Shown here: positions 1-64,000 of the stretch, piece by piece | Numbering within the stretch: position 1 is the stretch's first letter | How the letters are laid out: each line of letters begins with the position of its first letter | Origin: Terriglobia bacterium | Lineage (GTDB): Bacteria > Acidobacteriota > Terriglobia > UBA7540 | DNA: 64,000 bases | Direction of reading: 5' to 3' | NCBI GenBank assembly: GCA_046706005.1 | Contig: JBJKPU010000132.1 | Coordinates: 1 to 64,000, forward strand | Made by a program: the position numbers and the translations under genes | The notes under the pieces: model-generated | The model's database searches: none | The model's input: the letters and a program-made list of their open reading frames with translations, nothing else | What the model was told of the DNA's origin: nothing

Positions 1-2392
1 GCGCGTCCGTCAGCTTGTAGGAAAAGTCGTAGTGCGGGGTCGCCGTTCCATAGACCCATTCGTTGAAGAACCAGTCCACGGGCCGGCCGAAATGTCTTGC
101 CACGATGTACTCAAAGTCCTGCGTGGATGGATTCTTGCCGGCGTAGGTGCTGACGAAGTCGTGCATCATGTCGATGAATCGTGCGTCGGGTTGCGGCGAG
201 CCGGGTTTTTGCATGATGGCGCGCAGCATTCCCAGAACGTAGGAACCCTTGTTGTACATCAGGAATTGCGCCTCACGCGGCTCTTTGTGCGAAGCCCCCT
301 GATGGTTCAGCCAGACCGGCGCCACATCCACCGGCAGATGGCCGTCCTGATCTTTTTTGAGCAGCAGTTCGCGGCTGTGGTCCCAGAAGGCCTTGAACTT
401 CGCGGGCTCGAACGCCTGCATGAAGAGCGCCGCGGAAAAATCCGCAAACCCTTCGGAGAGCCACTGGTCGTGATAAGTCCGCCATCCCAGCATGTGTCCC
501 CACCACTGATGCGACATTTCATGCACGGCGACTTCATCGAAGAACTGCCGCTCGCCGGAGGTATTTTCCAGCCGCAGGCTGTTGAGCGTGGTCGTGTCGA
601 GCAGGGAAAGGTAGGGAAGAAAGATCAGAGTCGGCCAGCTTTGCCCGAAATTACCCACCGGCTGCTCGGTGACGCGAATCGTGTGGAAAGGCAGCGCGCC
701 GAAGTAACGCTGGTAAAGCTCAAAGGCGGTAAAGCTTTTGGCCGCGGCATACTTCGCTCCCGCAGCCGTATTGAAGCCGCCGGTCAGTATTCCGTTTTCC
801 GCTGCAAGGTCCCGTCCGGTCTGCATCTGGTAAATGTCAAGCGACTGTTTAAGCCCGGCCAGGGCGTCGGTCAGGTGCTTGCCGGCGTATGCCGTAACGG
901 TCAGGCCCTGGCCGGAATCGGTCTTGGAGACGAAGTCGCCGTAGTTGAATCCCACCACGCTGAATGGAATCTGCGAGGTGTACTCGCTCACCCAGCCGTC
1001 TTTCTCCTTACGCGAGCTGACCAGGTGGCCGGTCGCTTCAAAGGTGTATTTTTGGGGGGAAACGAAATGCAGATCGAAATTCGTCCGGTCCACAAACGCC
1101 CCGAAGCTCGGATACCACGATTCGCGCTCCTGCGTGAAGAAAAGCCCGGTGCCCATTTTCACCACCACGCGACTGTCCTCGGTGGAATCTTCCTTGTAAC
1201 TGATTTTGATGTCGTAGGTTCTTCCGGAAACTGCCGGCGCGGAAAGAATTAGCCACGGGTCGCTGTCCTGATTGCGAGCTTCCTGGATAAAGCTCACTGG
1301 CCGGCCCTGCGCGTCCTTAATGCTGTCAATGCGCAATACGCCCGACAGGTTGAACGGCACCACGCGCGGCGTGCCCATCAGCACGTTGAACTTCATTTCC
1401 GCCGTAGCCGAGAGCTGGTTCTTGTCGCTGATGGTGGTCCGCAGTGTTTCCTGGGAGCAGTGCGCGGGCAGCATGGGCCGCTCGGGAAACTGCGTGTTGG
1501 CATATTCCGCGCTCAGGTGATAGCCGGCCCACCATTCGTAGTAGCCGGTCTTGTAATGGAGCAGCGTCACTTCTTCATCGTCGGGCAGGCCCGGCATCAG
1601 GATGGAAGGCCTGTTCCAGGAAATTTCATAAAGCAGATTGGCGTATTGCCCGTCGCGAATGTCCGCCAGGAAAAGCCCCTTGCTCTTGGGATCGCTCAGG
1701 TCGGAGAGCATCCGCGCCGCCAGATTGCGCATGGTGAAATATCCGGGGTCGCCGTTGTCCGGCCAGTCGTTGAACTTCTGCTGGAACCGCTGCTCGTCCT
1801 TTTCAATTTCCTGGCCCGCATCGGGGCCGGGCGGGGTCGGGCGCACGTGAAGCAGCTTCTGAAGCTGCGCAAAGGAATCGTCGGTGAAATAGAAAATGGC
1901 GTGGTGAAATTGCTCAACCAGCTTCGGCTCACCGGTGTAGCGCGCGACTTGATTCTGTTCGATCGTGGTGGGCGGGTCCACTTCGAACGCGGCGTCACCG
2001 TCAAAAGTCGCTGCAACCACATGCCCGGCCACCGGCGCCGCGAATGAAAGTTTGCCGTCCTTAAAGGTGAAAGTGGCTCGGTCGCGTTTCCAGACGGCGT
2101 TCTCCGTAACGGCATATTGAGTGCAGGTTGAGATATCGCGCAGTCGGTCGTATATCTTCAGCAAATCGGCCGTGGGCGCGGTGGAAAGATCTTCCGGGGT
2201 GGTCGCGGCGTCGGCCGCGGTCGCCTTAGTCACTGGCGGAGTTATGGCGCTCGCGGGCGCAGCCTTGGGGCCGAAGGATGTCTGTCCGTGGGCCGCTGTC
2301 GCGCCGAAGATCAGCATGAGCGCCGCCAGCGTGCACAGTTCGGCCTTCAGACTCGATCGCTTGCGGACCGCCCTGGGTTTCAGTTGAAACAA
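1..2392 (-). CDS. M1-family zinc metallopeptidase (aminopeptidase N-like); C-terminus runs off the window start
   Basis: Minus-strand translation shows HEMSHQWWGHM (HExxH zinc site) at about 500-540 and a downstream WLSEGFADF (cf. the M1 'LNEGFA' motif). An N-terminal signal peptide (RKRSSLKAELCTLAALMLIFGATAAHGQ) follows a TTG/CTG start at about 2383-2392. The gene is not in the ORF table because it has no in-window stop. The + strand ORF 32..1252 is its R-rich antisense shadow. Confidence 0.8.
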   Translation of the reverse strand, partial: MFQLKPRAVRKRSSLKAELCTLAALMLIFGATAAHGQTSFGPKAAPASAITPPVTKATAADAATTPEDLSTAPTADLLKIYDRLRDISTCTQYAVTENAVWKRDRATFTFKDGKLSFAAPVAGHVVAATFDGDAAFEVDPPTTIEQNQVARYTGEPKLVEQFHHAIFYFTDDSFAQLQKLLHVRPTPPGPDAGQEIEKDEQRFQQKFNDWPDNGDPGYFTMRNLAARMLSDLSDPKSKGLFLADIRDGQYANLLYEISWNRPSILMPGLPDDEEVTLLHYKTGYYEWWAGYHLSAEYANTQFPERPMLPAHCSQETLRTTISDKNQLSATAEMKFNVLMGTPRVVPFNLSGVLRIDSIKDAQGRPVSFIQEARNQDSDPWLILSAPAVSGRTYDIKISYKEDSTEDSRVVVKMGTGLFFTQERESWYPSFGAFVDRTNFDLHFVSPQKYTFEATGHLVSSRKEKDGWVSEYTSQIPFSVVGFNYGDFVSKTDSGQGLTVTAYAGKHLTDALAGLKQSLDIYQMQTGRDLAAENGILTGGFNTAAGAKYAAAKSFTAFELYQRYFGALPFHTIRVTEQPVGNFGQSWPTLIFLPYLSLLDTTTLNSLRLENTSGERQFFDEVAVHEMSHQWWGHMLGWRTYHDQWLSEGFADFSAALFMQAFEPAKFKAFWDHSRELLLKKDQDGHLPVDVAPVWLNHQGASHKEPREAQFLMYNKGSYVLGMLRAIMQKPGSPQPDARFIDMMHDFVSTYAGKNPSTQDFEYIVARHFGRPVDWFFNEWVYGTATPHYDFSYKLTDA

Positions 2393-2535
2393 GTTCCCGC
2401 CCAATAACGACAAATTCTGGGCAGATTATCTGTCAGCGTTGGACCTGTTGCAAGCGGGAATTTGCGCCCCACCGCCGCCGCAGGGGCGACTTATGAATCG
2501 CCCCTACGAATGCCACGGTTAGCACAAATCCCGCG

Positions 2536-4521
2536 TCAATACGGCCTTGCCCCTTGCGTGACCAGCGGCCAATCGTCGGTGCGGAAAGGTCCGGCGGGCA
2601 ATCCCGCGCCGTTGAACAGATTTGCTGCGGGATTCGATTGCCAGGCGTAGCGCACCTGCGTGGGATCGGGAACCGACGGCGATGAAACGATAATCGTCTT
2701 GCCCTTGATGCGCGCCTCGGCCCAATACCATTTGCGGTCCTTGCCTGCAATCTGGAAACCCTCCAGCTTTCCGCCTTTGGCCACCAGGCCGCCGTTCGTG
2801 TGCGAAAAGCGCAACCGGATGTCGTGCCGCCGCCGCTTAACCGATGCCAGCGTCGGTCCCGAATACGCCACGTGCCTGCCGTAATGTTTTGCCAGCGCGC
2901 AATCGGCCAGGCGGTCGCCCACCGGCTTTTTCACCTTGGAATGAATATTGTTGGGGTCGCCCGTATCAATCGTGATGGCGAGGCACGTGTTGGGAGTTTC
3001 CGCGGCCGCCACCGCCATGGACTCGCGCACGTCCGCCCATCCGTCATCGGTGGGCGTCGAACTGCGCTGCCCGAAGCGCGGCAGACTGACGATGTAGAAG
3101 GGAAAATCGCCCTGGTCGAAAAGCTGCCGCCAGTTGGCAATCATGGCGGGAAGAATTTTGCGGTACTGGTAGCCGCGAGGAGAGTTCTGCTCGCCCTGAT
3201 ACCAGATCGCTCCGGTAATGGACATCGGCGCGACGGGCGTGAGCATTCCGTTATAAAGAACGTCCGGCTGGACGGGCCAGTTTTCAAAGCGCAGCGGCAG
3301 CGGATGCGGCGGCCGGGCGTCAACGCTCACTTTGCCTTTCCACTCGCCCGCCAGCGGAATGCTGGTGTGGTTGCCCAGTTCAAGATGCAGGACGCTGGCC
3401 TTATCCAGAAATCCGCCGTGCGGCTCGGTCTTGAAGATGCGAATGGCGATTACGTTCCGACCGGGTTTAAGCATTCCGGGCCGCATAAAATAGACGCGCG
3501 GATTTTCCACCCAGGCGCTTCCGCCTGCGAACGTTCCGTTCACCCACACGCTGTCCATGCGCTGAATTTCACCGAGGAAGATCATGGCGCGCCCCGGCGG
3601 CAGGGGATTGGGCAGAGTGATTTCTTTTCGAAACCAGACCAGAGCCGGCGCCGTCGGCACGCCGAGCGCCGCGAATCCGCCCGGAACGGGAACTTCTTTC
3701 CATGAGGAATCGTCGTAATCCGGTGCGTCCCAATGCTGCTTCAACCCGATGTCATATTTGTCGTACCAGCCCATGATGTAATTCCCGTAAGGCGGCAAAC
3801 CGTCCGCTTCTTCCTGTGCAACCGCTGCCAGCGGAACGTCAAAATCCTTCAGCGGTCGCAAGGCCGCGGCGCTGGCCCACGATTCCGCGGGCGTACCGCC
3901 CACCGCATCCACTACCAGTCCAATGGGCACGTGAAGTTGCTGCCGCAGCTTGACGCCAAAATAGTAGGCGACGGCCGAGAGCCAGTTCGCCGACTGCGGC
4001 GTAATGGCCTGCCATTTTCCACCCACAACGTTCACCGGCTTGTAAGCGGGGTGTCCGAAAACACTGAAGTAGCGAATCTGCGGAAAATTCGAATCCTTCG
4101 CCACCTGCGCACCGTTTTCGGTGAAGCGCAGCGGCAATTCCATATTCGATTGCCCTCCGCAAAGCCAAACATCGCCCACCAGCACATCGTGGAGTTCGAC
4201 GGTCTGCGGCCCCGTGATATTCATCGTGTAGGGCCCGCCCGTTTTGGGCGGCTGGATTTTCACCTGCCAGCGGCCGTCCTTGTCCGCGACTCCCGAAGCG
4301 CTGTGGCCGGCGATTTCCACCTGAACCGTTTTGCCGGGCTCCGTCCAGCCCCAGATCGCATCCGGCTTGCCGCGCTGCAGAACCATGTTGTCACCGAACA
4401 TCGTGCTGACAAACGGATGTTGATTCGTGGGCATGGCGGGGCGGGGAAACTGCGCCGGCAGCGTGCCGGCCGCCGTGAGCATTGCCAGTGTCAGTACCGC
4501 AAGAGTGCGTTTGAATTTCAT
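2536..4521 (-). CDS. sialate O-acetylesterase-like SGNH/carbohydrate esterase, secreted
   Basis: GGQSNM motif (LCGGQSNMELP) with family-wide similarity. Signal peptide MKFKRTLAVLTLAMLTAAGTLPAQ. ATG at 4521 preceded by AGGAGG. The longer table ORF to 4680 lacks an RBS. Confidence 0.85.
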   Translation of the reverse strand: MKFKRTLAVLTLAMLTAAGTLPAQFPRPAMPTNQHPFVSTMFGDNMVLQRGKPDAIWGWTEPGKTVQVEIAGHSASGVADKDGRWQVKIQPPKTGGPYTMNITGPQTVELHDVLVGDVWLCGGQSNMELPLRFTENGAQVAKDSNFPQIRYFSVFGHPAYKPVNVVGGKWQAITPQSANWLSAVAYYFGVKLRQQLHVPIGLVVDAVGGTPAESWASAAALRPLKDFDVPLAAVAQEEADGLPPYGNYIMGWYDKYDIGLKQHWDAPDYDDSSWKEVPVPGGFAALGVPTAPALVWFRKEITLPNPLPPGRAMIFLGEIQRMDSVWVNGTFAGGSAWVENPRVYFMRPGMLKPGRNVIAIRIFKTEPHGGFLDKASVLHLELGNHTSIPLAGEWKGKVSVDARPPHPLPLRFENWPVQPDVLYNGMLTPVAPMSITGAIWYQGEQNSPRGYQYRKILPAMIANWRQLFDQGDFPFYIVSLPRFGQRSSTPTDDGWADVRESMAVAAAETPNTCLAITIDTGDPNNIHSKVKKPVGDRLADCALAKHYGRHVAYSGPTLASVKRRRHDIRLRFSHTNGGLVAKGGKLEGFQIAGKDRKWYWAEARIKGKTIIVSSPSVPDPTQVRYAWQSNPAANLFNGAGLPAGPFRTDDWPLVTQGARPY

Positions 4522-4625
4522 GAAAACCAGCCTCCTGTTTTCGGACGATTGTAGTGCGACCTTCGCCGCACCCACATCATATAACGACGCGGCAATCAGG
4601 ACGGCGGTTTCGAAACAAATTTGAG

Positions 4626-4653
4626 TTGCAATCCGAATCCGGATTGGTATAAT
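4626..4653 (+). promoter_or_regulatory. sigma70-like promoter TTGCAA-N16-TATAAT with a 10-bp palindrome AATCCGGATT in the spacer; predicted leaderless transcript for the AIM24 gene
   Basis: TTGCAA at 4626-4631 and TATAAT at 4648-4653. The ATG at 4662 is 8 nt downstream of the -10, with no SD. The perfect palindrome is at 4636-4645. Confidence 0.45.
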
Positions 4654-4661
4654 CGCGCGCC

Positions 4662-5498
4662 ATGAGTGACACTCCTGCAAACGCCGCCCAGGGATCTTTT
4701 GAGCGAATTCAGTGCCAGTGGTGCGGGGGCATGAATGAAAAATCGGCGCTCGCCTGCCGCGCCTGCGGTGCGCCGCTCGACATCCGCAATCTGGTCAGCG
4801 AATCCGGCTGGCGCGAAGCGCCCCGCATTCGCGACATGACCGAAATTCATTTCAGCTCGAGCACCTGTCAGGTGGAGGGCGAAATCGTTCCCGCCGCCGA
4901 AATCAATCTCGGCCCGGGGGACTCCATCTTCTTCGAGCACCACGTCATGCTGTGGAAGGAAGAGGCCGTGGGCATGTCGGTGATGAATCTTTCCGGCGGC
5001 ATGAAGCGCGCCTTTGCCGGAATGCCGTTCATCATCAGCGTGGCCACCGGTCCGGGCCGCATTGCTTTCTCGCGCGACGCCACGGGCGAGCTGGTTGTGC
5101 TTCCGCTTCATCAGGGCATGGAGTTGGATGTCCGCGAGCACGCCTTTCTGCTCTCCTCGCACCAGATTTCCTATTCGTTCGTCCGCGTCAAAGGTCTCTC
5201 GAACATCCTGTTCGGCGGGCAGGGAATGTACATGGACCGCTTCGTCACTTCGGGCGAATCCGGCCTGCTGATTCTTCACGGTTACGGCAATGTCTTCGAG
5301 CGTCGCCTGAAGGCTGGGGAAAGCATCATGCTGGAACCGGGCGCGTTTCTTTACAAGGATTCCTCGGTCACGATGAATGTGGAATTCCAGAAAATCGGCA
5401 CTGGCCTTTTCGGTGGCAGAAACATGAGCCTGGCCAAAATGACCGGGCCGGGGCGAATCGGCATTCAGTCCATGTACGTTCATCACCACACCGAGTAA
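4662..5498 (+). CDS. AIM24/DUF124 (TIGR00266-like) family protein with N-terminal zinc ribbon
   Basis: N-terminal CxxC...CxxC (CQWCGG...CRACGAP). C-terminal pattern typical of AIM24 (GESGLLILHGYGNVFERRLKAGESIMLEPGAFL). Good coding composition. Confidence 0.8.
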   Translation: MSDTPANAAQGSFERIQCQWCGGMNEKSALACRACGAPLDIRNLVSESGWREAPRIRDMTEIHFSSSTCQVEGEIVPAAEINLGPGDSIFFEHHVMLWKEEAVGMSVMNLSGGMKRAFAGMPFIISVATGPGRIAFSRDATGELVVLPLHQGMELDVREHAFLLSSHQISYSFVRVKGLSNILFGGQGMYMDRFVTSGESGLLILHGYGNVFERRLKAGESIMLEPGAFLYKDSSVTMNVEFQKIGTGLFGGRNMSLAKMTGPGRIGIQSMYVHHHTE

Positions 5499-5504
5499 CC
5501 AACA

Positions 5505-6572
5505 ATGTTTTGCACAACCTGTGGCACGCCACTCGCGGAAACTCTGAACTTCTGCACCAAATGCGGAAAGCCGGTCGCGCACGCTGCCGCTCCGGCTGCA
5601 GTTCCGTCGGCAGCGCCGCCCGCGGCTTCGATGCCATCTCCGGTTGCGGCAGTCTCCGTGCCGCCGCCCGCGCCATCAACGCCTTCACCGGCTTCAGGCG
5701 GCAGTCGTTGCGACTGGTGCGGGGCGCAGATAGATGCTTCTTCCGCGGCCTGTCCGAGTTGCGGCGCCGCACTCAAACATGCGCCCGCATCCACGGAAAG
5801 CGGCTGGATCGAATTGCCCGGCCGCAAGGACATGACCAAGCTCCAGATCGGCAATTCCAGTTGCCAGATCGAAGGCAAGTTCGTTCCCGCTGCCGACATG
5901 AATCTTGCCGCCGGCGACAGCGTTTATTTTGCGCATCACGTCCTGCTCTGGAAGGACCCGCAGGTGAACATCACCACGATGTCGCTGAAGGGCGCCTGGA
6001 AGCGCCTCTTTGGCGGGCTGCCGCTCATCATGACGCAGGCGGAAGGGCCGGGCCACATTGCTTTTTCACAGGATAATCCCGGCGAGCTGATTCCCATTCC
6101 GCTCCGCGCCGGCCAGATGGTGGATGTCCGCGAGCACATGCTGCTGGTGGCTACTTCCAGCGTTGCTTACGACTGGTTCCAGACGGGCATCTGGTACACC
6201 ACGCGGGAAGGAAATGATAGCGAGACTCATTATCCCGTCGGCTACTGCATGGATCGTTTTTCAGCCGGCTCGACGCACGGCCTGCTGATTCTTCACGCGG
6301 GCGGCAACATCTTCACGCGGAATCTCAGTCCCGGCCAGACCATTCTGATCAAGCCCACGGCGTTGGTCTTCAAGGATCCGACAGTCCAGATGCAATTGCA
6401 CTTTGAACACCCCGGCGGCTTGTTCGCCATGTGGCGTCCCTGGAGCAATCGCTATATCTGGCTTCGGCTCACCGGACCCGGCCGGGTGGCCGTACAATCG
6501 GTTTTTGAGCCTATTGAAGGTGAGGCGCGGAGTCTCACGAGCTGGTCCAGCGCCACGCGCCGGCAATGGTGA
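5505..6572 (+). CDS. AIM24/DUF124 family paralog with two N-terminal zinc ribbons and a Pro/Ala-rich linker
   Basis: CTTCG...CTKCG and CDWCG...CPSCG ribbons, then an AIM24-like core (GSTHGLLILHAGGNIFTRNLSPGQTILIKPTALVF). Starts 6 nt after the previous stop. Confidence 0.8.
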   Translation: MFCTTCGTPLAETLNFCTKCGKPVAHAAAPAAVPSAAPPAASMPSPVAAVSVPPPAPSTPSPASGGSRCDWCGAQIDASSAACPSCGAALKHAPASTESGWIELPGRKDMTKLQIGNSSCQIEGKFVPAADMNLAAGDSVYFAHHVLLWKDPQVNITTMSLKGAWKRLFGGLPLIMTQAEGPGHIAFSQDNPGELIPIPLRAGQMVDVREHMLLVATSSVAYDWFQTGIWYTTREGNDSETHYPVGYCMDRFSAGSTHGLLILHAGGNIFTRNLSPGQTILIKPTALVFKDPTVQMQLHFEHPGGLFAMWRPWSNRYIWLRLTGPGRVAVQSVFEPIEGEARSLTSWSSATRRQW

Positions 6573-7567
6573 TTACTGCTGCGTGGTGCCGCACTCCGGA
6601 CAGAACTTCGCCGGTTTCGGAATTGATTTCCCGCAATTCAGGCAGAACTTAGTCGCGCCCGCCGCCGGTGCCGCGGCCGGAGGCGCTGCGGCCGGAGCCG
6701 GTTGCGCGGGTTGTGCGGCCTGCGGCTGCATGGCGCCCATCATCTGCTGCCCCATGGCCATGCCGGCTCCCAGACCCATGCCCAGCCCGGCGCCGCCGCC
6801 CGGATTCGCGGCCGCCACGGGCATCGACTGCGCCACCTGGAACTGCGTGTAGCGATTCATATCGCCGATCATGTTCATCCCGATGCGCTGGTCCAGCAGC
6901 TTCTGCAGTTCTTCCGGCAGCGAGACGTTTTCCACCACGAACTTTTCCAGCGAGAGTCCAAGGTCCGCGAATCCCGGTTTCAGCGCCGTCAGCATCGCTT
7001 CTCCCAGCTTGATCTGGCTGCCCGCCATATCGAGAAAATTGATGTGCGCGCCGGCAAACGTGTCCGTCATCCGCCCCACGATCGTATCGCGCAGTTGGCC
7101 TTCCAGGTCGCTCACCGAATAAGTCTCGCGCGAGCCGCTCACTTGGCGGTAAAAGGTCTTAGGATCGGAAATTTTGTAAGCGTAAATTCCATAGGCGCGC
7201 ATGCGCACGGCGCCGAATTCGGCGTCGCGAATCGTGATAGGCGTAGCCGTTCCCCATTTCTGGTCAATCCGCAGCCGCGAGGAGTAGAAATAAACGTCCG
7301 ACTTGAACGGTGACTTGAAAAGCTTGTTCCAGTTCAGCAGGTCGGTCAGGACGGGCAGCGTCTCCGTGCTGAGCTTATACAGCCCCGGGCTGAATGCGTC
7401 GGCAATGCGGCCCTCGTTCACGAAAACCGCCCACTGCGAGTCGCGCACGGTCAGCCGCGCGCCGGTCATGATTTCCTGGTCCTGTGTCGGAAATCGCCAG
7501 GCCAGCACCGAATCGCCCGTCTCCATCCACTGGATGACCTCGATGAACTGCTTGGTAAAGAAACCCA
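6573..7567 (-). CDS. SPFH/band-7 (stomatin-prohibitin family) protein with C-terminal zinc ribbon (COG4260-like)
   Basis: SPFH-like core. Gly/Ala/Pro/Gln-rich linker, then FCLNCG...CPECG. ATG at 7567 preceded by GGAGG. The table ORF extends to 7733 without RBS support. Confidence 0.8.
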
Positions 7568-7846
7568 TGGCTACCTCCAGATTTCCCCGAGTATACACCC
7601 GAAGCAGGGCCGAATGTCCACGCCGAAAATCCGCGGCATCGCGGCTCGCTTCGCGGAGCTCCAAAGTGAACGTTCCGGCCGGCCCCGCGCCAACCCGTGC
7701 AGATTGGCGCATCCTGATGACGTAAATCCACAATTATTGTAATATTCTTGTCCGAACGAGCCGAGGCGGTCCGCCTCAGGTCCGAACCCCATTCCGTCAA
7801 AACGGGCGGCGCCATCGCGCGCGAGTGAAAGGTTGGTGCCCTGGCG

Positions 7847-9961
7847 ATGAATGCCAAAACCAGAATCCGCATGGGGACGGCTGCGATTTCGCTTCTGGTA
7901 GCCGCCGTGGCGTTTGCCTGCTTCTCGGCGATTCGCGAATTGACTCGCGCCAACGACCTCGTCGCTCACACCAACCGGGTTCTTGATGAAATCGATGCCA
8001 TTCCTTCCTACACCAAGGATGTGATCTCCGGCGCGCGGGGATATGTCATCACCGGCAACCGGATTTATCTTCAAGTTTACAACGACGCGGGCTCCCAGAT
8101 CGGATCCCACCTGAACTCGCTGTTCGACCTCACGGCTGACAGCCCGGTTCAGCGGAAGCACGCCGCCGAGCTTCGCGCGCTGGTTCAGGACGAACTCGAT
8201 ATTCAGGCGAAGATCATTCAGGCCCGGGCGGCGGGCGGCAAGCAGCTGCAGCAGGCTGCTTTTCTGGAAAGCGGCAAGCAGACCATGGACCGCATCCGCA
8301 GCCTCAGCGCTGAAATGAAGTTGGAGGAAAACCGTGTCCTGACGGACAACATGGACGCGGCCGACCTCCGCACGCGGCAACTGGAGATTACGATCTTCGC
8401 CCTCTGCCTTCTGGCCGTGCTGATGGTGGGCGGCACCTACGCCATCTGGGTGCACGACGGCCGCCTGCATGAGCAGGCTTCGCAGGAGCTGCGCGAGAGC
8501 GAGGAAAAGATCCGGCTGCTTCTCAACTCCGCTGCGGAAGCTATTTACAGCATCGATTTGCAGGGCAAATGCACCAGCTGCAATCCCGCCTGCCTTCACA
8601 TGCTGGGTTATCAGGATGAGCAGCAACTGCTGGGGCACGACATCCACAAGCTGGTTCATCACACCATGGCGAATGGCATGCCGTTGCCGGGCCGCGAATG
8701 CCGCATCCTGCGCGCCCTGCCATTGGAGCGCGGCGTCCACTCCGATGACGAAGTTTTCTGGCGCGCCGACGGCTCCAGCTTTCCCGTCGAATACTGGTCC
8801 TATCCCATGCGGCGCGACGGCAAAATAACCGGCGCCGTGATCACTTTTTTTGACATCACGCGCCGCAAGCAGACTGATGACGCGCTGGTGGAGGCGAACC
8901 AGAGGCTGGAAGCTTCCGTCCGCGACCTGGAGCGCGCCGGCGACGAAATTTCCCGCCTCAAGGAAATGGGCAGCCTGTTGCAAAGCTGTTTGACGCTTGA
9001 GGAAGCCTATCAGGTGGTCGAGCGGAGCGTGCGCGGCCTTTTCCCGCAGGAGTCGGGCGGCGTTTTCGTCATCGCTTCCTCGCGCGACATCGTGGAAGCG
9101 CAAGCCGTGTGGGGGCCGGGGCTCAGCGGCGAGAATGTTTTCAGCCGCGACGATTGCTGGGCGCTGCGCAGCGGCCAGCCCCATCGCGTGGAGGGCGGAC
9201 AATCGGGTCTGGTCTGCCGTCACGTCTCGTACTCGGATGGAATGTCCTACCTTTGCCTGCCCATGGTGGCGCAGGGCGAGGCGCTGGGTGTTCTGCACTT
9301 GCAGTTTCACGCCCCCGCGGGCTCCGAGATGGCGCTCGATGGAGACCACTTCCTGGGCCACCGGGAGGGCCTGGCCTCAACCGTGGCCGAGCAAATCGCT
9401 CTGGCCCTGGCCAATCTCCGGCTGCGCGACGCTCTGCGCGCCCAGTCCATTCGCGATCCGCTCACCGGCCTCTTCAACCGCCGTTTTATGGAGGAATCAC
9501 TCGACCGGGAACTGAAGCGTTCGGCGCGCAGCGGCCGCCCCGTGGGCGTGATCCTGCTCGATGTGGATCACTTCAAGCGCTACAACGATACCTACGGCCA
9601 CGAGGCCGGCGACGCCGTGCTGCGCGAGCTTGGCAACTTCATCCGCGCCCTGGTTCGCGGCGAAGATGTTGCCTGCCGTTATGGCGGCGAAGAGTTCATC
9701 CTTCTTATGCCCGAAGCCACGGTTGAAATCGCCGCCGCCCGCGCCGAGCAGTTGCGCCAGGGCGTGAAGCGCATTCAGGTCAGCGCTCATGGCCAGCCGC
9801 TGGGCGCCATCAGCATTTCGATCGGCGTGGCCGCCTATCCCGTCCACGGCGTGCTTTCCGACGTCCTCCTGCGCTCCGCCGATAACGCGCTCTATGAGGC
9901 CAAAAGTCTCGGCCGCGACCGCGTCGTCATTTCCACCGCCATCCCCGAAACCACCGCTTGA
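7847..9961 (+). CDS. membrane sensor diguanylate cyclase: CHASE3-TM-PAS-GAF-GGDEF
   Basis: N-terminal TM, CHASE3-like periplasmic region, second TM, PAS (CNPACLHMLGYQDEQQLLGHD), GAF, and a GGDEF domain with intact RYGGEEF and DxLT motifs. Confidence 0.85.
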   Translation: MNAKTRIRMGTAAISLLVAAVAFACFSAIRELTRANDLVAHTNRVLDEIDAIPSYTKDVISGARGYVITGNRIYLQVYNDAGSQIGSHLNSLFDLTADSPVQRKHAAELRALVQDELDIQAKIIQARAAGGKQLQQAAFLESGKQTMDRIRSLSAEMKLEENRVLTDNMDAADLRTRQLEITIFALCLLAVLMVGGTYAIWVHDGRLHEQASQELRESEEKIRLLLNSAAEAIYSIDLQGKCTSCNPACLHMLGYQDEQQLLGHDIHKLVHHTMANGMPLPGRECRILRALPLERGVHSDDEVFWRADGSSFPVEYWSYPMRRDGKITGAVITFFDITRRKQTDDALVEANQRLEASVRDLERAGDEISRLKEMGSLLQSCLTLEEAYQVVERSVRGLFPQESGGVFVIASSRDIVEAQAVWGPGLSGENVFSRDDCWALRSGQPHRVEGGQSGLVCRHVSYSDGMSYLCLPMVAQGEALGVLHLQFHAPAGSEMALDGDHFLGHREGLASTVAEQIALALANLRLRDALRAQSIRDPLTGLFNRRFMEESLDRELKRSARSGRPVGVILLDVDHFKRYNDTYGHEAGDAVLRELGNFIRALVRGEDVACRYGGEEFILLMPEATVEIAAARAEQLRQGVKRIQVSAHGQPLGAISISIGVAAYPVHGVLSDVLLRSADNALYEAKSLGRDRVVISTAIPETTA

Positions 9962-10060
9962 TGCCCACCGGATGCGCAACGGCTTCCGAGGGCTTTGCCC
10001 ATCGGCTGTGGCCTGCGTAAAAGTCATGAGTCTTTTTCGCGCGGTTCGTCGTAGATCAGA

Positions 10061-10669
10061 TTGGAGCGTACAATGGACGGCGCGATTCACCTCTTCGCAA
10101 TCACGATGGAACCGGAAACCAGAGCAGTGGCTCGCGGCTTGCGCCGGCGCGATCCGGACTTGTTGGACGCCCTGATCTCGCATTACGAATATCGCCTCTA
10201 CCGATACCTGCTTTACCTGACCGGCAACGAGGATGCCGCCCGCGATCTCTTTCAGGAAACCTGGTTGCGCGTGCTGGCCCGCGGCCATCAGTACGACGGA
10301 GTGTCCCGTTTTGAGCCCTGGCTCTTCTCGATTGCGCGTCACCTGGTGATTGACGCAAGCCGCCGCAGAAAGATGGAAAGTCTGGATGAAATGCTCGACG
10401 CGTCTTCGGGAGCGGTTCAGGAGCCGCGCGCGCCGGAGGAAGCTTCGCCGCTCGCTGAATATTCGAACCGCGAGCTCGCAACCAGGCTGGGAGGAATTCT
10501 GCAACGTTTGTCGGCCGTTTACCGGGAAGTTCTGCTGCTGAGGTTTCAGGAAGACATGACGTTAAAAGAAATCGCCGGCGTCCTTCGGGTCCCGATTGCA
10601 ACCGTGAAGTCCCGGCTGTATCGCGGGCTGAGCGCCGCCCGGGATTTCATCGAGGAACAACAGTCATGA
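10061..10669 (+). CDS. ECF (sigma-70 family) RNA polymerase sigma factor
   Basis: Region 2 (DLFQETWLRVL) and region 4 HTH (LKEIAGVLRVPIATVKSRLYRG). Confidence 0.85.
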   Translation: MERTMDGAIHLFAITMEPETRAVARGLRRRDPDLLDALISHYEYRLYRYLLYLTGNEDAARDLFQETWLRVLARGHQYDGVSRFEPWLFSIARHLVIDASRRRKMESLDEMLDASSGAVQEPRAPEEASPLAEYSNRELATRLGGILQRLSAVYREVLLLRFQEDMTLKEIAGVLRVPIATVKSRLYRGLSAARDFIEEQQS

Positions 10670-11163
10670 AGAACCCAGATGATTCGCACGAACGCGCGCG
10701 GCGGCTGATCGATGCGGAACGCGTCGAAGGTCTTGCTCGCGAGGAAAGCCGCTGGCTTCAGGATCACCTTGCTGCTTGTGAAGACTGTGCCCGCCGGGCC
10801 GCGGGAACGGATGCGGCGATTCGCGCGCTGCGATCGATTTCCGTGGCCTTGCCGCCGGGACTTTCGGCCGTGACCAGGCAGCGAGTGCGCGTCCGGGCCC
10901 GAGAGCTGGCGCAACATCGAACCAAGAATCTGGTGTTGGCCGCCGCCTGCGCGCTCTCCTGGCTGGCCGGAGTGGCGAGCGCGCCTCTGGTGTGGAAGCT
11001 TTGCGCGTGGATTGGATCGCAGCTTGACCTTCCGCGCATCGTGTGGCAACTGGCGTTCTTTTTCTGGTGGGCTGTGCCTGCCGCGGCGGTCAGCGTTGTG
11101 ATTTTGCTGGCGAAGTCACGCAGCAATTACGGACTGAATTTTCCAGATTCCGACGGGTTCTGA
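10666..11163 (+). CDS. putative anti-sigma factor (zf-HC2-like, single TM)
   Basis: 4-bp overlap with the sigma gene (ATGA). HLAACEDCARR motif plus a TM segment. Confidence 0.6.
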   Translation: MKNPDDSHERARRLIDAERVEGLAREESRWLQDHLAACEDCARRAAGTDAAIRALRSISVALPPGLSAVTRQRVRVRARELAQHRTKNLVLAAACALSWLAGVASAPLVWKLCAWIGSQLDLPRIVWQLAFFFWWAVPAAAVSVVILLAKSRSNYGLNFPDSDGF

Positions 11164-11165
11164 AG

Positions 11166-11816
11166 ATGAAGCCGGCGGAAAGTAAGTCAGCAGAAGGTGA
11201 GGGTATGAAGATGGCGAACCAGGAAGGTTTTGCGGCAAGAATGAAAGAAAACCGGCGATTGCGCGCCGGTGAAAAGAAAACTTTCCGGAGCGAGCTGCGC
11301 GTTATTCCGGGCTGGCTGAGGAGTCTGGTTGCGGGCCTCTATCTGATTGCGCTCGCCTTCGTGGGGTATCTGGTCATTTCCAGACCGGGTGACGTGAAGA
11401 TGACCCCGGATCTGCTGGTCAACCAACCCATGATGTTAAAGCTGCTCGTCATGTTCGCCATCGTGACGGTGGTCGCCTTCTTTCTCGGAGGCTTGGTGTT
11501 GCTGTTCGGTTACGTCGGAGGCGACGCGAAGCGCCGCGGAATGATGGCGTGGCTTTGGGTGCTGGTGGCGATCTTCGTACCGTACCTGATCGGCGTGATT
11601 CTCTACTTTGTAGTGCGCGAGCCGCTGCCTTCGGAATGCCCCCAGTGCGGAACCACGGTGGCGGCGCAGTTCAATTTCTGCCCGAGTTGCAAGTTCAACC
11701 TGCGGCCCAACTGTCCGCAATGCCGGCTCGCGATTCGTCCCGGAGACACTTATTGCCCGCATTGCGGCCTCTCGCTTCCCCAGGACGCTCCCGCTCAGGC
11801 CGGCGCGAATGCGTAG
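11166..11816 (+). CDS. membrane protein with PLD-nuclease N-terminal-like (PLDc_N) segment and C-terminal double zinc ribbon
   Basis: GGDAKRRGMMAWLWVLVAIFVPYLIGVILYFVVR resembles PF13396. C-terminus CPQCG...CPSC...CPQC...CPHCG. The in-frame upstream part of table ORF 11043.. overlaps the anti-sigma gene and is rejected. Confidence 0.55.
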   Translation: MKPAESKSAEGEGMKMANQEGFAARMKENRRLRAGEKKTFRSELRVIPGWLRSLVAGLYLIALAFVGYLVISRPGDVKMTPDLLVNQPMMLKLLVMFAIVTVVAFFLGGLVLLFGYVGGDAKRRGMMAWLWVLVAIFVPYLIGVILYFVVREPLPSECPQCGTTVAAQFNFCPSCKFNLRPNCPQCRLAIRPGDTYCPHCGLSLPQDAPAQAGANA

Positions 11817-11867
11817 CGCACACCGCGGTTTCCGTGGTCACCGGCATCTTGTTAATGGGCTCGCGGC

Positions 11868-12038
11868 CTAACCTCTGAGGTTCAGGGGCGGGATGCTGTA
11901 TTTTCGCGCCACGCGCCGCAGGTAATCCTGCTGCTTGCCGTGCTTGAGCACGAACCATGCGGCGAAGATCGGCAGGAAAAGACCCGCGAAGAGGGTTACG
12001 ACCATAGCGATAATCTTGATGAGGGCGACTTTTTCCAT
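11868..12038 (-). CDS. small single-TM protein (56 aa), hypothetical
   Basis: MEKVALIKIIAMVVTLFAGLFLPIFAAWFVLKHGKQQDYLRRVARKYSIPPLNLRG. Strong GC3 codon bias. Lies 54 nt downstream of ilvE on the same strand. No clear SD. Below the ORF-table length cutoff. Confidence 0.3.
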   Translation of the reverse strand: MEKVALIKIIAMVVTLFAGLFLPIFAAWFVLKHGKQQDYLRRVARKYSIPPLNLRG

Positions 12039-12092
12039 AGGAGATTTATACGCCCGCCTCAGGCGCGAGTCAACCTTCCGGGAACGGCGGCC

Positions 12093-13037
12093 CTAGCTTC
12101 GGGCCGATACGGCCTGGTTGCAGAAGCTGAGCCATCCGTGCTTGTCCGGGGCTTCGCCCTGCACGATGGCGAGGAACCGTTCCTGCAGCTTGCGAGTGAT
12201 GGGACCCGGCTTTCCTTTACCGACGGTGATGCGGTCAACGGAACGAACGGGAGTGATTTCCGCCGCCGTGCCGGTGAAGAAGACTTCATCGGCAATGTAG
12301 AGGACTTCGCGGGGCAACGGCTCCTGAATGACCTCGTAGCCGAGCTCGCCGGCGAGCGTGATGACGGAGGCGCGGGTGATTCCGGGCAGAACCGAGGAAG
12401 CCAGCGAAGGCGTGAACAATTTGCCGTCGCGCACGATGAAGATGTTTTCACCGCTGCCTTCGCTGATGGAGCCCGCCGCGTCCAGCGCAATGCCTTCCAC
12501 GTAGCCGTTGGTGACGGCTTCCATCTTGATGAGCTGGGCATTCATGTAATTTGAAGCCGCTTTGGCCATGGCCGGCAAAGTGTTCGGCGCAATGCGTCCC
12601 CAGGAGGAAACGCAGACGTCCACGCCCTGCTTCAGGGCTTCATCGCCCAGATACTTGCCCCACTTCCAGGCCAGCAGATAAACCTCAATCGGATTCGTAA
12701 GAGGATTCACGCCCAGTCCGCCGTAGCCTCTGAAAACCAGCGGGCGAATGTAGCAGGACTTGACGCTGTTCGTGCGCACCAGTTCGATCATCGCCTGCTG
12801 CAACTGGTCAACGGTAAATTCGACGTCCATGCGGTAAATTTTGGCGGAGTTTACCAGCCGCTCGGCGTGATCCTTCAGACGGAAAATGGCAGGCCCCTGT
12901 GCCGTTTCGTAGCACCGGATGCCTTCGAAAAGGCAGGAGGCGTAACTCACCACGTGCGAAGCAACGTGGATCGTCGCCTGATTCCATGGGATGAATTTTC
13001 CGTTATGCCAAACGTGCTCATAGTAATCGAGTGCCAT
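12093..13037 (-). CDS. ilvE: branched-chain amino acid aminotransferase
   Basis: Full-length class IV aminotransferase similarity (ASCLFEGIRCY... TGTAAEITPV). GGAGAG RBS. Confidence 0.9.
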   Translation of the reverse strand: MALDYYEHVWHNGKFIPWNQATIHVASHVVSYASCLFEGIRCYETAQGPAIFRLKDHAERLVNSAKIYRMDVEFTVDQLQQAMIELVRTNSVKSCYIRPLVFRGYGGLGVNPLTNPIEVYLLAWKWGKYLGDEALKQGVDVCVSSWGRIAPNTLPAMAKAASNYMNAQLIKMEAVTNGYVEGIALDAAGSISEGSGENIFIVRDGKLFTPSLASSVLPGITRASVITLAGELGYEVIQEPLPREVLYIADEVFFTGTAAEITPVRSVDRITVGKGKPGPITRKLQERFLAIVQGEAPDKHGWLSFCNQAVSARS

Positions 13038-13379
13038 GGTGAACTCTCCGGTTGTTTCCAGCCTTTACTCCGCGCGCAATAACCGACCCTTCGCACAGAT
13101 GTGGCTTTGAAAATGCTCGAAATGATTATAGCACGAAGGGCTCGCGCCCTTTGCCCGGCTGTGGGGAAATGCGGCCGCCGCAATCATCCGGCGGGACGAG
13201 TCTGATGTGAGCCGCGGTTCGGGGCTGGTGCAATCGCGAGACGGACTTTTTCCGCGGCGCGAAGGGGGGTGATCGGGATGCCGGAAACCGGCAAAACTTC
13301 TTATGGCTGTAACCATATTTTTCTATTTGCGTCTATAGAAGTGTAGTGGTAATGTCGCCACTACGAAGGAGAGGCGCTG

Positions 13380-13808
13380 TTGCACATGGCCTTTATTCGC
13401 AAGCGCGGGAACTCTTATTACCTGGTTCACTGTGTCCGGGAGGACGGCCGGGTGCGGCAGATTCACCTGGCTCGCCTCGGACGGCGCCCGCGCATCAGTG
13501 ACGAAGTGATCCAGGGGGTCACTTCCAGGCATCCCTTTGTGCGCGTTGATTGGCGCGAGCTGCGCGAGAAGTCCTCGCGCGAACTGGTGAAGCCTTTTGA
13601 GAACGACTCACAGTATTTGCAGGATCTGGTGGGGACGGTTCGGGGTCTCCATCTGGACATTGCGGATTTGCATTTTCCGGTTCTGCAGATGACGAAGGAC
13701 CGCGAGTTGCTGGCGCAGTTGACGGCCAGCCTGCGGCTCCTGCGCTCGACACTGGACGTGAAACTCAATCAGCTTCGTAAAGGGAAGACGCATCCTTATG
13801 CGAATTAG
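13380..13808 (+). CDS. hypothetical protein; N-terminus resembles a phage-integrase arm-type/AP2-like DNA-binding motif
   Basis: MAFIRKRGNSYYLVHCVREDGRVRQIHLARLG resembles integrase N-terminal arm domains (xRKRGxSWxxxY). No recombinase catalytic region. AGGAGAGG RBS. Palindrome GTAGTGG-N8-CCACTAC at 13343-13364 just upstream. Confidence 0.5.
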   Translation: MHMAFIRKRGNSYYLVHCVREDGRVRQIHLARLGRRPRISDEVIQGVTSRHPFVRVDWRELREKSSRELVKPFENDSQYLQDLVGTVRGLHLDIADLHFPVLQMTKDRELLAQLTASLRLLRSTLDVKLNQLRKGKTHPYAN

Positions 13809-13825
13809 GGTGGGGAGACAATCAC

Positions 13826-14968
13826 ATGAGCACAGCACAGACAGTTCTTGATCCAAGCCTGCAAAGCCCTGAAGTCCAGGACTTCGAAAAGGCTTTGCTG
13901 GAACGCGTGGTCGGGCAGGACCGCGCCGTTCGGCGCCTGGCGCGCGTCTACCAGGTTTACACGGCTGGACTCTCGACTCCCGGCCGGCCCATCGTGAACC
14001 TGCTGTTTCTCGGCCCGACCGGTTCCGGCAAGACCCGGCTGGTGGAAGCCGTGGCGGAAGTGCTGTTCGGCGACGCCCGCGCCGTGCTCAAGATCGATTG
14101 CGCCGAATTCCAGCACAGCCATGAAATCGCCAAGCTGATCGGCTCGCCTCCGGGCTATCTGGGCCACCGTGAAACGCAACCGCTGATTACCCAGGAAGTG
14201 CTGGAAGGGCACTTTACCGAGAAGCTCAAAATCGCCCTGGTGCTTTTCGACGAAATCGAAAAGGCGTCGGATTCGCTCTGGCAGCTTTTGCTGGGGATTC
14301 TGGACAAAGCGACGCTGACCCTGGGTGACAATCGCCGCGTGGATTTTTCCCGCGCCATGATTTTCCTGACGTCCAACATCGGCTCGCATGAGGTTTCCCG
14401 CCTGATGGAAGGCGGTCTGGGTTTCTCCGCCACCAGTCGTCAGGTCGAAGGTGAAATGGATCAGAAGATTTACCGCGTCGCCGCGGAAGGCGCGCGCCGC
14501 AAATTTTCTCCGGAGTTCATGAACCGCATCGACAAGGTCATCGTGTTCCGGTCGCTGCAGCGCGATCACTTGGAGAAGATTCTGGATATCGAGCTCGGCG
14601 TGGTTCAGAGGCGGATCATGTCGGCTGCTGCGGACAATCAGTTTGTGTTCAAGTGCACGACCGCGGCGCGGGACTTCCTGATTGCCGAAGGTACGGATCC
14701 AAAATACGGCGCGCGCCACCTGAAACGCGCCATCGAGCGGCATCTGGTTTTTCCGCTTTCCAATCTGGTTGCGACGCGGCAGGTGCGCCTGGGCGATTTC
14801 ATTACCGTGGACGCGCCGCCGGAAAGTCCGAAGCTGGTCTTTGTGCGCGAAGAGCAGGGGGCCATCGTCGGCTGCGTGGAAGCGCCGCCGGCCGAGCCCG
14901 CTCCGCCGCCGGCAACGCCCGCGCATAAGACGGCTCGAGCGCTCGCCAAACGCGCCAGCCGGGATTGA
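13826..14968 (+). CDS. standalone AAA+ ATPase of the ClpA/ClpB D2 (AAA_2 + ClpB_D2-small) type
   Basis: Walker A GPTGSGKT, sensor/arginine-finger region, Walker B LVLFDEIEKA, and a ClpB-D2-small-like C-terminus (RVDFSRAMIFLTSNIGS...GARHLKRAIERHL). No N-domain and no D1. Confidence 0.8.
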   Translation: MSTAQTVLDPSLQSPEVQDFEKALLERVVGQDRAVRRLARVYQVYTAGLSTPGRPIVNLLFLGPTGSGKTRLVEAVAEVLFGDARAVLKIDCAEFQHSHEIAKLIGSPPGYLGHRETQPLITQEVLEGHFTEKLKIALVLFDEIEKASDSLWQLLLGILDKATLTLGDNRRVDFSRAMIFLTSNIGSHEVSRLMEGGLGFSATSRQVEGEMDQKIYRVAAEGARRKFSPEFMNRIDKVIVFRSLQRDHLEKILDIELGVVQRRIMSAAADNQFVFKCTTAARDFLIAEGTDPKYGARHLKRAIERHLVFPLSNLVATRQVRLGDFITVDAPPESPKLVFVREEQGAIVGCVEAPPAEPAPPPATPAHKTARALAKRASRD

Positions 14969-14975
14969 CCGGGCG

Positions 14976-15815
14976 TCATTTCAGTTTTTTTCCGCTGTAC
15001 ACGGTGAGGCGAGATCCATCGGCGATGAAGGCTGAATCCGGCCGGCGCGCAAGTATCTTTCCGAATTCCGAACCGTAAAGAGAACTCGTGTCACCTTCCA
15101 GTCCGGCTTCCAGGCAGGTCCAGACTTTCCAGCGCGGATGCGCAACGTGATATTCCAGCGAGCCGCCCCGGCCGCTTGAATAGCCCCAATAATGTTCGGT
15201 GATGAATTGTTCCAGGCTTCCGGCCCTGGCCGGCCTTGGCGCTCCATCGCCCCGCGCCGAAAGCTTGCACCAATCATTGCGGAGCTGCCACTCGTACGCG
15301 ACGGTTTTGTGCCTTGTGCCTCTGCTGAGCCTGTGCCGCATGGGAAGATGGATGTAATTTTCCCCATAGAGAAGGCGGGCAATTCCCGCCACCGCAACTC
15401 TGGGGACGATCTCGGCGATGAACGTCACGCCCTTCCGAACTTCACCCTCCGTCTTGCGCCGGACGTAAAATCGAAGATTGACTTCATCGAAATCGGTATG
15501 AAAGGGCACCGGAACTGCTCCCAGGAGCTTTGTCCTGCGAAATTGAAATCCCACCATGCTCACGTAGGTTCTTCCCTCAAACGAATCCAATTGCGTTCCC
15601 GCCGGAACATGCGCTTGCAGCAGGTTCGGGTCAACTTCGTAGTTCAGCATGATGAGATCGCGCCACTCGGCGGAAAGGAAGACCCGCTCGCGGTCGGCCG
15701 TTGGGACGTCTTCAGGCTTGGGATTCACGCCCTTGAGTTTACCAGGAGCAGCTCCGGACTGCTCAATCCGTCGAGCGGCGGTTTGTCTGCATCCGCGTTT
15801 TCCCAATATTTCCAA
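14976..15815 (-). CDS. DUF2071 (YqjF-like) family protein; true start probably internal
   Basis: The WRDLIMLNYEVDPNLLQAHVP start is typical of DUF2071. The N-terminal 50 aa of the table ORF are probably not translated. Confidence 0.55.
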   Translation of the reverse strand: MEILGKRGCRQTAARRIEQSGAAPGKLKGVNPKPEDVPTADRERVFLSAEWRDLIMLNYEVDPNLLQAHVPAGTQLDSFEGRTYVSMVGFQFRRTKLLGAVPVPFHTDFDEVNLRFYVRRKTEGEVRKGVTFIAEIVPRVAVAGIARLLYGENYIHLPMRHRLSRGTRHKTVAYEWQLRNDWCKLSARGDGAPRPARAGSLEQFITEHYWGYSSGRGGSLEYHVAHPRWKVWTCLEAGLEGDTSSLYGSEFGKILARRPDSAFIADGSRLTVYSGKKLK

Positions 15816-15914
15816 ATTTAGCTCCGGTGCTTCTTCGAATTTGTTGCAAAATGATTCCTCCGGCCGCGCGCGTATACGCGAGGCTCAGGAATGAAATAAT
15901 GGAAGGCGGAAATC

Positions 15915-17459
15915 ATGAAGAGAAACTGGAAATCCAAAATCTCTCTGTTGCTGGCGATTCTGTCGATCGCCATTGCCGCGCCGCAGCTTGCGGCGCAACG
16001 GCGCGGTGCGCCTCCGCAGCCGGTGGACTGGTTTACGGGAAAACCGCGCGTGGTGATCATCAGCGACATTGGTAATGAGCCCGATGACCAGATGTCCTTC
16101 GTTCGCATGCTCGTTTACTCCAACGAATTCGATATCGAAGCGATGATTGCCGCGACGTCCACGTGGCAGAAGAACGCCACGCATCCGGAGACGATGCACA
16201 AGCTGATCCGTGCTTATGGCGAGGTGCGGCCGAACCTGCTGCTGAACGCCAAGGGCTGGCCGACCGAGGAGTATCTTGACCGGCGCGTCTTCGCCGGGCA
16301 GCCCGCTTATGGATTGGCCTCGACAGGCAAGGGCAAGAGTTCGCCCGGCTCAAAAGCTCTGGAAGCCGCCATCGAGCGCAACGATCCGCGTCCTCTTTGG
16401 ATCTGCATTTGGGGCGGCGCCAACTCGCTGGCTCAGGCGCTGATGGATCTGCGCGCCGGAAAGAGCCCGCAGGAGATGAAGGAACTGGTGGCGCGGCTGT
16501 GCGTCTATTCCATTTCCGACCAGGACGATGCCGGCCCGTGGATTCGGCGCGAGTTTCCAGGACTTTTTTACATCGTCACGCCCAGCCGGCCCAACAGCGA
16601 CAACTCTTACTTCGCCACCTGGACCGGAATCAGCGGCGACCGTTATTATCGCAATTGCGAGGGCGCCGACACCAGCGTTGTCACCAACCAATGGCTTGAC
16701 CGGAATATTCGTTCCAAGGGCCCGCTCGGCAAACTCTATCCAAAATTCATGTTCATCATGGAGGGCGACACGCCCAGCTTTCTGGGGCTGATTGACAACG
16801 GCCTCAACGCCTACCGCCGTCCCGACTGGGGAGGTTGGGGTGGCCGCTACGTCTATCTGCAGCCTTACGGAGAGACGCATCCCATCTGGACGCAGGGCGG
16901 AGATGAATTCGGCCGCTACACCACCTCGCAGGACACCGTCATCGGCGCGGATGGCCGCAAGCATGTTTCCGACCAGGCCAGCATCTGGCGCTGGCGCGAC
17001 GCTTTCCAGAACGATTTTGCCGCGCGCATGGATTGGACCGTGAAGGATTTCGCGCACGCGAATCACAATCCGCTCGTGGTTGTAAACGGCCGGCCGGGCA
17101 CCGCACCCATTCAGATGGAAGCCACGGCCGGGCAAATCGTGAAGTTGACGGCAGCGGGAACCAGCGACCCGGACCGCGGACAGAAGCTCAGCTATCATTG
17201 GTTCGTTTATCCGGAAGCGGGGCTTGACGGAACCCATGGCGCTGATGTGACACTCGCGGGCGCTGATCAGCCGGTTGTAAGCGTGGACGCGAAATCGGCC
17301 TGCCGCCCGTTGTGGCTGCCGAGCCTGGTGCCGTGCCGGGGTTCCGGCGTTGTGCACATCATCCTGGCGGTTACGGACAACGGCTCGCCGCGCCTCACGT
17401 CATACCGGCGCGTGATTCTGAAGGTGAACATCGCGGCGAGTGTCTTTAAGACAAATTAA
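15915..17459 (+). CDS. secreted DUF1593 (nucleoside-hydrolase-like) domain protein with C-terminal Ig-like region
   Basis: Signal peptide. DUF1593 hallmarks: VVIISDIGNEPDDQMSFVRMLVYSNEFDIEAMIAATS and WICIWGGANSLAQAL. Confidence 0.6.
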   Translation: MKRNWKSKISLLLAILSIAIAAPQLAAQRRGAPPQPVDWFTGKPRVVIISDIGNEPDDQMSFVRMLVYSNEFDIEAMIAATSTWQKNATHPETMHKLIRAYGEVRPNLLLNAKGWPTEEYLDRRVFAGQPAYGLASTGKGKSSPGSKALEAAIERNDPRPLWICIWGGANSLAQALMDLRAGKSPQEMKELVARLCVYSISDQDDAGPWIRREFPGLFYIVTPSRPNSDNSYFATWTGISGDRYYRNCEGADTSVVTNQWLDRNIRSKGPLGKLYPKFMFIMEGDTPSFLGLIDNGLNAYRRPDWGGWGGRYVYLQPYGETHPIWTQGGDEFGRYTTSQDTVIGADGRKHVSDQASIWRWRDAFQNDFAARMDWTVKDFAHANHNPLVVVNGRPGTAPIQMEATAGQIVKLTAAGTSDPDRGQKLSYHWFVYPEAGLDGTHGADVTLAGADQPVVSVDAKSACRPLWLPSLVPCRGSGVVHIILAVTDNGSPRLTSYRRVILKVNIAASVFKTN

Positions 17460-17505
17460 TCGGGAAGGGGCTTTCAGCCGCAAAGGTGTTGTTGGTGTAA
17501 ACGGA

Positions 17506-18321
17506 TCAGCGCGTGCTGCGGCGGCGGGAAGAGGATTTTGCCAGCGGGTGCCGGTAGGCTTTCGAAATATGAGCGGCCGTGGCCTGAACAGATTTGGCAA
17601 GCGAAGGCAAACGCCGCCGGGCGACCCGGCTGACGGGCGCCGTCAGGCTGATGGCGGCGATGGCCCGCTGTCTGGAATCGAGAACCGGCGCGGCAATGCA
17701 GCGCGCGCCCGTAATCGCTTCTTCGTCGTCCACGGCAAATCCCCGTTTGCGAGTTAAAGCGAGTTCCTTCCGAAGCCGCGCGGCGGTGGTAATCGTGCGG
17801 GGCGTCATCTTCTGAAACCGCAGACCGGCCAGCAGCCGCTCCTGTTGCTCGGCGGGTAGAAAGGCCAGCAGGGCCTTGCCCAGCGCCGTCGAGTGCAGGG
17901 GTCGCTTGGTTCCGGGTGATGAAACCAGCCGGAACGCGTGCGGGCTTTCCAGCACTTCCACGTAAAGAACGGCGTCGGCATCGCGAATCCCCACGTTGAC
18001 TGATTCATTCGTAGAGCGCTGCAAATCGCGAAGGTACGGCCAGGCGATGGAGCGCAGCCCTTCCACCCAGTTGCCGCGCGCCGCCATTTCAATAAACTTG
18101 ATGCCCAGCACGTAACACTGCGAGGAGTTGCGCACCAGGTAGCCGTCGCGCTCCAAATGCGACAGAAACCGGTAAGCCGTGCTCTTGTTGAATCCCGAAT
18201 GTTGGCTGACTTCCTTCAGCCGCAGGCCGCGCGGCGATTCTGAGATGAGGTCCAGAATTCGCAGCGCCTTGATGAGCGTCCCAACCGGCTGAGCTTTGCT
18301 GATTTTGACTTCGATTTCCAC
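17506..18321 (-). CDS. IclR-family transcriptional regulator
   Basis: N-terminal wHTH (LIKALRILDLISESPRGLRLKEVSQHSGFNKSTAYRFLSHLERDGYL) plus IclR effector domain. GTG start at 18321 preceded by GGAGG. The table ORF starts further upstream. Confidence 0.8.
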   Translation of the reverse strand: MEIEVKISKAQPVGTLIKALRILDLISESPRGLRLKEVSQHSGFNKSTAYRFLSHLERDGYLVRNSSQCYVLGIKFIEMAARGNWVEGLRSIAWPYLRDLQRSTNESVNVGIRDADAVLYVEVLESPHAFRLVSSPGTKRPLHSTALGKALLAFLPAEQQERLLAGLRFQKMTPRTITTAARLRKELALTRKRGFAVDDEEAITGARCIAAPVLDSRQRAIAAISLTAPVSRVARRRLPSLAKSVQATAAHISKAYRHPLAKSSSRRRSTR

Positions 18322-18620
18322 GATCGCCTCCTCTGCGGAACTGTTGTTCGCGGCGATGACCGGCACGGCCCCACTGCAGCAACGGCACATATTTTAACAT
18401 CTGAAACTTATTACTCAAGCGTTTAAGGAACTTTTGAAGGGCGGGACTCCGCCAATCCCTTGGGCTGGGAGCCCACGGGAGGAGACAAAGGGGATTGGAT
18501 GTCTCTTTGTTTTCTCCGCTTACCGGCGCATTTCTTTTTTTGTGACGGACATCATATCGCCCGCAGTCCGCGGGGAGCATAATCCGTTTAACAATAGTGG
18601 ACCGAAAGGAGGCGAACGTT

Positions 18621-19088
18621 ATGCTCTCCTACAAACTGGTGAATTTGATCGAGGAGCATTCGGAGACGCTGTCCATGAAGCTTCTCGGGAAAGTGGATCG
18701 GTCCCCCTGCACACGGTCATACAGCCGAGTGCCGCAGCAGGAGTTGAAGGACCGAGTTTCAGAAATCTACCTGAATCTGGGCCGTTGGCTGCTGCACAAG
18801 CCGGAAACCGATCTATCCCGGCTTTACCAGGAGATCGGTGCGCGCCGGTTCCATCAGCAAGTGGCATTGGCGGACCTGGTCTGGGCCATCGTCCTGGCCA
18901 AGCAAACCCTTTGGGAGTTCCTGGACTCGGAAGGCATCCCGGAGCGACTGGCGGAAGTTTACGGAGAACTCGACCTGCTGCAGATGCTGGGCGGTTTTTT
19001 TGACCGCGCCATTCACTATGCTGTAGCGGGATATGAGGAAGCTCGCGCCAGCCAGTATTCACCCGGGCGCATGGCTGCCGTCAGGTAG
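18621..19088 (+). CDS. hypothetical protein (155 aa)
   Basis: ATG at 18621 preceded by AAAGGAGG. Good coding composition. Divergent from the IclR gene. No recognisable domain. Confidence 0.5.
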   Translation: MLSYKLVNLIEEHSETLSMKLLGKVDRSPCTRSYSRVPQQELKDRVSEIYLNLGRWLLHKPETDLSRLYQEIGARRFHQQVALADLVWAIVLAKQTLWEFLDSEGIPERLAEVYGELDLLQMLGGFFDRAIHYAVAGYEEARASQYSPGRMAAVR

Positions 19089-19123
19089 GGTCAAGGATCG
19101 GGTTTACTTCCAAAGGCCGCCGC

Positions 19124-20923
19124 TCACGCTCCCGCCGGAGTATCGGAGCGAGGGCTGGAAAAGAAAGCTTCAATTTCTTCCAGCGTCTTGCCCTTGGTTT
19201 CCGGCAGAAAGAACGTGACGGTTATAAAGTAGATGACCGTGAATCCCGCAAACAGCACAAACATCGTCGTGTATCCGTAGCGTCCGACGGTGGGCAGAAA
19301 AATCGCGGCCAGAAACGTGGCCACCGCCTCGTTGATCACGAGCGCGATGCTCATTCCGTTGGAGCGGATGCGCGTCGGCATCAGCTCTGAGAGGGCGAGC
19401 CAGACGCAGATGCCCGGACCCAGGGCGTAAAACGCCACAAAACTGAACAGGCTCAGAGCCACCAGCCAGCCGTTTTTCCGGCTGGGCAGCGGCGTAATCA
19501 GCGCGTGCTGGATACGCAGCGGAGCCGTCCGCGCCTGGTCGAGATTGCCGAACGGGTCGGAGAAGAACGCCAGCACTTTATTCGCGGGAAGGCAGTTCTT
19601 GCGGCTGATCTGGATTGGTTCCGAGGGCGGAGCGTTGGAGAGCGCGGCCGGCGTCACGGCGCTGAAATCGCCATAAGAATAAATGATGGTCAGCGTGTTC
19701 GGTTCGGCGGCCATCTGCGTGTTGCCGGATTCGGTCAGCCATTGCTTTTCGAGTTCGGGCGTAAGATGCAAGGTCAGGCTGGATTTTCCTTCCGCCATCG
19801 CCTGAACCGCCTGCCGTGCATCCACGCGATAGCGTTCCGTGCGATGGAAAAGGAAGGCCGTTCCCAGCAGAGAAATCACAATGCCCGCCGTCCCCAGCGA
19901 CAAAAGGAATTTGCGTCCTTTGCGGTCCACCATCAGGACACCCACCACGGTGGCCAGCGCCTGCACCACAGTGAAAAGGATGTAGCCCCAGTGCGCCTGC
20001 ACGTCCGTCAGCCCGCTCTGAATCAGGATGGCCGTGTTGTATCCGATAATGGAATTGATTCCCGTCGCCTGGTTGGCGGCCAGAATCACACAGGCCAGCA
20101 GAAACGGAATCACATATTTGCGCTGCAGCAGTGATTCCGCCGTGCGCCTTCCCGCTGACTTGATTTTTTCCGCCGCCTGGGCGCTTTCCATTTCCTCCAG
20201 TTCAAGCCGCGCTTTTTCAGGGGGCCGCGAGCGCAGGAGCGCCTGCAGAGCGGCATCTTTTTGCCCGCGCCGGAAAAGCCATCGCGGCGATTCCGCCACA
20301 AAAAATCCGCCCACAACGAACAGCAGTCCGGGCGGCAGCGAGACCCAGAAAATGCTGCGCCAGGCGTGATCCTTATAAGTGAACAGCAAAGCCGCATTGC
20401 CCAGCTTGGCGACTTCCTCAACCCGCAGACTGAAGTACATTCCCACGCCCGCCGCCGCCACAATGCCGATAGTCAGCAGCCACTGGAACATCGCCGTGCC
20501 CTGGCCGCGATCTTCCGGCGCCAGGCACTCGGCCAGGTAGAGCGGAACCACCACGCCGATCAATCCGGCGCTGATTCCCTGGCACAGTCGCCCCAGAATC
20601 AGGAACTCGTAACTGTGCGAAAGCGCGATGATCGGAATGCTGATGGCGAACAGTGTGCCGCTCAAAATCATCAGCCATTTCCGTCCCATCCCATCGGCCA
20701 GCAGGCCGGCAAAAAGCGTTGAGATGACCGTGCCCAGCAGCACGGCCGCGACGACAAAGGAAATCTGCCCGGCGTTCAGTCCCGAAGTCGCTTCCAGATA
20801 AGGCAGCGCGCCGGCGATGATGCCCACGTCCACGCCATAGAGCAGGCCTCCGAGCCCGGCCACGAGTTTCAGGAACCGGTTATAGTTTGCAGGAGTGATT
20901 CTATTGTTCGCTGTCGTTTGCAC
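19124..20923 (-). CDS. MFS sugar-porter family transporter with an approximately 135-aa insertion between predicted TM9 and TM10
   Basis: Sugar-porter signatures (GRKWLMILSG, PESPRWL, PETKGKTLEEIE) and 12 TM segments. A long hydrophilic insert HRTERYRVDARQ...SRKNGW sits between TM9 and TM10. Confidence 0.85.
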   Translation of the reverse strand: MQTTANNRITPANYNRFLKLVAGLGGLLYGVDVGIIAGALPYLEATSGLNAGQISFVVAAVLLGTVISTLFAGLLADGMGRKWLMILSGTLFAISIPIIALSHSYEFLILGRLCQGISAGLIGVVVPLYLAECLAPEDRGQGTAMFQWLLTIGIVAAAGVGMYFSLRVEEVAKLGNAALLFTYKDHAWRSIFWVSLPPGLLFVVGGFFVAESPRWLFRRGQKDAALQALLRSRPPEKARLELEEMESAQAAEKIKSAGRRTAESLLQRKYVIPFLLACVILAANQATGINSIIGYNTAILIQSGLTDVQAHWGYILFTVVQALATVVGVLMVDRKGRKFLLSLGTAGIVISLLGTAFLFHRTERYRVDARQAVQAMAEGKSSLTLHLTPELEKQWLTESGNTQMAAEPNTLTIIYSYGDFSAVTPAALSNAPPSEPIQISRKNCLPANKVLAFFSDPFGNLDQARTAPLRIQHALITPLPSRKNGWLVALSLFSFVAFYALGPGICVWLALSELMPTRIRSNGMSIALVINEAVATFLAAIFLPTVGRYGYTTMFVLFAGFTVIYFITVTFFLPETKGKTLEEIEAFFSSPRSDTPAGA

Positions 20924-21090
20924 GTTGGCCCCTCTGCGACAGGTGTCGCCACGCCAAAGATTCGGCTAAGAATGCCATCTCCGCGTGCAAAAGACAATCA
21001 AATGTGAACGGAGGCGCGTGAGATTTCGGAAGCCGTTTATCACGGGGATTCCGCTGCCGCGGTTGCTTCCGATTGGATTGCCGGGAATAA

Positions 21091-21166
21091 TGGTGGACCT
21101 GGAGGGGTTCGAACCCTCGACCTCATGACTGCCAGTCATGCGCGCTCCCAACTGCGCCACAGGCCC
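21091..21166 (-). tRNA. tRNA-Ala (anticodon GGC)
   Basis: The reverse complement folds as a cloverleaf: acceptor GGGCCTG/CAGGTCC with G3:U70, anticodon loop CTGGCAG (GGC), T-loop GGTTCGAACCC, encoded CCA. Confidence 0.85.
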
Positions 21167-21396
21167 AAACGATTGATTTTCCATATCCTACACTATTGCG
21201 TAGTAAGTGGTAAAGTCGGCCTTTTGGCCGCTCGGAACGGAGCGTGAATGGCGAATGCTCCTCTGATCCTCGCATTGCCTTCTCAATTCCGGCGTGCCCG
21301 CTATGTAAAGTTCTGCGCTGATCCCTGCGCCATGTTGCACGCTTTCGCCGCAGTTTCTATTGGAACCGTTGTGCCGGGCGCAGCATCCAATTCCCG

Positions 21397-21774
21397 ATGA
21401 ACCATGTCCGCACCAGCGCCTTGACTCTGCTGATGGCCTTCCTTGCTGCCATGACTCTGAGCCTTCCGATTCGCGCCGAAGTGTGCCGCGGCCCCATTTT
21501 CAGCCCTCCTTCGGGCCAATTGACACCAACTCAGGCGCCTTCTGAGCGCGATGCTAACCCACGTCCGGCACCTACGCCGTTGTGCCATCTACTCTGCCGG
21601 GGATTTGTTGCCGTCGTTGCGGATTCACCATCACAACTGCACAGGGGAATGCCCGCTGTTCTGGAAGTTCGTACGATTGATCCGATGGTCGCCATGCCAA
21701 CGGCCACAATGAAACAGACTTCCATGTTTCCGCCGGGCGCTTCTCCGCCGCATCTTACAGTTCTGCGAATCTGA
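21397..21774 (+). CDS. hypothetical small secreted Pro-rich protein
   Basis: Signal peptide MNHVRTSALTLLMAFLAAMTLSLPIRA. No homology recognised. Weak support. Confidence 0.25.
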   Translation: MNHVRTSALTLLMAFLAAMTLSLPIRAEVCRGPIFSPPSGQLTPTQAPSERDANPRPAPTPLCHLLCRGFVAVVADSPSQLHRGMPAVLEVRTIDPMVAMPTATMKQTSMFPPGASPPHLTVLRI

Positions 21775-21915
21775 TTTTCACTTCGATCCCAAACGCCATT
21801 CTCTTGCTGGTTTGCGAGCGGCAGCCTTTTGTGCCTGTCCTGTTTGCGAGCGGACCTCCACGGCTGCAATTACAGGCGAAGTGTTCGATGCAAATTCAAG
21901 GAGATCGGAGAAGCT

Positions 21916-23436
21916 ATGTTTAAAAAGTACGCGAAAAGAAATTGCGAGATGCGCCAGCGTTTTTGCAGGACCTCATTCTTGGTTGTCGCTGGATTGTTTC
22001 TATTTGCTGCAGCGTGGCTGGCAGACCCCGGTAGGGGCGCAGCCCAAAAAGGGAAGTCCGGCCAGAATGCGGTAGCAGCGGAATTTCCCTCCCAGTACCT
22101 TCCGAACAATCTTCCCAGCGCGCGGGTTGCCCGTTTTTATCCTCAAACGTGGACGACGTACGCCTCAAACAAAGGCAGAAACGCCGTCTTTGCCCTGCCG
22201 AAGCAGGCTCCCGGTACTTTGCGCAAGGGAGTGAACTGGAGATTTGCAGGAGCAGGAGCTATCCCTCTGGATGGTCCGGCCATCGACCACAATATCCTCA
22301 CAACAGCTTATGGAGTCGGAATGCCGGTCGGTGTTTCGGTTGTGAAAGGAATGGCTTATGTCGGAAGCGACAATGGCTATACTTATGCGCTGAATGCGGC
22401 TACGGGCAATCTGGTCTGGGCGCATTACGGATGGAACATGACCATGAGCAACCCGCTGGTGGTAGGCGGCCGAGTGTACGTCTCAACCGGAAGCGCCTAT
22501 TTTAATTATGCCAACACCATGCTGTACCTGAACGGGAAACGTCCGACGCGGGGGCCCGGACTCAACTCCATGTACGCGCTGGACGCCCGCACAGGGAAGG
22601 AAATCTGGGCCTACCATTTTCCCGGGGAAGCCATGCCGACCGCCGCGTATGATAACGGCTTCCTCTACATCGGAACCGGAGACGGCCACATTTACAAGCT
22701 CGACGCCGCGACCGGCAAGCCCGACTGGATTTCCGACATCGTTTCGTTTGTCAGCATGTCGTCGCCTGTTTTGGACGGCAAATATCTATTTGTCGGGGGC
22801 ACCCATCCGAATTTCTTTTACGCTGTGGACGAAAAAACCGGCAAAGTTGCCTGGAAGATGACGCTGCCGAAGCTGGTGGCTACGGGCATGGGTGACTGCA
22901 CGCCCGCGTACTCGGATGGCATCGTGGTCCAGGAAGCGACCATCGAAACCGGTGACCCGGTGAAGCCTGTTGCCAACGTTCTGCTGGCTCTCAACGCGAA
23001 CACCGGCAGGATCATTTGGGAACACCGGTTTGATAAAGGTCCGGTCCCGCCGGCGATGAAGACCGCGACGCCGATGATCGCCGAGGCCGCGGTTTTCGAA
23101 GGAAGTCCGGTAACCGGCAATTACTATGCATTCGACCTGAAAAGCGGGAAGGAACTCTGGAAGGTTCACCTCGGCGCCCAAATTCGCGCCGGCGGGGCAT
23201 TGTGGAATGGTATCGTTTATGTGCCGTACAAGTCCGGCGATATCGCTGCGATCCGGGTTTCAGACGGCAAGTTGCTCGGGAACAGGCACATCGGCGGAGC
23301 GTTTGGGCCTTCCTCGCCCGTAATTGTGGGCGGAACACTTTACGTCACCAATATTTTCGGCTACGCCATGGCAATACCAGTCTCGACTATCCCCGGACCA
23401 GCCAATGGGGTGGAACGGACAGCTCAAACCCGCTGA
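21916..23436 (+). CDS. secreted PQQ-like beta-propeller repeat protein
   Basis: Signal peptide after the ATG at 21916 (AAGGAGA RBS). Repeated xGxxxW / 'G.LYA.DA.TGK..W' blades. Confidence 0.8.
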   Translation: MFKKYAKRNCEMRQRFCRTSFLVVAGLFLFAAAWLADPGRGAAQKGKSGQNAVAAEFPSQYLPNNLPSARVARFYPQTWTTYASNKGRNAVFALPKQAPGTLRKGVNWRFAGAGAIPLDGPAIDHNILTTAYGVGMPVGVSVVKGMAYVGSDNGYTYALNAATGNLVWAHYGWNMTMSNPLVVGGRVYVSTGSAYFNYANTMLYLNGKRPTRGPGLNSMYALDARTGKEIWAYHFPGEAMPTAAYDNGFLYIGTGDGHIYKLDAATGKPDWISDIVSFVSMSSPVLDGKYLFVGGTHPNFFYAVDEKTGKVAWKMTLPKLVATGMGDCTPAYSDGIVVQEATIETGDPVKPVANVLLALNANTGRIIWEHRFDKGPVPPAMKTATPMIAEAAVFEGSPVTGNYYAFDLKSGKELWKVHLGAQIRAGGALWNGIVYVPYKSGDIAAIRVSDGKLLGNRHIGGAFGPSSPVIVGGTLYVTNIFGYAMAIPVSTIPGPANGVERTAQTR

Positions 23437-23542
23437 CGCATGGCGCGCCCCGCAGCATGGCCAGGTATGGATTGCTGCGGGGTGAAACCCCTGAGCAGTG
23501 TGTATGGGCAGTCTTTGGAGCCCCACTTCACCAAAATTTATT

Positions 23543-23570
23543 GGAACCAAACAGGCGCCGCGAGTGTCTA
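23543..23570 (+). promoter_or_regulatory. possible ECF-type autoregulatory promoter (GGAAC-N18-GTCTA)
   Basis: GGAAC at 23543-47 and GTCTA at 23566-70, upstream of the ECF sigma gene. The spacer is 1-2 nt longer than canonical. Confidence 0.25.
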
Positions 23571-23661
23571 CAGTTTCAGGAGGGTGTGTCTGGTTCCGAA
23601 GGCTCAGGCCTCTGGGCCGAAGCTTGATGAAGCGTAGGGGACCTGATATCTTGTAGGTGTT

Positions 23662-24294
23662 ATGGGGGCTTCAAGATACATCGGTGCGGCAATCGACCAG
23701 GACCTGGCGCGCGCCGCTAGCGGCGAGTCGGTGCTGGTTGCGGAGTTGCGAGGCGGGTCGGAGGAAGCGTTCGCCTATCTCCTGGGAATTTATCAGAACC
23801 CGGTTTACAACATGGTCGTGCACATGGTCCAGAATGAAAGCGACGCGGCCGACGTTCTTCAGGAGACTTTCGTCAAGGTTTTCCGCGGCATCCGGCAGTT
23901 CCATGAGCAGAGCAGCCTGAAGACGTGGATTTACCGGATTGCGATGCGCGAAGCTCTGAATTTCCGGCGCAGTCGCGGGCGCCGGTTGTTCCACGAGCCT
24001 GTTTCCATGGACGATGATGGCGAGGCTTCCTGGCCGAGCCGGCACGAAGCGGCAAGCGATTTGCCGGGGCCGGATAGTCTGTTCGAACAAGGGGAGCGCC
24101 AGCAGGCCGCGCGGCGCGCGCTGGCCAGCCTCTCGCAGCCTTACCGCGCTGTTGTGGTTTTGCGGGAGATTGAATGCTGCCGCTATGAAGAAATCGGAGA
24201 GATTCTGGGCATGGCGCCCGGTACGGTCAAGTCGCGTTTGAAGCGGGGACGGGAACTGCTCCGGCGAAAGCTGGAGGCGAGCTGGCATCAGTAG
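23662..24294 (+). CDS. ECF sigma factor
   Basis: Region 2 (DVLQETFVKVFRGIRQF) and region 4 (YEEIGEILGMAPGTVKSRLKRG). Confidence 0.85.
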   Translation: MGASRYIGAAIDQDLARAASGESVLVAELRGGSEEAFAYLLGIYQNPVYNMVVHMVQNESDAADVLQETFVKVFRGIRQFHEQSSLKTWIYRIAMREALNFRRSRGRRLFHEPVSMDDDGEASWPSRHEAASDLPGPDSLFEQGERQQAARRALASLSQPYRAVVVLREIECCRYEEIGEILGMAPGTVKSRLKRGRELLRRKLEASWHQ

Positions 24295-24301
24295 GGCGAC
24301 G

Positions 24302-24955
24302 ATGATTTTTGAGTCGTGCGGCGAAATTCGTGAATCCTTTTCGGATTACCTGGACGGTATTCTGGAGCCTGAGGCGGCGCGGGCGATGCGGTATCACCTG
24401 AGCCTTTGCCCGTCGTGCGCAAAGGAACTGGAAGCCTGGCAGGCAATGCAGGAAGGAATCCGCACCCTTCCCAGGCGGCACGTGCCGCCCGAACTCGCGC
24501 TGCGCCTTCGGGTGAAGATGTCGCAGGAACTGCATCGCAACTTGATTGGCCGCTGGCTGGTGCGGTTTGAGAATTTTTTCCGGCCCGTTCTGCTGCCCTC
24601 GCTGGGCGGAGTTCTGGTGGCCATTATCTGTGTCGGCCTGATGATGGGCGAAGGTGTGCCGCCGGTTTCCAACACTCCTGATGTTCCCACGGATCTGGCT
24701 ACTCCCGTCGAAGTCCAGCGGCTTGCGCCGGTTACGTTGAACACCGACGACCGTCCTCTGGTTCTGGTCACTTACGTCAACGCCAGCGGCCGGGTCACCA
24801 GTTATCGCGTGCTCTCCGGACAAAGCTCGCCCAAGTTGATGGAGGAGCTTGACCAGATGCTTTACTTCAGTGTTTTCCGGCCCGCCACGACGTTCGGCCA
24901 GCCGATCAGCGGCAAAGTGGTGCTATCTTTCCGCCGTATCACGGTTCGAGGTTGA
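24302..24955 (+). CDS. anti-sigma factor (zf-HC2, TM)
   Basis: HLSLCPSCAKELEAWQ motif, a TM segment, and a position 7 nt after the sigma gene. Confidence 0.6.
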   Translation: MIFESCGEIRESFSDYLDGILEPEAARAMRYHLSLCPSCAKELEAWQAMQEGIRTLPRRHVPPELALRLRVKMSQELHRNLIGRWLVRFENFFRPVLLPSLGGVLVAIICVGLMMGEGVPPVSNTPDVPTDLATPVEVQRLAPVTLNTDDRPLVLVTYVNASGRVTSYRVLSGQSSPKLMEELDQMLYFSVFRPATTFGQPISGKVVLSFRRITVRG

Positions 24956-26511
24956 TCGGCTTGCCTGTCTTTGCTTCCTGCCGTCAGATCAAAAAGGATA
25001 AGCGCCGCGCCCACGAAAAATATCACCTGCGCCGGGCAGGGTGCCTGGCCGCCGCTTTTTTATTTCTCGGCCTGACGGCCGGTCCGGCCCGCGCTGCTGG
25101 TGAGGGCGACGTTGTCCTGAAGTCCAGCGAACAGCTCTTTGACGTTCTAGCGGCCATCAACGCGGCGGGATACAACTACAACCTGAATGTGGACACCGGT
25201 GACAAAACGCGTGCCGGAGTCCGCGATGCGCTCGCCAAAGAACACATTCCCGTTCTCCCTGAACTCAAAGCTTTTTACTCCGACCACACCGCGGGATTGG
25301 ATGGCGGCGAAATTCTCGGCCAGTACGTTTCTCTGGCGTTGCTGCTGGGGCCGCCGCCGGATTTCAAGCCCACGCTTGCGGCGCAGGATCTGCCGCCCGA
25401 CGCGCGCAGCGTGGCTGGCTTTCTGCCCTTGCTGCGCGATTTTTACAAACAGGCGAACCTGGCGGATCTCTGGGCGCGCGTTGAATCGCCTTTCCAGGCG
25501 CAGGTCGAGCGTTACAGCAATCCGGCGAGGCATACCATCGAGCTGACGGACGGTTATCTGCGTTTTCCCAGCGGCGCTTATCTGGGACGCACCTACACGA
25601 TTTACCTTGACCTGCTGGCGGCGGCCGGGCAGGTGCAGGGCCGCATTTACCGTTCTGATTACTATCTGGTTGTGGCGCCCTCCACCAATCTCAGGCTGTC
25701 GGCGATCCGCTACCAGTACCTGCATTTCCTTCTCGATCCTCTGGCGGTAAAATTCGCCGCAGACATCGAAAAGACTTCAGGCCTTCTGGTGATTGCGCGC
25801 AAAGCGCCGGAGTTGGGCGAGGATTACCGAAACGATTACTCGCTGCTGGCGACGGAATGTCTGATTCGCGCCGTCGAGTTGCGGATGGACAAGACGCCTG
25901 CCGCCCAGGCGCAGAAGTCCGTGCAGAAGATGGCCGAGGCGGGATTCATTCTGGTTCCGTATTTCTACAACGCGCTCGCGACTTTTGAAAATCAGCCCGC
26001 CGGGATGAGCGATTACTTCAAGACGCTGATGGACGGCATCAATCCCGCCGCGGAAAGCGCCAAACTGGCCGGCATCAAGTTTTCATCGCCGCACCCCGGG
26101 CAGGCCGCCGCTCCCGCCCCCGTCAAGTCGAAACACGACCAGATGCTCGATGAAGCGGACAACGATATTTATCAGGGTAAATACGAAGAGGCGAAGAATC
26201 TTTATACGGAAATTCTGAGCAAATTCAGCACGCGGCGTCCCCAGGCCTATTACGGAATCGCCGTGGCGAACAGCTTCCTGAGGAAGCCGGATCTGGCGAA
26301 AGAGTATTTCGAGAAGACGCTCGATTCAGCCCGCGACGCGCGCCTGGTGACCTGGTCGCACATTTATCTGGGGCGGATTGCGGATATCAACGGCGATCGC
26401 AAGGCGGCCGTGGCGCAATATCGAGCCGCCTCCGTCACCGCGGCGGCTTATCCGGAAGCCCTGCGCGCGGTTCAGCAAGGGCTTCGCGCGCCTTTTGGAT
26501 CGGGCCAGTGA
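24952..26511 (+). CDS. secreted protein with C-terminal TPR-like repeats, co-operonic with the ECF pair
   Basis: Signal peptide (AAAFLFLGLTAGPARAA). C-terminal TPR-like (YYGIAVANSF...YLGRIADINGDRKAAVAQY). Start uncertain (TTG in table). Confidence 0.5.
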   Translation: MIGLPVFASCRQIKKDKRRAHEKYHLRRAGCLAAAFLFLGLTAGPARAAGEGDVVLKSSEQLFDVLAAINAAGYNYNLNVDTGDKTRAGVRDALAKEHIPVLPELKAFYSDHTAGLDGGEILGQYVSLALLLGPPPDFKPTLAAQDLPPDARSVAGFLPLLRDFYKQANLADLWARVESPFQAQVERYSNPARHTIELTDGYLRFPSGAYLGRTYTIYLDLLAAAGQVQGRIYRSDYYLVVAPSTNLRLSAIRYQYLHFLLDPLAVKFAADIEKTSGLLVIARKAPELGEDYRNDYSLLATECLIRAVELRMDKTPAAQAQKSVQKMAEAGFILVPYFYNALATFENQPAGMSDYFKTLMDGINPAAESAKLAGIKFSSPHPGQAAAPAPVKSKHDQMLDEADNDIYQGKYEEAKNLYTEILSKFSTRRPQAYYGIAVANSFLRKPDLAKEYFEKTLDSARDARLVTWSHIYLGRIADINGDRKAAVAQYRAASVTAAAYPEALRAVQQGLRAPFGSGQ

Positions 26512-26539
26512 AAAAGCGCCAAAGCCATCCGTCCGAAGA

Positions 26540-26568
26540 TTGACAGCCTATGGGGATTCTTGTAGGCT
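26540..26568 (+). promoter_or_regulatory. sigma70-like promoter TTGACA-N17-TAGGCT
   Basis: TTGACA at 26540-45 and TAGGCT at 26563-68, upstream of the TPR gene. Confidence 0.35.
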
Positions 26569-26609
26569 CAAAATAGAAAAGATACTCTAACAGAGAGAAT
26601 AGAGGCTGT

Positions 26610-27707
26610 ATGAGACGAAGCTTGAACTTTGAAAAAGTGATGGGTGCTGTTTTGGGAGCCGCATTGATAATTTGCGCGGCGAAGCCGTCGTTGGCGCTGG
26701 CTCCGCAGCAGTCCACTGAGGCCGGCCTTGCTCAGGCGCCCCTTTCTGAAAAACAAGTTATTGATCTGGTGAAACATAACAAGAAGGACCTGGCCAAGGT
26801 CGAACCCGTCCTGAAAGCGCAGGGAGTGGATTTCGAAGTCACGCCTGCGATTGAAAAGGCTCTTCGCAAGGCCGGGGCGACCGATGAGCTGATGGCTGAA
26901 ATTCAGAAGCTCACTCCGTCGGCGCGCGCCTCGGGCACGCCGGGCCAGGCCGCTGCCGCCGTGAATCCCCAGGCGCAGCAGGAGAAAACGGACTTCCAGG
27001 CGCTCGAGCGCGCGACCGATCCTGACCAGGCCATTAAGCTGGCCACGGCCTTCGAACAGAAGTATCCCAACAGTCCTTTCATGAGCTTCGTTTATTCCTT
27101 TGAGGCGAACGCTTATCAGCAGAAGAACGACGCGGCCCACACGGTGGAATATGCCGAGAAGAGCCTGCAGCTCAGACCCAATAACCTCTTAAGTCTGATG
27201 ATTGCTTCCTCAATCCTCCCGACGCCGCAGATCGTCGAGAATCTGAGTGACGCCGACAAGGCAAAGAAACTCGATGAGGCCGAAGCGGACGCCAACCGGG
27301 CGCTGCAGATCATCAACCAGTTGCCGCAACTGCCCAAAGAGACCGATGCAGCCTACCAGGCGCGCAAGAAGGCCGTTTCCAGCGGCGTCTATTCCGCCCT
27401 GGGAATGGTTCATCTGGAGCGGGCGGAAATGGGCCTGGAAGGTCCCGATGCGGCTGAGCTGGCGAAAGCCCAGCAGGATTACACGACGGCGGTCCAGAAC
27501 GCGCCCAAGCCCAATGCCGCGGATTATTACCGCCTGGCTGAAGTTTACACGAGCCTGGGCAAGGTGGACGAGGCCATTGACGCATACAACAAGGCCAGCG
27601 CCGCCTCACCGCCGGGTTCGCCGATTCCTTCGATGGCACAGCAGCAGATCCAGGAACTTAAAAAGAACAAGCCGGCCGCCGGCGCCCCGGCCCCGGCCAA
27701 GCCCTAA
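26610..27707 (+). CDS. secreted TPR-repeat protein
   Basis: Signal peptide. Multiple TPR-like helices. Low-complexity Pro/Ala tail. Confidence 0.55.
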   Translation: MRRSLNFEKVMGAVLGAALIICAAKPSLALAPQQSTEAGLAQAPLSEKQVIDLVKHNKKDLAKVEPVLKAQGVDFEVTPAIEKALRKAGATDELMAEIQKLTPSARASGTPGQAAAAVNPQAQQEKTDFQALERATDPDQAIKLATAFEQKYPNSPFMSFVYSFEANAYQQKNDAAHTVEYAEKSLQLRPNNLLSLMIASSILPTPQIVENLSDADKAKKLDEAEADANRALQIINQLPQLPKETDAAYQARKKAVSSGVYSALGMVHLERAEMGLEGPDAAELAKAQQDYTTAVQNAPKPNAADYYRLAEVYTSLGKVDEAIDAYNKASAASPPGSPIPSMAQQQIQELKKNKPAAGAPAPAKP

Positions 27708-27788
27708 GAGGTCATTAGCAACAGTTTCCGGCCCGTTTGTGCCGCGGAGGCCCGGGCCGGACGGCCTCGCGTTTTCCATCCGACCAGC

Positions 27789-28496
27789 ATGGCTTCAGAT
27801 CTCTTCCGCGACCTGGAAACCCGAATCGGTTACAATTTCAAGAGTCAGCCCTTGCTGAATGAAGCCTTATCCCATTCCTCCTCCGTCCAGGAAGGATCCG
27901 GGCAGGGAAGGGATAACGAGCTTCTGGAATTTCTGGGTGATGCGGTGCTCAATTTTTGTGTGACGGATCGGTTGTTCCGCGATTTTCCGGATTCGGATGA
28001 AGGCCGGCTCTCGCTTTCGCGAGCCAGTCTGGTCTCCGCCAGCCACCTCAAGGAAGTCGCAGTGAAGCTCGACCTGGGAAGCTTTCTGCGGTTGGGGCCG
28101 GCGGAAGAGAGGACGGGCGGCCGCCGCAAAACCAATATCCTGGCGGACGCGGTGGAAGCGCTGCTTGGGGCCGTTTATCTGGATGGCGGCTCGGAGGCGG
28201 CGCGGCGCTTTGTGGAGAATTTCGTGATTCCGCAAAATCTGGCTCTCACCATGAACGATTTTCTCTCGCGCAATCACAAAGGCGCGCTTCAGGAATTTCT
28301 GCAGTCGCGGGGCGGCGGACCGGCGGAATACCGCGTCGTCCGGGAGACCGGCCTGGAGCATCAGAAAGTATTCACGGTCGAGGTGCGAAACGGCAGTTCC
28401 TCCATGGCCTCGGGCGAGGGCACCAGCAAAAAAGCTGCTGAGCAGCAGGCTGCCAAGAACGCTCTGGAAGGCCTGCTCAAGGAGCGGAAATCGTGA
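27789..28496 (+). CDS. rnc: ribonuclease III
   Basis: RNase III signature ERLEFLGDAVL and a dsRBD C-terminus. Confidence 0.9.
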   Translation: MASDLFRDLETRIGYNFKSQPLLNEALSHSSSVQEGSGQGRDNELLEFLGDAVLNFCVTDRLFRDFPDSDEGRLSLSRASLVSASHLKEVAVKLDLGSFLRLGPAEERTGGRRKTNILADAVEALLGAVYLDGGSEAARRFVENFVIPQNLALTMNDFLSRNHKGALQEFLQSRGGGPAEYRVVRETGLEHQKVFTVEVRNGSSSMASGEGTSKKAAEQQAAKNALEGLLKERKS

Positions 28497-29257
28497 GTGA
28501 GCCTGCCAAAAAATCACCGACCCGCGACTTTTTCGAGTCGCTGGTGGTCACGGTGATCCTCGCCATTTTCGGCACCACCTTCGTGATTCAGGCGTTCAAA
28601 ATTCCCACCGGCTCCATGGAAGATACGCTGCTCATCGGCGACCACCTTCTGGTGAACAAATTCATTTTCGGGTATCCCAAGGGTCCGCTTGCCGCGATTC
28701 TTCCTTATCGTCCGATTCGCCGCGATGACGTCCTGGTCTTCAAATTTCCCGGCCCTCCGGAAGAAGCTCAGGAGCCCGGCGAGCACTTCGTGAAGCGCGT
28801 CATCGGCCTGCCCGGCGATCACATCCGGATTCAGGACCGCCACGTTTATGTCAACGGAAAGCTCGTCTCCGAGCCGTTCGTGCGCAACTCTTATCCCGGC
28901 CAGATCCGGCCCGGCGACAATTTCCCTCCGCCGGATTCCGAAGTCATCAACGGTTCCACCACGGAATGGAGCATGAAGCTTCCAAACTACGTCAAGAACG
29001 GCGAGCTCGTCGTGCCGCCCAACGAATTTTTCGTCATGGGCGATAACCGCGAGGAAAGCTGGGACAGCCGCTTCTGGGGATTTGTTCCGCGCAAGCTGAT
29101 TTCGGGTCGCCCGTTGTTCGTCTATTGGTCCTTCCAGACGCCTTCCGATCAGTACACCGAAACGTCCTTCGGCGACCGAATGAAGCAGTGGGGCAGCCTG
29201 CTGATTCACTTCTTTACCAGGACTCGCTGGCGAAGAACGTTTAAACTGATAAGGTGA
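28493..29257 (+). CDS. lepB: signal peptidase I
   Basis: SPase I motifs (GSMEDTL, KRVIGLPGD, GDNR). GTG start overlapping the rnc stop. Confidence 0.9.
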   Translation: MSEPAKKSPTRDFFESLVVTVILAIFGTTFVIQAFKIPTGSMEDTLLIGDHLLVNKFIFGYPKGPLAAILPYRPIRRDDVLVFKFPGPPEEAQEPGEHFVKRVIGLPGDHIRIQDRHVYVNGKLVSEPFVRNSYPGQIRPGDNFPPPDSEVINGSTTEWSMKLPNYVKNGELVVPPNEFFVMGDNREESWDSRFWGFVPRKLISGRPLFVYWSFQTPSDQYTETSFGDRMKQWGSLLIHFFTRTRWRRTFKLIR

Positions 29258-31884
29258 TGAACCATCGAGGACGCCGGTACGCACGGAATCTTCTCATCGC
29301 CGTGGGGCTGCTGGCGGCGGCCGGATGGCTCGCGCCGCACTTCTTCGGAGCCGAGGGTTACCGTCTCCGCCTCCGCGCCGCGCTCGAGCGCGCCCTGGGC
29401 CGCCCGGTAACATTTGGCGGCATCTCTCTCCATCTCCTTCCTCATCCCGGATTCACCGTGCAGGACGTCGTGGTCGGCGAGCTTCCGGACTTCGGCTCGG
29501 AGCCCTTCGGCAGGGCCGCCAGCCTCGATTGCAACCTTCGCTGGCGAAGCCTGTGGCACACGCGCCTCAGCATCTCCAGCCTTACCCTGGAAGACGTCAG
29601 CCTGAACCTGGTGCGCGACAAAAAAGGACAGTGGAATATCGAGGGCATGATGGTCCGGAGCGGCGGCAAGGCCGCCGGCGGCACGGCCGGCAGCGCCACG
29701 GGCGGTTCCGGCGAAAAGCCCCTGGGACTCGATGTTCTGGTGAAGAATGCGCGGCTGAATTTCAAGATCGGCGAAGACAAAAAGCCCTTCGCCATCACGA
29801 ATGTCGCGGGCAGCGTCCACATTGATCTGGAACCTAACCGCATTCGCTTTCACCTTTCGGGCAGCCCGGTCCGGACCGACCTTTCTTATCCCGGTCCCGG
29901 AACGGTCAGTCTCGCGGGCAACTGGACGCCCGGCGCAAATTCCGGCGGCAAGCTGGATGCCGAGCTTCGCGCCAACGGCACGCTCCTCTATGACTGGATA
30001 CCGCTCGTCAACGGCTCGAACCCCGGCGTTTACGGCATCTTGGATTCGCAGATTCACCTGACCGGCTCCTTGCGAGATCCTCAATTCGAGGGTGAAGCCC
30101 GCCTGTCGCAGTTGCATCGCTGGGAGCAGCTTCCGCCCACTTCTCCTATGCCCTGCGTTTTTCATTTCCGCGGTGATTTCAATCGCGACGCGGGCCGGTT
30201 GAGAATCGCCAGCCTGGATCTGGCCTTCGGCGGTTCCCAGATTCACCTGGCTGGAACGGTCAGCCGGATTCCCGCAGAGAATCACCTCGACCTGGTTCTG
30301 GGCATTGAGCGTTCCCAACTGCACGACCTGGAAGCACTTTATCGCCATCTGAGCGGCCGCGAAACCAGGACGGACGTTTCCGGCCGCATTGACGGCATGC
30401 TGACGGTTCAGGGCGCGTGGAGAGACGCGCGTTACGGAGGCTTTGTCTCCGCCCACGAAGTGAATCTGGCAACGCCGCTGGGAACCTTTCCCGTGTCGGG
30501 AATCGCGCTCAGAATCATGGGCCACCGGGCTTCGCTCGCTCCGGTCAGGGTCCAGCTTGCGCCCCATGTCGAAGTTGTGGCGGAGGGACTGCTGGAACTG
30601 CATCCTCCCGTCGAGGAGAAATCCCGCCATCCCGGTTCTCTGACCTACGGATTGACGCTCAAAGCCACCGCCGTCCCGCTGCATGAACTGATCCGGTTCG
30701 CGCAGGGAATCGGCGTCCGGGACACCCGCAACCTGGACGGTCGCGGCGTGGCGTCTTTAAGTCTTCATCTTTCGGGAGACGCATGGCCCTCCTCGCGTCC
30801 CTTTGTCTCGGCGCGTGCCTCGCTTGAAAGAGGCCGGTTGCTTCTTCCAGGGCTCACGGAACCCGTCAACGTCCCGCGGGCCCGCTTGCGCGTCGAAGGT
30901 TCCAGAATCACTGTTTCTCCCATCGTGGCCGTGCTGGGAACCAGCGTCTTTTCCGGGCGCATTGAGCATGAGGGCCGCCGCGAGCAACCCTGGCGATTCA
31001 ATCTGACGGCCGACCACCTGGATATCGGCCAGGGCTCGGCGTGGTTCGATGTTCTGGGCGAGCGGCAGCCGGCGCCGCTTTTGCAGCATCTTCCCGGCAT
31101 CAGCTCGTTCATCGAGCGGCGGCAGGCGGCAACCACCCTCTTTGACCGCTTGAACGCGCGGGGCCGTTTCTCGGCTGCGGCGGTCACCTATCGCGCGCTG
31201 ACGCTTCACCATTTTTCAGCTGCTGTTCTGGTTCAGGACAGGCTGATCCAGATCAAATCCGCGGCCTTTCGCGCCGGCGGCGGGCGTGGTTCGGGCGAAG
31301 CCTCCATCGATCTCGAAAAGCATCCGGCGCTTCTCAAGGCGGATCTTTCTCTTCAGGACGCGCGGGTCGGGGCGCTGGCTTCGGTTCTGCCTGCAAACCT
31401 GCAACAGGCGCGGGGCCTCTATTCAGCGCACGGCCGGTTTCAGTCGCGCGGGCTGAGCCGCTCGGAAATCGCCGCCAATTTGAGCGGCGCGGCGACCCTG
31501 CAATTGCGAAGGATTGCATTGGGCCGTTTTGATTTGCTGGGCGAAGTGGCGAAGCAGGCCGGCGTGGAGAGCTTCGAAGCTTCAGGCGCTTCCTCCGCCA
31601 TCGAGTCCGGAACGGCCCGGCTCACCGTCGCCAACCGTCAGGTCGAGTTGCAGCAGGGCATGCTGAATCTGGGGGCGGTCAGCCTGGCGCTGAACGGAAC
31701 CTATGGATTCGACGGCCGTGTTCATCTCAGCCTTCTGGCCGGCCGGCGCGGCTTTATTCGCCCCTGGGCGGCAGGCGGCAGGATTGATTTCAACGGCCCC
31801 CGCCTGGCAAATTTGGATCTGACGGGAACGTTTGATCATTTGGCGCCCAGCCCGCGGCCGCGCGCGCTCCATGTTCAGCGGTGA
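29254..31884 (+). CDS. AsmA-family outer-membrane biogenesis protein
   Basis: N-terminal anchor and long AsmA-like beta-rich body. Overlaps the lepB stop. Confidence 0.7.
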   Translation: MMNHRGRRYARNLLIAVGLLAAAGWLAPHFFGAEGYRLRLRAALERALGRPVTFGGISLHLLPHPGFTVQDVVVGELPDFGSEPFGRAASLDCNLRWRSLWHTRLSISSLTLEDVSLNLVRDKKGQWNIEGMMVRSGGKAAGGTAGSATGGSGEKPLGLDVLVKNARLNFKIGEDKKPFAITNVAGSVHIDLEPNRIRFHLSGSPVRTDLSYPGPGTVSLAGNWTPGANSGGKLDAELRANGTLLYDWIPLVNGSNPGVYGILDSQIHLTGSLRDPQFEGEARLSQLHRWEQLPPTSPMPCVFHFRGDFNRDAGRLRIASLDLAFGGSQIHLAGTVSRIPAENHLDLVLGIERSQLHDLEALYRHLSGRETRTDVSGRIDGMLTVQGAWRDARYGGFVSAHEVNLATPLGTFPVSGIALRIMGHRASLAPVRVQLAPHVEVVAEGLLELHPPVEEKSRHPGSLTYGLTLKATAVPLHELIRFAQGIGVRDTRNLDGRGVASLSLHLSGDAWPSSRPFVSARASLERGRLLLPGLTEPVNVPRARLRVEGSRITVSPIVAVLGTSVFSGRIEHEGRREQPWRFNLTADHLDIGQGSAWFDVLGERQPAPLLQHLPGISSFIERRQAATTLFDRLNARGRFSAAAVTYRALTLHHFSAAVLVQDRLIQIKSAAFRAGGGRGSGEASIDLEKHPALLKADLSLQDARVGALASVLPANLQQARGLYSAHGRFQSRGLSRSEIAANLSGAATLQLRRIALGRFDLLGEVAKQAGVESFEASGASSAIESGTARLTVANRQVELQQGMLNLGAVSLALNGTYGFDGRVHLSLLAGRRGFIRPWAAGGRIDFNGPRLANLDLTGTFDHLAPSPRPRALHVQR

Positions 31885-32582
31885 AGGAAAGGGAAGGAAG
31901 CACATTGAAATCTCCAGCACCCGATCGGCAGCATCCGCGTCGCTTTCCCTCTGCCGGGACGGCGGGGATGATTGTGTTTCTCGTCCTGGTTTCGACGCTT
32001 TCCTTTTCGAAACCCACGGAGACTTCCTCCGCCGGCATCGCTCCGCATCTGACCGTCGCCCAGGCCAACACTCTTGCCGAAAAGCTTCAGCAGCTTTCTT
32101 CTCCTTCGCTGCCTTCAATCGGGAAGCCCAAGCCGGTCGTGATTACGGATTCTGAAGCCAACTCTTATCTCCGCTTTCGCGGCAGCGAGTTTCTGCCGCA
32201 CGGCGTATCGGACACCGTCCTTCACATCGAGCCGAAGGGAATCTATGGCACGGCGCTGGTGGATTTCAAAGCGCTGAATCTGGGTCCGCATCAGAACGAC
32301 ATGGGCGCAAAACTGCTCCAGATGATTTTTCAAGGAACGCAGCGCGTCTCCGCCTTCGGCAAACTCTCCAGCGGCGACGGCAAGGCGACTCTGGCCATCG
32401 AAAACGTCAAAGTGGGAAAAACTCAGTTGAACGATTGGCTGGTGAACTGGCTGCTTCAGTATTACCTGCAATCCAATTTCAAGATTGACCTCAGCAAGCC
32501 GCTGCCGCTTCCCAACCACGTCTCCCGCATCGTCCTTCGCTCCGGCCAGGCGACCGTGATGCGCTCCGCCGCCAAACGGTGA
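31881..32582 (+). CDS. hypothetical membrane-anchored protein
   Basis: Start overlaps the asmA stop. TM MIVFLVLVSTLSF. No recognised domain. Confidence 0.4.
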   Translation: MKEREGSTLKSPAPDRQHPRRFPSAGTAGMIVFLVLVSTLSFSKPTETSSAGIAPHLTVAQANTLAEKLQQLSSPSLPSIGKPKPVVITDSEANSYLRFRGSEFLPHGVSDTVLHIEPKGIYGTALVDFKALNLGPHQNDMGAKLLQMIFQGTQRVSAFGKLSSGDGKATLAIENVKVGKTQLNDWLVNWLLQYYLQSNFKIDLSKPLPLPNHVSRIVLRSGQATVMRSAAKR

Positions 32583-32697
32583 AGGCCGACCTGCTCCGGC
32601 AATTTCTTTGGAAACCGGAGTCCCGCCTTTGCTACGCTATGGGTAAGGCGCCTCGTGTGCGCCCAAAGCCTGAAAGGAATCTTTAGGACGGTGAGCG

Positions 32698-33936
32698 ATG
32701 CAGCACTCGGGACAACTGCTGTTTGAGCTCTTCCTGATGTTCGGCGCCGGAAAGCTTCTGGCGGAAATCTTTGAGCGGCTTCGACAGCCCGGCGTTCTGG
32801 GCGAACTCATTGCCGGCGTCGTCATCGGACCCTCCGTCCTCGCCCTGGTTCATCCCAACGATCTTCTGATGGGCATTGCGGAAATGGGAGCCATCTTTCT
32901 GCTCTTTTCCGTGGGCCTGGAAACCAGCCCCGGCGATCTTCTGGAAGTCGGCTGGACGGCGATGCTGGTGGCGATCATCGGCGTCATCATCCCCTTTGTT
33001 TTCGGCTTCTTCTTCATCCGCACCACCGCGCACAACAACGTTGAAGCCATCTTCGTAGGCGCGGCCATGGTGGCAACCAGCGTTGGCATCACGGCGCGCG
33101 TGCTTTCCGATTTGGGCGTGCTCGCCGCCCGCGCTTCGCGAGTCATTCTGGCGGCAGCCGTGCTCGATGATATTCTCGGCCTTCTGGTTCTCGCCGTCGT
33201 CAGCAGCATTTCAACCGGCAAAATCAGTTATACGCAGCTCGCCATTGTGGCCGGGGAAGCCGTGGCGCTGGCGCTGGTCATGATCTTCTTCGCTTCCCGC
33301 ATCATCGGTCACTTTCACGTTCACGTCGCCAAATTGCGCGCCCGCAATTCCGCTTTTATTCTTGCCGTCCTGCTGTGCCTCGGCCTCTCGCTCGCTTCCG
33401 TCAAGATCGGCATGGCGGCCATCGTCGGCGCGTTTCTCGCCGGCCTCGCTCTGGCCGACCACAGCGAGCACTGGCAGTTGCGCGAAAATTTCCATCCTCT
33501 CAGTGAATTTCTCGCGCCCTTTTTCTTCGTGATGCTCGGCGTGCAGGTGGACGTTCACACGTTCGTCAAGCCCGGACTGATTTACATCGCCACGGTCATC
33601 TGCGTCCTGGCCATCATCGGCAAGCTGATCGGCTGCGGCCTGGGCTCGATTCATCTGGGCTTCAAGGACGCGCTGCGCATCGGAGTCGGCATGGTGCCCC
33701 GCGGTGAAGTCGGCCTCATCGTCGCCGGCGTCGGCCTGACGCTCCATACCATTTCGCAGGGCATCTACGCCGTGGTTCTGCTGATGAGCATCGTCACCAC
33801 TCTGATTCCGCCGCCGTTTATCCGGTGGATTTTTCCCCACCCGCCGCCCGTGCCTTTCGCCGGCATTCCCGCCGCAGCCGATTCCGAAGCGCCGGGCGAT
33901 TCCGCCCCGTCAGATTTCGTTCCGCCTTCGGAGTAG
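32698..33936 (+). CDS. cation:proton antiporter (CPA family Na+/H+ or K+/H+ exchanger)
   Basis: About 12 TM segments with a Kef/NhaP-like pattern (GELIAGVVIGPSVLAL; FLLFSVGLE). Confidence 0.85.
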   Translation: MQHSGQLLFELFLMFGAGKLLAEIFERLRQPGVLGELIAGVVIGPSVLALVHPNDLLMGIAEMGAIFLLFSVGLETSPGDLLEVGWTAMLVAIIGVIIPFVFGFFFIRTTAHNNVEAIFVGAAMVATSVGITARVLSDLGVLAARASRVILAAAVLDDILGLLVLAVVSSISTGKISYTQLAIVAGEAVALALVMIFFASRIIGHFHVHVAKLRARNSAFILAVLLCLGLSLASVKIGMAAIVGAFLAGLALADHSEHWQLRENFHPLSEFLAPFFFVMLGVQVDVHTFVKPGLIYIATVICVLAIIGKLIGCGLGSIHLGFKDALRIGVGMVPRGEVGLIVAGVGLTLHTISQGIYAVVLLMSIVTTLIPPPFIRWIFPHPPPVPFAGIPAAADSEAPGDSAPSDFVPPSE

Positions 33937-34058
33937 CAATCTCGGTGAATCACGCCACGCTTGCCTGCGCTGAATGGTCCGTCCCGATTTTTCATTTGCC
34001 AGCCGTTTCGCCCTGGCCTATCCTTGGCCTCGTGAATCAGCGAAATGAGGAACTATCG

Positions 34059-36179
34059 ATGACCGCAGTTCGCCGCGCCGCATTTCTTGCCCTTGCCACA
34101 ATTTTCGCGGCCGCACTTGTCCAGGCTCAGCAGAAGCCGTTCACGCTCCAGCAGGTGATGAGCGCGCCGTTCCCGTACGACCTGACCGCCGCTCCCGCCG
34201 GTGGCCGCGTGGCCTGGGTGTTCAACGCCGCGGGCGCGCGCAACATCTGGATCGCCGAACCTTCCACATCCGGCGCCGGCGGTTTCGTCGCCAAGCAGTT
34301 GACTCATTACACCGGCGACGACGGTCAGGACGTGGGCCAGATCAGTTGGGCGCACGACGGCAAAACGCTTGTCTATACGCGCGGCGGCGATTTCGATTTT
34401 CCCGACAAGCCTTATCCCAATCCCTCGGCCGACGTGCAGGGCGTCGAGCAGGATATCTGGGCGGTTTCAATTCAGGGTGGCGCGCCCGTGAAAATCGCCG
34501 AAGGACATTCCGCGGCGGTCTGGCCTGCAGGCAACTATGTCGCCTACGTTTACAAGGACCAGATCTGGTATGCCAGCCTCGACGGCAGCGGGAAGCCCCG
34601 CCAGTTGATTCACGATATCGGCAAGGCGCGTCAGTTGCGATGGTCGCCCGACGGTTCCGCGCTCGCTTTCGTCAGCCATCGCGGCAATCACAACCTGATC
34701 GCCGTTTATTATCTCAATGCGGAGCGTCTCGTCTTTCTCGATCCCGGCGTTGATTACGACATGGATCCCACCTGGTCGCCCGATGGCAGCCGCATCGCTT
34801 TCGTGCGCGTGCCCGCCGCTTCCTACCGGCAGTTGGATATTGATGTCTTCCCGCATCGCAGCGGCCAGCCGTGGTCCATTGATGTGGCGGATGCTTCCAC
34901 CGGCAAAGGCCGTGCTGTTTGGACGGCCGACCCCGGGCAGGGAAGCGTTTTTCGCGGCATTGCCGAGCCCAACGATATTTTCTGGGCGGCGCACAATCTG
35001 ATTATTTTTCCCTGGGAAAAAGACGGCTGGCTGCATCTTTATTCTGTTTCCGCCGATGGCGGCCACGCGCATTTGCTCACGCCCGGCTCGTTCGTCGTCG
35101 AAAACGTTTCCCTCACTCCCGACCGCCGCGAACTGTTTTTCAATTCCAATCAGAATGACATTGACCGCCGCCACATCTGGAAGGAAGCAGTCACCGCTTC
35201 GCATCCCGTGGCCGTTACGGAAGGCAAAGGAATCGAATGGTCGCCCGTCATGCCCGGCGGTTCGATGGCGCTTTTCATTCTGCATTCGGATGCGCGCCGG
35301 CCGGGCTGGCCCGCCGTGATTGACGCATCCGGCAAGGTGGAGGATCTTGCTCGCGCCGTCATGCCCGCCGATTTTCCCGCCGCCGATCTGGTCGTTCCCA
35401 AGCAGGTGATTTTCGCCGCGCCTGACGGCCTCAAGATCCACGGCCAGCTTTTTCTGCCGCGCAACGCTGAAAACGGCAAGCGGCATGCGGCCATTGTTTT
35501 CTTTCACGGAGGCTCGCGGCGCCAGATGCTCCTCGGCTGGCACATGATGGATTACTACTCGAACGCCTACGCGCTCAATCAGTATTTCGCGAGCCGCGGC
35601 TTCGTCGTGCTCTCGGTCAATTACCGCAGCGGCATCGGCTACGGACTCGATTTCCGCGAGGCGCTCAAGTTCGGCGCCACCGGCGCAAGTGAATACAATG
35701 ACGTTCGCGCCGCGGCGCTTTTTCTGCGCACTCGCTCCGATGTTGACGCGAAGCGCATCGGCTGCTGGGGCGGTTCGTATGGCGGATATCTGACGGCGCT
35801 GGCTCTCGCGCGTTCCTCCGATCTCTACGCCGCCGGAGTGGATATGGCCGGCGTCCACGACTGGAACAACGAATTTCCTCTCTGGGTCGAGGGCTACGAT
35901 CCCGCGCTCGAAAAAGCGCGCGCCCGCCTCGCCTTTGAATCTTCTCCGCTCGCTTTCATCAAAACCTGGCGCTCGCCGGTTCTGCTGATTCAGGGCGACG
36001 ATGACCGCGACGTGCCTTTTGAGGAAACCGTTCAGATGACCGAGGCTCTGCGCCGCCAGGGCGTGGATTTCAAGCTGCTCGTCATTCCCGATGAGGTTCA
36101 CGTTCTGCTTCGCCACGCCAGTTGGCTCGAAGCCTATCGCGCCGCTGCCGCCTTTTTCGCTCAGCATCTGGGGCAGTGA
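34059..36179 (+). CDS. S9-family serine peptidase (prolyl oligopeptidase/acylaminoacyl-peptidase-like) with N-terminal TolB-like beta-propeller, secreted
   Basis: ATG at 34059 after TGAGGAA. Signal peptide. GGSYGG nucleophile elbow. Asp/His of the triad near the C-terminus. The longer table ORF overlaps the antiporter and is rejected. Confidence 0.85.
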   Translation: MTAVRRAAFLALATIFAAALVQAQQKPFTLQQVMSAPFPYDLTAAPAGGRVAWVFNAAGARNIWIAEPSTSGAGGFVAKQLTHYTGDDGQDVGQISWAHDGKTLVYTRGGDFDFPDKPYPNPSADVQGVEQDIWAVSIQGGAPVKIAEGHSAAVWPAGNYVAYVYKDQIWYASLDGSGKPRQLIHDIGKARQLRWSPDGSALAFVSHRGNHNLIAVYYLNAERLVFLDPGVDYDMDPTWSPDGSRIAFVRVPAASYRQLDIDVFPHRSGQPWSIDVADASTGKGRAVWTADPGQGSVFRGIAEPNDIFWAAHNLIIFPWEKDGWLHLYSVSADGGHAHLLTPGSFVVENVSLTPDRRELFFNSNQNDIDRRHIWKEAVTASHPVAVTEGKGIEWSPVMPGGSMALFILHSDARRPGWPAVIDASGKVEDLARAVMPADFPAADLVVPKQVIFAAPDGLKIHGQLFLPRNAENGKRHAAIVFFHGGSRRQMLLGWHMMDYYSNAYALNQYFASRGFVVLSVNYRSGIGYGLDFREALKFGATGASEYNDVRAAALFLRTRSDVDAKRIGCWGGSYGGYLTALALARSSDLYAAGVDMAGVHDWNNEFPLWVEGYDPALEKARARLAFESSPLAFIKTWRSPVLLIQGDDDRDVPFEETVQMTEALRRQGVDFKLLVIPDEVHVLLRHASWLEAYRAAAAFFAQHLGQ

Positions 36180-36218
36180 GTTGCGTGCCCATGGCGAGCT
36201 GGCATTAAGGGGCCCTGC

Positions 36219-36247
36219 TTGACCTGCCTCGCTAATTAGTGTATATA
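36219..36247 (+). promoter_or_regulatory. brnTA promoter TTGACC-N17-TATATA; predicted leaderless brnT mRNA
   Basis: TTGACC at 36219-24 and TATATA at 36242-47. The ATG at 36255 is 8 nt after the -10. Confidence 0.4.
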
Positions 36248-36254
36248 CATAAAT

Positions 36255-36545
36255 ATGTTCTCCTGGGACGCTGCGAAGGCCCTGAGGAACTTGGAAAAGC
36301 ATGGCGTCCCTTTCGAGGAGGCAGCGACGGTTTTTGTCGATGCGGAGGCGCTGGATTGGGAGGACCTGGAGCACGGTGATCTGGAGCGCCGGTGGAAGCG
36401 TTTGGGGCGCGCCGCCCGTGGCCGCGTGCTCCTGGTTGTCTATACGTTAAGGAAGGTGAAGAATGGCACGGAAACGATACGCATTATCAGCGCGCGGCAA
36501 GCGAGCCGTAAAGAGCGCAAGGCTTATGCCGGACAGCAGGATTGA
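36255..36545 (+). CDS. brnT: BrnT-like (DUF497) type II toxin
   Basis: MFSWDAAKALRNLEKHGVPFEEAATVF matches the BrnT family start. Confidence 0.8.
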   Translation: MFSWDAAKALRNLEKHGVPFEEAATVFVDAEALDWEDLEHGDLERRWKRLGRAARGRVLLVVYTLRKVKNGTETIRIISARQASRKERKAYAGQQD

Positions 36546-36756
36546 TTTTTCCGACATTCCGGAAACGACGGACGCGGAACTCAAGCGCGCCCGGCGCGTG
36601 GGCCGGCCGAAAACCGGAGAGGCCAAGCAGTTGATTGCCATTCGAATCGCTCCGCGGTTGCTCGCCGAGTTGCGCCGCCAGGCGGCTAAACAATCAAAAC
36701 CCTACCAGACCCTGATTCACGAATTGCTGGAAAAGGCCGCCCGCCGCGCGGCATGA
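36527..36756 (+). CDS. brnA: BrnA-like antitoxin
   Basis: Overlaps the brnT 3' end. Typical BrnA motifs (IDFSDIPE...RxGRPK...KxxIxIRLxxxxLxxxK). Confidence 0.75.
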
Positions 36757-36767
36757 CGGTCGCACTT

Positions 36768-36861
36768 GTAGCGCAGGGTTTGTGCATTTCAAACTCTGCG
36801 GTTCGTTCCGGGATGACGGGGAAAAGACCGCAGAGTTTTCAGGAAGGAAACTCTGCGCTAC
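36768..36861. repeat. structured repeat, copy 1 (GTAGCGCAG...CTGCGCTAC termini, two internal hairpins)
   Basis: Hairpin CGCAGGGTTTG-TGCATTT-CAAACTCTGCG, then GCAGAGTTTTC-AGGAAG-GAAACTCTGC. Terminal inverted repeats. Starts 12 nt after the brnA stop. Confidence 0.7.
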
Positions 36862-36871
36862 ACGCTAAGTG

Positions 36872-37231
36872 TCAGCCGGATTTCACATCTTCGAACCCGC
36901 ACGAGGTCAGAAGGGCCCGGCGGACCTCGGACCATTTTGAATCAGGCAGAGTGCAAAGCGGCGATCCGATGCGATCGCGCCGGGCAAGAGATAAATGGTC
37001 GGAATTGAGAGCGCATACGACCGGCATTCCATCGTCCGGCGAAAGAGCCACCGCAGTCGCCAGGCCGCGGATGGTCCGTGTTACCGGGACTACGATGACC
37101 TCGTTGAGATGGTCCATGACTTCGTTGCGGGTCAGGATAAGGACTGGGCGGCGTTTATCGGGAAGCCGAAACGTGTACCAGCGAATCTCGCCACGCTTCA
37201 AGCGATCCCCTCCCAACCGCCGGAGTCCCAC
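36872..37231 (-). CDS. MazF/PemK-family toxin (endoribonuclease-type)
   Basis: LKRGEIRWYTFRLPDKRRPVLILTRNEV...VIVVPVT resembles the PemK/MazF fold. Confidence 0.7.
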   Translation of the reverse strand: MGLRRLGGDRLKRGEIRWYTFRLPDKRRPVLILTRNEVMDHLNEVIVVPVTRTIRGLATAVALSPDDGMPVVCALNSDHLSLARRDRIGSPLCTLPDSKWSEVRRALLTSCGFEDVKSG

Positions 37232-37407
37232 GCGAGAGGTTCGTCATCGCTTGAGAATTCTCCGTTTCGAGGAGGCAGGGCGCGGTAGGCATCGCTATCG
37301 GTCGCCGGAAGACGACTGGAGAGCAGCCGGAGCGGCCGGAGTTGCTCTTCGCGCGAAAGGTGATCGACCAGAAGTATAATCTCGTCTGCGCTCGGAGATT
37401 TTGGCAT
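37198..37407 (-). CDS. putative cognate antitoxin (about 70 aa), overlapping the mazF-like start
   Basis: MPKSPSADEIILLVDHLSREEQLRPLRLL... Start ATG at 37407. 34-nt overlap with the toxin ORF. No family assignment possible. Confidence 0.45.
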   Translation of the reverse strand: MPKSPSADEIILLVDHLSREEQLRPLRLLSSRLPATDSDAYRALPPRNGEFSSDDEPLAWDSGGWEGIA

Positions 37408-37455
37408 CGGAACGATTCTACCAGAAACCGGTTCGCTGGTTCTGATTTTCGAGGC

Positions 37456-37519
37456 GTAGCGCCCACCCCGCCATGCGGGGTGGGCAGGTGCCGACCCCGC
37501 CAAGCGGGATCGGCGCTAC
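37456..37519. repeat. short variant element with the same GTAGCGC...GCGCTAC termini, enclosing two GC-rich hairpins
   Basis: GCCCACCCCGC-cat-GCGGGGTGGGC and GCCGACCCCGC-caa-GCGGGATCGGC, bounded by GTAGCGC / GCGCTAC. Confidence 0.45.
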
Positions 37520-37542
37520 GGCCGGTTGACGTAACTACAGCA

Positions 37543-37552
37543 TGTAGCTACA
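37543..37552. promoter_or_regulatory. perfect 10-bp palindrome TGTAGCTACA in the promoter region of the antitoxin/mazF-like operon (candidate operator)
   Basis: Self-complementary. Lies upstream (minus-strand sense) of the antitoxin start at 37407. Confidence 0.3.
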
Positions 37553-37574
37553 TTGGGCGACGACAAATGAAGGG

Positions 37575-37666
37575 TGTAGCGCAGAGTTTGTGCATTTCAA
37601 ACTCTGCGGTTCGTTTCCGGGCACGGGAAAAAGCCGCAGAGTTTCCAGGAGCGAAACTCTACGCTA
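37575..37666. repeat. structured repeat, copy 2
   Basis: About 90% identical to copy 1. Same hairpins and termini (GTAGCGCAGAG...CTCTACGCTAC). Confidence 0.7.
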
Positions 37667-37680
37667 CCAGCTGGAAGCGC

Positions 37681-37920
37681 GTGGGCCGAACGCGCGAACG
37701 CCGGATTGATTTCTCCGACATCCCGGAAACGACGGACGTGGAGCTGAAGCGCGCCCGGCGCGTGGGCCGGCCGAAAACCGGAGAGGCCAAGCAACTGATC
37801 GCCATTCGAATCGCACCGCGATTGCTCGCCGAACTGCGCCGCCAGGCCGCCAGACAGTCGAAACCTTACCAGACCCTGATCCACGAAATGCTGGAAAAGG
37901 CCTTGCGCCGCGCGGCATGA
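37681..37920 (+). CDS. orphan second BrnA-like antitoxin copy (no adjacent brnT)
   Basis: The C-terminal 70 aa are near-identical to BrnA at 36527-36756. GTG start inferred. The table ORF 37342..37920 upstream part has no support. Confidence 0.5.
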   Translation: MGRTRERRIDFSDIPETTDVELKRARRVGRPKTGEAKQLIAIRIAPRLLAELRRQAARQSKPYQTLIHEMLEKALRRAA

Positions 37921-37956
37921 CGGTGTCGCCTTCTGACATCGAACTCTGTTTTTCTC

Positions 37957-38014
37957 TTGCCTCCTCCCTCATCCTAGTATATAACCAGTTATGTTCGAGG
38001 CAAGTGAACGCTAG
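37957..38014 (+). pseudogene. duplicated brnT promoter plus 7-codon brnT remnant (ATGTTCGAGGCAAGTGAACGCTAG = MFEASER*)
   Basis: CTTGCCTCCTCCCTCATCCTAGTATATAACCAGTTATGTTC resembles the brnT upstream sequence CTTGACCTGCCTCGCTAATTAGTGTATATACATAAATATGTTC. Confidence 0.4.
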
Positions 38015-38068
38015 TCCGTACGGCTGGCGGATGGATCGACGAGCACAGCAGCCGCGTTGGAGGGGGAT

Positions 38069-39193
38069 ATGCCCGACAATCCACAGCAGGGCCCGAGCGC
38101 GCCGCCCGCGAGAGGGGACACGCCTCGAAAGGCCAAGCGCCGCAAGCGACGGAGGCACGGCGCGTCCTCGGGCGCCCGCGCCGAAGGCGCAGGGGGTAGA
38201 TCGACCTTCGCGTTCCCGAAGCATGCTCTATCGGAGTGTCTAAGGATTCCGAAGGCCATCTTGGACCAGAACGCGGGGAGGCAGTGCCGAGACCGAGATG
38301 CGGCGAGGTTCGCGGGGCTCGGCTATACGGGGGAGGTGTCCACCGAGATCAGCTCAGCGCTGAAGTACGGGCTACTCGACCGCCCTGCGCCGGGGACTGT
38401 AAGGCCCACTGACCTAATCCGGAGGATTGTCAGGCCCCAGAAGCCGGACGATGTCACCGACGCCATGAGGGAGGCCGTGCTCCACGCTCCGTTGATCTCG
38501 GACGCTTACAAGCACTACCGGGGTGAGAACCTGCCCGACATTCCCTTTCTGGCTAACACGGCTCGGGACACGTTCAAGGTATCCCCGGAGAAAGTGGACG
38601 CCTTCGTCGGTGTGTTTATTAGAGCGCTTGGGGACGCAAAGCTTATCGAGGACGCCGGGGGGAAAAACCGCGTAGTGGACGTAACGCGGACTCAGGACGT
38701 CCAAGGGAGCAGCGCCTCCGCCGACGAGCACTTGAAGAAGGTCAGCAGGGGCATATCGGTGCAGTCCAGTGATACGTGCTTTGTGATGATGCCGTTCGCA
38801 GACCCTCTTGGTGGGTACTATCACACTATCTACGCGCCCGCGATAAAGAAGTCGGGGCTCACGCCCGTGCGTGCGGACACAGATATCTTTGGGACCGGTA
38901 AGATCATCGACCAGATCTGGACGGGTATCAACAAAGCGCGGGTTTTGGTGGCCGAGCTTACTGGGCGAAACCCGAACGTACTTTACGAACTAGGCCTCGC
39001 CCACGCCCTGCGGAAGCCCGTTGTGCTCGTGTCCTCGAACGAGCCTGACGTGCCATTCGACGTGCGACACGTTAGGGTTATCTACTACGACGTGAACGAT
39101 CCCTTTTGGGGGGACAAGCTCATAGCCAAGGTCGCTGAGAACATCGTTTCTGCACTGAAGAACCCGAAGGAGGCCATCCTCTTTAGTGACTGA
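38069..39193 (+). CDS. hypothetical protein with C-terminal nucleoside 2-deoxyribosyltransferase-like / SLOG-fold domain (catalytic Glu retained) and basic disordered N-terminus
   Basis: The C-terminal CFVMMPF...NPNVLYELGLAHALRKPVVLV...RVIYYD parallels the NDT/Rcl/MilB pattern (IYLAGPxF...DxGTxFELGxAxAxGKPV) with the nucleophile Glu in YELG. GGAGGGGG RBS before the ATG at 38069. Lys/Arg-rich N-terminal 45 aa. Confidence 0.6.
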   Translation: MPDNPQQGPSAPPARGDTPRKAKRRKRRRHGASSGARAEGAGGRSTFAFPKHALSECLRIPKAILDQNAGRQCRDRDAARFAGLGYTGEVSTEISSALKYGLLDRPAPGTVRPTDLIRRIVRPQKPDDVTDAMREAVLHAPLISDAYKHYRGENLPDIPFLANTARDTFKVSPEKVDAFVGVFIRALGDAKLIEDAGGKNRVVDVTRTQDVQGSSASADEHLKKVSRGISVQSSDTCFVMMPFADPLGGYYHTIYAPAIKKSGLTPVRADTDIFGTGKIIDQIWTGINKARVLVAELTGRNPNVLYELGLAHALRKPVVLVSSNEPDVPFDVRHVRVIYYDVNDPFWGDKLIAKVAENIVSALKNPKEAILFSD

Positions 39194-39240
39194 AACCGAC
39201 GCCGGCGGCTGGCTCAGCGGTTCCTGACGGCGAATTTGCA

Positions 39241-39265
39241 GGGGCAGGTCTGTAAACCTGCCCCT
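39241..39265 (+). terminator. GC-rich hairpin GGGGCAGGT-CTGTAA-ACCTGCCCC downstream of the NDT-like gene (no U-tract)
   Basis: Perfect 9-bp stem 48 nt after the stop codon. Confidence 0.3.
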
Positions 39266-39287
39266 ACGCAAGTCCAAGCGGCGGGTT

Positions 39288-39381
39288 GTGGTGCAGAGCT
39301 TTGGGGTTTCAAACTCCGCGGTTTGTTCCGGGATGGCGGGGAAGAAGCGGCAGAGTTTCCAGGAGTGAAACTCCTAGCTAC
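39288..39381. repeat. structured repeat, copy 3 (diverged)
   Basis: GTGGTGCAGAGCTTTGGGGTTTCAAACTCCGCGG...GCAGAGTTTCCAGGAGTGAAACTCCTAGCTAC. Same architecture with substitutions. Confidence 0.6.
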
Positions 39382-39630
39382 CTGCTGACCACGTTTGGAC
39401 AATTGAGGAGGTGCCTAGGTAGGCTGGCTTTTAGGCTGCAAGAAAGCCAAGAGGGGCTCTGACGCACAGAGCCCCTCTCAGACTAGAATATAATATGTTA
39501 GACTTACTTAGAATAGCTGAACAATAAGATGCACCGAAAATATACGCGGATAAGCCCTAGATGTCAAGTGTTTTCTTCCACTAGTCCAAGGTTCTTTCTC
39601 CAATCTCAAATAATCGGGTTTATTAGGCAT

Positions 39631-40416
39631 TCAACTGGCGAGTGCTACTTTTACCTTTTCATTGTTCCTATTTAACCTTAGGGCCGTCGTTGGATATTGT
39701 GAACTGGGATTAGGGACAGAGTGTGTCTCTAATATCCCCAACTCAAGGCCTTCATTGATGCACTGTTGGCTGAAGCCATACTTATCGCGGACCAGTTTTA
39801 AGCCCACAAACGGGAGTCTTGATTCTAAAGCTGCGAGCTTCTTAATCGTGGTTGGCCAATCAGTGTTCCCGCTTTCGCCAACAGACGCGACGATGGATTT
39901 CGGCGAACCAGCAGGTTCGATGCCCAACAGCTTCTCGATGAAAATCACATTGTCCTGCCCAACAGCATCAGTGAGTTCTTTCGCGGTAGCTGATTCAAGG
40001 GCACAAATTTTGACTGTTTTGCCCTGGCTGCGCAACCTGTGAATCAAGTCGAGACAACCCCTGTCGCCGGTCACAAGGACAAACTCGTTTATGTCTTTCC
40101 TCTCATACAAGGTCTCCTGTGCATCAAGCATAAGAGTAGCATCGGCAGTTTCCTTCCATACGGATTCGGTTCCTTTTACCGTCTTTTTGGAAAGTGTGAA
40201 GGCTGGCTTAACTCCGGCCTTCATAAAGGCAGCTTGCGCCCCATGGAATTCGAGCCTCTCCCAATCGGCGTACGCATTTTTTATAAGCAGATTCCCATCC
40301 TTCTCAACTTCTTTAAGAATAAGACCGAAAAGGTGTGGTACTTGGGGCTTGAAATTATACTGGTTGATCAGCCCCCAATAGACATTCTCATAATCGATGA
40401 AAATCGCAACTTCCAT
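39631..40416 (-). CDS. NYN-domain (PIN-like RNase fold) protein with C-terminal OST-HTH/LOTUS domain, on an AT-rich insertion
   Basis: MEVAIFIDYENVYW...FVLVTGDRGCLDLIHRL is typical of NYN/LabA. The C-terminus is LOTUS-like. Local GC is far below the flanks. Confidence 0.8.
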   Translation of the reverse strand: MEVAIFIDYENVYWGLINQYNFKPQVPHLFGLILKEVEKDGNLLIKNAYADWERLEFHGAQAAFMKAGVKPAFTLSKKTVKGTESVWKETADATLMLDAQETLYERKDINEFVLVTGDRGCLDLIHRLRSQGKTVKICALESATAKELTDAVGQDNVIFIEKLLGIEPAGSPKSIVASVGESGNTDWPTTIKKLAALESRLPFVGLKLVRDKYGFSQQCINEGLELGILETHSVPNPSSQYPTTALRLNRNNEKVKVALAS

Positions 40417-40667
40417 GGCTTTTCCCCATTTCTGATGCCCGATACTAACGGGACAGCGCTTTATATGTCAAGCTGATTAAGTGCTAGCCAATCTACCATC
40501 TGCCCCTTTCAAAATGTACCACTAGCCTTGAGCGTATCAATTTGACTTTACCTACCGCTCGGTAGGACAATAGGCGCAAGCGGCCTCGACGCGCGGGGAC
40601 CGGCGATCGGACGACCCATAAGGTTGCTGAAAAACATTCTGGAGCCCGTTATTCGGAGCCTTCGCTC

Positions 40668-40795
40668 CGTCATTCCGAGCGAAGCGAGGAATCTGCTTTT
40701 CGCTCCGGGCGGGTTCCGCGAGCGCTTTTGCTCCACGGGTTGAAAGCCAAGCAGATTCCTCGGGCCGATAAAAACGATCGGCCCTCGGAATGACG
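40668..40795. repeat. MITE-like element with 12-bp perfect terminal inverted repeats CGTCATTCCGAG / CTCGGAATGACG, inside the leuA leader
   Basis: The left end CGTCATTCCGAGCGAAGCGAGGAATCTGC and right end GCAGATTCCTCGGGCCGATAAAAACGATCGGCCCTCGGAATGACG pair over about 23 bp. The motif resembles a repeat I recall as dispersed in Acidobacteria genomes. Confidence 0.5.
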
Positions 40796-40854
40796 TTCGA
40801 GCACCGTTTTTCTGCAACCGACTTGTGGCAGAATCAGGGGCGGGAGGAAAGCGA

Positions 40855-42450
40855 ATGCCAGACAAGCTTTTTGTATTCGACACCACGCTGCGCGACGGCG
40901 AGCAGTCGCCGGGCTGCAGCATGACGCTGGATGAGAAGCTGGAAATGGCGCGCCAGCTTGACCGCCTGGGCGTGGACATTCTGGAAGCGGGCTTTCCCAT
41001 TGCGTCGGAAGGCGATCATGACGCCGTGCGCGCCGTTTCGCAGGAAGTCCGACGGCCCATCATCGCGGCGCTGGCCCGAGCCAACGAGCTCGACATTGAC
41101 CGCGCCTGGAGCGCCTTGCGCGATGCTGCGCGGCCGCGCATTCACACTTTTCTCGCCACTTCTGATATTCACCTGAAATACAAGCTGCGCAAGACGCGCG
41201 AAGAAGTTCTGAAAATGATCAGCTCGGCCGTGGGCCACGCCAAATCGCTTTGCGAGGACGTTGAGTTTTCGCCCGAGGACGCCGGGCGCACGGACCGCGA
41301 TTATCTGGTTGAGTGCTGCCACGCCGCGGTGGAAGCGGGCGCGACTGTTTTGAATCTGCCGGATACGGTCGGCTACTGTCTTGCGCCGGAATATGAAGCG
41401 ATGTTCGCGGACGTCAAGGCTCGCGTGCCGGGCATGGACAAAGTCACGCTCAGCACGCACACGCACGACGATCTGGGGCTTGCCGTCTCCAATACTCTCG
41501 CCGGAATTCGCGGCGGGGCGCGGCAGATCGAATGCACCATCAACGGCATCGGCGAGCGGGCAGGGAACGCGGCGCTGGAAGAAATCGTGATGGCGGTTTA
41601 TGTGCGGCGCGAGGCGCTGGGCATCACGACCGACATTCGAACCGAGCAGCTTTACGCTTCCAGCCAGTTGCTGACGCGCCTGACCGGAGTGGCCGTGCAG
41701 CGCAACAAAGCCGTCGTGGGCCGCAACGCTTTTGCGCACGAGGCCGGCATCCATCAGGACGGCGTGCTGAAAAACGCCATCACTTATGAAATTATTTCGC
41801 CCAAGACGGTCGGCATGCCGTCGAATTCGATTGTGCTGGGCAAGCATTCCGGCGGGCACGCTCTGGCGAAGCGCTATGAAGAGCTCGGCTACCAGTTGAC
41901 CAAGCCGGAAGTGGATCGCGCCTACAAGCTGTTCAGCGAACTGGCCGACCGCAAAAAGAATATCTACGACGAGGATTTGATCGCCATCGTCAACGAGGGC
42001 TTTGACCACATTCCGGAAATGTTCACGCTGAAATCGTTCCAGAGCGTGGTTTCAACCGAAGGACGCTCGACGGCGACCATCGAGCTGCTGAAGGACGGCG
42101 AGACGTTTACCGATTCCGCCACGGCTGACGGCCCGTGCGATGCCGCCTTCCGCGTAATCGACCGCCTGACCGGCCAGCCGGGCACGGTTGTAGATTTCTC
42201 GGTCCATACGGTCGGGCCGGGCGTGGACGGCGTCGCGGAGGTTTACGTGAGAGGGCGATTCGAGGGGCGCGAGTTTTCCGGCAAGTCGTTGAGCCAGAAT
42301 GTGGTTGAGGCCGCGGCCCGAGCCTACCTGCAGGCCGCAAACAAGGCCGTCTATGAAATCAAAAAAGCTAATGAAAAAAGCGCTCAGGCGGCCGCCGTTT
42401 CCATCCATGACGATGAGCTCGTTGACCGTTATTTCCCCGGCGGATACTAG
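40855..42450 (+). CDS. leuA: 2-isopropylmalate synthase
   Basis: LFVFDTTLRDGEQSPG and HxH motifs. GGGAGGAAAG RBS. Confidence 0.9.
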   Translation: MPDKLFVFDTTLRDGEQSPGCSMTLDEKLEMARQLDRLGVDILEAGFPIASEGDHDAVRAVSQEVRRPIIAALARANELDIDRAWSALRDAARPRIHTFLATSDIHLKYKLRKTREEVLKMISSAVGHAKSLCEDVEFSPEDAGRTDRDYLVECCHAAVEAGATVLNLPDTVGYCLAPEYEAMFADVKARVPGMDKVTLSTHTHDDLGLAVSNTLAGIRGGARQIECTINGIGERAGNAALEEIVMAVYVRREALGITTDIRTEQLYASSQLLTRLTGVAVQRNKAVVGRNAFAHEAGIHQDGVLKNAITYEIISPKTVGMPSNSIVLGKHSGGHALAKRYEELGYQLTKPEVDRAYKLFSELADRKKNIYDEDLIAIVNEGFDHIPEMFTLKSFQSVVSTEGRSTATIELLKDGETFTDSATADGPCDAAFRVIDRLTGQPGTVVDFSVHTVGPGVDGVAEVYVRGRFEGREFSGKSLSQNVVEAAARAYLQAANKAVYEIKKANEKSAQAAAVSIHDDELVDRYFPGGY

Positions 42451-42668
42451 AAACTGGTCTTCGCGTGAGGCCTGTCCAAAGGCCCCTGAACAAACAGCCT
42501 GAGACCATGGTCAAAATAAATAACTTGTGTAATATCAGTTATTTAGTAAAATTTTTGACCTGCAAAATCCTTAAAAATAGCCCCCCCTTAATACAATTCT
42601 GCATGTCATATTAAACAAAGCCTTGCATCTTCCGACATTAGTCCTGTAAGATGCTGTTAACTAAAGAT

Positions 42669-43772
42669 ATGCGTGCTATCCATAAGATAGCTGTCTTACC
42701 GGGAGATGGGATCGGGCCGGAAGTAACTGCCGAAGCTGTTAAGGTTCTGAAAGCCGTCGAAGAAGTTATCGGGCAGTCATTCCGATTCCAGTCAGGGTTG
42801 GTTGGGGGGAGCGCGGTTGACGCGACGGCCGTTCCTTTGCCTTCAGAAACCATTGCTATCTGTAATCAGGCCAGTGCCATTTTATTCGGCGCGGTGGGCG
42901 GTCCCAAATGGGATTCCAAGCGTCCTGAAGCCCGCCCAGAGCAGGGAATCCTGCAATTGCGTCAGCGGATGGGACTTTACATTAACCTTCGGCCCGCCGT
43001 TGTTCACGACTCACTGGTTGCCCATTCGGCCTTGCGCCCGGAGCGCGTTCGCGGAACGGATCTGGTGATTGTGCGCGAGTTGATGGGCGGGATTTATTTT
43101 GGCAATCCGCGCGGCATCTTTGCCAAGAACGGCGAACGCTTCGGCATCAATACGGAAATCTACAAAGAGCATGAAATTGAGCGTGTAGCTCACCGGGCCT
43201 TTCAGCTTGCCCAAATCCGGCGACAAAAGCTCACCTCGGTGGACAAGGCCAACGTGCTGGAGACGTCCCGCTTGTGGCGCGAAGTGGTCAACCGGCTGGC
43301 GCGGGCCTATCCCGACGTCGAGGTCGAGCACCTTTATGTGGACAATTGCGCCATGCGCCTGATCGACCGGCCAACCAGCTTCGATGTGATTCTGACCAGC
43401 AATATGTTTGGTGACATCCTGAGCGATGAGGCAGCCATGCTTACCGGATCTATCGGACTGCTGCCCTCGGCCAGCCTGGGCGAGCGTGCGGCGCTCTATG
43501 AACCCGTTCACGGTTCAGCCCCTGACATCGCCGGCCGCAACCGCGCCAACCCGCTGGCGGCGATTGCGTCGGCGGCATTGATGCTTCGATATTCCTTCCG
43601 AATGGAAAGAGCCGCTTTGGCCATTGAAACCGCCATCGAGAAGATTCTCAAGCGCGGCGTCCGGACGGCCGAACTTCCCGGCAAAAAGCGCCCACTTTCG
43701 ACATCCCGCGTGGGGGACCTGGTCGCCGCCGAAACCAAGAAGATTCTGAAGTCCTCGAAATTTAAAGCTTAA
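42669..43772 (+). CDS. leuB: 3-isopropylmalate dehydrogenase
   Basis: KIAVLPGDGIGPEV and the isocitrate/isopropylmalate DH signature NLFGDILSDEAAMLTGSIGL. The start could be 42651. Confidence 0.9.
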   Translation: MRAIHKIAVLPGDGIGPEVTAEAVKVLKAVEEVIGQSFRFQSGLVGGSAVDATAVPLPSETIAICNQASAILFGAVGGPKWDSKRPEARPEQGILQLRQRMGLYINLRPAVVHDSLVAHSALRPERVRGTDLVIVRELMGGIYFGNPRGIFAKNGERFGINTEIYKEHEIERVAHRAFQLAQIRRQKLTSVDKANVLETSRLWREVVNRLARAYPDVEVEHLYVDNCAMRLIDRPTSFDVILTSNMFGDILSDEAAMLTGSIGLLPSASLGERAALYEPVHGSAPDIAGRNRANPLAAIASAALMLRYSFRMERAALAIETAIEKILKRGVRTAELPGKKRPLSTSRVGDLVAAETKKILKSSKFKA

Positions 43773-43875
43773 ATCAACAGTGCAATCCAGTGCGGCTTCT
43801 GCCCGAGCGTCCTGCCGGCACGAGTTTGTCTCGTCGCGGTTCTTACAGTAGAATCCTCGGCAGAAGGAGAGGGAT

Positions 43876-45648
43876 TTGCGCCTACGCATTCTATCGCTGG
43901 CACTAATCTCCTGCGTTGTGATGGCAATGGATTCAAATTCCAGCAAAGCGGCTAGAGATCCCAAGAATCAAGGCGGACGGCTCGTTCGGGGCGCTGACCT
44001 TGTTCTGCTTGGCGGCAAGATCTGGACCGGAGAGCCGATGGCGAGGCCCGGTGTGAAGGACCCCACAGCGACGTTCGCTCAGGCGGTCGCGATTCTTGAT
44101 GGCCGCATTGCGGCCGTAGGAACGGACGAGCAAATTGAGCCCTACGTTTCCTCCAATACGCAGGTCATCAACTTGCATGGCCGCTTTGCCATGCCGGGAT
44201 TCATTGACTCCCACGTGCACTTCATGGACGGCAGTTTCAAGTTGCTGGAAGTAAACTTGAAACATGTCCACAGCAAACAGGAATTTGTTGACCAGATCGC
44301 GGCCAAGGCAAGGCTGCTTCCGGCGGGACGCTGGCTGCTGGGCGGCGACTGGGACGAAGAAGCATGGCCGGATGGCCAGCTTCCTACGCGCTGGATGATT
44401 GACGAGGTCACCAAAGGCATTCCGGTTTACATTGATCGCTACGACGGCCACGCGGGTCTGGCGAATTCGCTGGCGCTCAAAATGGCTGGAATTACGAAAG
44501 AAACTCCTGCTCCGACAGGCGGCGTCATAGTGCGCGATCCGGCGACGGGCGAGCCCACGGGCGTGCTGAAAGACGCGGCGCAGGATCTGATTACTCGAGG
44601 GATTCCCAACCCTACCGATGCCGAAGCCGAGCAGGCTTTGCGGGCTGGCCTTGCCGAGGCGCGGCGCGTTGGAGTGACCTCGGTTGAGAACATGAACTTG
44701 GGCACCAACACGCCTTATGGAACTTTCCAAGGTGAGCTGCTGCTGCTCAGGCGCGCCAAGCATGAAGGCTGGCTGACCTGCCGCTTTTACGAAATCATTC
44801 CCATCCTCGATTGGGAGCGGCTGCGGGATATCGGCATTTCCCGCAAAATGGGCGACGAATTCATCAAGCTGTGCGCGGTCAAAGCTTTTGCTGACGGCTC
44901 GGTCGGTTCCCGCACGGCATGGATGTTTAAGCCTTACATCGACGACCCGAACAATTTCGGGCTGGCGACGGCTCTGATGGATCCCCCAACAAAAATGGAA
45001 GCGCTAGCTCGCGAAGCCAATGCGGCCGGGATTCAGATTTGCATTCATGCCATCGGAACGCGCGCCATCTCCGAAGTGCTCGACATCTATCAATCCGTCG
45101 GAGGGTCCGATCCTGCGTCGAACCGTTTTCGCATCGAGCACGCCCAGCACCTGCGGCCGGAGGATTTTGCAAGGTTCGCGCGGCTCGGAGTGATCGCATC
45201 GATGCAACCCTATCATGCAATTGATGACGGCCGCTGGGTGGAGAAACGCATCGGACCTAAACGCGCCCGCTGGAGTTACGCCTGGCGGTCCATGCTGGAT
45301 GCCGGCGTGCCGCTCGCTTTCGGAACTGATTGGCCCGTGGCGCCCCTCAACCCGCTTTTGAGCATTTATGCTGCTGTGACGCGTGAGACGCTTGACGGGA
45401 AAAATCCCCACGGCTGGTTTCCGGAAGAGAAGATAACGCTCAATGAGGCGCTTCGCGCGTACACGGCCGGCAGCGCATACGCTGCATTCGAGGAAAATGA
45501 AAAGGGAACCATCGCGCACGGAAAGCTGGGCGATATCGTGGTGCTTTCAGATGACCTTTTTTCGATCGCTCCGGAGAAAATCAAAGATGTATATGTTGAC
45601 CTGACAATCCTCGGGGGGAAGGTCGTCTATGATACACAAAATCCATAG
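43876..45648 (+). CDS. secreted metal-dependent amidohydrolase (amidohydrolase-3 family)
   Basis: HxH (GFIDSHVHF) at the N-terminus of the barrel and a C-terminal HAIGD motif. Signal peptide. Confidence 0.75.
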   Translation: MRLRILSLALISCVVMAMDSNSSKAARDPKNQGGRLVRGADLVLLGGKIWTGEPMARPGVKDPTATFAQAVAILDGRIAAVGTDEQIEPYVSSNTQVINLHGRFAMPGFIDSHVHFMDGSFKLLEVNLKHVHSKQEFVDQIAAKARLLPAGRWLLGGDWDEEAWPDGQLPTRWMIDEVTKGIPVYIDRYDGHAGLANSLALKMAGITKETPAPTGGVIVRDPATGEPTGVLKDAAQDLITRGIPNPTDAEAEQALRAGLAEARRVGVTSVENMNLGTNTPYGTFQGELLLLRRAKHEGWLTCRFYEIIPILDWERLRDIGISRKMGDEFIKLCAVKAFADGSVGSRTAWMFKPYIDDPNNFGLATALMDPPTKMEALAREANAAGIQICIHAIGTRAISEVLDIYQSVGGSDPASNRFRIEHAQHLRPEDFARFARLGVIASMQPYHAIDDGRWVEKRIGPKRARWSYAWRSMLDAGVPLAFGTDWPVAPLNPLLSIYAAVTRETLDGKNPHGWFPEEKITLNEALRAYTAGSAYAAFEENEKGTIAHGKLGDIVVLSDDLFSIAPEKIKDVYVDLTILGGKVVYDTQNP

Positions 45649-45780
45649 GGAACTCTGAAGAGGCTCGCAGTTGTACTTACGCTGAATGAAAAGGGTTGCG
45701 CCGGACGGTCAGAGGCGCTAAGATTCAGGGTCGTTTGGTGCGACGGTTGTGGTTGGGGACCTTGGACCGTCGCTTTCGTA

Positions 45781-46377
45781 TTGGGACGCCTAATGTGGTG
45801 GGAAAAGAAGTCTTCTCAACCTGACACTTCAAAACTTCAGCCTGGAACTCCGAAGTCTCAACCGGAAACCCAAACACCTCAGTCCGAAGCCCGGAAGGTC
45901 GAGCCGCCGGCTCCGACCGCAGACCAATTATCGAAGGTGGAACGCCCTATGCCAGAAATCATTCGAAGAGACGCACCGCTTAGCACTGCCGGACAAGTTC
46001 AGGCGGCTGTTGGCCGCTCGCTTGTCATCAAAGGTGAATTGACAGCCAGCGAAGACCTTTTGATCGAAGGCCAGTTCGAAGGTACGTTGAATATCCAGGA
46101 TCATCGCCTCACCGTGGGCGCGAACGGCAAGGTCAACGCTGAAGTTCACGCGCGGCAAGTTATCATCCTGGGGACGATCAACGGCAACGTGAATGCGCGC
46201 GAGAAGATCGAGCTTCGCCGAAGCGGCAATGTGGTAGGTGATTTGCTGGCGGCGAGCGTGGCTATCGAAGAAGGCGCTTATTTCAAGGGCAGCATCGACA
46301 TTCACCGGGACGGAAAGGGCAGCGAGTCTCCGGTGGCTGCTGCAGCGAGCGCCAGCGCGTTCCGGGACGAAGATTAG
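45781..46377 (+). CDS. bactofilin-like cytoskeletal protein
   Basis: Central beta-helical bactofilin (DUF583) repeat pattern (LVIKGELTASEDLLIEGQFEGTLNI...VIILGTINGNV...). Pro-rich N-terminus. Confidence 0.7.
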   Translation: MGRLMWWEKKSSQPDTSKLQPGTPKSQPETQTPQSEARKVEPPAPTADQLSKVERPMPEIIRRDAPLSTAGQVQAAVGRSLVIKGELTASEDLLIEGQFEGTLNIQDHRLTVGANGKVNAEVHARQVIILGTINGNVNAREKIELRRSGNVVGDLLAASVAIEEGAYFKGSIDIHRDGKGSESPVAAAASASAFRDED

Positions 46378-46472
46378 GGCGAAACCCTCCTTGGTTCGCC
46401 TGATGCAACGTCGCGACCCGTTCCTGCGGACTGCGCGGGAGGGAAGTCGCTCGGACGGTTTCCTGATTTGTC

Positions 46473-47108
46473 ATGGGGCCAGCAAAAGTTCAGAACAGCC
46501 CGAGGAGGGTTGATTCTCCACCAACTTCCATGCCCGCCAGTCCCGCTCTGGATTGGCTCTGGAATTACCTCCGGGATGTGCGCAAGCCCCGCTTCCTGGA
46601 TTGTGGGCCCGCGGCTCCCTCGACGATTAATCTGCTATTGCAGCGGAAAGCCAAGGTTTACGTGGCCGACGTGCTTTCCATGTTGCAACGCAACGAACCC
46701 GGTTTTTGGGGAAAGACTAATCAGAAAGCTGTTTTCCTGCCGGAGAAGCTCGCGGCCCATTTGCCGCCCATACCGGCGGGAACGCTCTCGGCAATTTGCT
46801 CCTGGCATGTGCTCGACCTTGTTCCGCCGGACAAGCGGCCGGAAGTGGCGCAGAACCTCTTTCATTACCTCGAGCCCGGAGGAATCCTGATGGCAATCCT
46901 GCGCGAACCGCATCTTGCCACCGGAATGGATACGCGCTGGCGGCTCGAGAATTTGACCACGCTTAGGATTGAGGGCGCGGGACGGCGTGAATTTCCGTAT
47001 CCCGCCCTTTCCAATCGTGACCTGGAACGGTTGGTGCCTCTGGCGAGCATCAAGAGCTTTCTGACCAGAAGCCGGCGGCGGGAAGTGATTCTTTTGAAGG
47101 AGCGGTAA
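46473..47108 (+). CDS. class I SAM-methyltransferase-like protein (motif I degenerate)
   Basis: FLDCGPAAP (motif I-like), KVYVADV, LEPGGILMAIL. Confidence 0.4.
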   Translation: MGPAKVQNSPRRVDSPPTSMPASPALDWLWNYLRDVRKPRFLDCGPAAPSTINLLLQRKAKVYVADVLSMLQRNEPGFWGKTNQKAVFLPEKLAAHLPPIPAGTLSAICSWHVLDLVPPDKRPEVAQNLFHYLEPGGILMAILREPHLATGMDTRWRLENLTTLRIEGAGRREFPYPALSNRDLERLVPLASIKSFLTRSRRREVILLKER

Positions 47109-47114
47109 GGCCTT

Positions 47115-48062
47115 ATGTCGAAAAGAATGCTTTCGTTGACCCTGGCGATCTTCCTCGCAGCGATTGCCGGCCAAGCCTTTGGCCAGAACCTGGCGCAGGA
47201 CGCGCTTTCGAGCTTTCCTGCCGATACGGTTCACATTGAATTCTCCTCGCCTCAAAGGCTGCGCTCGCTTGCTTCCTACAACGATTTGCGACACCGCTTT
47301 GTCGGGCAGAAGCTCGTGGATCTGGAAACGACTTTGGGGAAACTTGGCATTCAGGAAAGCCAGATTGACGATCTTGTTCTGGGATGGAGGCCTTCCGGCA
47401 GCACGATGGAGCTGTTCGGTCTGGCGTCCGGCCACTTCGATATCGCGGGGATCAAAAAGAGCGCTCAGCAGAGGGGCATAGCTCCGGAAAACCTGGGTGG
47501 GTCGCCGGCCTACTGCGTAGGCGCGGGAGTCTCGACGGAGTGCGCCTTGATTTTCGACTCCACGCACGGCGCCTTTGGCACCCTGGAGACGCTCAGCGAT
47601 ATCATGGATGTTCGCCAGTCGGCGAAACCCAGCGTGGGTTCCAACTCCGGTTTTTCCCAGTTGGTGGATGAGGCGCCCAAGCAAGACCCGATCTGGGGCG
47701 TGGCGGAAGGGCCGGGGGTCGCGGACTGGTTCAACGGGTGGATTTCGAACGCCAGCTCGGTCCAACTCGACTGGACCAAAGTCTTCAGCAACGTGGATTC
47801 GCTCACTTATGGGATCGAAACCGGTGACAACGTGAAGATCGCCTTGCGCCTTAACTGCAATTCTCCCGACTCCGCAACGAGTTTGCGGCAGGTTCTTGAA
47901 GGCCTGAGGCTTGCCCAACAGCTTGCCTGGCAGCATCAGAGCCCGAATCAGCCCGATCCATTCGAAGGAACCGAGATCGAGCTGAACGGAAGCGAGGTCA
48001 CCCTCAAGATGGCGGCTACCTTCGGTCAGCTGGGGAAATTGCAATCAATCGGGGCGCAGTAG
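47115..48062 (+). CDS. hypothetical secreted protein
   Basis: Signal peptide MSKRMLSLTLAIFLAAIAGQAFGQ. Starts 7 nt after the previous stop. Confidence 0.45.
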   Translation: MSKRMLSLTLAIFLAAIAGQAFGQNLAQDALSSFPADTVHIEFSSPQRLRSLASYNDLRHRFVGQKLVDLETTLGKLGIQESQIDDLVLGWRPSGSTMELFGLASGHFDIAGIKKSAQQRGIAPENLGGSPAYCVGAGVSTECALIFDSTHGAFGTLETLSDIMDVRQSAKPSVGSNSGFSQLVDEAPKQDPIWGVAEGPGVADWFNGWISNASSVQLDWTKVFSNVDSLTYGIETGDNVKIALRLNCNSPDSATSLRQVLEGLRLAQQLAWQHQSPNQPDPFEGTEIELNGSEVTLKMAATFGQLGKLQSIGAQ

Positions 48063-48087
48063 CCAGCGGGCGAAGGAAGCTGAAAGC

Positions 48088-49722
48088 TCATGAGCTTTCA
48101 AGCGTAATTCGCTGATCGGGCGCGATGGCAAGAGTGCTTTCCTTGCGGTGGGGAAGTCTCAGCGTAATGGATTGGGCCTGCGATGCAGTTCCCACGATGG
48201 TCTGAGGGACACCGCGTAAATCGGTTTCGAGCCGCGCCTCTCCCGTGATTTCACCGCATTTTCTCCCGCTGATTGACAGCTCGGACCGGACTTCGGGATC
48301 ATCCTGCAAAGAGCCTTTTCGATCCTGTCTGGTCACCAGCTCGGCTTCTCCGGCCGAGGTCTGCAGAATAAATCGAGAAGTCGCAGCACCCTGGGGCAGG
48401 CGGCAATTCCAATCGAGCCTGTTTCTTTCTTTCCTGATTCCATACAGCCGGGAGACAAACTCAATCAGGAGCAGCATGGCCGGTGAATATCCGGTGCCTG
48501 TCGAAAGTGCGCCTGTCCACGGATTGGCCTGCTGCTGGAATTCGCCACCGCCGGTGAGCGCCTGAACCCACTGGCTCATCAGGTGAGTCAGGTCCGCCGG
48601 CTTTCCGTAGTGCTCCATCCATCGCGGCGCGCGCAATGCCGTCAACGTCTGCGAAGCTCCTCCCCAGGAATTTCGGGGCAAACTGTGATCGAAGAGCGGA
48701 TCGTCGGCGGCTATGGAAGGGAATGGATAAGGAGTCCAGAATTCACGGGGATTGTGAACATGCTTGCGGTAGATCGCCTCAAAAAGTTTGTCATCCACAA
48801 CATGCTCGCCTAGAACTCGGAGAAGCGCCACGCTGCGAACCTTAACGAAACGGTTCTCCGTATCGCGGTCGTAAAAACAGAGGTCGCCGGAGTCGAAGCA
48901 CCACTTCATGATGGCGGAACGAATCGCATCCGCCTTTTCCATCCACCGTGCGGCTTCAGCGGGCTTTCCGAGGATTGTGGCCATCCCTGCCAGCGCCACT
49001 CGGCCGCCGTAGACTGTGGCTGAGAGGTCAGGCGCTAACCGCGGCATTCCCGGGACATGAGGGCATTGCCGGGCGTCACCTTGCGGACATGCCCAGGGAA
49101 TGCCCTTGAAGCGCGGGCTATTGTCCTGGCCGGTGTCGTATCCGCAAAAGACTTCGCAGAGCCCGGTGCCGCGTGTGTTGCGATACCGAACCAGCCAATC
49201 GTCCCAGGCTGCGCAGGAGCGATAGGCTTGGGTCAGGAATTGCTCATCCTGCGTGAGGGCGAATAATTCAAGGGCCGTAGCGGCTATGGGAACGACCATC
49301 TGAATTTGGCTGCTACCTACCCAGTTGAAGCGAACGTAGCAGGGTAAATATCCATCCGACCGCTGCAATTGGAAGAAGATGTTGTGCCCCGCGGCTCCAA
49401 CCTCGCGGTTCAGGGGAGCATAAAGCAGGGCTTCCTGTGGACCATCCTCCAGCCAGATCCCGCCGTAAAGATTGCCTTCAATCAGCACGGACTGGTCAAA
49501 TCGATGGACTCTGGTGATATTCTTTTTGAGTCCTGCCAAGGCGGCGTTGTAGCGCGCGTGCAGAGCGCTGGCGTCGGTGGAGAAGGAAAAGGCTTGGCTT
49601 TCGGCGCTGCCGGCAGGTGCAGGTTGCGACTGGTCGCCAGAAGGGAATGATGCTTTAGCTCCGGCGAGTTCCAAAGCCCCACAGGCCAGCATTGTTTTGA
49701 TGAGGTTTCGTCGGTTGACCAC
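48088..49722 (-). CDS. Tat-exported six-hairpin glycoside-hydrolase-like protein (GH63/trehalase-like fold)
   Basis: RRNLIK Tat-like signal. (alpha/alpha)6 glycosidase-like composition. No exact family assignment. Confidence 0.55.
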   Translation of the reverse strand: MVNRRNLIKTMLACGALELAGAKASFPSGDQSQPAPAGSAESQAFSFSTDASALHARYNAALAGLKKNITRVHRFDQSVLIEGNLYGGIWLEDGPQEALLYAPLNREVGAAGHNIFFQLQRSDGYLPCYVRFNWVGSSQIQMVVPIAATALELFALTQDEQFLTQAYRSCAAWDDWLVRYRNTRGTGLCEVFCGYDTGQDNSPRFKGIPWACPQGDARQCPHVPGMPRLAPDLSATVYGGRVALAGMATILGKPAEAARWMEKADAIRSAIMKWCFDSGDLCFYDRDTENRFVKVRSVALLRVLGEHVVDDKLFEAIYRKHVHNPREFWTPYPFPSIAADDPLFDHSLPRNSWGGASQTLTALRAPRWMEHYGKPADLTHLMSQWVQALTGGGEFQQQANPWTGALSTGTGYSPAMLLLIEFVSRLYGIRKERNRLDWNCRLPQGAATSRFILQTSAGEAELVTRQDRKGSLQDDPEVRSELSISGRKCGEITGEARLETDLRGVPQTIVGTASQAQSITLRLPHRKESTLAIAPDQRITLESS

Positions 49723-49852
49723 GTAGAAACGGCGCCTGCTTCAGCGAGGCAAGGCCTCCTGGAATGGAGTTCTATACGTACAAAAGCCACCGGACATCCG
49801 GCCGGGGATGGGAAACATGGGTCAGGCAGTGTGGCGCGCAGCGAGCGACTAA

Positions 49853-50566
49853 TCAGCTGGCGGTGCGAATGACCAGAGAAGTCTGAAGTCGGAGTCGGCA
49901 CGGGGTCTGCGGAGGCAGGTTGACTTCACTCCCGCGTCCCCAGAAGAGTTCGTAGCCCACAAGGGCTGCGCCGGTCGCGGGAACCAGTCCCGCCATCGCT
50001 GTGGTGCTCAGGCCCAGTGCTTTTGCAGTAGCCAAGCCGCCAACGGAGACTGCGCCGGCCAGGAAATCCCTCCAGGAAAGATGGCGCTGACCTTCAACAT
50101 GGCCTTCAGAATCGAGCTTGATGTGCAACTTCTTCTGATTATCAAACTGGCTCAGGACGGCGGACACGGGTCCTTCTTCTCCGCTGGGAAGCATAATCTG
50201 ATCAAAGCTGAAAGCCAGTTCACCCGCCCGGTGAAAACGCCTCGCCTGCCGGATGACTGTGATGCGACCGTTGATGTAGGTTCCCGCCGGAAGAGCCATC
50301 TGGCCGTCGATATAAACGGGCGACGTCAATTGCGCGAGGACCGGATCATCGAGGTGGTTAATTTGAGTCTGGACGCCGGAGAGAAGCCGCACCCGAAACT
50401 CAGTTTCGGCGGGGATGGTTAAAGTCTGGGAGATGCCGTCTTCGAGCGTTGGCTTGGCGCTCTCTGAGAATCGCCTTGCAAGATGAATGGGCGAACCTGT
50501 CTCAGCCGGAAACGCCGGCATCGCAGCGAAAACCACGGCCAGAACAATCATTCCCGCTCTTCTCAT
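49853..50566 (-). CDS. hypothetical secreted protein
   Basis: Signal peptide MRRAGMIVLAVVFAAMPAFPA. No domain recognised. Confidence 0.4.
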   Translation of the reverse strand: MRRAGMIVLAVVFAAMPAFPAETGSPIHLARRFSESAKPTLEDGISQTLTIPAETEFRVRLLSGVQTQINHLDDPVLAQLTSPVYIDGQMALPAGTYINGRITVIRQARRFHRAGELAFSFDQIMLPSGEEGPVSAVLSQFDNQKKLHIKLDSEGHVEGQRHLSWRDFLAGAVSVGGLATAKALGLSTTAMAGLVPATGAALVGYELFWGRGSEVNLPPQTPCRLRLQTSLVIRTAS

Positions 50567-50750
50567 CACGCACCTCTTTTCTTGCTGGGACCCGGCAACA
50601 GCCATGTATTATAGACGAAAAACAAGCACTCTGGGTTCAAACATTTTTAAAACGTGTAAGACGACAAGAGTGGCACCGGGCGGCGGAGTCCCTGACCACC
50701 GGCCGGGCACATGGGTATCGAGCCTCATTTCGCTAAGCTCAGGCCTTTGC

Positions 50751-50960
50751 TCAGCCGACCTTGGTGACCTTGTCGGCCTGCGGACCTTTTTGGCCATCGA
50801 TGATTTCGAATTCGACGGTATCCCCTTCTTGAAGGCTCTTGAATCCGTCCGCCTGTATCGCGGAATAATGAACAAAGACGTCGGCTCCTTCGTCTCGACC
50901 GATGAAGCCATATCCCTTACTATTATTGAACCACTTTACCTTCCCTTGAAGTCGTGACAC
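50751..50960 (-). CDS. cspA: cold-shock protein (CspA family)
   Basis: [15 protein letters not shown] and [11 protein letters not shown] motifs. Confidence 0.9.
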
Positions 50961-51320
50961 TTGCGTTCCCTCCTTGGAAGAAAGCTGGGAATTGTATGGG
51001 ATTTGACGCGTACATCGTCAAATGTGAGTGAGAGGGGAGGTCTTGCAAGATTTCGACCCCATCCACTGAGGAAAAGATTGTCCCTGAAAGCACCCTGGCA
51101 ACTCCTTGGCAACTTATCTATATGAATTTAGGGGGGATTGTCAAGGGAATATTCATCTTTTCATATCAACCCGAAAAGAACTGAACTAGCGTGCCATCAT
51201 CGGGCGGAACAATTGTTCTCGGGGGGCGAGATCTTGCGTACGGCGCAGACGTGCTAAATTTCTCAACTAGGCCACGCGAACCGCCGGGCACTCTTAAAAT
51301 CTTGCAACGTGAAGGATGGC

Positions 51321-51860
51321 TCATCGGCCTTTGATGTCGGGCAGGAACCATAGCAGACCAATCAGAGTCTTGCCATCCTTAATCCTGCTTGTTCGAACCA
51401 TACTGGCCAGGCCAGGTGGGGAGAACGCCCTGCACTCAATCCTTTCGTCGGGCTCAGGCCGGGGCTTGGGACGGCCGGAAACCCGGCAAGTGAACAGGTC
51501 CATCCGTTCCGTAAGGAATCCGGGACTGGGATAGAAGCTGAGAAGTCTTTTGAAATTCCGGCCCTTGTATCCGGTTTCTTCGAGCAGTTCGCGCTTCGCG
51601 CCTTCCAGCGGCCGCTCTCCCGGCTCGAGCGAGCCGGCAACGAGTTCCCACAACGCCTGTCCTACAGCTTGCCGATACTGCCGCACGAGGATTACTCGAT
51701 GATCGGGAAGAACCGGAAGAATGACGACGGATCCCCGGTGGCGGACGATTTCCCGCGTGACCTTCAGGCCTCCGGGCTCGATGAGCGTATCGCGTCTCAA
51801 GTCGAACACGCGGCCCCGATAAAGGGTCTTGCTTGACAGGATCCTAGCTTTCGCGGGCAT
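51321..51860 (-). CDS. NUDIX hydrolase (ADP-ribose pyrophosphatase-like)
   Basis: Nudix box GSLEPGERPLEGAKRELLEETG. Confidence 0.85.
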   Translation of the reverse strand: MPAKARILSSKTLYRGRVFDLRRDTLIEPGGLKVTREIVRHRGSVVILPVLPDHRVILVRQYRQAVGQALWELVAGSLEPGERPLEGAKRELLEETGYKGRNFKRLLSFYPSPGFLTERMDLFTCRVSGRPKPRPEPDERIECRAFSPPGLASMVRTSRIKDGKTLIGLLWFLPDIKGR

Positions 51861-52027
51861 ACGATTCGCTCGCTGATTCGGAAACTGGCCACCCCATCAG
51901 GGCGGCCACAGGCATCCTAACACGCGCGACTGGAGATTTCCCGGATTACGGCTCCCCGTCAGATTAGGCTGTTATACTAGGGATGTGTAGCCCCGTCCGG
52001 GGCGCCGCATGCAAAGTGGTGGCTGAA

Positions 52028-52801
52028 ATGAAAATGTCCGCCCTGATTGTGGATGACGAACAGCCTGCCCGGGAAGAGCTGGCTTTTCTGCTGAAAGAGT
52101 TCCCGGACGTGTCCGTTGTGGGGCAAGGGAGAAACGGGGTCGAGGCGGTCAGTCTGATCCGGGAACTAAAACCGCAATTGGTATTCCTTGATGTTCAAAT
52201 GCCGGGCCTTGACGGATTCGGGGTCATCCAGCGGTTGCTGGAAAAGAAACTGCCGCTGCCTCTTTTCATTTTCTCGACGGCTTATGATCAGTACGCCGTC
52301 CGTGCCTTTGAGGTCAATGCCCTGGATTATCTTGTCAAACCCATCGATCATGATCGCCTGACGCGCGCGATGGAGCGGGTGGAGCGCCTGCTGAGCGGTT
52401 CGGAGAATGCTAACGCAACCATTGACCGGATCGTTCAAATGATTGCTGGGAAGCCGGCGCCGAGTTCCGCAAAAGTAGTTGTGAAGACGGGAGGCCGTCT
52501 TGTGCTCGTCAATTCTTCGGACATCGTTTACGCGAGTATACAGGACGGCGTCATCAACATTGTCACGAAGGACCTGGAAGGCCAATCGAATTTTCGGACT
52601 GTCGAGGAGCTCCAAGGCAGCCTCGACCCCAGAACATTCTGGAGAGTTCACCGGTCTTACCTTGTGAACGTGAACCGCATCAAGGAAGTAGTGCCCTGGT
52701 TCAAGAGTTCATACCAGCTCAAGATGGAGGACCGGAACCAAACCGAGATCCCTGTCAGCCGCGCGCAGACTCGAAAGCTGCGAGAACTTTTGAACTTGTG
52801 A
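52028..52801 (+). CDS. LytTR-family response regulator (REC + LytTR DNA-binding domain)
   Basis: REC domain with the phospho-acceptor Asp (LVFLDVQMPGLDG). C-terminal LytTR (FWRVHRSYLVN). Confidence 0.85.
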   Translation: MKMSALIVDDEQPAREELAFLLKEFPDVSVVGQGRNGVEAVSLIRELKPQLVFLDVQMPGLDGFGVIQRLLEKKLPLPLFIFSTAYDQYAVRAFEVNALDYLVKPIDHDRLTRAMERVERLLSGSENANATIDRIVQMIAGKPAPSSAKVVVKTGGRLVLVNSSDIVYASIQDGVINIVTKDLEGQSNFRTVEELQGSLDPRTFWRVHRSYLVNVNRIKEVVPWFKSSYQLKMEDRNQTEIPVSRAQTRKLRELLNL

Positions 52802-52974
52802 TTCAGCGCGGGCCGGCGAGCCTGCCGCTTTCCTCCGGAACAGGCCGGTGAGAGTTTTCATCCATCAATCTGATTCTCGATAGAGCGCCCGAGGAACCAA
52901 TCCTGTTCACAGACGGAATCGGCAAGGGATTTCAGTTTATGTGTGTATGAGAAAAGATAGAGGAGGCGTGCCTC

Positions 52975-54336
52975 ATGAAACGGATTGGAATACTTATCGT
53001 GTCGTGCTTTTTGGCGGTGTCCGCCGTTGATGCTCAGGAGCCTCTTCAGACGCTGGCCTCCGTTGTGCGGAGGGTCGCGACGAGCGATCCCGGGATTCTG
53101 GCTCAAAGGTCCGCCGTCCAGGCGGCGCGCGCCGGCGCCCGCGAAGCTGAAACTCAGCGCTACCCGAAGCTCTTCGTGAGCATGAACGCCGGAGAAGGTA
53201 AGAGCGTTAACGATCTGGCCAACGTTCTCCTTACCGGTCTACAGGGTGCGACTGTCGCCAGTGCTTCTACGCGCTCGCGACTGTCCGATCTTTCAAACTC
53301 GCGGCCTTATTTCGTTCCCGGCGCCCGGCTCGAGGAGAATTTGTACGACGGCGGGCTCATTCGCGCGACGATTCAATCCGCCCGCCTAAGCGAAGACAAG
53401 ACAGTTTTGGGCGAGCAGAGGGCGGTCGAAGCGGAATCGTCCAGGACGGCCTCTTATTTCCTTGACCTGGCGCGAGGCCAAATCCTGGAAAAGGATTTGG
53501 GGAATTACCTTTCGGCCGCGCAAGTCGCTGCTAAAGCTGTTGCAGACCAGGCTCAGGCGGGAAGAGCGACCGAAGCGCAAGCGCTTGCCATGCAGGCGAA
53601 AGCCCAGGCCGCTGAAGCAGCAGTAGAGAATAATCGCTCCGACATGCGGTTATGGAGCAAACTCCTGCGCGAGTTGGCGGCGCTTCCGGGGTCGGCAACG
53701 TTCGATACCCGGCCAATCGAAAAATATCTCGAAGCTTTTCAGGTGACGCCGATCCCATCTGAGCCGGACCTCGACCAGAATATCGCCCTGAAGGAAGCCG
53801 GCCTTGACACCCGGATTCAGGAACAGGCGCTCCGCAAGGCGGAATCCCGGCGGCTGCCGCAGATTCAGTTGGTCGCACAGTACGGATTCCAGTTTTCCAA
53901 TCTGCTCTTTACGTATCGTCCGGGCTACAATGCCGGAGTCGAAGTGACGTATCCACTGTTCACCAGCGGTGAAACCAAGAGTAAGATTGTGCAGGAGCAA
54001 AGGACACTGGAGGCGGCGAATCTGCGGAAGAGGAAGACGCAGGAAACTCTGAGCGGCGAATATGCAAAGGTTCAGGAGGAAAACGGCAAGATTGCTCGCA
54101 ATCTGGATGCCGCGCGCGCTCAATTGGCCCAAGCAGTTGAAGTTTATCGGGTGGCGCGGCTCAAATATGACCAGGGCGTCGGTTCGCCTTCGGATTTGCT
54201 CGACGCCGCCGGATTGCTGCTGACCAGCCGCGAGCGCTGCTTGGATCTCTCCCGCTCCAGCCTGCTACTCTACTGGAGCGTTCTGCAGTCGCGCGGCGGG
54301 CTTGAGGCTGAACTGGAAAAGGGGGCGCTTCCGTAG
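52975..54336 (+). CDS. TolC-family outer-membrane efflux protein
   Basis: Signal peptide. Two repeat halves with TolC-like coiled coils. Confidence 0.8.
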   Translation: MKRIGILIVSCFLAVSAVDAQEPLQTLASVVRRVATSDPGILAQRSAVQAARAGAREAETQRYPKLFVSMNAGEGKSVNDLANVLLTGLQGATVASASTRSRLSDLSNSRPYFVPGARLEENLYDGGLIRATIQSARLSEDKTVLGEQRAVEAESSRTASYFLDLARGQILEKDLGNYLSAAQVAAKAVADQAQAGRATEAQALAMQAKAQAAEAAVENNRSDMRLWSKLLRELAALPGSATFDTRPIEKYLEAFQVTPIPSEPDLDQNIALKEAGLDTRIQEQALRKAESRRLPQIQLVAQYGFQFSNLLFTYRPGYNAGVEVTYPLFTSGETKSKIVQEQRTLEAANLRKRKTQETLSGEYAKVQEENGKIARNLDAARAQLAQAVEVYRVARLKYDQGVGSPSDLLDAAGLLLTSRERCLDLSRSSLLLYWSVLQSRGGLEAELEKGALP

Positions 54337-54337
54337 G

Positions 54338-55570
54338 ATGAGAATTTTCAACCGGCGGAATCTGATCCTGCTGCTGCTGCTCACGGCCGTCGTCATCGGG
54401 CTTTTCCTCTGGCGAGAGCTGGGTGAGTCGCCTCCGGTGGCGCGCGTGGCCCGCGCGGCTGCCGGCAATCTGGTGCAGACGTTTCGGACCAACGGAGTGG
54501 TTGAACCGAAGCTGTTCCGGGAAATTCGCGCCCAGTTTGCCGGCCGCGTCGTCAAGGTTCGAGTACGGGAAGGGGACCGCGTACGCGCGGGTGAGTCGCT
54601 GGCGCAGCTGGATGACCGTCAGGCCCGCGCAGCCGTCGCAAGTGCGCAAAGTGATTTGTCCAATGCTCTCCAAACGTTGGCGAAAATCCGCGCCCGGACG
54701 CCGCTGCGCCAGCTCGACGGAAAGATTAATGCAGCCAAAGTTGATTTGTCGGTGGCCCGGACGAACCTGAGACGCGACCGGAAGCTTGTAGCCCAAAAAG
54801 CCATTACCCAGGTTGAATTCGAGCAAACCCACGCGGCTTATGAGAAAGCGAGCGAACAACTGAAATCGCTTGAAGCCGAACGAAAGACACAGGCCAGGAG
54901 CGTCCAGCCTCTCGAAGAGCAGGCTGCGAAAGCCGGCGTAAAACAGGCGCGCGAGGCGCTGGATAACGCCGAAGCCCAACTGAGAGATACCAGTGTCCCC
55001 GCGCCCATTTCCGGTACCGTGCTCGTCAAGCCGCCTGATCCCGGCTCTTTGGTTAATGTCGGGGACCTGCTGGCTAAAATCGGCGACCTCTCGGAACTGC
55101 AGGTCAGAGCTTACATTGACCAGCCGGATTTTTCAGAGATCCATCTGGGTTCAAACGTTCATATAACCTCCACGGGATTCCCTGGACAGGCCTGGCAGGG
55201 GAAAATAAGCTGGATCTCCGCTGAACTTTCGACGATGGGAAAGCGGATTGTGGGGCAGGCTTTATGCTCGGTTGAGGGAAGTCGCGATCCCTTGCCCGTG
55301 AACTCCAATGTCGATTTGACCTTTACCAGCCGGGAAATGAAGGGCGTTCTGCTGGTTCCGGTGGATGCCGTCTACCAGACGGACAATCACAACAGCGTCT
55401 ATCTGGTAAAATCCGGCCGCCTTCACCAGCAAACTGTCCAGGTGGGTGCCAGCAATGCCGACTCGATTGTCATTCTCAACGGGCTCAAGAGCGGTGACGA
55501 TGTTCTGGATGACTTGGAGATTCAGCCCAAAAACGGCCTCCGGATTTCACCGCAATTGGTTCCGCAGTAA
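54338..55570 (+). CDS. HlyD/RND-type periplasmic adaptor (membrane fusion protein)
   Basis: TM anchor, long coiled coil, then beta-barrel/lipoyl segments. Starts 2 nt after the TolC stop. Confidence 0.8.
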   Translation: MRIFNRRNLILLLLLTAVVIGLFLWRELGESPPVARVARAAAGNLVQTFRTNGVVEPKLFREIRAQFAGRVVKVRVREGDRVRAGESLAQLDDRQARAAVASAQSDLSNALQTLAKIRARTPLRQLDGKINAAKVDLSVARTNLRRDRKLVAQKAITQVEFEQTHAAYEKASEQLKSLEAERKTQARSVQPLEEQAAKAGVKQAREALDNAEAQLRDTSVPAPISGTVLVKPPDPGSLVNVGDLLAKIGDLSELQVRAYIDQPDFSEIHLGSNVHITSTGFPGQAWQGKISWISAELSTMGKRIVGQALCSVEGSRDPLPVNSNVDLTFTSREMKGVLLVPVDAVYQTDNHNSVYLVKSGRLHQQTVQVGASNADSIVILNGLKSGDDVLDDLEIQPKNGLRISPQLVPQ

Positions 55571-55627
55571 GCTTCTGAGTAACCAGGAGATCGCACCTGG
55601 GCGGCAGAAATCCCTGAAATAGCCGAA

Positions 55628-57163
55628 TCAGTGCCCTCTGGAATAGTATTTCCTGATTGCCTCCGCCAGCCCCGCCATGGTTGATTTCCGCGCTTCCGCC
55701 GCAACGCGCAGTCCGGCGTTACGAATCGTTTCTGAAGTCACCGGCCCGATTGAAAATAATGCTGTCTTTCCTAGCCACCTGGTGCGACCTTTTGGAAAAA
55801 GCTTGAGAAAGTTCCTGACGGTCGACGAACTCGTGAAGGTAATGCCATCGGGAGGATCGTCCAGGAGCTGATTGCGTTCGGAGGTGGAAAGCCGGGGAGC
55901 AACGGTCCGGTAAGCTTCTACAATGGTGACTGAGGCGCCGCGGGCACGCAGAGTTTTGGGAAGCAGATCGCGGGCCACCTTGGCACGCGGAATGAGGAAT
56001 GATTTCCCGCGAAGGTTCCGGTGCTTGAGAGCTTCAATCAATCCTTCGGCCCGATATTCGCGCGGGACGAAATCGGCTTTGATTCCGGCTGCCGCGAGCT
56101 CGGCGGAAGTGCCGGGTCCGATGGCGCCGATGGTCAGGCCCTTCAGGTCTCGCACGTCGCGGCCCTTTGCCGCGAGCCGCTCCTGAAACTTTTTGACGCC
56201 ATTGGTCGAAGTGAACACAACAAAGTCGAACTCCTCGAGACTTCGAATTGCACCATCCAGTTTTGACCATGTTGACGGATTCCGAATCTCGATGACCGGG
56301 AGCTCGATCACCTCCGCGCCCAATTCCTCAAGGAGTCTCGAAAAATCCTCCGCCTGATTGCGGGCCCGCGTGACGGCTATCCGCCGGCCGAATAGCGGCA
56401 GATTTCTGCACCAATTGATCTCACGGTGCAGCCCGACGACCCGGCCAATGATGGCAAGGGCCGGCGGTTCAATTCCTTTGGCTCTGGCGGCGATCTCAGC
56501 CAGTGTTCCCGTGACGACTTGTTGTTGAGCGCGCGAACCCCATCGAATCACCGCTGCCGGAGTCCTTGCAGGCCGTCCGTGCCGGATCAAGGTCTTCGCG
56601 ATTTCAACCAGCCTTCGCGTTCCCATGAAGAGCACGAGCGTGCCCGAGTCGGACGCCAACCTGGCCCAATCGGGCCCGTTTATCGATCCCGTTCCTTCAT
56701 GCGCTGTCGCGAATGTTACGCTCGATGCAAGGCCGCGGTGCGTGACGGGAATGCCGGTGTAGGCGGGCGCGGCGATTCCCGAAGTCACTCCCGGGACGAC
56801 TTCGAATGGAACGCGAGCGCGGGCAAGTGCCAGTGCTTCTTCTCCGCCTCGGCCGAAGAGGAAGGAATCGCCGCCCTTGAGCCGGACCACAGTTTTGCCG
56901 GCACGGGCTTTGCGAATCAGCAGACGGTTGATTTCAGATTGCGGAAGCGTGGCTCGCCCTGCCCGCTTGCCCACACAGAGCGCCTCACAGCCGGCGGGAG
57001 CAAATCGCAGCAACGCCGGATTGGAAAGAAAATCGTAGACGACGGAATCGGCTCGCGCGAGGGCGGCCTTACCCTTGAGCGTCAAAAGGCCGGGATCGCC
57101 CGGCCCGGCGCCGACCAATAAGACTCTTCCTCTGGCGCGTTTCGGTTTTCTGCTCATGGACAA
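55628..57163 (-). CDS. cobA: uroporphyrinogen-III C-methyltransferase fused to uroporphyrinogen-III synthase (CobA/HemD)
   Basis: N-terminal [15 protein letters not shown] (SUMT). C-terminal HemD-like half. Confidence 0.85.
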
Positions 57164-57174
57164 TTATGAAAGAT

Positions 57175-58101
57175 TCACACAGCAGCCAGCAGCGCGTGCG
57201 CGCCCTGGCGGATCAAATCTTCGGCAACTGAAGAACCGAGCGCTTCCGGATTCTCAAATGGCCCGCTCGATTCAGCCCGAATAACGTGCAAGCCGTCGGG
57301 TGATGCAACGACACCGCGCAAATGGAGTTTGTCATCCTCAACCCGGGCGTGAGCCGCCAAAGGCAACTTGCATCCGCCGCCGAGCGCGCGAAGAACTGTC
57401 CGCTCGGCTCTCACGGCAAGTTGAGTGGCCTCGTGGTTGAGCGCGCCGGCAATACTCAAGGCGTCGCGGGAATTCCGGTGCGCTTCGATCGCGAGCGCGC
57501 CTTGTCCGACCGCCGGACACATTTCGGATTCAGAAAAGCGCTGCCCGATTCTCTCACCGAAACCCAGCCGGAGAAGCCCTGCCGCTGCAAGCACAATCGC
57601 CTGGTAATCACCGCGGTCGAGTTTTTTCAGACGCGTATCCACGTTCCCGCGGACCGGGACAATTTCAAGGTCCGGCCGCAGCGCCCGGATCTGCGAACTC
57701 CGCCGCAGGCTGCCGGTGCCCAGCCTCGCGCCGCGGGGAAGGTCGGAGAGTTTGCTCCAGTTTTTTGAAATCAAGACGTCGCGTGCATCTTCGCGTTCCG
57801 GGACCGCCGCGATCAACAGGCCTTCGGGCTGTTCGACGGGCAAGTCCTTCATGCTGTGGACAGCCAGATCAACTCGACCCTCCAGCAGCGCTTCTTCAAT
57901 TTCCTTGATAAAAACACCTTTCGTTCCGGACGCAGCCAGTGGGGCCTCAGGAAGCTTGTCCCCGGTGGTCTTGATAATCTCGATTCGAGCCTCGCACCCG
58001 AGTGCCGCCAGCCGTTGCCGGACCCAGTTTGCCTGCCAGAGCGCGAGACTGCTGCCGCGTGATCCGATGACCATGGTCCGCGAGTTTGAAATTGGCGACA
58101 T
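57175..58101 (-). CDS. hemC: hydroxymethylbilane synthase
   Basis: IGSRGSSLALWQA start typical of PBGD. Confidence 0.9.
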   Translation of the reverse strand: MSPISNSRTMVIGSRGSSLALWQANWVRQRLAALGCEARIEIIKTTGDKLPEAPLAASGTKGVFIKEIEEALLEGRVDLAVHSMKDLPVEQPEGLLIAAVPEREDARDVLISKNWSKLSDLPRGARLGTGSLRRSSQIRALRPDLEIVPVRGNVDTRLKKLDRGDYQAIVLAAAGLLRLGFGERIGQRFSESEMCPAVGQGALAIEAHRNSRDALSIAGALNHEATQLAVRAERTVLRALGGGCKLPLAAHARVEDDKLHLRGVVASPDGLHVIRAESSGPFENPEALGSSVAEDLIRQGAHALLAAV

Positions 58102-58173
58102 AGAATTCAGGCGGTCGAGAAAGTCAGCACTGCTACATGAGGCGGGCGAAAGCAGCCCTGGGCAGCGCCGCGC

Positions 58174-59439
58174 TCAATCGGCAAGGCGAAACATCTTTCG
58201 GACGAGCTGAACGAGAGAACCGTGCTCGGGCTGGCCGATCCCGTTCTTCAGTTCCACGATCGGGCCGTGCAGAATCTTGTTGAGAATGCCGCGCGTCAGA
58301 GCCTCGACTGTTTCGCGTTGCTCGGGGCCGAGATCCGAAAGACGGCCGCGATAGCGCACAAGTTCCGCCTGTCGAATCTGTTCCATCCGGTCTTCGAGCG
58401 CCAGAATCGTGGGCACCACTTCGCGCGAGGCGAGCCTGCGCAAAGTCTTCTCAACTTCTTCCTTGATGATTTCTTCCGCCCAGACAGCCTCGCGCTCGCG
58501 CAGTTTCTTGTTGGATTCCACCACGCGCCCGAGATCGTCCATGTCGTAAACGAAGGCATTTTCAAGATCGTTGACGGAAGGATCGACGTTTCGGGGAACG
58601 GCGATATCCACAAAAAACATCGGACGATTGCGCCGCGCGGCGAGCCACTTGACCACGTGCTCGCGCTGGATGACGAAGTGCGGGGCGGCGGTCGAAACGA
58701 TCAGGATGTCCGCCTTTTCCGCCTTCTCCAGGAGGTCGTCGAAACGGATTGCCGTCCCACCGAAAGCCTGCGCCAACTCCACCGCGCGCTCGAACGTCCG
58801 GTTGCTGACAAAGATAGCGCTGGCGCCGCTCCTGAGCAGATGTTTGGCGGCAATTTCGCTCATCTTGCCGGCGCCGATAATGAAGATGGTTTTGCCGTGA
58901 AGATTGCCGAAGATTTTCCTTGCCAGCTCGACGGCGGCATAAGAGACGGAGACCGCGGCGGTTCCGATGGAAGTTTCCCTGCGTACCCGCCGGGCGACGG
59001 CGAACGATTGAAGCACGATCTCATTGAGAGGGCCGTTGAGCGCTCCCACCGAATGGGCGACGTTATAGGCCTGTTTCAACTGGCCCAGGATCTGCGGCTC
59101 GCCCAGAATCATGGAATCCAGGCTGGATGCGACGCGAAACAGATGCTCAATCACCTCTTCCTGGCGCCTTTGATAGAAATGAGGTTCGTAGGGGGCGAGA
59201 TCGCAGTGGTGATGGGCAGCGAGAAACTGCCGGATGATGGGTTCCGCTGGAGCGTCTTCGTCCGAGTTCGCAAGCACTTCGACCCTGTTACAGGTTGAGA
59301 GGATCAGTCCCTCCTGGATGCCGTCGCGGGAGACAAAATCAGTCAGGGCCTCGGTCATCCGGGCTTCATCAATGTTCATCCGCTCCCGGACTTCGACCGG
59401 CGCCGTGCGATGATTGATTCCAAGCAGGGTTAGCTTCAT
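58174..59439 (-). CDS. hemA: glutamyl-tRNA reductase
   Basis: LSTCNRVE active-site motif and NADPH-binding GAGKMSE. Confidence 0.9.
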   Translation of the reverse strand: MKLTLLGINHRTAPVEVRERMNIDEARMTEALTDFVSRDGIQEGLILSTCNRVEVLANSDEDAPAEPIIRQFLAAHHHCDLAPYEPHFYQRRQEEVIEHLFRVASSLDSMILGEPQILGQLKQAYNVAHSVGALNGPLNEIVLQSFAVARRVRRETSIGTAAVSVSYAAVELARKIFGNLHGKTIFIIGAGKMSEIAAKHLLRSGASAIFVSNRTFERAVELAQAFGGTAIRFDDLLEKAEKADILIVSTAAPHFVIQREHVVKWLAARRNRPMFFVDIAVPRNVDPSVNDLENAFVYDMDDLGRVVESNKKLREREAVWAEEIIKEEVEKTLRRLASREVVPTILALEDRMEQIRQAELVRYRGRLSDLGPEQRETVEALTRGILNKILHGPIVELKNGIGQPEHGSLVQLVRKMFRLAD

Positions 59440-59511
59440 AACTCCGGCGTTCGCCGCCTGAACTCTATTTTGCTCGCGCCTTTAACCCCTCAATGTGACC
59501 GCCGTCACAAT

Positions 59512-60342
59512 TCATGGCATCTTGCCGAGTTTGGGAAAGTATCCGTGGAATCCGCTTACGAAACTGATGCCCAGAAAAGTCACCATCATAATGACAAAGC
59601 CGAAGATGGCCACGTAGGCCGACCGTCTGCCTGACCAATTACCAGTCAAACGCGCTGAAAACAGAAGTAGATAGATAACCCAAGTGATGAGGGCCGAAAG
59701 AATCTTCGGGTCAACCTGCCAGTCCCCGTGCCACGCGATGCTCGCCCAGACGAATCCCGTCAGGATTCCGGCCGTCAGGAGTGGAAACCCGAACATCAGC
59801 GACCGGCGATACAGGTCGTCGCACACCTCAAGAGGCGGAAGCCGATGGTAAAACGAGCCGGGATTCTTATGCTTGAGGTTCTTTTCCTGGATCAGGTACA
59901 TCACGGCCGCGACAAAAGTAAGGAAAAAACCTGCATAACCCAGCATGATGCAAGCAATGTGTATCACGACCCACGGGCTGGCGAGGCTGGGCGGTTCCAT
60001 GGTGCGACTTGGCTCAATGGCTGAAATCGTGGTCAGGAGGAACGCCAGCGGCAACATCAGAATTCCCAGCAAATTGATTCGATAGCGCAAATAGGCGAAA
60101 AAGAATGCCAACGTGGCCAAAAAGGCAAAAAAGGACAACGCACTTCTTACGTCGGAGACAGGGAACCGGCCCATTTCCACAGTGAATGCGACAATCGCCG
60201 CAGCATGTGAGAGCAGGCCAACCGCCAGGACGGCGAGCGCGGCCTTGGAGAGCAGTCGCCGACCGCGCAGCGCGCCCGGGATAGCCAGTAGTATCCCTGC
60301 GCCGTAGAGGGCTGCCGCGCTCCACAAAAAAACCAGATGCAT
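59512..60342 (-). CDS. cytochrome c assembly protein-like (CcsA/ResC family) membrane protein
   Basis: Eight TM helices. WGxxxWxWD-like tryptophan-rich segment (ASIAWHGDWQVDPK). Confidence 0.7.
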   Translation of the reverse strand: MHLVFLWSAAALYGAGILLAIPGALRGRRLLSKAALAVLAVGLLSHAAAIVAFTVEMGRFPVSDVRSALSFFAFLATLAFFFAYLRYRINLLGILMLPLAFLLTTISAIEPSRTMEPPSLASPWVVIHIACIMLGYAGFFLTFVAAVMYLIQEKNLKHKNPGSFYHRLPPLEVCDDLYRRSLMFGFPLLTAGILTGFVWASIAWHGDWQVDPKILSALITWVIYLLLFSARLTGNWSGRRSAYVAIFGFVIMMVTFLGISFVSGFHGYFPKLGKMP

Positions 60343-60570
60343 GATGGCCTCAAGCAGGCAAAGTCGCTGACCTTAGAATTATAGCACCGCCGAAAGCCCG
60401 TCGAAGCCGCTCGGAGCGAGCCAAACCCGTTTTTCTGCGAAGCGGGAGAGCAGTGCTGCGGCCAGCCACCGGGCTACGCCCTTTCCAAAAACGAAAGGCG
60501 CGGATCCTTGGGGGCAAGGGGACCGCGCCTCTTGTTTCGCTCCACCCTGGAGCGGGGGTAAACTTGAGCA

Positions 60571-62313
60571 TCAGGCAGCGCACTCACCGCGGCCCAGCTT
60601 CAGCGAATACGTTTCCGTATCGCCCCAATCCACGAACAAGTCTTCTGCCGCAGTCGTCACGTCGAGTACAGGTTTCAGACGCTGGATCACCGCGCTGTTT
60701 GAAGTGCGCAGCGCCCAGCTTTGGAACGATTCGAGCGCATCGCGGTCTTGCCGGTAAAATTCGATCAGCTCGCGTAAGGCTTGCGGAATGCGCCTGGCGG
60801 GCACGGTGGTCACCTGGCGTCCGAAACGGACCCCGTCGGACGAGACTTGGCCGGCCAGCATGAGCTGATAGTATGGCACCTGCTTATTGCCGACCTTCCG
60901 CGCGTTGCCATAGAGCCCGATGTCCGCAATATGATGGTGCCCGCAGGAATTCGGGCAGCCGCTGATCTTGATTCGAATCTTGCGTACCTCAGCGTCGCTG
61001 TCGTGGGCGAATTCATCCGCAAGGACCTCAGCGAGTGTCAGCGATCGCGTGATGCCCAGGTTGCAGGTGGTCGCTCCTGGGCAGCCCGTCACGTCGGCGA
61101 TGGTGCGAGCGCCGGGGGTGACGAGATCCACCGCTTTCAGGTCCTTGAAAAGCTCCTTGGCGCGATGCGTCGGCACCCAGGGGATAACCAGATCCTGAGA
61201 GATGGCGATGCGCGCCGCGGGGAGCTGATGCTTTTCCAGCACATCGGCAAGGCCGAAGAATTGCGCCGAGGAGACGTTTCCGGCGCGAAGCTTGAGCCAC
61301 ACGATGGAATAACCGCTCTGCCGCTGCGGCTGAAGGTTGTGCGCAGCCCAGTCGTCGTATTCCGAATGATGACCGTTTCCGTTCGGCGCAGGCGGCCCGA
61401 TCTTCACCAATGGCGCGGCGAGCGGGCTGGGAACCTGCATGGATTCGGGCGGAGTTGTGACCTCAGATCGCTTTTCCTCGACCAGCCGGCGGAATTCCTC
61501 AATCCCTTTGGCTCGCAGAATGAATTTCATTCTCGCCTTGAGCTTGTTCTTGTAGTTTCCATGCTCCTTGAACACGCGGAGGATCGCTTCAACGGTCGGA
61601 ATCAGCTCTTCCTCCGGCAGGAATTCCGTCAGCGTGGCGGCTTCGGTGGGCAGACTGCCGAGTCCGCCGCCCACAAGCACCTTAAAGCCCCGCCGCGAAG
61701 TACCGTTATTGCCGCGAATGCGCGCGATCAATCCGACGTCGTGGATTCCGGCTACTGAGCAGTTGCCGTCGTCCTCGCAGCCCGAGAACGCGATCTTGAA
61801 TTTGCGCGCCATTTCGTGGAAATCGGGATGCCGCAGGAAAAAGCGCGTCGTGGCGAGCGCATACGGCGTCACGTCAAACGCTTCGCCGGCGCAAATGCCC
61901 GCCAGCGGGCAGGAAGTGATGTTGCGAATGGTGTTGCCGCAAGCCTCGCGCGTCGTCAGGTCAACTTCGGCGACGATTCTCATGATCGTCGGGACATTCG
62001 CCATGTTTACAAAATGGAACTGGATGTTCTCGCGCGTCGTGACATGCCCGCGCTTCGTGGCGTATCGCTCGCCGATTTCGCCCATCACGCGCAATTGCGG
62101 CGGCGTAAGGATTCCGGAAGGAACCTTCACGCGGACCATCTGGTAGCCCGGCTGCCTTTGCCCGTAAATGCCGTGCTTCAGGCGAAAGCTGCGCAGATCG
62201 TCTTCGCTGATCTCGCCACGGCGCAGTTGGCCGATTTTCTCCTCAAAAACCGCAATCTCATCCGCAATAGCCTCGGACGTGTGCCGGGCCTCGACTTCCG
62301 CAGTCAGCATCAT
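60571..62313 (-). CDS. ferredoxin-type sulfite (or nitrite) reductase hemoprotein, siroheme/[4Fe-4S]
   Basis: Duplicated NiR/SiR half-domains. Cys cluster TGCPGATTCNLG...SGCPNSCGHHH. The adjacent cobA and the Cys-codon leader favour sulfite reductase. Confidence 0.8.
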   Translation of the reverse strand: MMLTAEVEARHTSEAIADEIAVFEEKIGQLRRGEISEDDLRSFRLKHGIYGQRQPGYQMVRVKVPSGILTPPQLRVMGEIGERYATKRGHVTTRENIQFHFVNMANVPTIMRIVAEVDLTTREACGNTIRNITSCPLAGICAGEAFDVTPYALATTRFFLRHPDFHEMARKFKIAFSGCEDDGNCSVAGIHDVGLIARIRGNNGTSRRGFKVLVGGGLGSLPTEAATLTEFLPEEELIPTVEAILRVFKEHGNYKNKLKARMKFILRAKGIEEFRRLVEEKRSEVTTPPESMQVPSPLAAPLVKIGPPAPNGNGHHSEYDDWAAHNLQPQRQSGYSIVWLKLRAGNVSSAQFFGLADVLEKHQLPAARIAISQDLVIPWVPTHRAKELFKDLKAVDLVTPGARTIADVTGCPGATTCNLGITRSLTLAEVLADEFAHDSDAEVRKIRIKISGCPNSCGHHHIADIGLYGNARKVGNKQVPYYQLMLAGQVSSDGVRFGRQVTTVPARRIPQALRELIEFYRQDRDALESFQSWALRTSNSAVIQRLKPVLDVTTAAEDLFVDWGDTETYSLKLGRGECAA

Positions 62314-62325
62314 TTCACCCCGAAA

Positions 62326-62364
62326 ATAAAAAACCCACCACCGAACTTTTGGTCCGATGGTGGG
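62326..62364 (-). terminator. intrinsic-terminator-like hairpin + U-tract in the 5' leader of the sulfite reductase gene (attenuator)
   Basis: Minus-strand RNA: CCCACCAUCGG-ACCAAAAGUU-CGGUGGUGGG followed by UUUUUUAUUUUC, then GGGGUGAA-AUG. There is no upstream same-strand gene to terminate. Confidence 0.6.
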
Positions 62365-62391
62365 CTTTCGATTAGAACCGCTGAATCTTAA

Positions 62392-62478
62392 TTACTGATT
62401 AAGGGTCATCGTCCCACACACCGGCGCCTTGGGACAGCAACAACACATGCATCCGGTGTGGTGGAAAAGACGATCCAT
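62392..62478 (-). CDS. candidate Cys-rich leader peptide MDRLFHHTGCMCCCCPKAPVCGTMTLNQ (28 aa)
   Basis: Minus-strand ORF ATG GAT CGT CTT TTC CAC CAC ACC GGA TGC ATG TGT TGT TGC TGT CCC AAG GCG CCG GTG TGT GGG ACG ATG ACC CTT AAT CAG TAA. Six Cys codons, four consecutive. Weak SD. Confidence 0.5.
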   Translation of the reverse strand: MDRLFHHTGCMCCCCPKAPVCGTMTLNQ

Positions 62479-62643
62479 AACCAGGACAAAAGTGTACAGA
62501 TACTCTGCGGCCTTTGTAAAGGGAAAAATTCCACCACCGAGTCCATCTGAGATTTGCGACCTGGAGGGTTCATAGACAGCTTGGGTTGGCCTTGCCGCAA
62601 TGGTATCTTATTTCGGCTCTGAACCGCCTTTGAGGAGGACTGC

Positions 62644-64000
62644 CATGAGAGGGTTCGCACTTTGTTTATTAGCCTGGGTCACTTTTGTTCCGGCGGGATT
62701 GGGAGAAGCACGGCCTGCCGCGCCTGTTTCAGTACAAGTTCACGAACGCGGGGTCCAAATACAACGTCAATTGCTTCCGAACATTGCGGCGTCCAATGCG
62801 TCGGCGCTCGCGATGCTTGTTCCGCAAGCCGGCCAAACTTCCGCACCGCAGGGGCAAAAACCGAATCCCTCAGCCGGCAGTTTTGCAGCCCGAGCGGTCC
62901 TTCACCGCCTGGCCGTGACGATTGGCGTCATCCTCGTGGCCCTCGCGATCCTGGGAGCACTTTTCTGGGTTAAGCGCAAGCTTTCAGCGATTCTGGAGAA
63001 ACACCGCGGCCGGCTGCGGCCCTTGCGCTTTCGCGGCCTTGAATTGGTGTCGGCGCGAACGCTATACCGGAACTTGACCGCCGCACTGCTCCTAGTCTAT
63101 GCGGCAGCCTCACTGGTCGTGACGGTCGTTGCGGTGCTGCTCATCTTCGGCCAGTTTCCGCATACTCAAAAGTATGCGCGGCAGGTGGGCTTGTGGCTCT
63201 GGATTCCGGTCGTCCAGATTGCGCGCGGCATACTGAGCTATTTGCCGCACCTGTTCTATATTCTGGTCATTATCGTGGTGGCCCGGTTTGCCCTGCGGAT
63301 CCTTTCCTTCAACTTCCGCGCGGCGGAACGAGGCGTGATCAGCCTGGAACCGTGGGTCCATCGCGATACCGCCCGGCCGACGGCGATGATTGTCAAAAGC
63401 ATCATCGTCGTCGTGACGATCTTCTTCATCGCTCCGCTCGTTCCCGGAACCGGCAGCACGGCGGCGAGAGGCATTTCCATCATCCTGGGCCTGATGATCT
63501 CCTTCGGGTCCACCTCGACGGTGGGGAACTTCGTGGCGGGCATCGTTCTGATGTACATGCGACCCTTCCAGCTCGGCGACCGTGTGAAGATGGGCGAAAC
63601 CGTGGGCGATGTTGTCGAGCGAACTTTCCTCTATACCAAAGTTTTGACCATCAAGAACGAGGAGGTCATTGTGCCCAGCCTGACGGCTCTCTCGGCGCCC
63701 ATGACAAATTTCACCGCGCGCGCCTCGGAGCAGGGGCTGATTCTCCATTCCGCCGTGACCATCGGTTACGACGCACCGTGGCGCAAGGTCCACGAGTTGC
63801 TGTTACGGGCGGCGGAGAAGACCGAAAACGCCTTGAAAGATCCCAAGCCGTTCGTCCTCCAAACCGCGCTCGACGATTTCTATGTGCGCTACCAGCTCAA
63901 CGTGTACACGTCCAATGCGGCAAAAATGGCGGAGATCTATTCGGCATTGCACCAGAACATCCAGGACGCGTTCAATGAAGAGGGTGTCGAAATCTGCTCC
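62644..64000 (+). CDS. MscS-family mechanosensitive channel; 3' end beyond the window
   Basis: GAGGAGG RBS. TM helices then the MscS pore/beta domain (GSTSTVGNFVAGIVLMYMRPFQLGDRVKMGETVGDVVERTFLYTKVLT). No in-window stop, hence absent from the table. Confidence 0.8.

Follow-up and report, generated by a model that had tools for sequence, protein, structure and literature searches.

What might connect two tandem AIM24/DUF124 proteins that carry zinc ribbons with a zinc-ribbon SPFH protein encoded tail-to-tail with them is the question raised by a locus in a 64,000-nt stretch of DNA (hereafter, the window) from a member of the Bryobacterales (Acidobacteriota). Three open reading frames are present: AIM24-1 (4662-5498, plus strand), AIM24-2 (5505-6572, plus strand), which follows after exactly 6 nt, and the SPFH gene (6573-7568, minus strand). 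A preliminary description of the window had noticed the tandem AIM24 genes with this spacing, bearing one and then two ribbons, together with a convergent SPFH gene whose product has a C-terminal ribbon past a low-complexity linker, and had suggested that the shared ribbons point to a common partner or membrane-proximal complex and that the association, if conserved, would be a new module. The tandem was confirmed by open reading frames, Pfam and motifs, and the SPFH gene by matches to PF13421 and Zn_Ribbon_1, with one correction: the start codon of the SPFH gene begins at 7568, and the end formerly given as 7567 is one base off and in the wrong frame.

Both AIM24 proteins score far above the gathering cut-off of PF01987 (25.7 bits). 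AIM24-1, a type-1 protein of 278 residues, reaches 123.5 bits (E=1e-35) over an AIM24 domain at residues 70-271 (nt 4869-5474, plus strand), and has a conserved SGWREAPR linker as well as a predicted zinc ribbon of the form CxxC-x10-CxxC at residues 18-35 (nt 4713-4766, plus strand). This ribbon has a weak Zn_Ribbon_1 score, under the Pfam cut-off (E=0.0098), and none of its four cysteines varies among 150 orthologues, 79 of them from Bryobacterales and 71 actinobacterial. AIM24-2, a type-2 protein of 355 residues, reaches 83.7 bits (E=2e-23) over residues 121-332 (nt 5865-6500, plus strand) and contains two ribbons predicted from cysteine motifs, a distal one specific to Bryobacterales (residues 3-20, nt 5511-5564, plus strand) and a proximal one (residues 69-86, nt 5709-5762, plus strand), separated by a Pro/Ala-rich linker; all eight cysteines are invariant (alignment A1), and the ribbon match tops the Pfam cut-off (Zn_Ribbon_1, E=3e-11). 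By Pfam and by fold, the window proteins share the domain of the AIM24/DUF124 crystal structures 1YOX (PA3696) and 1PG6 (SpyM3_0169): both entries were matched by AIM24-1 in a sequence search, and Foldseek matched the AF2 model of AIM24-2 (core pLDDT 70-90) to 1pg6 (E=3e-11) and 1yox (E=2e-9) with target TM-scores of 0.67-0.71, while yielding no other fold under E=0.1 and no functional lead. In TIGR00266, the hypothetical equivalog of AIM24 in NCBIfam, AIM24-1 scores 26.5 bits (cut-off 96.6) and AIM24-2 has no match, and the window proteins therefore represent a different AIM24 subfamily, distinguished from other AIM24/DUF124 proteins by the N-terminal zinc ribbon, an SGW-x-E-x-P linker and a fixed paralogue pair. 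No transmembrane segment was found in AIM24-1 by hydropathy.

The two AIM24 genes are probably co-transcribed and translationally coupled. The sole sigma-70-like match in 4300-8000, TTGCAA-16 nt-TGgTATAAT (4626-4653, plus strand), lies directly upstream of AIM24-1, its -10 box ending 8 nt ahead of the ATG, so that the AIM24-1 mRNA is expected to be leaderless or nearly so. TATAAT has the same spacing of exactly 8 nt from the start codon in 14 related loci, and a near-consensus -10 box occurs 5-9 nt before the start in 7 others, the remaining upstream DNA of these loci being unrelated; in other clades, GGAGG replaces the TATAAT box at the same place. The element may serve as a promoter.

The tandem itself is conserved in several phyla. 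In 79 of 80 Bryobacterales loci, a type-1 and a type-2 gene stand in tandem in this order, and the same pair, with an invariant CxxC...CxxC ribbon on each protein, also occurs in Actinomycetota, Dormibacterota and Planctomycetota. When type-2 homologues were looked up in nine cases spanning Bryobacterales, Streptosporangiaceae, other Actinomycetota, Dormibacteraeota, Tepidisphaeraceae and further lineages, a type-1 gene was located directly upstream in all nine. The intergenic spacing within the pair ranges from 0 to 60 nt. Cross-phylum identity amounts to 67% for type 1 (AIM24-1 and its actinobacterial orthologue) and 50% for type 2 (AIM24-2 and actinobacterial type 2), compared with approximately 40% between paralogues (41% for the two window proteins); orthologues are thus closer than paralogues across phyla, and therefore the duplication is old and the gene order fixed. 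The conserved core of the locus is this ancient type-1/type-2 AIM24 pair and not the trio. Some type-2 homologues possess a GYF_2 domain plus a transmembrane segment, or N-terminal transmembrane segments; among ten long AIM24 homologues, GYF_2 and transmembrane extensions were the only ones, with no AIM24-SPFH fusion. In a plasmid collection, AIM24 relatives were solitary and had no SPFH neighbour, and no AIM24-AIM24-SPFH trio was present among the relatives there.

The third protein (331 residues) belongs to the YdjI family of SPFH proteins. Its SPFH domain (residues 24-232, nt 6873-7499, minus strand) matches PF13421 (Band_7_1) with 243.7 bits (E=2e-72, cut-off 24) and covers model positions 2-210 of 211. 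A glycine-rich motif, GGGAGLGMGLGAGMAMGQQMMGAM (residues 257-279, nt 6732-6800, minus strand), is near-invariant in 18 homologues, and a Gly/Ala/Met/Gln-rich and then a Pro/Ala-rich stretch lead to a predicted C-terminal zinc ribbon (residues 309-326, nt 6591-6644, minus strand). The ribbon matches Zn_Ribbon_1 above the Pfam cut-off over residues 308-328 (E=2e-6), and its four cysteines are invariant in 22 loci. No transmembrane segment is predicted, the maximum 19-residue Kyte-Doolittle hydropathy being 0.79. The SPFH/band-7 identity given in the preliminary description stands, but the protein is of the soluble YdjI type and not of the membrane-anchored flotillin/HflK type. A PDB sequence search with this protein found no relative, and its AF2 model (mean pLDDT 49.8) is too poor for use.

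The argument that a ribbon shared by three neighbours signals a partnership did not survive comparison. Ribbons are present on both AIM24 paralogues in every phylum, with or without SPFH, and the ribbon on SPFH is a published family trait of Bacillus subtilis YdjI (PMC8581546; PMC11237479); since each ribbon characterises a whole family, sharing one is weak evidence here.

Among 80 species-level Bryobacterales loci, an SPFH gene is located no more than 8 kb from the pair in 22, of which 17 are convergent (15 directly abutting) and five co-directional; of the 77 loci included in the tree, 55 have no SPFH gene next to the pair. The convergent AIM24-2/SPFH arrangement fills the clade of the window with a few losses, one of which shows a transposase in the place of SPFH. 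Outside these loci, seven of eight look-ups revealed no SPFH gene beside the pair, and the lineages without it include Dormibacteraeota, Planctomycetota, several Actinomycetota and further ones. A strict operon of co-directional SPFH-AIM24-AIM24 genes was detected in one actinobacterial clade by a metagenome scan with a single-protein SPFH query: it is complete in 38 of 38 loci with at least 1.9 kb of downstream sequence, and SPFH is followed by AIM24-1 in all 46 loci with at least 1 kb. These operon loci form 26 clusters at 90% SPFH identity, with flanks kept only in the closest few; the actinobacterial SPFH protein is also a PF13421 member, has a double ribbon and is 24% identical to that of the window. 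An SPFH gene of the same type occurs alone on a Nocardia plasmid. As the neighbourhood recurs elsewhere, the objection anticipated earlier, that there might be no conservation beyond this genome, fails, and the proposed AIM24-SPFH module is indeed recurrent in two distant phyla; it is also facultative, the SPFH gene being missing beside the pair in most other lineages.

It is unlikely, in our judgement, that the AIM24 pair and SPFH are functionally independent, with their adjacency representing synteny inherited within a single subclade of Bryobacterales and the operon of the actinobacterial clade an unrelated coincidence or different biology. Convergence places the pair and SPFH of the window in separate transcription units, the arrangement is confined mainly to one part of the AIM24 tree with several losses, and AIM24 pairs of other lineages mostly lack an SPFH neighbour, all of which would fit independence; however, SPFH alone among the window's flanking genes is retained beside the pair (21-22 of 80 loci), while each of the others recurs in 0 of 80. 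Moreover, the same trio is found with different flanks in two loci (L179 and L180), and a very divergent SPFH gene forms the actinobacterial operon with orthologous AIM24 genes, where the chance of adjacency is only about 0.1% per lineage by a rough estimate that assumes approximately one PF13421 gene per genome of approximately 5000 genes.

A different origin of the arrangement is suggested by operons in which SPFH has other companions. In four Bryobacterales loci (L039, L042, L059 and L079), an SPFH gene located 0.4-4.8 kb downstream of the pair heads an SPFH-DUF4178-DUF4178/TM-spermine-synthase operon; in a fifth (L068), a co-directional SPFH gene lies 2.2 kb downstream and no DUF4178 or spermine-synthase match was detected. 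The same operon includes the SPFH genes of Ralstonia and Gemmatirosa, and SPFH relatives in the plasmid collection are either in such DUF4178/polyamine operons or alone. Band-7/DUF4178/DUF350/spermine-synthase-like operons have been published as PspA-free variants (Ravi et al. 2024, PMC11237479). Their SPFH proteins belong to the same PF13421 lineage, with 55-68% identity to the window protein (68% across the SPFH domain for L079), whereas the other operon genes are missing from the window, AIM24 is missing from the published operon, and the Ralstonia SPFH protein terminates in a SHOCT-like segment where the window protein has its ribbon. The true partners of SPFH might accordingly be DUF4178/DUF350/spermine-synthase-like proteins, the ancestral pair having been situated upstream of their operon until an inversion stranded SPFH tail-to-tail with AIM24-2. 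We regard this scenario as improbable: it leaves unexplained the SPFH-AIM24-AIM24 operon of the actinobacterial clade, from which DUF4178 is missing; tblastn with the two DUF4178 proteins and the spermine-synthase protein of L079 gave no match within the 64-kb window; and gaps of 0-38 nt have been kept between AIM24-2 and SPFH while AIM24-2 diverged down to approximately 58% identity.

Those gaps were observed in 16 directly convergent cases (the window and 15 loci) and leave no room for a terminator between the two genes. In the window, the stop codon of AIM24-2 (6570-6572) borders immediately on that of the SPFH gene (6573-6575), and a hairpin spans the junction (6550-6589). Such features might point to a regulatory device in which convergent transcription or 3' antisense makes the expression of the pair and of SPFH mutually exclusive, but we consider this very improbable, given that the hairpin is no more stable than those of shuffled sequences (z = -0.3), which leaves a terminator or antisense role unsupported, and that the three genes are co-directional in Actinomycetota, which implies co-expression rather than exclusion. 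Structured RNA at the junction was also rejected, there being no Rfam match, as was a terminator, a terminator scan having yielded no excess of sites over shuffles.

Known systems offer some indication of what such a gene set may do. According to the literature, B. subtilis YdjI is a soluble protein with a low-complexity region as well as a zinc finger, which depends on YdjG/YdjH for getting to the membrane, assembles into membrane foci only when partner proteins are present, is required for foci of PspA, and recruits PspA under envelope stress (PMC8581546); YdjG carries two zinc ribbons (PMC11237479). YdjI has been described as an adaptor acting close to the membrane during envelope stress (Scholz et al. 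2021, PMC8581546; Ravi et al. 2024, PMC11237479). Compared by description rather than by sequence, the window SPFH protein has the same architecture (SPFH/band-7 domain, low-complexity region, C-terminal ribbon and no transmembrane segment), and in both cases the SPFH gene adjoins those of other zinc-ribbon proteins. The two differ in that the window has two soluble AIM24 neighbours in convergent orientation and no PspA, YdjG or YdjH nearby, whereas the B. subtilis pspA-ydjGHI operon lacks AIM24. Classical SPFH-partner operons include stomatin-NfeD, HflK/HflC-FtsH and flotillin-YqiJ/YuaF (see also PMC11237479). The locus would follow the same principle, an SPFH scaffold gene next to a dedicated partner gene, but the classical SPFH proteins are anchored in the membrane and pair with membrane proteins or proteases, while none of the three window proteins has a transmembrane segment. 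AIM24 would be a new partner family for SPFH, and no publication linking the two was found in the literature.

Taken with these parallels, the neighbourhood data lead us to propose, with moderate confidence, that the locus is a facultative module in which a soluble zinc-ribbon AIM24 pair and a YdjI-type SPFH scaffold serve membrane or envelope homeostasis. The type-1 and type-2 proteins would work as a hetero-oligomer, and an SPFH oligomer, by analogy with YdjI, may act as scaffold of a complex at the membrane's cytoplasmic side. The heteromeric AIM24 pair would then be one of several alternative partner sets of SPFH, the others being YdjG/YdjH plus PspA and the products of the DUF4178/DUF350/spermine-synthase-like operon. 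Physical contact between AIM24 and SPFH, a membrane location and a function in stress are all suggested by the analogy with YdjI, as is the role in homeostasis. Transmembrane segments in some type-2 homologues, and in plant AIM24-B proteins and their bacterial relatives, are further hints of a connection with the membrane.

AIM24/DUF124 proteins are widespread from bacteria to mitochondria and the plant endoplasmic reticulum, and the statement that they have no established function in bacteria, despite two crystal structures, agrees with previous reports (PMC6393860; PMC5822837). Eukaryotic membrane complexes contain them as accessory or stabilising subunits; examples are yeast Aim24 with MICOS and plant PAWH1/2 in the HRD1 ERAD complex (PMC3975624; PMC6677890; PMC10203443). 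C-terminal transmembrane helices occur in plant AIM24-B proteins and in bacterial homologues related to them (PMC10203443). It is possible, and we suggest it tentatively, that soluble YdjI-type SPFH scaffolds have in the zinc-ribbon AIM24 heteromer a client or adaptor that spans phyla and has so far gone unrecognised, and which would be a bacterial counterpart of the eukaryotic proteins that stabilise MICOS and HRD1. The ribbons of AIM24, YdjG, DUF4178 proteins (which begin with CxxC...CxxC motifs) and SPFH might in that case be a common docking or membrane-targeting element, and the first molecular function would be gained for bacterial AIM24. The connection between YdjI-type SPFH proteins and the PspA membrane-repair response is a recent finding, and the AIM24 pair would add a third partner set to SPFH/PspA-type membrane-homeostasis systems. 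That a specific zinc-ribbon AIM24 subfamily forms a fixed paralogue pair across phyla and is repeatedly and independently tied to zinc-ribbon SPFH genes provides the first testable lead to a bacterial AIM24 role.

The remaining genes in 2536-14968 encode, by Pfam, a SASA esterase, a CHASE3-PAS-GAF-GGDEF protein, an ECF sigma factor, a protein with no Pfam match, a PLDc_N+DZR membrane protein, an aminotransferase and an AAA_2 ATPase; none of these neighbours is PspA, YdjG-like (two ribbons, NTF2-like, transmembrane) or YdjH-like (TPM). The ECF sigma gene lies 2.5 kb from the locus, and one also comes after the AIM24 pair in Dormibacteraeota; this was not counted as evidence because the gene class is too common. 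PMC5822837, citing Anantharaman et al. 2012, reports AIM24 genes in ter (tellurite-resistance) clusters; no ter genes are near the window locus. A defence origin was rejected, PADLOC giving no match for any of the three proteins, and likewise a phage origin, PHROG matches being restricted to the ribbons of about 25 residues. No identical-product record was found for the window AIM24-2 or for P0001. Finally, the AIM24-2 gene call in the source assembly omits both ribbons, and such a truncated call would conceal the ribbon architecture from database-level surveys.

The three genes proposed in the preliminary description are present in the window, and their assignment to the AIM24 and SPFH families is borne out by Pfam. 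The first gene of the AIM24 pair (type 1, AIM24-1; 4662-5498, forward strand) encodes 278 aa (PF01987, E=1e-35) with a CxxC-x10-CxxC motif at residues 18-35 that receives a weak Pfam zinc-ribbon score (E=0.0098). Six bases separate it (TAA CCAACA ATG) from the second (type 2, AIM24-2; 5505-6572, forward strand; 355 aa; PF01987, E=2e-23), whose ribbons at residues 3-20 and 69-86 are joined by a Pro/Ala-rich linker. The stop codon of AIM24-2 abuts, with no spacer, that of the convergent SPFH gene of the YdjI family (6573-7568, reverse strand; 331 aa; PF13421 (Band_7_1), E=2e-72), the product of which ends in a Zn_Ribbon_1 domain (residues 308-328). The coordinate 7567 proposed for this gene was one base short and opens a frame full of stop codons; the start is at 7568. 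No hydrophobic stretch of membrane-helix length was found in AIM24-1, AIM24-2, or SPFH, and the names of close homologues assign the organism to Bryobacteraceae/Bryobacterales (phylum Acidobacteriota). The apparent AIM24-2 call of the source assembly (P0001, 252 aa, which matches 71% of the query at 100% identity) starts near AIM24-2 residue 104 and misses both zinc ribbons, and the 355-aa product has no exact database record; among the 120 AIM24-2 homologues listed, nearly all have full-length coverage, with invariant Cys in those aligned.

The AIM24 pair itself is the conserved core of this locus. In a scan with each species represented by one genome, AIM24-2 relatives were detected in 274 genomes, the best 80 of which were all Bryobacterales, and in 79 of these 80 loci AIM24-2 is directly preceded by an AIM24-1 orthologue (79-88% identical). 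All nine type 2 homologues from differing lineages that were looked up by exact product are likewise preceded by a type 1 gene; the order type 1 to type 2 is fixed, with intergenic gaps of 0-60 nt. Since the proteins of the window are more similar to their counterparts in another phylum (67% for type 1 of Streptosporangiaceae, 50% for actinobacterial type 2) than to each other (about 40%), either the duplication is older than the split of the lineages or the pair has moved as a unit. From this pairing we infer that AIM24-1 and AIM24-2 form a hetero-oligomer. Both score below the TIGR00266 cut-off, which places them in a separate AIM24 subfamily. An AlphaFold model of AIM24-2 (core pLDDT 70-90) matches solely 1PG6 and 1YOX, the two solved AIM24 structures, which confirms the fold and gives no function.

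Other arrangements of AIM24 genes were also observed. Plasmid AIM24 genes of Ca. Chlorohelix, Nostoc, Caballeronia, and Mycolicibacterium (L082-L085), 44-46% identical to AIM24-1, are solitary among partition, recombinase, and transposase genes, no second AIM24 or SPFH gene being found in the four regions inspected; a further plasmid AIM24 gene (Burkholderia sp. M701, NC_022995.1) is known from its match alone. In several non-Bryobacterales lineages, a thioredoxin gene directly follows the pair after 0-14 nt (L095, 7920-8258; L181, 6895-7242; L182, 2064-2411), in L095 succeeded by ArsC and PAP2; a second recurrent partner might be thioredoxin.

Within Bryobacterales, 22 of the 80 loci have an SPFH gene no more than 8 kb from the pair. 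It is convergent as in the window in 17 of them (gaps of 3-38 nt in 15, inserts of 1.3-2.2 kb in two) and co-directional, 0.4-4.8 kb downstream of the pair, in the other five. In a neighbour-joining tree built from the concatenated AIM24 proteins, the clade of the window has the convergent gene throughout save a few losses, and a basal clade of approximately 25 loci has no SPFH gene nearby; at one place where sister genomes carry the convergent gene, a DDE_3 transposase is found instead (L001/L031, 9118-10104). Such a clade-bound pattern would also be expected if the pair and SPFH were independent and merely held together by synteny, a reading that we consider unlikely. When all ORFs of the window were compared with these loci, no other window gene recurred beside the pair in more than one locus, the flanking SASA esterase and GGDEF genes recurred in none, and in L179/L180 the trio reappears with RuvAB to one side and an RNA methyltransferase to the other, flanks very unlike those in the window. 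The abutting stop codons could also suggest that convergent transcription itself serves as regulation; a hairpin across the junction was not significant, the region has no Rfam match, and the three genes are co-directional in Actinomycetota, so that this explanation appears highly improbable.

The decisive result for the SPFH link is an actinobacterial operon. On Streptosporangiaceae contigs, SPFH (384 aa, PF13421 with a double ribbon), AIM24 type 1, and AIM24 type 2 run in the same direction, spaced by 72 and 9 nt. A scan of metagenome contigs with this SPFH as query yielded 80 loci (70-97% identity): type 1 lies downstream in 46 of the 46 having at least 1 kb of downstream sequence, and both AIM24 genes in 38 of the 38 having at least 1.9 kb. 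The 40 complete trios represent 26 clusters at 90% SPFH identity (minimum pairwise identity 67%), and flanking genes are common to the closest few loci only. These SPFH proteins are just 24-26% identical to that of the window. By our own rough estimate, which assumes one PF13421 gene per genome of approximately 5000 genes, adjacency within three genes would arise by chance in about 0.1% of cases per lineage; two independent arrangements, in two phyla and with SPFH genes of two distant lineages, far exceed this expectation. The neighbourhood is conserved beyond this genome, as the proposal of a new module had required. No SPFH gene was found beside the pair in the looked-up Dormibacteraeota, Tepidisphaeraceae, other Actinomycetota, and further lineages, and the link is recurrent but optional. 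In one actinobacterial locus (L128), the SPFH-AIM24-AIM24 array is directly followed by one more AIM24 gene (8974-9840; 55% identity to type 2).

It had been argued that the zinc ribbons common to the three proteins suggest a common partner or membrane-proximal complex, which is not borne out. The ribbon Cys are invariant wherever aligned in AIM24-1 (79 Bryobacterales and 71 actinobacterial orthologues), AIM24-2 (81 and 48), and SPFH (22). However, the AIM24-adjoining ribbon, with a conserved SGW-x-E-x-P linker, occurs on both paralogues with or without SPFH nearby (in Bryobacterales, Streptosporangiaceae, other Actinomycetota, Dormibacteraeota, Tepidisphaeraceae, and further lineages) and on many representatives of 50%-identity clusters; the one ribbon confined to Bryobacterales is the N-terminal-most of AIM24-2. 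The band-7 plus C-terminal zinc ribbon architecture of this SPFH family has already been published (PMC11237479). Judged by these alignments, the ribbons are real but are family traits, so their common presence alone is no argument for a common partner. They are not ubiquitous in this lineage either, since among ORFs of at least 100 aa in the 64 kb, CxxC...CxxC motifs were found in the three cluster proteins and just one other, a membrane protein with PLDc_N and a double zinc ribbon (11043-11816).

The co-directional SPFH genes of Bryobacterales head an operon with two DUF4178 proteins, each starting with CxxC...CxxC, and a multi-TM spermine-synthase-like protein, which is also present on Gemmatirosa and Ralstonia megaplasmids and corresponds to one of the published polyamine/DUF4178/DUF350 operons, the band-7 variant without PspA (Ravi et al., PMC11237479). 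The SPFH gene of the window might accordingly have been stranded from such an operon; no partner genes of YdjI or DUF4178 type lie near the window locus, while the actinobacterial SPFH gene adjoins the pair in its own arrangement, and we regard this origin as rather improbable. In Bacillus subtilis, YdjI is soluble, depends for its membrane foci on two membrane proteins, YdjH and the two-ribbon YdjG, binds PspA, and has to be present for PspA to be recruited upon alkali shock (PMC8581546). The partners of YdjI-type SPFH proteins thus seem to fall into three or more alternative sets, all including ribbon-bearing proteins, of which the AIM24 pair would be the third. The Gly/Ala/Pro/Gln-rich stretch described as a linker exists, but it begins as a near-invariant motif (GGxAGxGxGLGAGMxMxQQMM, residues 257-279), with similar glycine-rich motifs in Gemmatirosa, Ralstonia, and actinobacterial SPFH proteins, and may serve in membrane interaction or oligomerisation. 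The orthologous SPFH of a Ralstonia solanacearum megaplasmid (L088, 7986-9020) ends in a SHOCT-like LAKLKELLDKGLITQADFDAGK instead of a zinc ribbon, which indicates that the C-terminal module is interchangeable in the family.

AIM24 proteins from bacteria and archaea are classed as uncharacterised, in agreement with the preliminary description, and eukaryotic members stabilise membrane complexes (PMC3975624; PMC6677890; PMC10203443). Some type 2 homologues (among P0256, P0271, and P0296) have a C-terminal GYF_2 and CxxC-TM-CxxC tail and one has N-terminal hydrophobic segments, pointing to membrane tethering in some lineages; together with the eukaryotic proteins, they hint at a membrane role. 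By analogy, and with about even confidence, we propose that the pair forms a soluble heteromer. In some lineages, it would act together with a scaffold of soluble YdjI-type SPFH on the cytoplasmic side of the membrane and contribute to homeostasis of the membrane or envelope, a role comparable to that of YdjI in combination with YdjG/YdjH and PspA. Pairing an SPFH scaffold with a partner dedicated to it is a known principle, and the new part would be AIM24 as the partner family. A comprehensive PSP/band-7 survey (PMC11237479) does not mention AIM24, and none of the papers searched treats AIM24 and SPFH together. Of the proposed new functional module, the association stands, recurring in two phyla, but SPFH is optional and the AIM24 pair is the core; the link is facultative, and the function proposed for it comes from guilt by association. 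The association is nevertheless solid and testable, and bears on a long-unassigned family.

A single sigma-70-like promoter match was found in 4300-8000 (TTGCAA-16-TGgTATAAT, 4626-4653), ending 8 nt before the AIM24-1 ATG. In most of 14 related loci (L001-L007, L009, L010, L012, L017, L024, L027, and L031), a TATAAT like that of the window (4648-4653) lies at the same 8-nt distance from the start codon (9 nt in L024, 7 nt in L027), where the rest of the upstream DNA is unrelated, and seven more loci have a near-consensus -10 box 5-9 nt before the start. In other Bryobacterales clades, a GGAGG Shine-Dalgarno sequence stands at -5 to -8 in its place. This footprint supports an AIM24 mRNA that would be leaderless or near-leaderless in this clade. 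Divergent from SPFH, with a 278-nt common upstream region, lies a CHASE3-PAS-GAF-GGDEF diguanylate cyclase gene (7847-9961), followed by an ECF sigma factor gene (10061-10669) and a gene for a 165-aa protein without a Pfam match (10666-11163), possibly an anti-sigma factor. In Dormibacteraeota (L092/L093), the AIM24 pair is likewise followed by an ECF sigma gene.

Follow-up and report, generated by a model that had tools for sequence, protein, structure and literature searches.

The window, a 64-kb stretch of the Terriglobia-like chromosome of a soil acidobacterium, carries a lineage-specific insert of about 4.4 kb (36180..40541) that runs from the stop codon of an S9 peptidase gene (36179) to the conserved promoter region of leuA (40542). 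The closest relative that we found (contig L082, S9 peptidase 72% identical) is collinear with the window for more than 20 kb, from an anti-sigma (zf-HC2) gene to past a cold-shock-domain gene (about 24.3-51.6 kb of the window), with nucleotide identity in genes of about 70-80%. There, leuA directly follows the S9 gene across a 155-nt spacer with no insert between the two. The alignment stops at 36169 of the window and restarts at 40542, at the leuA promoter region (40542..40585, plus strand; TTGACT-18-GACAAT by promoter scan), which is 84% identical to positions 12162-12205 of L082. This synteny agrees with an earlier note on this DNA that had described the block as accessory and its flanks as an S9 peptidase gene and leuA; that note had counted the leuA promoter as part of the island, and it falls outside the insert. 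More distantly related S9 orthologues retain the Na/H exchanger gene upstream of them, with different genes following. The genomes of the window and of L082 also differ by indels elsewhere, so the presence or absence of the insert is by itself unremarkable.

The left end of the insert holds an intact toxin-antitoxin pair, with Pfam matches above cutoffs for both members. The 96-aa type II RNase toxin BrnT (36255..36545, plus strand) covers the full BrnT_toxin model (PF04365, 3.4e-25), is called as the same gene on a Logan contig (L083), and is preceded by a promoter-like site read from the sequence (TTGACC-17-TATATA, 36219..36247, plus strand). Its gene overlaps by 20 nt that of the ribbon-helix-helix antitoxin BrnA (36526..36756, plus strand; PF14384 BrnA_antitoxin, 1.6e-7), which starts at 36526 according to the independent gene call on L083 or at 36463 if the longest ORF is taken. 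A second brnA, previously described as lacking its toxin, is indeed an orphan (37675..37920, plus strand): positions 36511-36760 and 37675-37924 are 86% identical, the accompanying brnT is gone, and the ORF at 37567-37920 matches PF14384 at 3.4e-6. This copy lacks its own start codon, the reading frame from the sole in-frame ATG (37567) running through a repeat described below, and just 5' of both lies a putative promoter from a consensus scan that overlaps a palindrome (TTGACG-17-TACATT, 37526..37554, plus strand).

A trace of a further brnT, also recognized in the earlier note, consists of a -10 box, ATG TTC, five unrelated codons and a stop (37977..38014, plus strand). The motif GTATATA-N6-TATGTTC, an exact 14/14 match with the spacing of the intact gene, occurs within the 64 kb only at 36241 (36241-36260) and at 37977, with 0 matches expected in shuffled sequences; aligned over the full 96 nt, the brnT 5' region and the remnant are only about 45% identical. 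Judging from what is known of the family, BrnT would be an RNase restrained by its ribbon-helix-helix antitoxin, and the orphan brnA and the brnT promoter/start stub would be decay products of further brnTA copies.

Convergent with the first brnA is a 119-aa MazF/PemK-like toxin ORF (36872..37231, minus strand; PF02452, 6.4e-12), with tblastn matches to annotated PemK/MazF toxins on plasmids. The start of this gene is overlapped by a small upstream ORF encoding 70 aa from its ATG (37198..37410, minus strand; the ORF reaches 37503), which had no match in Pfam, NCBIfam or PADLOC; residues 28-61, in its C-terminal region, show weak similarity to the antitoxin 5' of a MazF homologue on another contig (L195). 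Of the proposed mazF-like module, the toxin and the overlapping ORF stand, and the putative antitoxin is assigned by position and size. By analogy with the family, a MazF-type endoribonuclease would here be paired with an unclassified upstream antitoxin.

Downstream of the brnT remnant, a gene at 38069..39193 (plus strand) encodes a stand-alone 374-aa protein whose C-terminal domain has the NDT/DNPH1/TIR-like N-glycosidase fold; it also contains a disordered, basic tail and a pair of helical domains resembling winged helices. Its Pfam NDT match scores 22.3 bits, short of the cutoff of 28.8, its YELG catalytic glutamate aligns with that of Rcl/DNPH1, and Foldseek matched the model to NDT/DNPH1 at TM 0.6-0.72, with moderate confidence in the C-terminal domain (pLDDT 60-88). 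The protein also matches a PADLOC TIR effector (3.3e-7), and no complete PADLOC system was matched. An earlier description as NDT/SLOG-like therefore holds for the NDT fold and catalytic glutamate, "SLOG-like" being a looser label than this evidence supports. More than 3000 homologues of about 375 aa share 60-80% identity, the named ones including Acidobacteriota. They are stand-alone genes in variable neighbourhoods that, from their gene content, often appear defence-like (HEPN_AbiU2, SLFN/AlbA_2, SNF2-DUF1156, TIR and DUF4062 genes); one homologue lies among housekeeping genes (L088). In distant relatives, the N-terminal module is joined instead to a CAP12/Pycsar TIR domain. Most likely the protein is a nucleic-acid-binding N-glycosidase, hydrolysing NAD+ or a nucleotide, that would act as a single-gene effector of the abortive-infection type.

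The right end of the insert is a 1152-bp segment of 46.3% GC (39390..40541) carrying a single gene between its own promoter-like site (40471-40442) and terminator-like hairpin (39481-39447), both found by scans. Compared with windows of the same size (mean 0.591, sd 0.026), its GC content of 0.463 is about 5 sd low and the minimum of the whole window, as the claim of an AT-rich insertion would have it; the remaining 3.2 kb of the insert has a host-like GC of 0.60. The gene (39631..40416, minus strand) encodes a 261-aa protein with a LabA-like NYN nuclease domain (PF01936, 1.7e-19) and a C-terminal winged-helix domain. Its model matches 2qip and the NYN domain of MARF1 at TM 0.75-0.81. The name NYN-LOTUS given earlier is borne out for NYN by both profile and fold; for LOTUS, the OST-HTH/LOTUS profile had no match in the protein even at E = 10, and the prediction goes no further than a winged-helix topology. 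Of the 61 family members, the two with source names come from Acidobacteria MAGs, and one homologue likewise sits in a GC trough (L093). We suggest that the NYN nuclease and winged-helix gene arrived recently as a low-GC cassette.

The modules are bordered by repeats, each composed of two GTAG-tagged hairpins as an inverted doublet. Three copies of about 100 nt are 77-93% identical to each other: copy 1 (36766..36867) separates brnA from the convergent mazF-like gene, has GTAGCGC...GCGCTAC ends (36768-36861) and folds at -52.6 kcal/mol (z -7.4); copy 2 (37575..37673) adjoins the truncated second brnTA unit (-51.3 kcal/mol, z -6.2); and copy 3 (39286..39387), the most diverged, sits at the boundary where the low-GC segment follows the NDT-like gene and folds weakly on the plus strand (z -1.5). 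What had been counted as a fourth copy is a relative of a second sequence type, a 64-nt double-hairpin doublet (37456..37519; -56.7/-61.9 kcal/mol, z about -6 to -7) that has only the GTAGCGC/GCGCTAC ends in common with the others and no copy in the other loci. All four lie inside the island, and no such element occurs elsewhere in the window.

The same hairpin is found in at least 120 metagenome contigs, where we put the chance expectation, as a rough uncomputed guess, at a few tens. At 85 of 132 sites, GTAG/CTAC flanks the hairpin on one side and not on the other, and an inverted partner is present for 31 of 87 GTAG-tagged REPs, with a main size class of 87-96 nt that is also that of the window copies. 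RAYT-like matches occur in 8 of 120 REP-selected loci. On one related contig (L109), a 173-aa Y1_Tnp ORF (32.2 bits, cutoff 23) has the REP on both flanks in inverted orientation; no RAYT-like protein was matched by tblastn anywhere within the 64-kb window. We identify the repeats as REPINs belonging to a GTAG-tagged REP family, and since their REP flanks a Y1 (RAYT-like) transposase gene in related DNA, we infer that they are passengers mobilised in trans.

Could such a patchwork be a chimeric MAG contig, in which unrelated DNA was joined at repeats? The contig is metagenome-derived, the island combines repeats with a sharp GC step, and contigs assembled from short reads of the same run break off within both brnA copies. 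However, one Logan contig (L083) extends from the S9 gene into brnT and the first brnA with 100% identity at the S9-brnT junction, and another (L081), 100% identical, runs from the second brnA through the NDT-like gene, REPIN copy 3 and the NYN gene to the leuA leader, spanning the GC step at either edge. The sole stretch of the island without independent Logan coverage is the mazF-like module (36613-37763), and we consider an assembly or binning artefact extremely improbable.

It is very unlikely that the block is what remains of a classical integrative element, whether genomic island, prophage or transposon, after loss of the integrase or transposase. Absence from the nearest relative, toxin-antitoxin modules and defence-type genes as typical mobile-island cargo, and one 1.15-kb segment of foreign base composition would all fit such an origin. 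Against this, no integrase, recombinase or flanking direct repeats were found, no tRNA lies inside the island, and, in line with the earlier note, none of the profile-scanned ORFs (a set excluding short overlapping ones) has an integrase or transposase domain. Moreover, the GC of 3.2 of the 4.4 kb is host-like, IMG/VR viral contigs contain no relatives of the NDT-like or NYN genes, and the modules look independently acquired, with differing orientations and their own promoters, one alone having foreign GC. For the high-GC 3.2 kb, loss in the L082 lineage rather than gain here may be the explanation, as there is just one relative to compare, about 72% identical in protein sequence.

The earlier note had proposed assembly by repeat-mediated rearrangement rather than by a mobile element, a contrast that fails if, as the Y1/RAYT-flanked REPs of the related contig suggest, the repeats are themselves mobile. 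Homologous recombination between inverted-repeat copies, making the repeats the cause of the mosaic, would account for their position at module borders, for the left end of the duplicated brnA segment falling right at the edge of REPIN copy 2, and for copy 1 lying 5 nt past the right end of that segment in the first unit; BrnT or MazF homologues also occur in REP-bearing metagenome loci. But homology between the brnA units does not resume past copy 1, the NDT-like and NYN genes have no flanking sequence in common with their homologues elsewhere, and the identity of the copies (77-93% over about 100 nt) makes them poor substrates. Trans-mobilised REPINs typically insert into intergenic DNA (PMC3733652), which explains the module-border positions without recombination. 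Of the rearrangement breakpoints, only the one at 37674, where the second brnT is truncated, adjoins a REPIN; the duplicated segment starts at 37675. We therefore think recombination between repeats unlikely, and REPIN accumulation in dispensable intergenic DNA accounts for the repeat density at least as well.

The locus is a real accessory toxin-antitoxin/defence islet, an ordinary kind of variable locus, two parts of which belong to poorly studied families. It was probably built up from selfish and defence-type genes at a rearrangement-prone junction 3' of the S9 gene, with the REPINs as passengers. A RAYT (Y1) transposase whose gene lies elsewhere would have copied these non-autonomous elements in the form of single-stranded hairpins. 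They would have settled in dispensable intergenic gaps, where they may double as hairpin terminators; one of them probably marks the deletion that took out the second brnT.

Each component has a known counterpart from which it departs. The toxin-first operon, 20-nt overlap and directly upstream sigma-70-like promoter are those of BrnT/BrnA type II systems (PF04365/PF14384), but here the pair sits beside a decayed second unit (the 86% identical orphan brnA) and perhaps a third (the brnT promoter/ATG stub). As in MazEF/PemIK, a PemK-fold toxin is preceded and overlapped by a small ORF; unlike in those systems, that ORF fits no MazE/AbrB, RHH or other Pfam antitoxin family and has the 64-nt REP doublet in its upstream region. 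The NYN protein shares with NYN-LOTUS proteins (MARF1; LabA-like NYN, e.g., VPA0982, PDB 2qip) the nuclease fold and a small winged-helix domain after it, of alpha-beta-alpha-alpha-beta-beta-alpha topology, but lacks an OST-HTH/LOTUS profile match and belongs to a small 61-protein family that is lower in GC than its hosts.

The NDT-like protein resembles retron type II effectors such as that of Retron-Eco1/Ec86 (PMC7736814) in combining an NDT-superfamily N-glycosidase-fold domain, with its catalytic glutamate, and a predicted nucleic-acid-binding domain in one polypeptide, and in its defence-like neighbourhoods. It differs in its reversed domain order (binding module N-terminal) and its extra basic disordered tail; moreover, neither a reverse transcriptase nor an ncRNA gene lies close to it or to its homologues in three contexts. 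From the nucleotide N-hydrolases DNPH1/Rcl and MilB and the CAP12/Pycsar-type and ThsB-type TIR effectors it is set apart by identities of only 13-20% and by a 200-residue N-terminal module absent in those enzymes.

The repeats, finally, match GTAG REP/REPIN-RAYT systems (Bertels & Rainey 2011, PMC3116915; Di Nocera et al. 2013, PMC3733652) in their unpaired 5' GTAG, 10-11 bp stem and 7-9 nt loop, sizes that fit the published definition (PMC3733652), in the extragenic arrangement of two inverted REPs around a short spacer (element of about 95-100 nt), and in the same REPs flanking a Y1_Tnp gene on both sides in related DNA. The 2013 survey placed GTAG REPs in Proteobacteria, Cyanobacteria, Chloroflexi and the PVC group, and in Acidobacteria only TIR-flanked Y1 transposases ("TIRYTs") (PMC3733652). 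The window repeats differ from the known ones in forming a new sequence family with the core CGCAGAGTTT and in a spacer that varies strongly among its metagenome copies.

In the closest syntenic relative, the 218 kb contig L082, the stop codon of the S9 peptidase gene (plus strand, ending at 36179 in the window) lies 155 nt from the start of leuA, so that S9 is followed directly by leuA, supporting the earlier note's proposal that the genes separating the two in the window form an accessory block. The contigs are collinear around this junction, sharing an anti-sigma factor, a TPR protein, RNase III, signal peptidase, AsmA, a Na/H exchanger and S9 on one side, and leuA, leuB, an amidohydrolase, bactofilin and further genes past S9. 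The nucleotide alignment ends at 36169 and restarts at 40542-40585, in the leuA promoter (plus strand, from 40542), at 84% identity, which places the limits of the insert at approximately 36180 and 40541. L082 is not a close relative (its genes are 68-81% identical to those of the window at the nucleotide level), and the alignment shows that the two genomes differ by further indels as well; from sequence comparison, gain of the high-GC part of the island in the window lineage and loss in L082 cannot be formally separated.

Synteny was taken from a protein search with the S9 peptidase, which besides the source protein gave a single relative, 72% identical, and from contig look-ups. A scan of one genome per species found 80 S9 peptidase loci, all at 60% identity or less and with no leuA or island gene nearby, and was uninformative for synteny; an exact look-up of LeuA with a shorter start gave no match. 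At 63-64% identity, S9 orthologues still have the Na/H exchanger gene upstream and the genes downstream are unrelated, so the S9 gene has a recurrent breakpoint on its 3' side. Elsewhere, approximately 1.8 kb at 48043-49863 is specific to the window relative to L082, another indel, and carries a minus-strand ORF (48088-49722, 544 aa), while L082 has a 196-aa methyltransferase gene (15334-15924, corresponding to about 43746-43904) between leuB and the amidohydrolase that the window lacks. The leuA leader also differs in length, with about 245 nt (40586-40830) from the conserved promoter to the leuA start in the window and only about 38 nt in L082. The extra leader carries a CGTC-tagged palindromic element at about 40668-40795 (CGTCATTCCGAGCGAAGCGAGGAATCTGCTT ... 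AAGCAGATTCCTCG ... CTCGGAATGACG), which perhaps represents a second type of inserted repeat, a CGTC-type REP; its left arm has one further observed copy, in L147, whereas the copy in the Logan contig L081 is simply the window's own DNA.

Among the short-read contigs of SRR31309757, two agree with the window at 100%: one spans S9-brnT-brnA1 and the other brnA2-NDT-NYN and the leuA leader. The step in GC content within the island is therefore not an assembly chimera. The short-read assembly breaks inside each brnA copy (L083 ends at about 36612 and L081 starts at 37764 in window coordinates), as expected from a genuine 86%-identical duplication; these breaks leave the mazF-like module without independent contig support.

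The GC step itself, which the earlier note had described for the insertion carrying the NYN gene, is borne out quantitatively. The segment at 39390-40541 has a GC content of 46.3%, the minimum of the window (59.1%, standard deviation 2.6% across equal-sized windows), and the other 3.2 kb of the island has a GC content of 60%. A second, short GC dip (0.42-0.47) occurs at 42300-42750, in the leuA-leuB intergenic region. The low-GC segment contains a minus-strand gene (39631-40416) with a NYN domain (PF01936, 1.7e-19; 71.2 bits against a cutoff of 24.2), and a sequence scan found promoter-like and terminator-like sites of its own within the segment. The gene had been labeled NYN-LOTUS. The NYN half of this label is supported by both profile and fold: the structural model (pLDDT 84) has a LabA/MARF1-type NYN domain, with Foldseek matches to 2qip (E 1e-8) and the MARF1 NYN domain (E 3e-6). 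For the LOTUS half, the C-terminal 99 aa have no Pfam match to OST-HTH/LOTUS at E <= 10, and the AF2 model of residues 187-260 predicts a winged helix (alpha-beta-alpha-alpha-beta-beta-alpha) that is LOTUS-compatible rather than LOTUS-specific. The NYN family comprises 61 proteins, mostly on short contigs, and the two with source names are both from Acidobacteria MAGs. One homologue occupies a GC trough by itself, with metabolic genes on either side, and a second has ResIII/SNF2, DUF1016 and SMC-like genes as neighbors.

The earlier note counted four copies of an inverted-repeat element. Three copies of a palindromic repeat of about 100 nt are present (REPIN-1 to REPIN-3, at 36766-36867, 37575-37673 and 39286-39387), and the fourth element is a related but shorter 64-nt double hairpin (37456-37519) of a second REP type, which shares only its GTAGCGC/GCGCTAC ends with the longer family and has no copy among 216 fetched loci. 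In each long copy, GTAG-CGCAGAGTTT-loop-AAACTCTGCGG is followed by a short spacer and then by CCGCAGAGTTT-loop-AAACTCTGCG-CTAC; the REP unit is GTAG and CGCAGAGTTT, a loop of 7-9 nt, and AAACTCTGCG. In all three the two REPs are inverted and form a larger hairpin, and for copies 1 and 2 the long hairpin is far more stable than the folds of shuffled sequences (z about -6 to -7). GTAG REPs are defined by an unpaired GTAG at one end of a palindrome with a stem of 5-13 bp and a loop of 2-20 nt (PMC3733652), and the tag together with the doublet arrangement (REPIN) are defining features (PMC3733652, PMC3116915).

Using the bare hairpin pattern with GTAG left out, a metagenome scan found it in at least 120 contigs from soil, peat and sediment. 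Among the matches listed, GTAG/CTAC flanks exactly one side of the hairpin at 85 of 132 sites, and of 87 tagged hairpins 31 are paired with an inverted one that ends in CTAC, with 87-96 nt as the main size class, as in the window copies. Because the tag on one side and the inverted pairing fit the published definition, we classify the window repeats as REPINs. All three copies in the 64 kb are within the island, their wide dispersal being seen across metagenomes only, and neither the repeats nor the island matched Rfam at gathering or relaxed thresholds.

RAYT-like ORFs or fragments occur in eight REP-selected contigs among the matches listed, with three full ORFs above the Pfam Y1_Tnp cutoff; in one contig, L109, a Y1_Tnp ORF (PF01797, 32.2 bits against 23) lies exactly between inverted REP halves, forming a 'REPtron'. 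A RAYT flanked by the same REPs is therefore found in related DNA outside the window, and the window itself had no match to a RAYT-like gene. The ORFs between REP pairs in two other contigs, L131 and L161, were considered as transposases and ruled out. A second type of Y1/RAYT-like gene was seen in the contig L098 (1900-2560), flanked by its own inverted hairpins (GGCTGGCGCAGAGCGAGCTCAGCTCTGCG) that have the CGCAGAG core in common and carry CTGG in place of GTAG, with a REPIN of the window's family about 100 nt downstream, an indication that these bacteria have several related REP-RAYT lineages. A 2013 survey lists Acidobacteria with TIR-flanked Y1 transposases only and does not list GTAG REPs there (PMC3733652); the repeats described here would be an acidobacterial GTAG-REP/REPIN-RAYT system beyond that listing.

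The first toxin-antitoxin (TA) pair of the island begins with a sigma-70-like promoter (plus strand, 36219-36247) upstream of brnT (plus strand, 36255-36545), which has a BrnT toxin domain covering the whole model (PF04365, 3.4e-25; 88.6 bits against 34.5). Directly downstream, co-oriented and overlapping brnT by 20 nt, is brnA1 (plus strand, 36526-36756, its start taken from an independent gene call), an RHH antitoxin (PF14384, 32 bits against 26.1). By domains and arrangement, the pair is a predicted BrnT/BrnA type II TA module. A second brnA (plus strand, 37675-37920) shares 86% identity with the first across 250 nt and has neither a toxin gene nor a start codon of its own; the sole in-frame ATG gives an ORF of 37567-37920 that runs through REPIN-2, a predicted fusion with about 36 REPIN-encoded N-terminal residues. 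Downstream, a plus-strand stub at 37977-38014 retains the brnT -10 box and ATG TTC with a 14/14 match and identical spacing, and within the 64 kb this motif occurs only at the intact brnT and the stub. The succession of brnA2 and a brnT promoter/ATG stub suggests the eroded remains of former tandem brnTA units.

The second toxin gene, on the minus strand at 36872-37231, encodes a MazF/PemK protein (PF02452, 6.4e-12; 46.1 bits against 23.1) that by tblastn also matches annotated PemK/MazF toxins. An overlapping upstream minus-strand ORF (37198-37410, open to 37503) belongs to none of the antitoxin families recognized for such modules (MazE/AbrB, RHH, PemI) and has no Pfam, NCBIfam or PADLOC match even at E <= 10. 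Its sole sequence link is weak: in a pairwise comparison (E 0.002) its C-terminal region, residues 28-61, resembles that of an RHH antitoxin encoded ahead of a MazF homologue in the metagenome contig L195. Its position, size and overlap fit a putative antitoxin, and as such it is outside every recognized family. A sequence scan also found a promoter-like site (TTGACG-17-TACATT, plus strand, 37526-37554) between the 64-nt REP doublet and REPIN-2; the imperfect palindrome GTAACTACAGCATGTAGCTAC (37528-37552) overlaps it and could be a candidate operator for the antitoxin of the mazF module or for BrnA. TA genes also turned up on contigs selected by the REP hairpin alone: BrnT homologues in L106, in L113 (about 1800-2400, with about 130 nt separating the REP from the TA gene) and twice in L200 (about 3700-4000 and 12500-12760), and, in L195, the MazF homologue with its RHH antitoxin (4591-5156).

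The earlier note attributed assembly of the island to repeat-mediated rearrangement. On its left, the duplicated brnA segment borders directly on REPIN-2, and loss of the second brnT thus coincides with this repeat. The two brnA units share no homology beyond REPIN-1, and REPIN-1 as a simple insertion, with brnA homology resuming past it, was rejected with an alignment score below the shuffle mean. No conserved cassette ends were found around the NDT and NYN genes in other genomes, where homology ends at the coding sequences. Apart from the REPIN-2 junction, these results speak against the proposed mechanism. The simplest reading is a build-up of REPINs in pre-existing dispensable DNA: as extragenic inserters, tolerated where nothing essential is disrupted, they would have accumulated in an already dispensable region, occasionally marking deletions. 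An integrase-mediated island is likewise not indicated, since neither an integrase or other recombinase, a tRNA or other att site, nor flanking direct repeats were found, and island-like traits are limited to absence from L082 and local GC deviation. The absence of an integrase or transposase, noted earlier, held up in the profile search of the island.

NCBIfam gave no match for any island protein, and PADLOC, a defense predictor of the kind suggested as a check, gave two weak domain-level matches and no system. Agreement of our ORF and profile map with the earlier note indicates that its map was accurate except in the repeat count and the LOTUS label. We consider the locus a real accessory islet of TA/defense-type genes at a variable junction, later colonized by REPINs. 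Its class is ordinary, made of components of known kinds that will not surprise a specialist, and it gives a small-scale view of soil acidobacterial chromosomes gaining and eroding TA/defense genes at a synteny breakpoint, and of REPINs settling in dispensable DNA of that kind. Two leads are worth following. One is the acidobacterial GTAG-REPIN/RAYT family, common in soil, peat and sediment metagenomes, which could serve work on how REPINs and RAYTs evolve outside Proteobacteria; the other is the family combining a winged helix with an NDT/TIR-like domain.

This family is represented by a 374-aa plus-strand gene (38069-39193). Its match to NDT (PF05014) scores 22.3 bits, short of the curated cutoff of 28.8; some close homologues bear a precomputed PF05014 label, and the protein has the flavodoxin-like fold of NDT, its catalytic Glu following the central strand. 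PADLOC gave a weak domain-level match to a TIR effector (3.3e-7). The family numbers more than 3000 homologues, about 375 aa long, and the best 120 of these are 63-80% identical, with named sources in Acidobacteriota (Acidobacteriia, Candidatus Acidiferrum, Pyrinomonadaceae). When aligned, the sequences divide into a basic tail that varies between members, a module of about 155 residues that is strongly conserved, and a C-terminal domain, likewise conserved, in which the Glu of a YELG motif is invariant; the profile aligns this motif with the Rcl/DNPH1 nucleophile. In the three neighborhoods examined, homologues are stand-alone genes in unrelated contexts: one among housekeeping genes, one between HEPN_AbiU2 and SLFN/AlbA_2 genes and a SNF2-DUF1156 pair, and one adjoining DUF4062 and TIR genes. 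No relatives of the NDT or NYN genes were found in IMG/VR viral contigs, so a phage origin is not supported.

When the N-terminal module was searched exhaustively by itself, 556 clusters were returned, in which distant relatives carry a CAP12/Pycsar-type TIR domain (PF10137) in place of NDT. Another relative of the module, P0408, has a histone H1-like HC2 basic region (PF07382) ahead of it; this region parallels the disordered, K/R-rich tail of the protein in the window and points to nucleic-acid binding. We tentatively read the window protein as a nucleic-acid-binding N-glycosidase, either an NADase or a nucleotide hydrolase, with a role in a conflict system. More doubtful is the further proposal that the family is a widespread, uncharacterized single-gene immune or abortive-infection system, mainly of Acidobacteriota, whose N-terminal module would sense a nucleic-acid cue and release an NAD+- or nucleotide-hydrolyzing effector; this reading draws on the CAP12-type TIR domains occupying the same position in distant relatives. 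Effector swapping and defense-like neighborhoods make the family's more than 3000 members testable candidates for a new single-gene defense system.

In Retron type II, a reverse transcriptase and an msr/msd ncRNA accompany an NDT effector, and such effectors join an NDT domain to one that binds DNA (PMC7736814). Unlike Retron type II, no reverse transcriptase (RT) lies near the window gene or its three examined homologues, the island ORFs containing no RT domain and Rfam giving no retron match; like those effectors, the protein pairs an NDT-like domain with a predicted nucleic-acid-binding module.

What the first reader, a model, noticed from the sequence alone, without database searches (positions are those of the whole stretch)
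36768..39381. Family of structured repeats with GTAGCGC...GCGCTAC termini (4 copies in 2.6 kb; the 3 full copies are about 92-94 nt)
Copies at 36768-36861, 37575-37666 and 39288-39381, plus a short variant at 37456-37519, share terminal inverted repeats. The full copies contain two internal hairpins built on the motif CAGAGTTT(G/C)/(C/G)AAACTCTG. Copy 3 carries substitutions that largely preserve pairing in the second hairpin. Each copy sits at a gene boundary: after the brnA stop, in the divergent promoter region between the antitoxin and brnA', and after the NDT-like gene. This could be a MITE/REP-like element or a small RNA or transcription-insulator family. Its clustering around TA genes is unusual.
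Basis: seen in the sequence. Interest (0 to 1): 0.55.

Follow-up and report, generated by a model that had tools for sequence, protein, structure and literature searches.

The report
REPIN mobile repeats in a Terriglobia genome
The repeats are real and belong to a known class of small bacterial mobile DNA (paired "REP" hairpins copied by a dedicated RAYT transposase), here as a previously undescribed family in soil Acidobacteria, so the finding is ordinary in kind.

Summary
The three 92-94 nt copies are real (nhmmer E about 1e-28). There are no other copies in the 64 kb window.

Each copy is a head-out dimer of two REP units. One unit is GTAG, then a 10-11 bp palindrome (CGCAGAGTTT, loop, AAACTCTGCG). 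A 24-26 nt spacer separates the two units. This is the REPIN architecture.

The family is dispersed.

- Copies are extragenic, have no target-site duplication and show no orientation bias.
- REP arms are 95-97% identical within a genome; loops and spacer are 55-60%.
- Compensatory changes support the two separate REP hairpins.
- In five metagenome contigs the same REP flanks a roughly 175 aa gene. That gene scores above cutoff for NCBIfam "REP-associated tyrosine transposase" (119 bits, cutoff 80).

The "short variant" is a dimer of a different REP family that shares the GTAGCGC head. Copy 3 is a decaying copy, not a compensated one. Linkage to toxin-antitoxin genes is not a property of the family.

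Verdict: a new member of a known kind, of low to moderate interest. A RAYT gene in the window's own genome was not found and could not be searched for.

The parts
36768..36861 (+). REPIN copy 1 (head-out dimer). Left REP 36768-36801, spacer 36802-36827, right REP (inverted) 36828-36861. It nearly fills the convergent gap between brnA and the PemK/MazF gene.
   Evidence: -50.3 kcal/mol, z -8.1; 11/11, 11/11 and 14/14 pairs
37576..37667 (+). REPIN copy 2. Left REP 37576-37609, spacer 37610-37633, right REP 37634-37667. It ends 8 nt before the duplicated brnA segment.
   Evidence: both REP hairpins with their T tracts were flagged as terminator-like
39288..39381 (+). REPIN copy 3, degenerate. The head is GTGGTGC, and 3-4 pairs are lost in each hairpin.
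   Evidence: (z -1.8)
37456..37519 (+). Head-out dimer of a different REP family: GTAGCGCCCACCCCGC-CAT-GCGGGGTGGGC, a 4-nt spacer, then an inverted partner. It shares only the GTAGCGC head.
   Evidence: I1; -51.2 kcal/mol, z -6.9
39240..39267 (-). Single GTAG-tagged hairpin of a third type (GTAGGGGCAGGT...ACCTGCCCC), just upstream of copy 3. A similar unit lies at 2482-2507(-).
36255..36756 (+). Context: brnT (36255-36545) and brnA (to 36756), a toxin-antitoxin pair.
   Evidence: BrnT_toxin E 3.4e-25; BrnA_antitoxin E 1.6e-7
36872..37410 (-). Context: PemK/MazF toxin (36872-37231) and an upstream small ORF that is the presumed antitoxin (37198-37410, no Pfam hit).
   Evidence: PemK_toxin E 6.4e-12
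37675..37924 (+). Context: an orphan second brnA copy, 86% identical to 36511-36760, with no brnT.
   Evidence: (D1)

Best explanation
The elements are REPINs. Each is a pair of inverted repetitive extragenic palindromes (REPs) of the GTAG-tagged superfamily, and they form a non-autonomous mobile DNA family in Terriglobia (Acidobacteriota).

**Shown here**
- One REP unit is an unpaired GTAG head followed by a 10-11 bp hairpin (CGCAGAGTTT, a 6-9 nt loop, AAACTCTGCG).
- Two units sit head-outward around a spacer of about 26 nt.
- The same REP, in the same head-out arrangement, flanks a roughly 175 aa HUH/Y1 gene classified as a REP-associated tyrosine transposase (RAYT). A REPIN therefore looks like a RAYT locus (REPtron) with the gene deleted.

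**Inferred from what is known of RAYT and IS200/IS605 enzymes**
- The RAYT, supplied in trans from a single locus, recognises the REP hairpin in single-stranded DNA and cleaves at the GTAG head.
- It moves or copies the dimer into extragenic sites without duplicating the target.
- This recognition would keep the head and stems nearly invariant while loops and spacer drift.

**Secondary effect in the host (inferred)**
- Each hairpin is followed inward by a T-rich tract. A REPIN between convergent genes, such as copy 1, may act as a two-way transcription stop or a 3'-end stabiliser.

Copy 3 is an old, decaying copy.
For: **Architecture**
- The GTAG head and arm columns are at least 90% conserved or invariant in 83 aligned copies, while loops and spacer vary.
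- GTAGCGC is followed by a hairpin in 199 of 344 occurrences, against 1 of 114-240 for control 7-mers.
- Head-out dimers dominate: 73 head-out, 7 tandem and 1 tail-out in the genome loci, with a median spacer of 27 nt.

**Dispersal**
- About 95 of the 118 genome loci carry the family, from 17 Terriglobia/Acidobacteria assemblies. One MAG supplies about 48 loci and another about 33.

**Mobility signature**
- There is no target-site duplication: 0-1 of 86 copies for k of 3 or more.
- Near-identical whole dimers (93-98%) occur with unrelated flanks in the same genome.
- Arms are 95-97% identical within a genome; loops and spacer are 55-60%.

**Location**
- 52 of 86 copies are intergenic even with a crude ORF caller, against 14.5% of random positions. 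The remaining copies fall in short spurious ORFs or in over-called ORF 5' ends.

**Covariation for the REP-level hairpins**
- Pair 88-103 is UA in 38 sequences and CG in 30. Pair 8-33 is AU in 74 and GC in 4. No shuffle out of 500 reached the observed covariation score.
- Sister subfamilies keep the head but have fully compensated stems, for example GTAGCGCGGACCT..AGGTCCGCGG.

**Cognate transposase**
- L235, L217, L224, L129 and L216 each carry a RAYT ORF with a family REP upstream of the open frame (21, 27, 64, 36 and 22 nt; in L235, 72 nt before the ATG). L235 and L217 also have an inverted REP 7 and 53 nt after the open frame, and L224 has same-strand REPs from 7 nt after it; the L129 and L216 contigs hold no downstream REP.
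- Three ORFs were scored (L235, L224, L129): Pfam Y1_Tnp 32-35 bits (cutoff 23); two of them (L235, L129): NCBIfam NF047646 REP_Tyr_transpos 118.8 and 110.2 bits (cutoff 80). L216 and L217 were not scored.
- The HUH (HWH) and YIHxNP motifs are conserved.
Against: - No RAYT gene lies in the 64 kb window or in the 118 genome loci. Only a C-terminal relic was seen, in L032. The link to a RAYT in the window's own genome is therefore by family, not shown directly.
- Transposition itself is not demonstrated. No clean empty site was recovered.
- Within a genome the spacers are much more diverse than in the textbook Pseudomonas REPINs.
- The minimum-free-energy RNA fold is one long hairpin rather than two side-by-side hairpins, although covariation favours the latter.
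- Only 3 copies were seen in this genome, all within 2.6 kb, so its genome-wide copy number is unknown.
Confidence: 0.85

Rival explanations
1. The elements are primarily host regulatory devices. They would be two-way intrinsic terminators or transcript-stabilising hairpins that spread because they are useful, and the RAYT association would be incidental.
For: - Each REP hairpin is followed, reading inward, by at least 5 T in 8 nt in 49/86 and 45/84 units, against 15/172 in the outside flanks.
- Both halves of copy 2 are called terminator-like.
- Copies 1 and 3 lie between convergent genes.
- REPs are reported to sit mostly downstream of genes (PMC3733652).
Against: - 8 of 40 classifiable copies lie between divergent genes, including copy 2.
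- The T and A tracts are also simply the symmetric extension of the dimer palindrome.
- The NYN gene next to copy 3 has its own canonical terminator at 39447-39481.
- The same REP flanks a transposase gene.
- No transcript data are available.
Confidence: 0.07
2. The element is a classical MITE: an internally deleted DDE-type insertion sequence with terminal inverted repeats, mobilised by a DDE transposase.
For: The element has 14-nt terminal inverted repeats, a small size of about 93 nt, many dispersed copies and an extragenic location.
Against: - There is no target-site duplication at any k of 3 or more.
- The termini begin with the REP hallmark GTAG and are part of hairpins.
- The full-length relative carries a Y1/HUH transposase, not a DDE enzyme.
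Confidence: 0.03
3. The element is a palindrome-associated derivative (PATE) of an ordinary multi-copy IS200/IS605 insertion sequence, rather than part of a REP/RAYT system.
For: The flanking ORFs hit Pfam Y1_Tnp, 'Transposase IS200 like'. The biochemistry would be the same: hairpin ends and no target duplication.
Against: - NCBIfam scores are 108-119 bits for REP_Tyr_transpos, against 17-35 bits for IS200 (below its cutoff of 55).
- The flanking hairpins are inverted copies of one REP with GTAG heads, rather than distinct left and right ends on one strand.
- No tnpB was seen.
Confidence: 0.04
4. The copies are a purely local duplication within the toxin-antitoxin island, with no wider family.
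For: All three window copies lie within 2.6 kb, next to a duplicated brnA segment.
Against: More than 100 full copies occur in 17 other assemblies, and in 120 metagenome contigs, with unrelated flanks.
Confidence: 0.01

Closest known systems
REPINs (REP doublets forming hairpins) with their RAYT transposases, as in Pseudomonas fluorescens SBW25 and E. coli (Bertels & Rainey 2011, PMC3116915; Quentin et al. 2018, PMC6006769)
   Same: - Two inverted REPs around a short spacer, roughly 90-100 nt in total.
- Folds as a hairpin, is extragenic and is present in many copies.
- Whole dimers are copied to new sites.
- The cognate Y1 transposase gene is flanked by the same REPs.
   Different: - The host phylum is Acidobacteriota (Terriglobia), and the REP sequence is new.
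- Loops and spacers are much more variable than the arms.
- RAYT copy number and vertical inheritance were not tested here.
GTAG-tagged REP superfamily, head-head (HH) dimers (Di Nocera et al. 2013, PMC3733652)
   Same: - An unpaired GTAG tag.
- Stem and loop lengths within the stated ranges (5-13 bp and 2-20 nt).
- HH dimers predominate, and the spacer lies in the 20-100 bp range.
- Mosaic clusters occur with other repeats, and there is an association with tyrosine transposases.
   Different: That survey listed GTAG REPs in Proteobacteria, Cyanobacteria, Chloroflexi and the PVC group. For Acidobacteria it reported only TIR-flanked 'TIRYT' transposases. Here a true GTAG REP family and a REP-flanked RAYT are seen in Terriglobia.
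E. coli BIMEs / REP elements
   Same: Alternating REP orientation, an extragenic position often at 3' ends of genes, and possible terminator or mRNA-stabiliser effects.
   Different: No sequence similarity. No evidence here for binding of IHF, gyrase or Pol I.
Correia/NEMIS, ERIC and RUP-type MITEs
   Same: Small, structured, dispersed intergenic repeats with inverted ends.
   Different: Those elements have target-site duplications and are tied to DDE transposition. This family has none.

Membership tests
GTAG-tagged REP | A conserved GTAG tetranucleotide at one end, outside the unit's own hairpin | tested here: met
   Columns G1 T2 A3 G4 are at least 90% conserved in 83 copies. GTAGCGC is followed by a hairpin in 199/344 cases, against about 1/200 for control 7-mers. 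Copy 3 has a degraded head, GTGG.
GTAG-tagged REP | A short imperfect palindrome (stem 5-13 bp, loop 2-20 nt) | tested here: met
   The stem is 10-11 bp and the loop 6-9 nt. 96.5% of cells are paired, with compensatory changes at pairs 88-103 and 8-33.
GTAG-tagged REP | Many dispersed copies per genome, in extragenic positions | tested here: met
   Met in relatives: about 48 and about 33 loci from two MAGs, which are lower bounds. Copies are extragenic. For the window's own genome only 64 kb is available, holding 3 copies.
REPIN | Two REPs in inverted orientation separated by a short spacer, able to fold as one hairpin | tested here: met
   There are 73 HH dimers against 7 HT and 1 TT, with a median spacer of 27 nt. 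The long-hairpin fold is -50 kcal/mol, z -8.
REPIN | The dimer, not the single REP, is the replicating unit | tested here: inconclusive
   Whole dimers that are 93-98% identical occur with unrelated flanks in the same MAG. However, 53 apparent singletons and highly diverse spacers are also seen.
REPIN/RAYT system | A cognate RAYT gene flanked by the same REPs (REPtron) | tested here: met
   L235, L217, L224, L129 and L216 each have a REP upstream of the RAYT ORF; L235 and L217 also have an inverted REP after it, L224 has same-strand REPs there, and L129 and L216 have none. NF047646 scores 119 (L235) and 110 (L129) bits against a cutoff of 80. This was not shown in the window's own genome.
REPIN/RAYT system | RAYT is single-copy and vertically inherited; REPIN mobility has been demonstrated | not testable with these tools
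   Complete genomes and population sequencing are needed. The only hint is that a contig encoding a 96%-identical MazF (L244) lacks copy 1 and carries other REPs at the same borders.
DDE-type MITE | Target-site duplication flanking the terminal inverted repeats | tested here: not met
   0, 0, 1, 0 and 0 of 86 copies for k = 3, 4, 5, 6 and 8, equal to the permuted control. There are no longer flank repeats apart from those of a second repeat family.
Known RNA families (Rfam 15) | A match at the gathering threshold | tested here: not met
   Only a tRNA at 21094-21166 was found in the window.
Intrinsic terminator | A GC-rich hairpin followed directly by a T run | tested here: inconclusive
   A T tract follows each REP hairpin on its inward side in about 55% of units. 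Copy 2 is flagged on both strands; copy 1 is not flagged. No transcript data are available.

The most novel reading that the evidence does not exclude
REP dimers may do more than litter the toxin-antitoxin island. Inverted GTAG REPs bracketing a small cassette (copy 1, then mazEF, then the second-family dimer and copy 2) have the same head-out geometry as the REPs around the RAYT gene. RAYT could therefore mobilise or exchange whole TA/defence cassettes as 'REPtron-like' composites. A weaker version is that the T-tract-bearing REPINs are retained as two-way terminators that insulate neighbouring TA modules.

Hints:
- Nine of ten GTAG hairpins in the window lie in the 2.6 kb island.
- Four of six distinct loci with MazF homologues have GTAG- or GTGG-tagged hairpins within about 300 nt of the cassette. 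In L244 the mazEF pair is bracketed by inverted GTAGAGACGC REPs.

Against:
- The family's neighbours are otherwise ordinary, diverse genes.
- Homology between mazEF loci stops at the coding region.
Probability: 0.1. Interest if true: 0.55.

Novelty: new member of a known kind. Interest (0 to 1): 0.3.

Why it matters
REPIN/RAYT systems have mostly been studied in Gammaproteobacteria. A 2013 survey of GTAG REPs did not list Acidobacteria and found only TIR-flanked tyrosine transposases there.

A well-defined GTAG REP family with sister subfamilies, and a REP-flanked RAYT, in Terriglobia extends the host range of this element class. It supplies a clean consensus for masking and annotating these genomes. 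It probably also contributes to the fragmentation of Terriglobia metagenome assemblies: one Logan contig ends exactly where copy 1 begins. It also offers a compact RAYT of about 175 aa and a REP pair for biochemical study.

It does not reveal a new kind of system.

Tried and rejected
1. **RAYT in the window or genome loci.** Only a C-terminal relic in L032 turned up.
2. **Protein search with the relic peptide.** No candidate was returned.
3. **Exact look-up of window proteins.** The MazF-like protein is not on record. BrnT is found on one Logan contig that stops just before copy 1.
4. **Empty-site search.** I blasted joined flanks against all loci. The only hits were through a second repeat family, and no clean empty site emerged.
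5. **An IS abutting REP ends.** The recurrent 'GCGCTTG|TATCTTGGTTTT' junction suggested one, but the neighbouring ORFs are ordinary genes (an iron-dependent repressor, an ABC ATPase, TonB). The idea was dropped and the junction remains unexplained.
6. **General linkage to TA genes.** Rejected from the REP side.
7. **Window 53150-53163.** This one-mismatch hit to the terminus motif lies in coding sequence without a hairpin and is a chance match.
8. **Non-family pattern hits.** About 22 loci from Bacteroidales, Ruminococcus, Streptomyces and others matched only my central-palindrome pattern and are not family members.
9. **Inflated tandem-dimer counts.** A first count of dimer types was inflated by a loose head pattern. 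I recounted with an exact GT[AG]G head.
Full report
**Observation**

The region holds three full copies of a 92-94 nt element, at 36768-36861, 37576-37667 and 39288-39381 (+ strand). A profile built from them finds nothing else in the 64 kb window. The terminal 14-mer is far over-represented, with 7 matches against 0.25 expected. Copies 1 and 2 fold at about -50 kcal/mol (z about -8); copy 3 reaches only -34.8 kcal/mol (z -1.8). Rfam has no match there.

- brnT/brnA, then copy 1.
- A convergent PemK/MazF toxin gene with an upstream small ORF.
- A 64-nt inverted-repeat element at 37456-37519.
- Copy 2, then an orphan brnA duplicate (86% identical to the first).
- A 378-aa protein with a weak nucleoside deoxyribosyltransferase match.
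- Copy 3, then a convergent NYN-domain gene.

**Anatomy**

Each copy reads: GTAG, CGCAGAGTTT, loop, AAACTCTGCG, G, a spacer of about 26 nt, C, CGCAGAGTTT, loop, AAACTCTGCG, CTAC. This is two copies of one unit in inverted orientation with the heads outward. The unit is a GTAG head followed by a hairpin with a 10-11 bp stem. GTAG plus a palindrome is the hallmark of repetitive extragenic palindromes (REPs), and head-out dimers are what Bertels and Rainey named REPINs (PMC3733652 read; PMC6006769).

**Is it a dispersed family?**

- The family profile matched about 95 of these, all labelled Terriglobia or Acidobacteria, from 17 assemblies.
- Two MAGs contributed about 48 and about 33 loci.
- The remaining 22 or so loci (Bacteroidales, Ruminococcus and others) matched only my pattern and are unrelated.
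- Eighty-six full copies with flanks were extracted.

**Properties of the family**

- *Conservation pattern.* In an alignment of 83 copies the head and the four arms are invariant or at least 90% conserved, while loops and spacer vary freely. Within single MAGs the arms are 95-97% identical, against 55-60% for loops plus spacer.
- *No target-site duplication.* For k of 3 or more, 0-1 of 86 copies have matching flanks, equal to a permuted control. No longer flank repeats exist except those caused by a second repeat family.
- *Extragenic location.* 52 of 86 copies are intergenic with a crude longest-ORF caller, against 14.5% of random positions. The 34 'inside' cases are short ORFs of at most 208 aa (including two known-spurious ORFs in the window) or the over-called 5' ends of long ORFs.
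- *No orientation bias.* Relative to the upstream gene, 23 copies are in the same direction and 26 opposite.
- *Dimer types.* Head-out dimers dominate (73 HH, 7 HT, 1 TT), with a median spacer of 27 nt.
- *Dimers copied whole.* Whole dimers that are 93-98% identical sit in unrelated flanks within one MAG.

**Structure and covariation**

All four arms share one sequence, so both the long nested hairpin and the two side-by-side hairpins pair at about 95%. The informative positions favour the side-by-side REP hairpins.
- Pair 88-103 is U-A in 38 sequences and C-G in 30.
- Pair 8-33 switches A-U to G-C in four copies within the left REP only.
- In the long-hairpin model the corresponding pair 26-88 is unpaired in 42 of 83 sequences.

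Beyond this family, the 7-mer GTAGCGC is followed by a hairpin in 199 of 344 occurrences, against about 1 in 200 for control 7-mers. Sister subfamilies keep the head and the closing GCGG but have entirely different, fully compensated stems, for example GTAGCGCGGACCT...AGGTCCGCGG. The 'short variant' at 37456-37519 belongs to this wider set. It is a head-out dimer of a different GC-rich REP with a 4-nt spacer.

**Cognate transposase**

None lies in the window or the genome loci, apart from a C-terminal relic in L032. Among the 120 metagenome contigs, five carry a roughly 175 aa ORF with the sequence pattern MSRLRRLVLSDRFFFVTC...LPDHWHAI...LWQGRFFDRALRTVKEYHETVEYIHxNPV...PEDWPWSS. All five have a family REP upstream of the open frame, and L235 and L217 also have an inverted REP after it:
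- L235: REP+ 10050-10082, ORF to 10679, REP- 10687-10719.
- L217: frameshifted ORF; REP+ 10703-10736, REP- 11334-11367.
- L224, L129 and L216: upstream REP present; L224 has same-strand REPs after the ORF, and L129 and L216 have no downstream REP on the contig.

Three of these proteins (L235, L224, L129) pass Pfam Y1_Tnp at 32-35 bits (cutoff 23), and two (L235, L129) pass NCBIfam NF047646 'REP-associated tyrosine transposase' at 118.8 and 110.2 bits (cutoff 80). They score only 17-18 bits for IS200. They align with conserved HUH and catalytic-tyrosine motifs.

The REP in L216 is 32 of 35 nt identical to the left REP of window copy 2. The gene locus is therefore a REPIN with the transposase gene in place of the spacer.

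A second RAYT type occurs in L121 and L151. In L151 it is flanked by its own, different REP (GTGGCGCATACAT...). This fits the rule of one RAYT per REP family.

**Mechanism**

The following are shown: the architecture, dispersal, absence of target duplication, the constraint on head and stems, and the REP-flanked RAYT.

The following are inferred from established RAYT and IS200/IS605 biochemistry (summarised in PMC3733652 and PMC6006769): the RAYT acts in trans on single-stranded REP hairpins, cleaves at GTAG, and moves or copies dimers.

A possible host-level effect is two-way transcription termination. A T-rich tract follows each hairpin inward in about 55% of units, against 9% outside, and copy 2 is flagged on both strands. 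This is untested.

**Toxin-antitoxin clustering**

In this window nine of ten GTAG-tagged hairpins lie in the 2.6 kb island.

From the REP side there is no general link:
- 120 flanking ORFs hit 243 Pfam families, with no TA family among the top 25.
- 1.34 Mb of REP-bearing loci contain no MazF or BrnA homologues and only two loci with BrnT.

From the TA side, four of six distinct loci with MazF homologues carry GTAG- or GTGG-tagged hairpins near the cassette. These belong to different REP families, and homology stops at the coding region. A contig encoding a 96%-identical MazF lacks copy 1 and has other REPs at the same borders, which points to REP turnover at permissive cassette borders. Whether REPs help move such cassettes remains a low-probability speculation.

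**Comparison and novelty**

The element meets the defining features of GTAG REPs and REPINs that could be tested. It fails the MITE test. The 2013 survey of GTAG REPs did not list Acidobacteria and reported only TIR-flanked tyrosine transposases there. Full-text searches for the sequence, or for REPs in Terriglobia, found nothing.

It is a new family of a known kind of element. Interest is low to moderate.

Noticed in passing
window 37675-37924 vs 36511-36760: There is a second brnA copy, 86% identical to the first, with no brnT partner. REPIN copy 2 ends 8 nt before the duplicated segment. A promoter-like match (TTGACG-17-TACATT) lies at 37526-37554, just upstream of copy 2.
   Followed up: partly
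window 39240-39267(-) and 2482-2507(-): Two single GTAG-tagged hairpins of a third type (GTAGGGGC...GCCCC). One sits between the NDT-like gene and copy 3. The other is the only REP-like unit outside the island.
   Followed up: no
window 39447-39481(-): A canonical terminator-like hairpin (15 bp stem plus a T run) follows the NYN gene, so copy 3 is not needed to terminate that gene.
   Followed up: no
L005, L015, L016, L021, L038, L051, L054, L065, L068, L072 (MAG JBOGJY): A second repeat of about 100 nt, with inverted ends AAGATTAGAAA...TTTCTAATCTT, sits directly next to many REPINs and forms BIME-like mosaics (15 hits of its core).
   Followed up: partly
L010:350, L021, L025, L032:4715, L054, L108:7606: In five of these six loci (all but L025) a REP ends in GCGCTTG followed by TATCTTGGTTTT instead of GCGCTAC; L025 carries the same CGCTTG|TATCTTGGTTTT junction on non-REP sequence. 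The neighbouring ORFs are ordinary genes, so this is not an obvious IS end. Unexplained.
   Followed up: partly
L235:9988-10789: The RAYT locus is bracketed by a 66-nt direct duplication of host sequence (98% identical) ending in ...CAAGTAG, and the left copy supplies the GTAG of the upstream REP. A REP also lies in frame inside the RAYT C-terminal region (10557-10589).
   Followed up: partly
L151:1462-2107 and L121: A second RAYT type (PDHFHLLI...WQRRF/Y...YMHxNPV). In L151 it is flanked on both sides by a different REP, GTGGCGCATACAT.... The same REP type appears near a mazEF homologue in L240 and L241.
   Followed up: partly
L048:663, L080:3267, L084:2555/2731, L107:7481, L109:6336/6864/6948: A sister REP subfamily with the same GTAGCGC head and GCGG close but a different, fully compensated stem (GGACCT/AGGTCC).
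   Followed up: partly
L119 (Logan SRR31309757 contig, 22.5 kb): A short-read assembly of the same locus ends inside brnA, just before REPIN copy 1. This is consistent with the repeat breaking assemblies.
   Followed up: no
L007, L012, L018, L033, L042, L055, L056, L064, L070 and others: Bacteroidales, Paludibacteraceae and Victivallales contigs contain an exact AAACTCYGCGG...CSGCAGAGTTT palindrome but do not match the family profile. This may be an unrelated palindromic repeat.
   Followed up: no
L048:737-2247: Three nearly identical REPINs in the same orientation separate small ORFs, one of which is an NTF2-fold immunity protein. This is another array of small accessory cassettes punctuated by REPINs.
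   Followed up: partly
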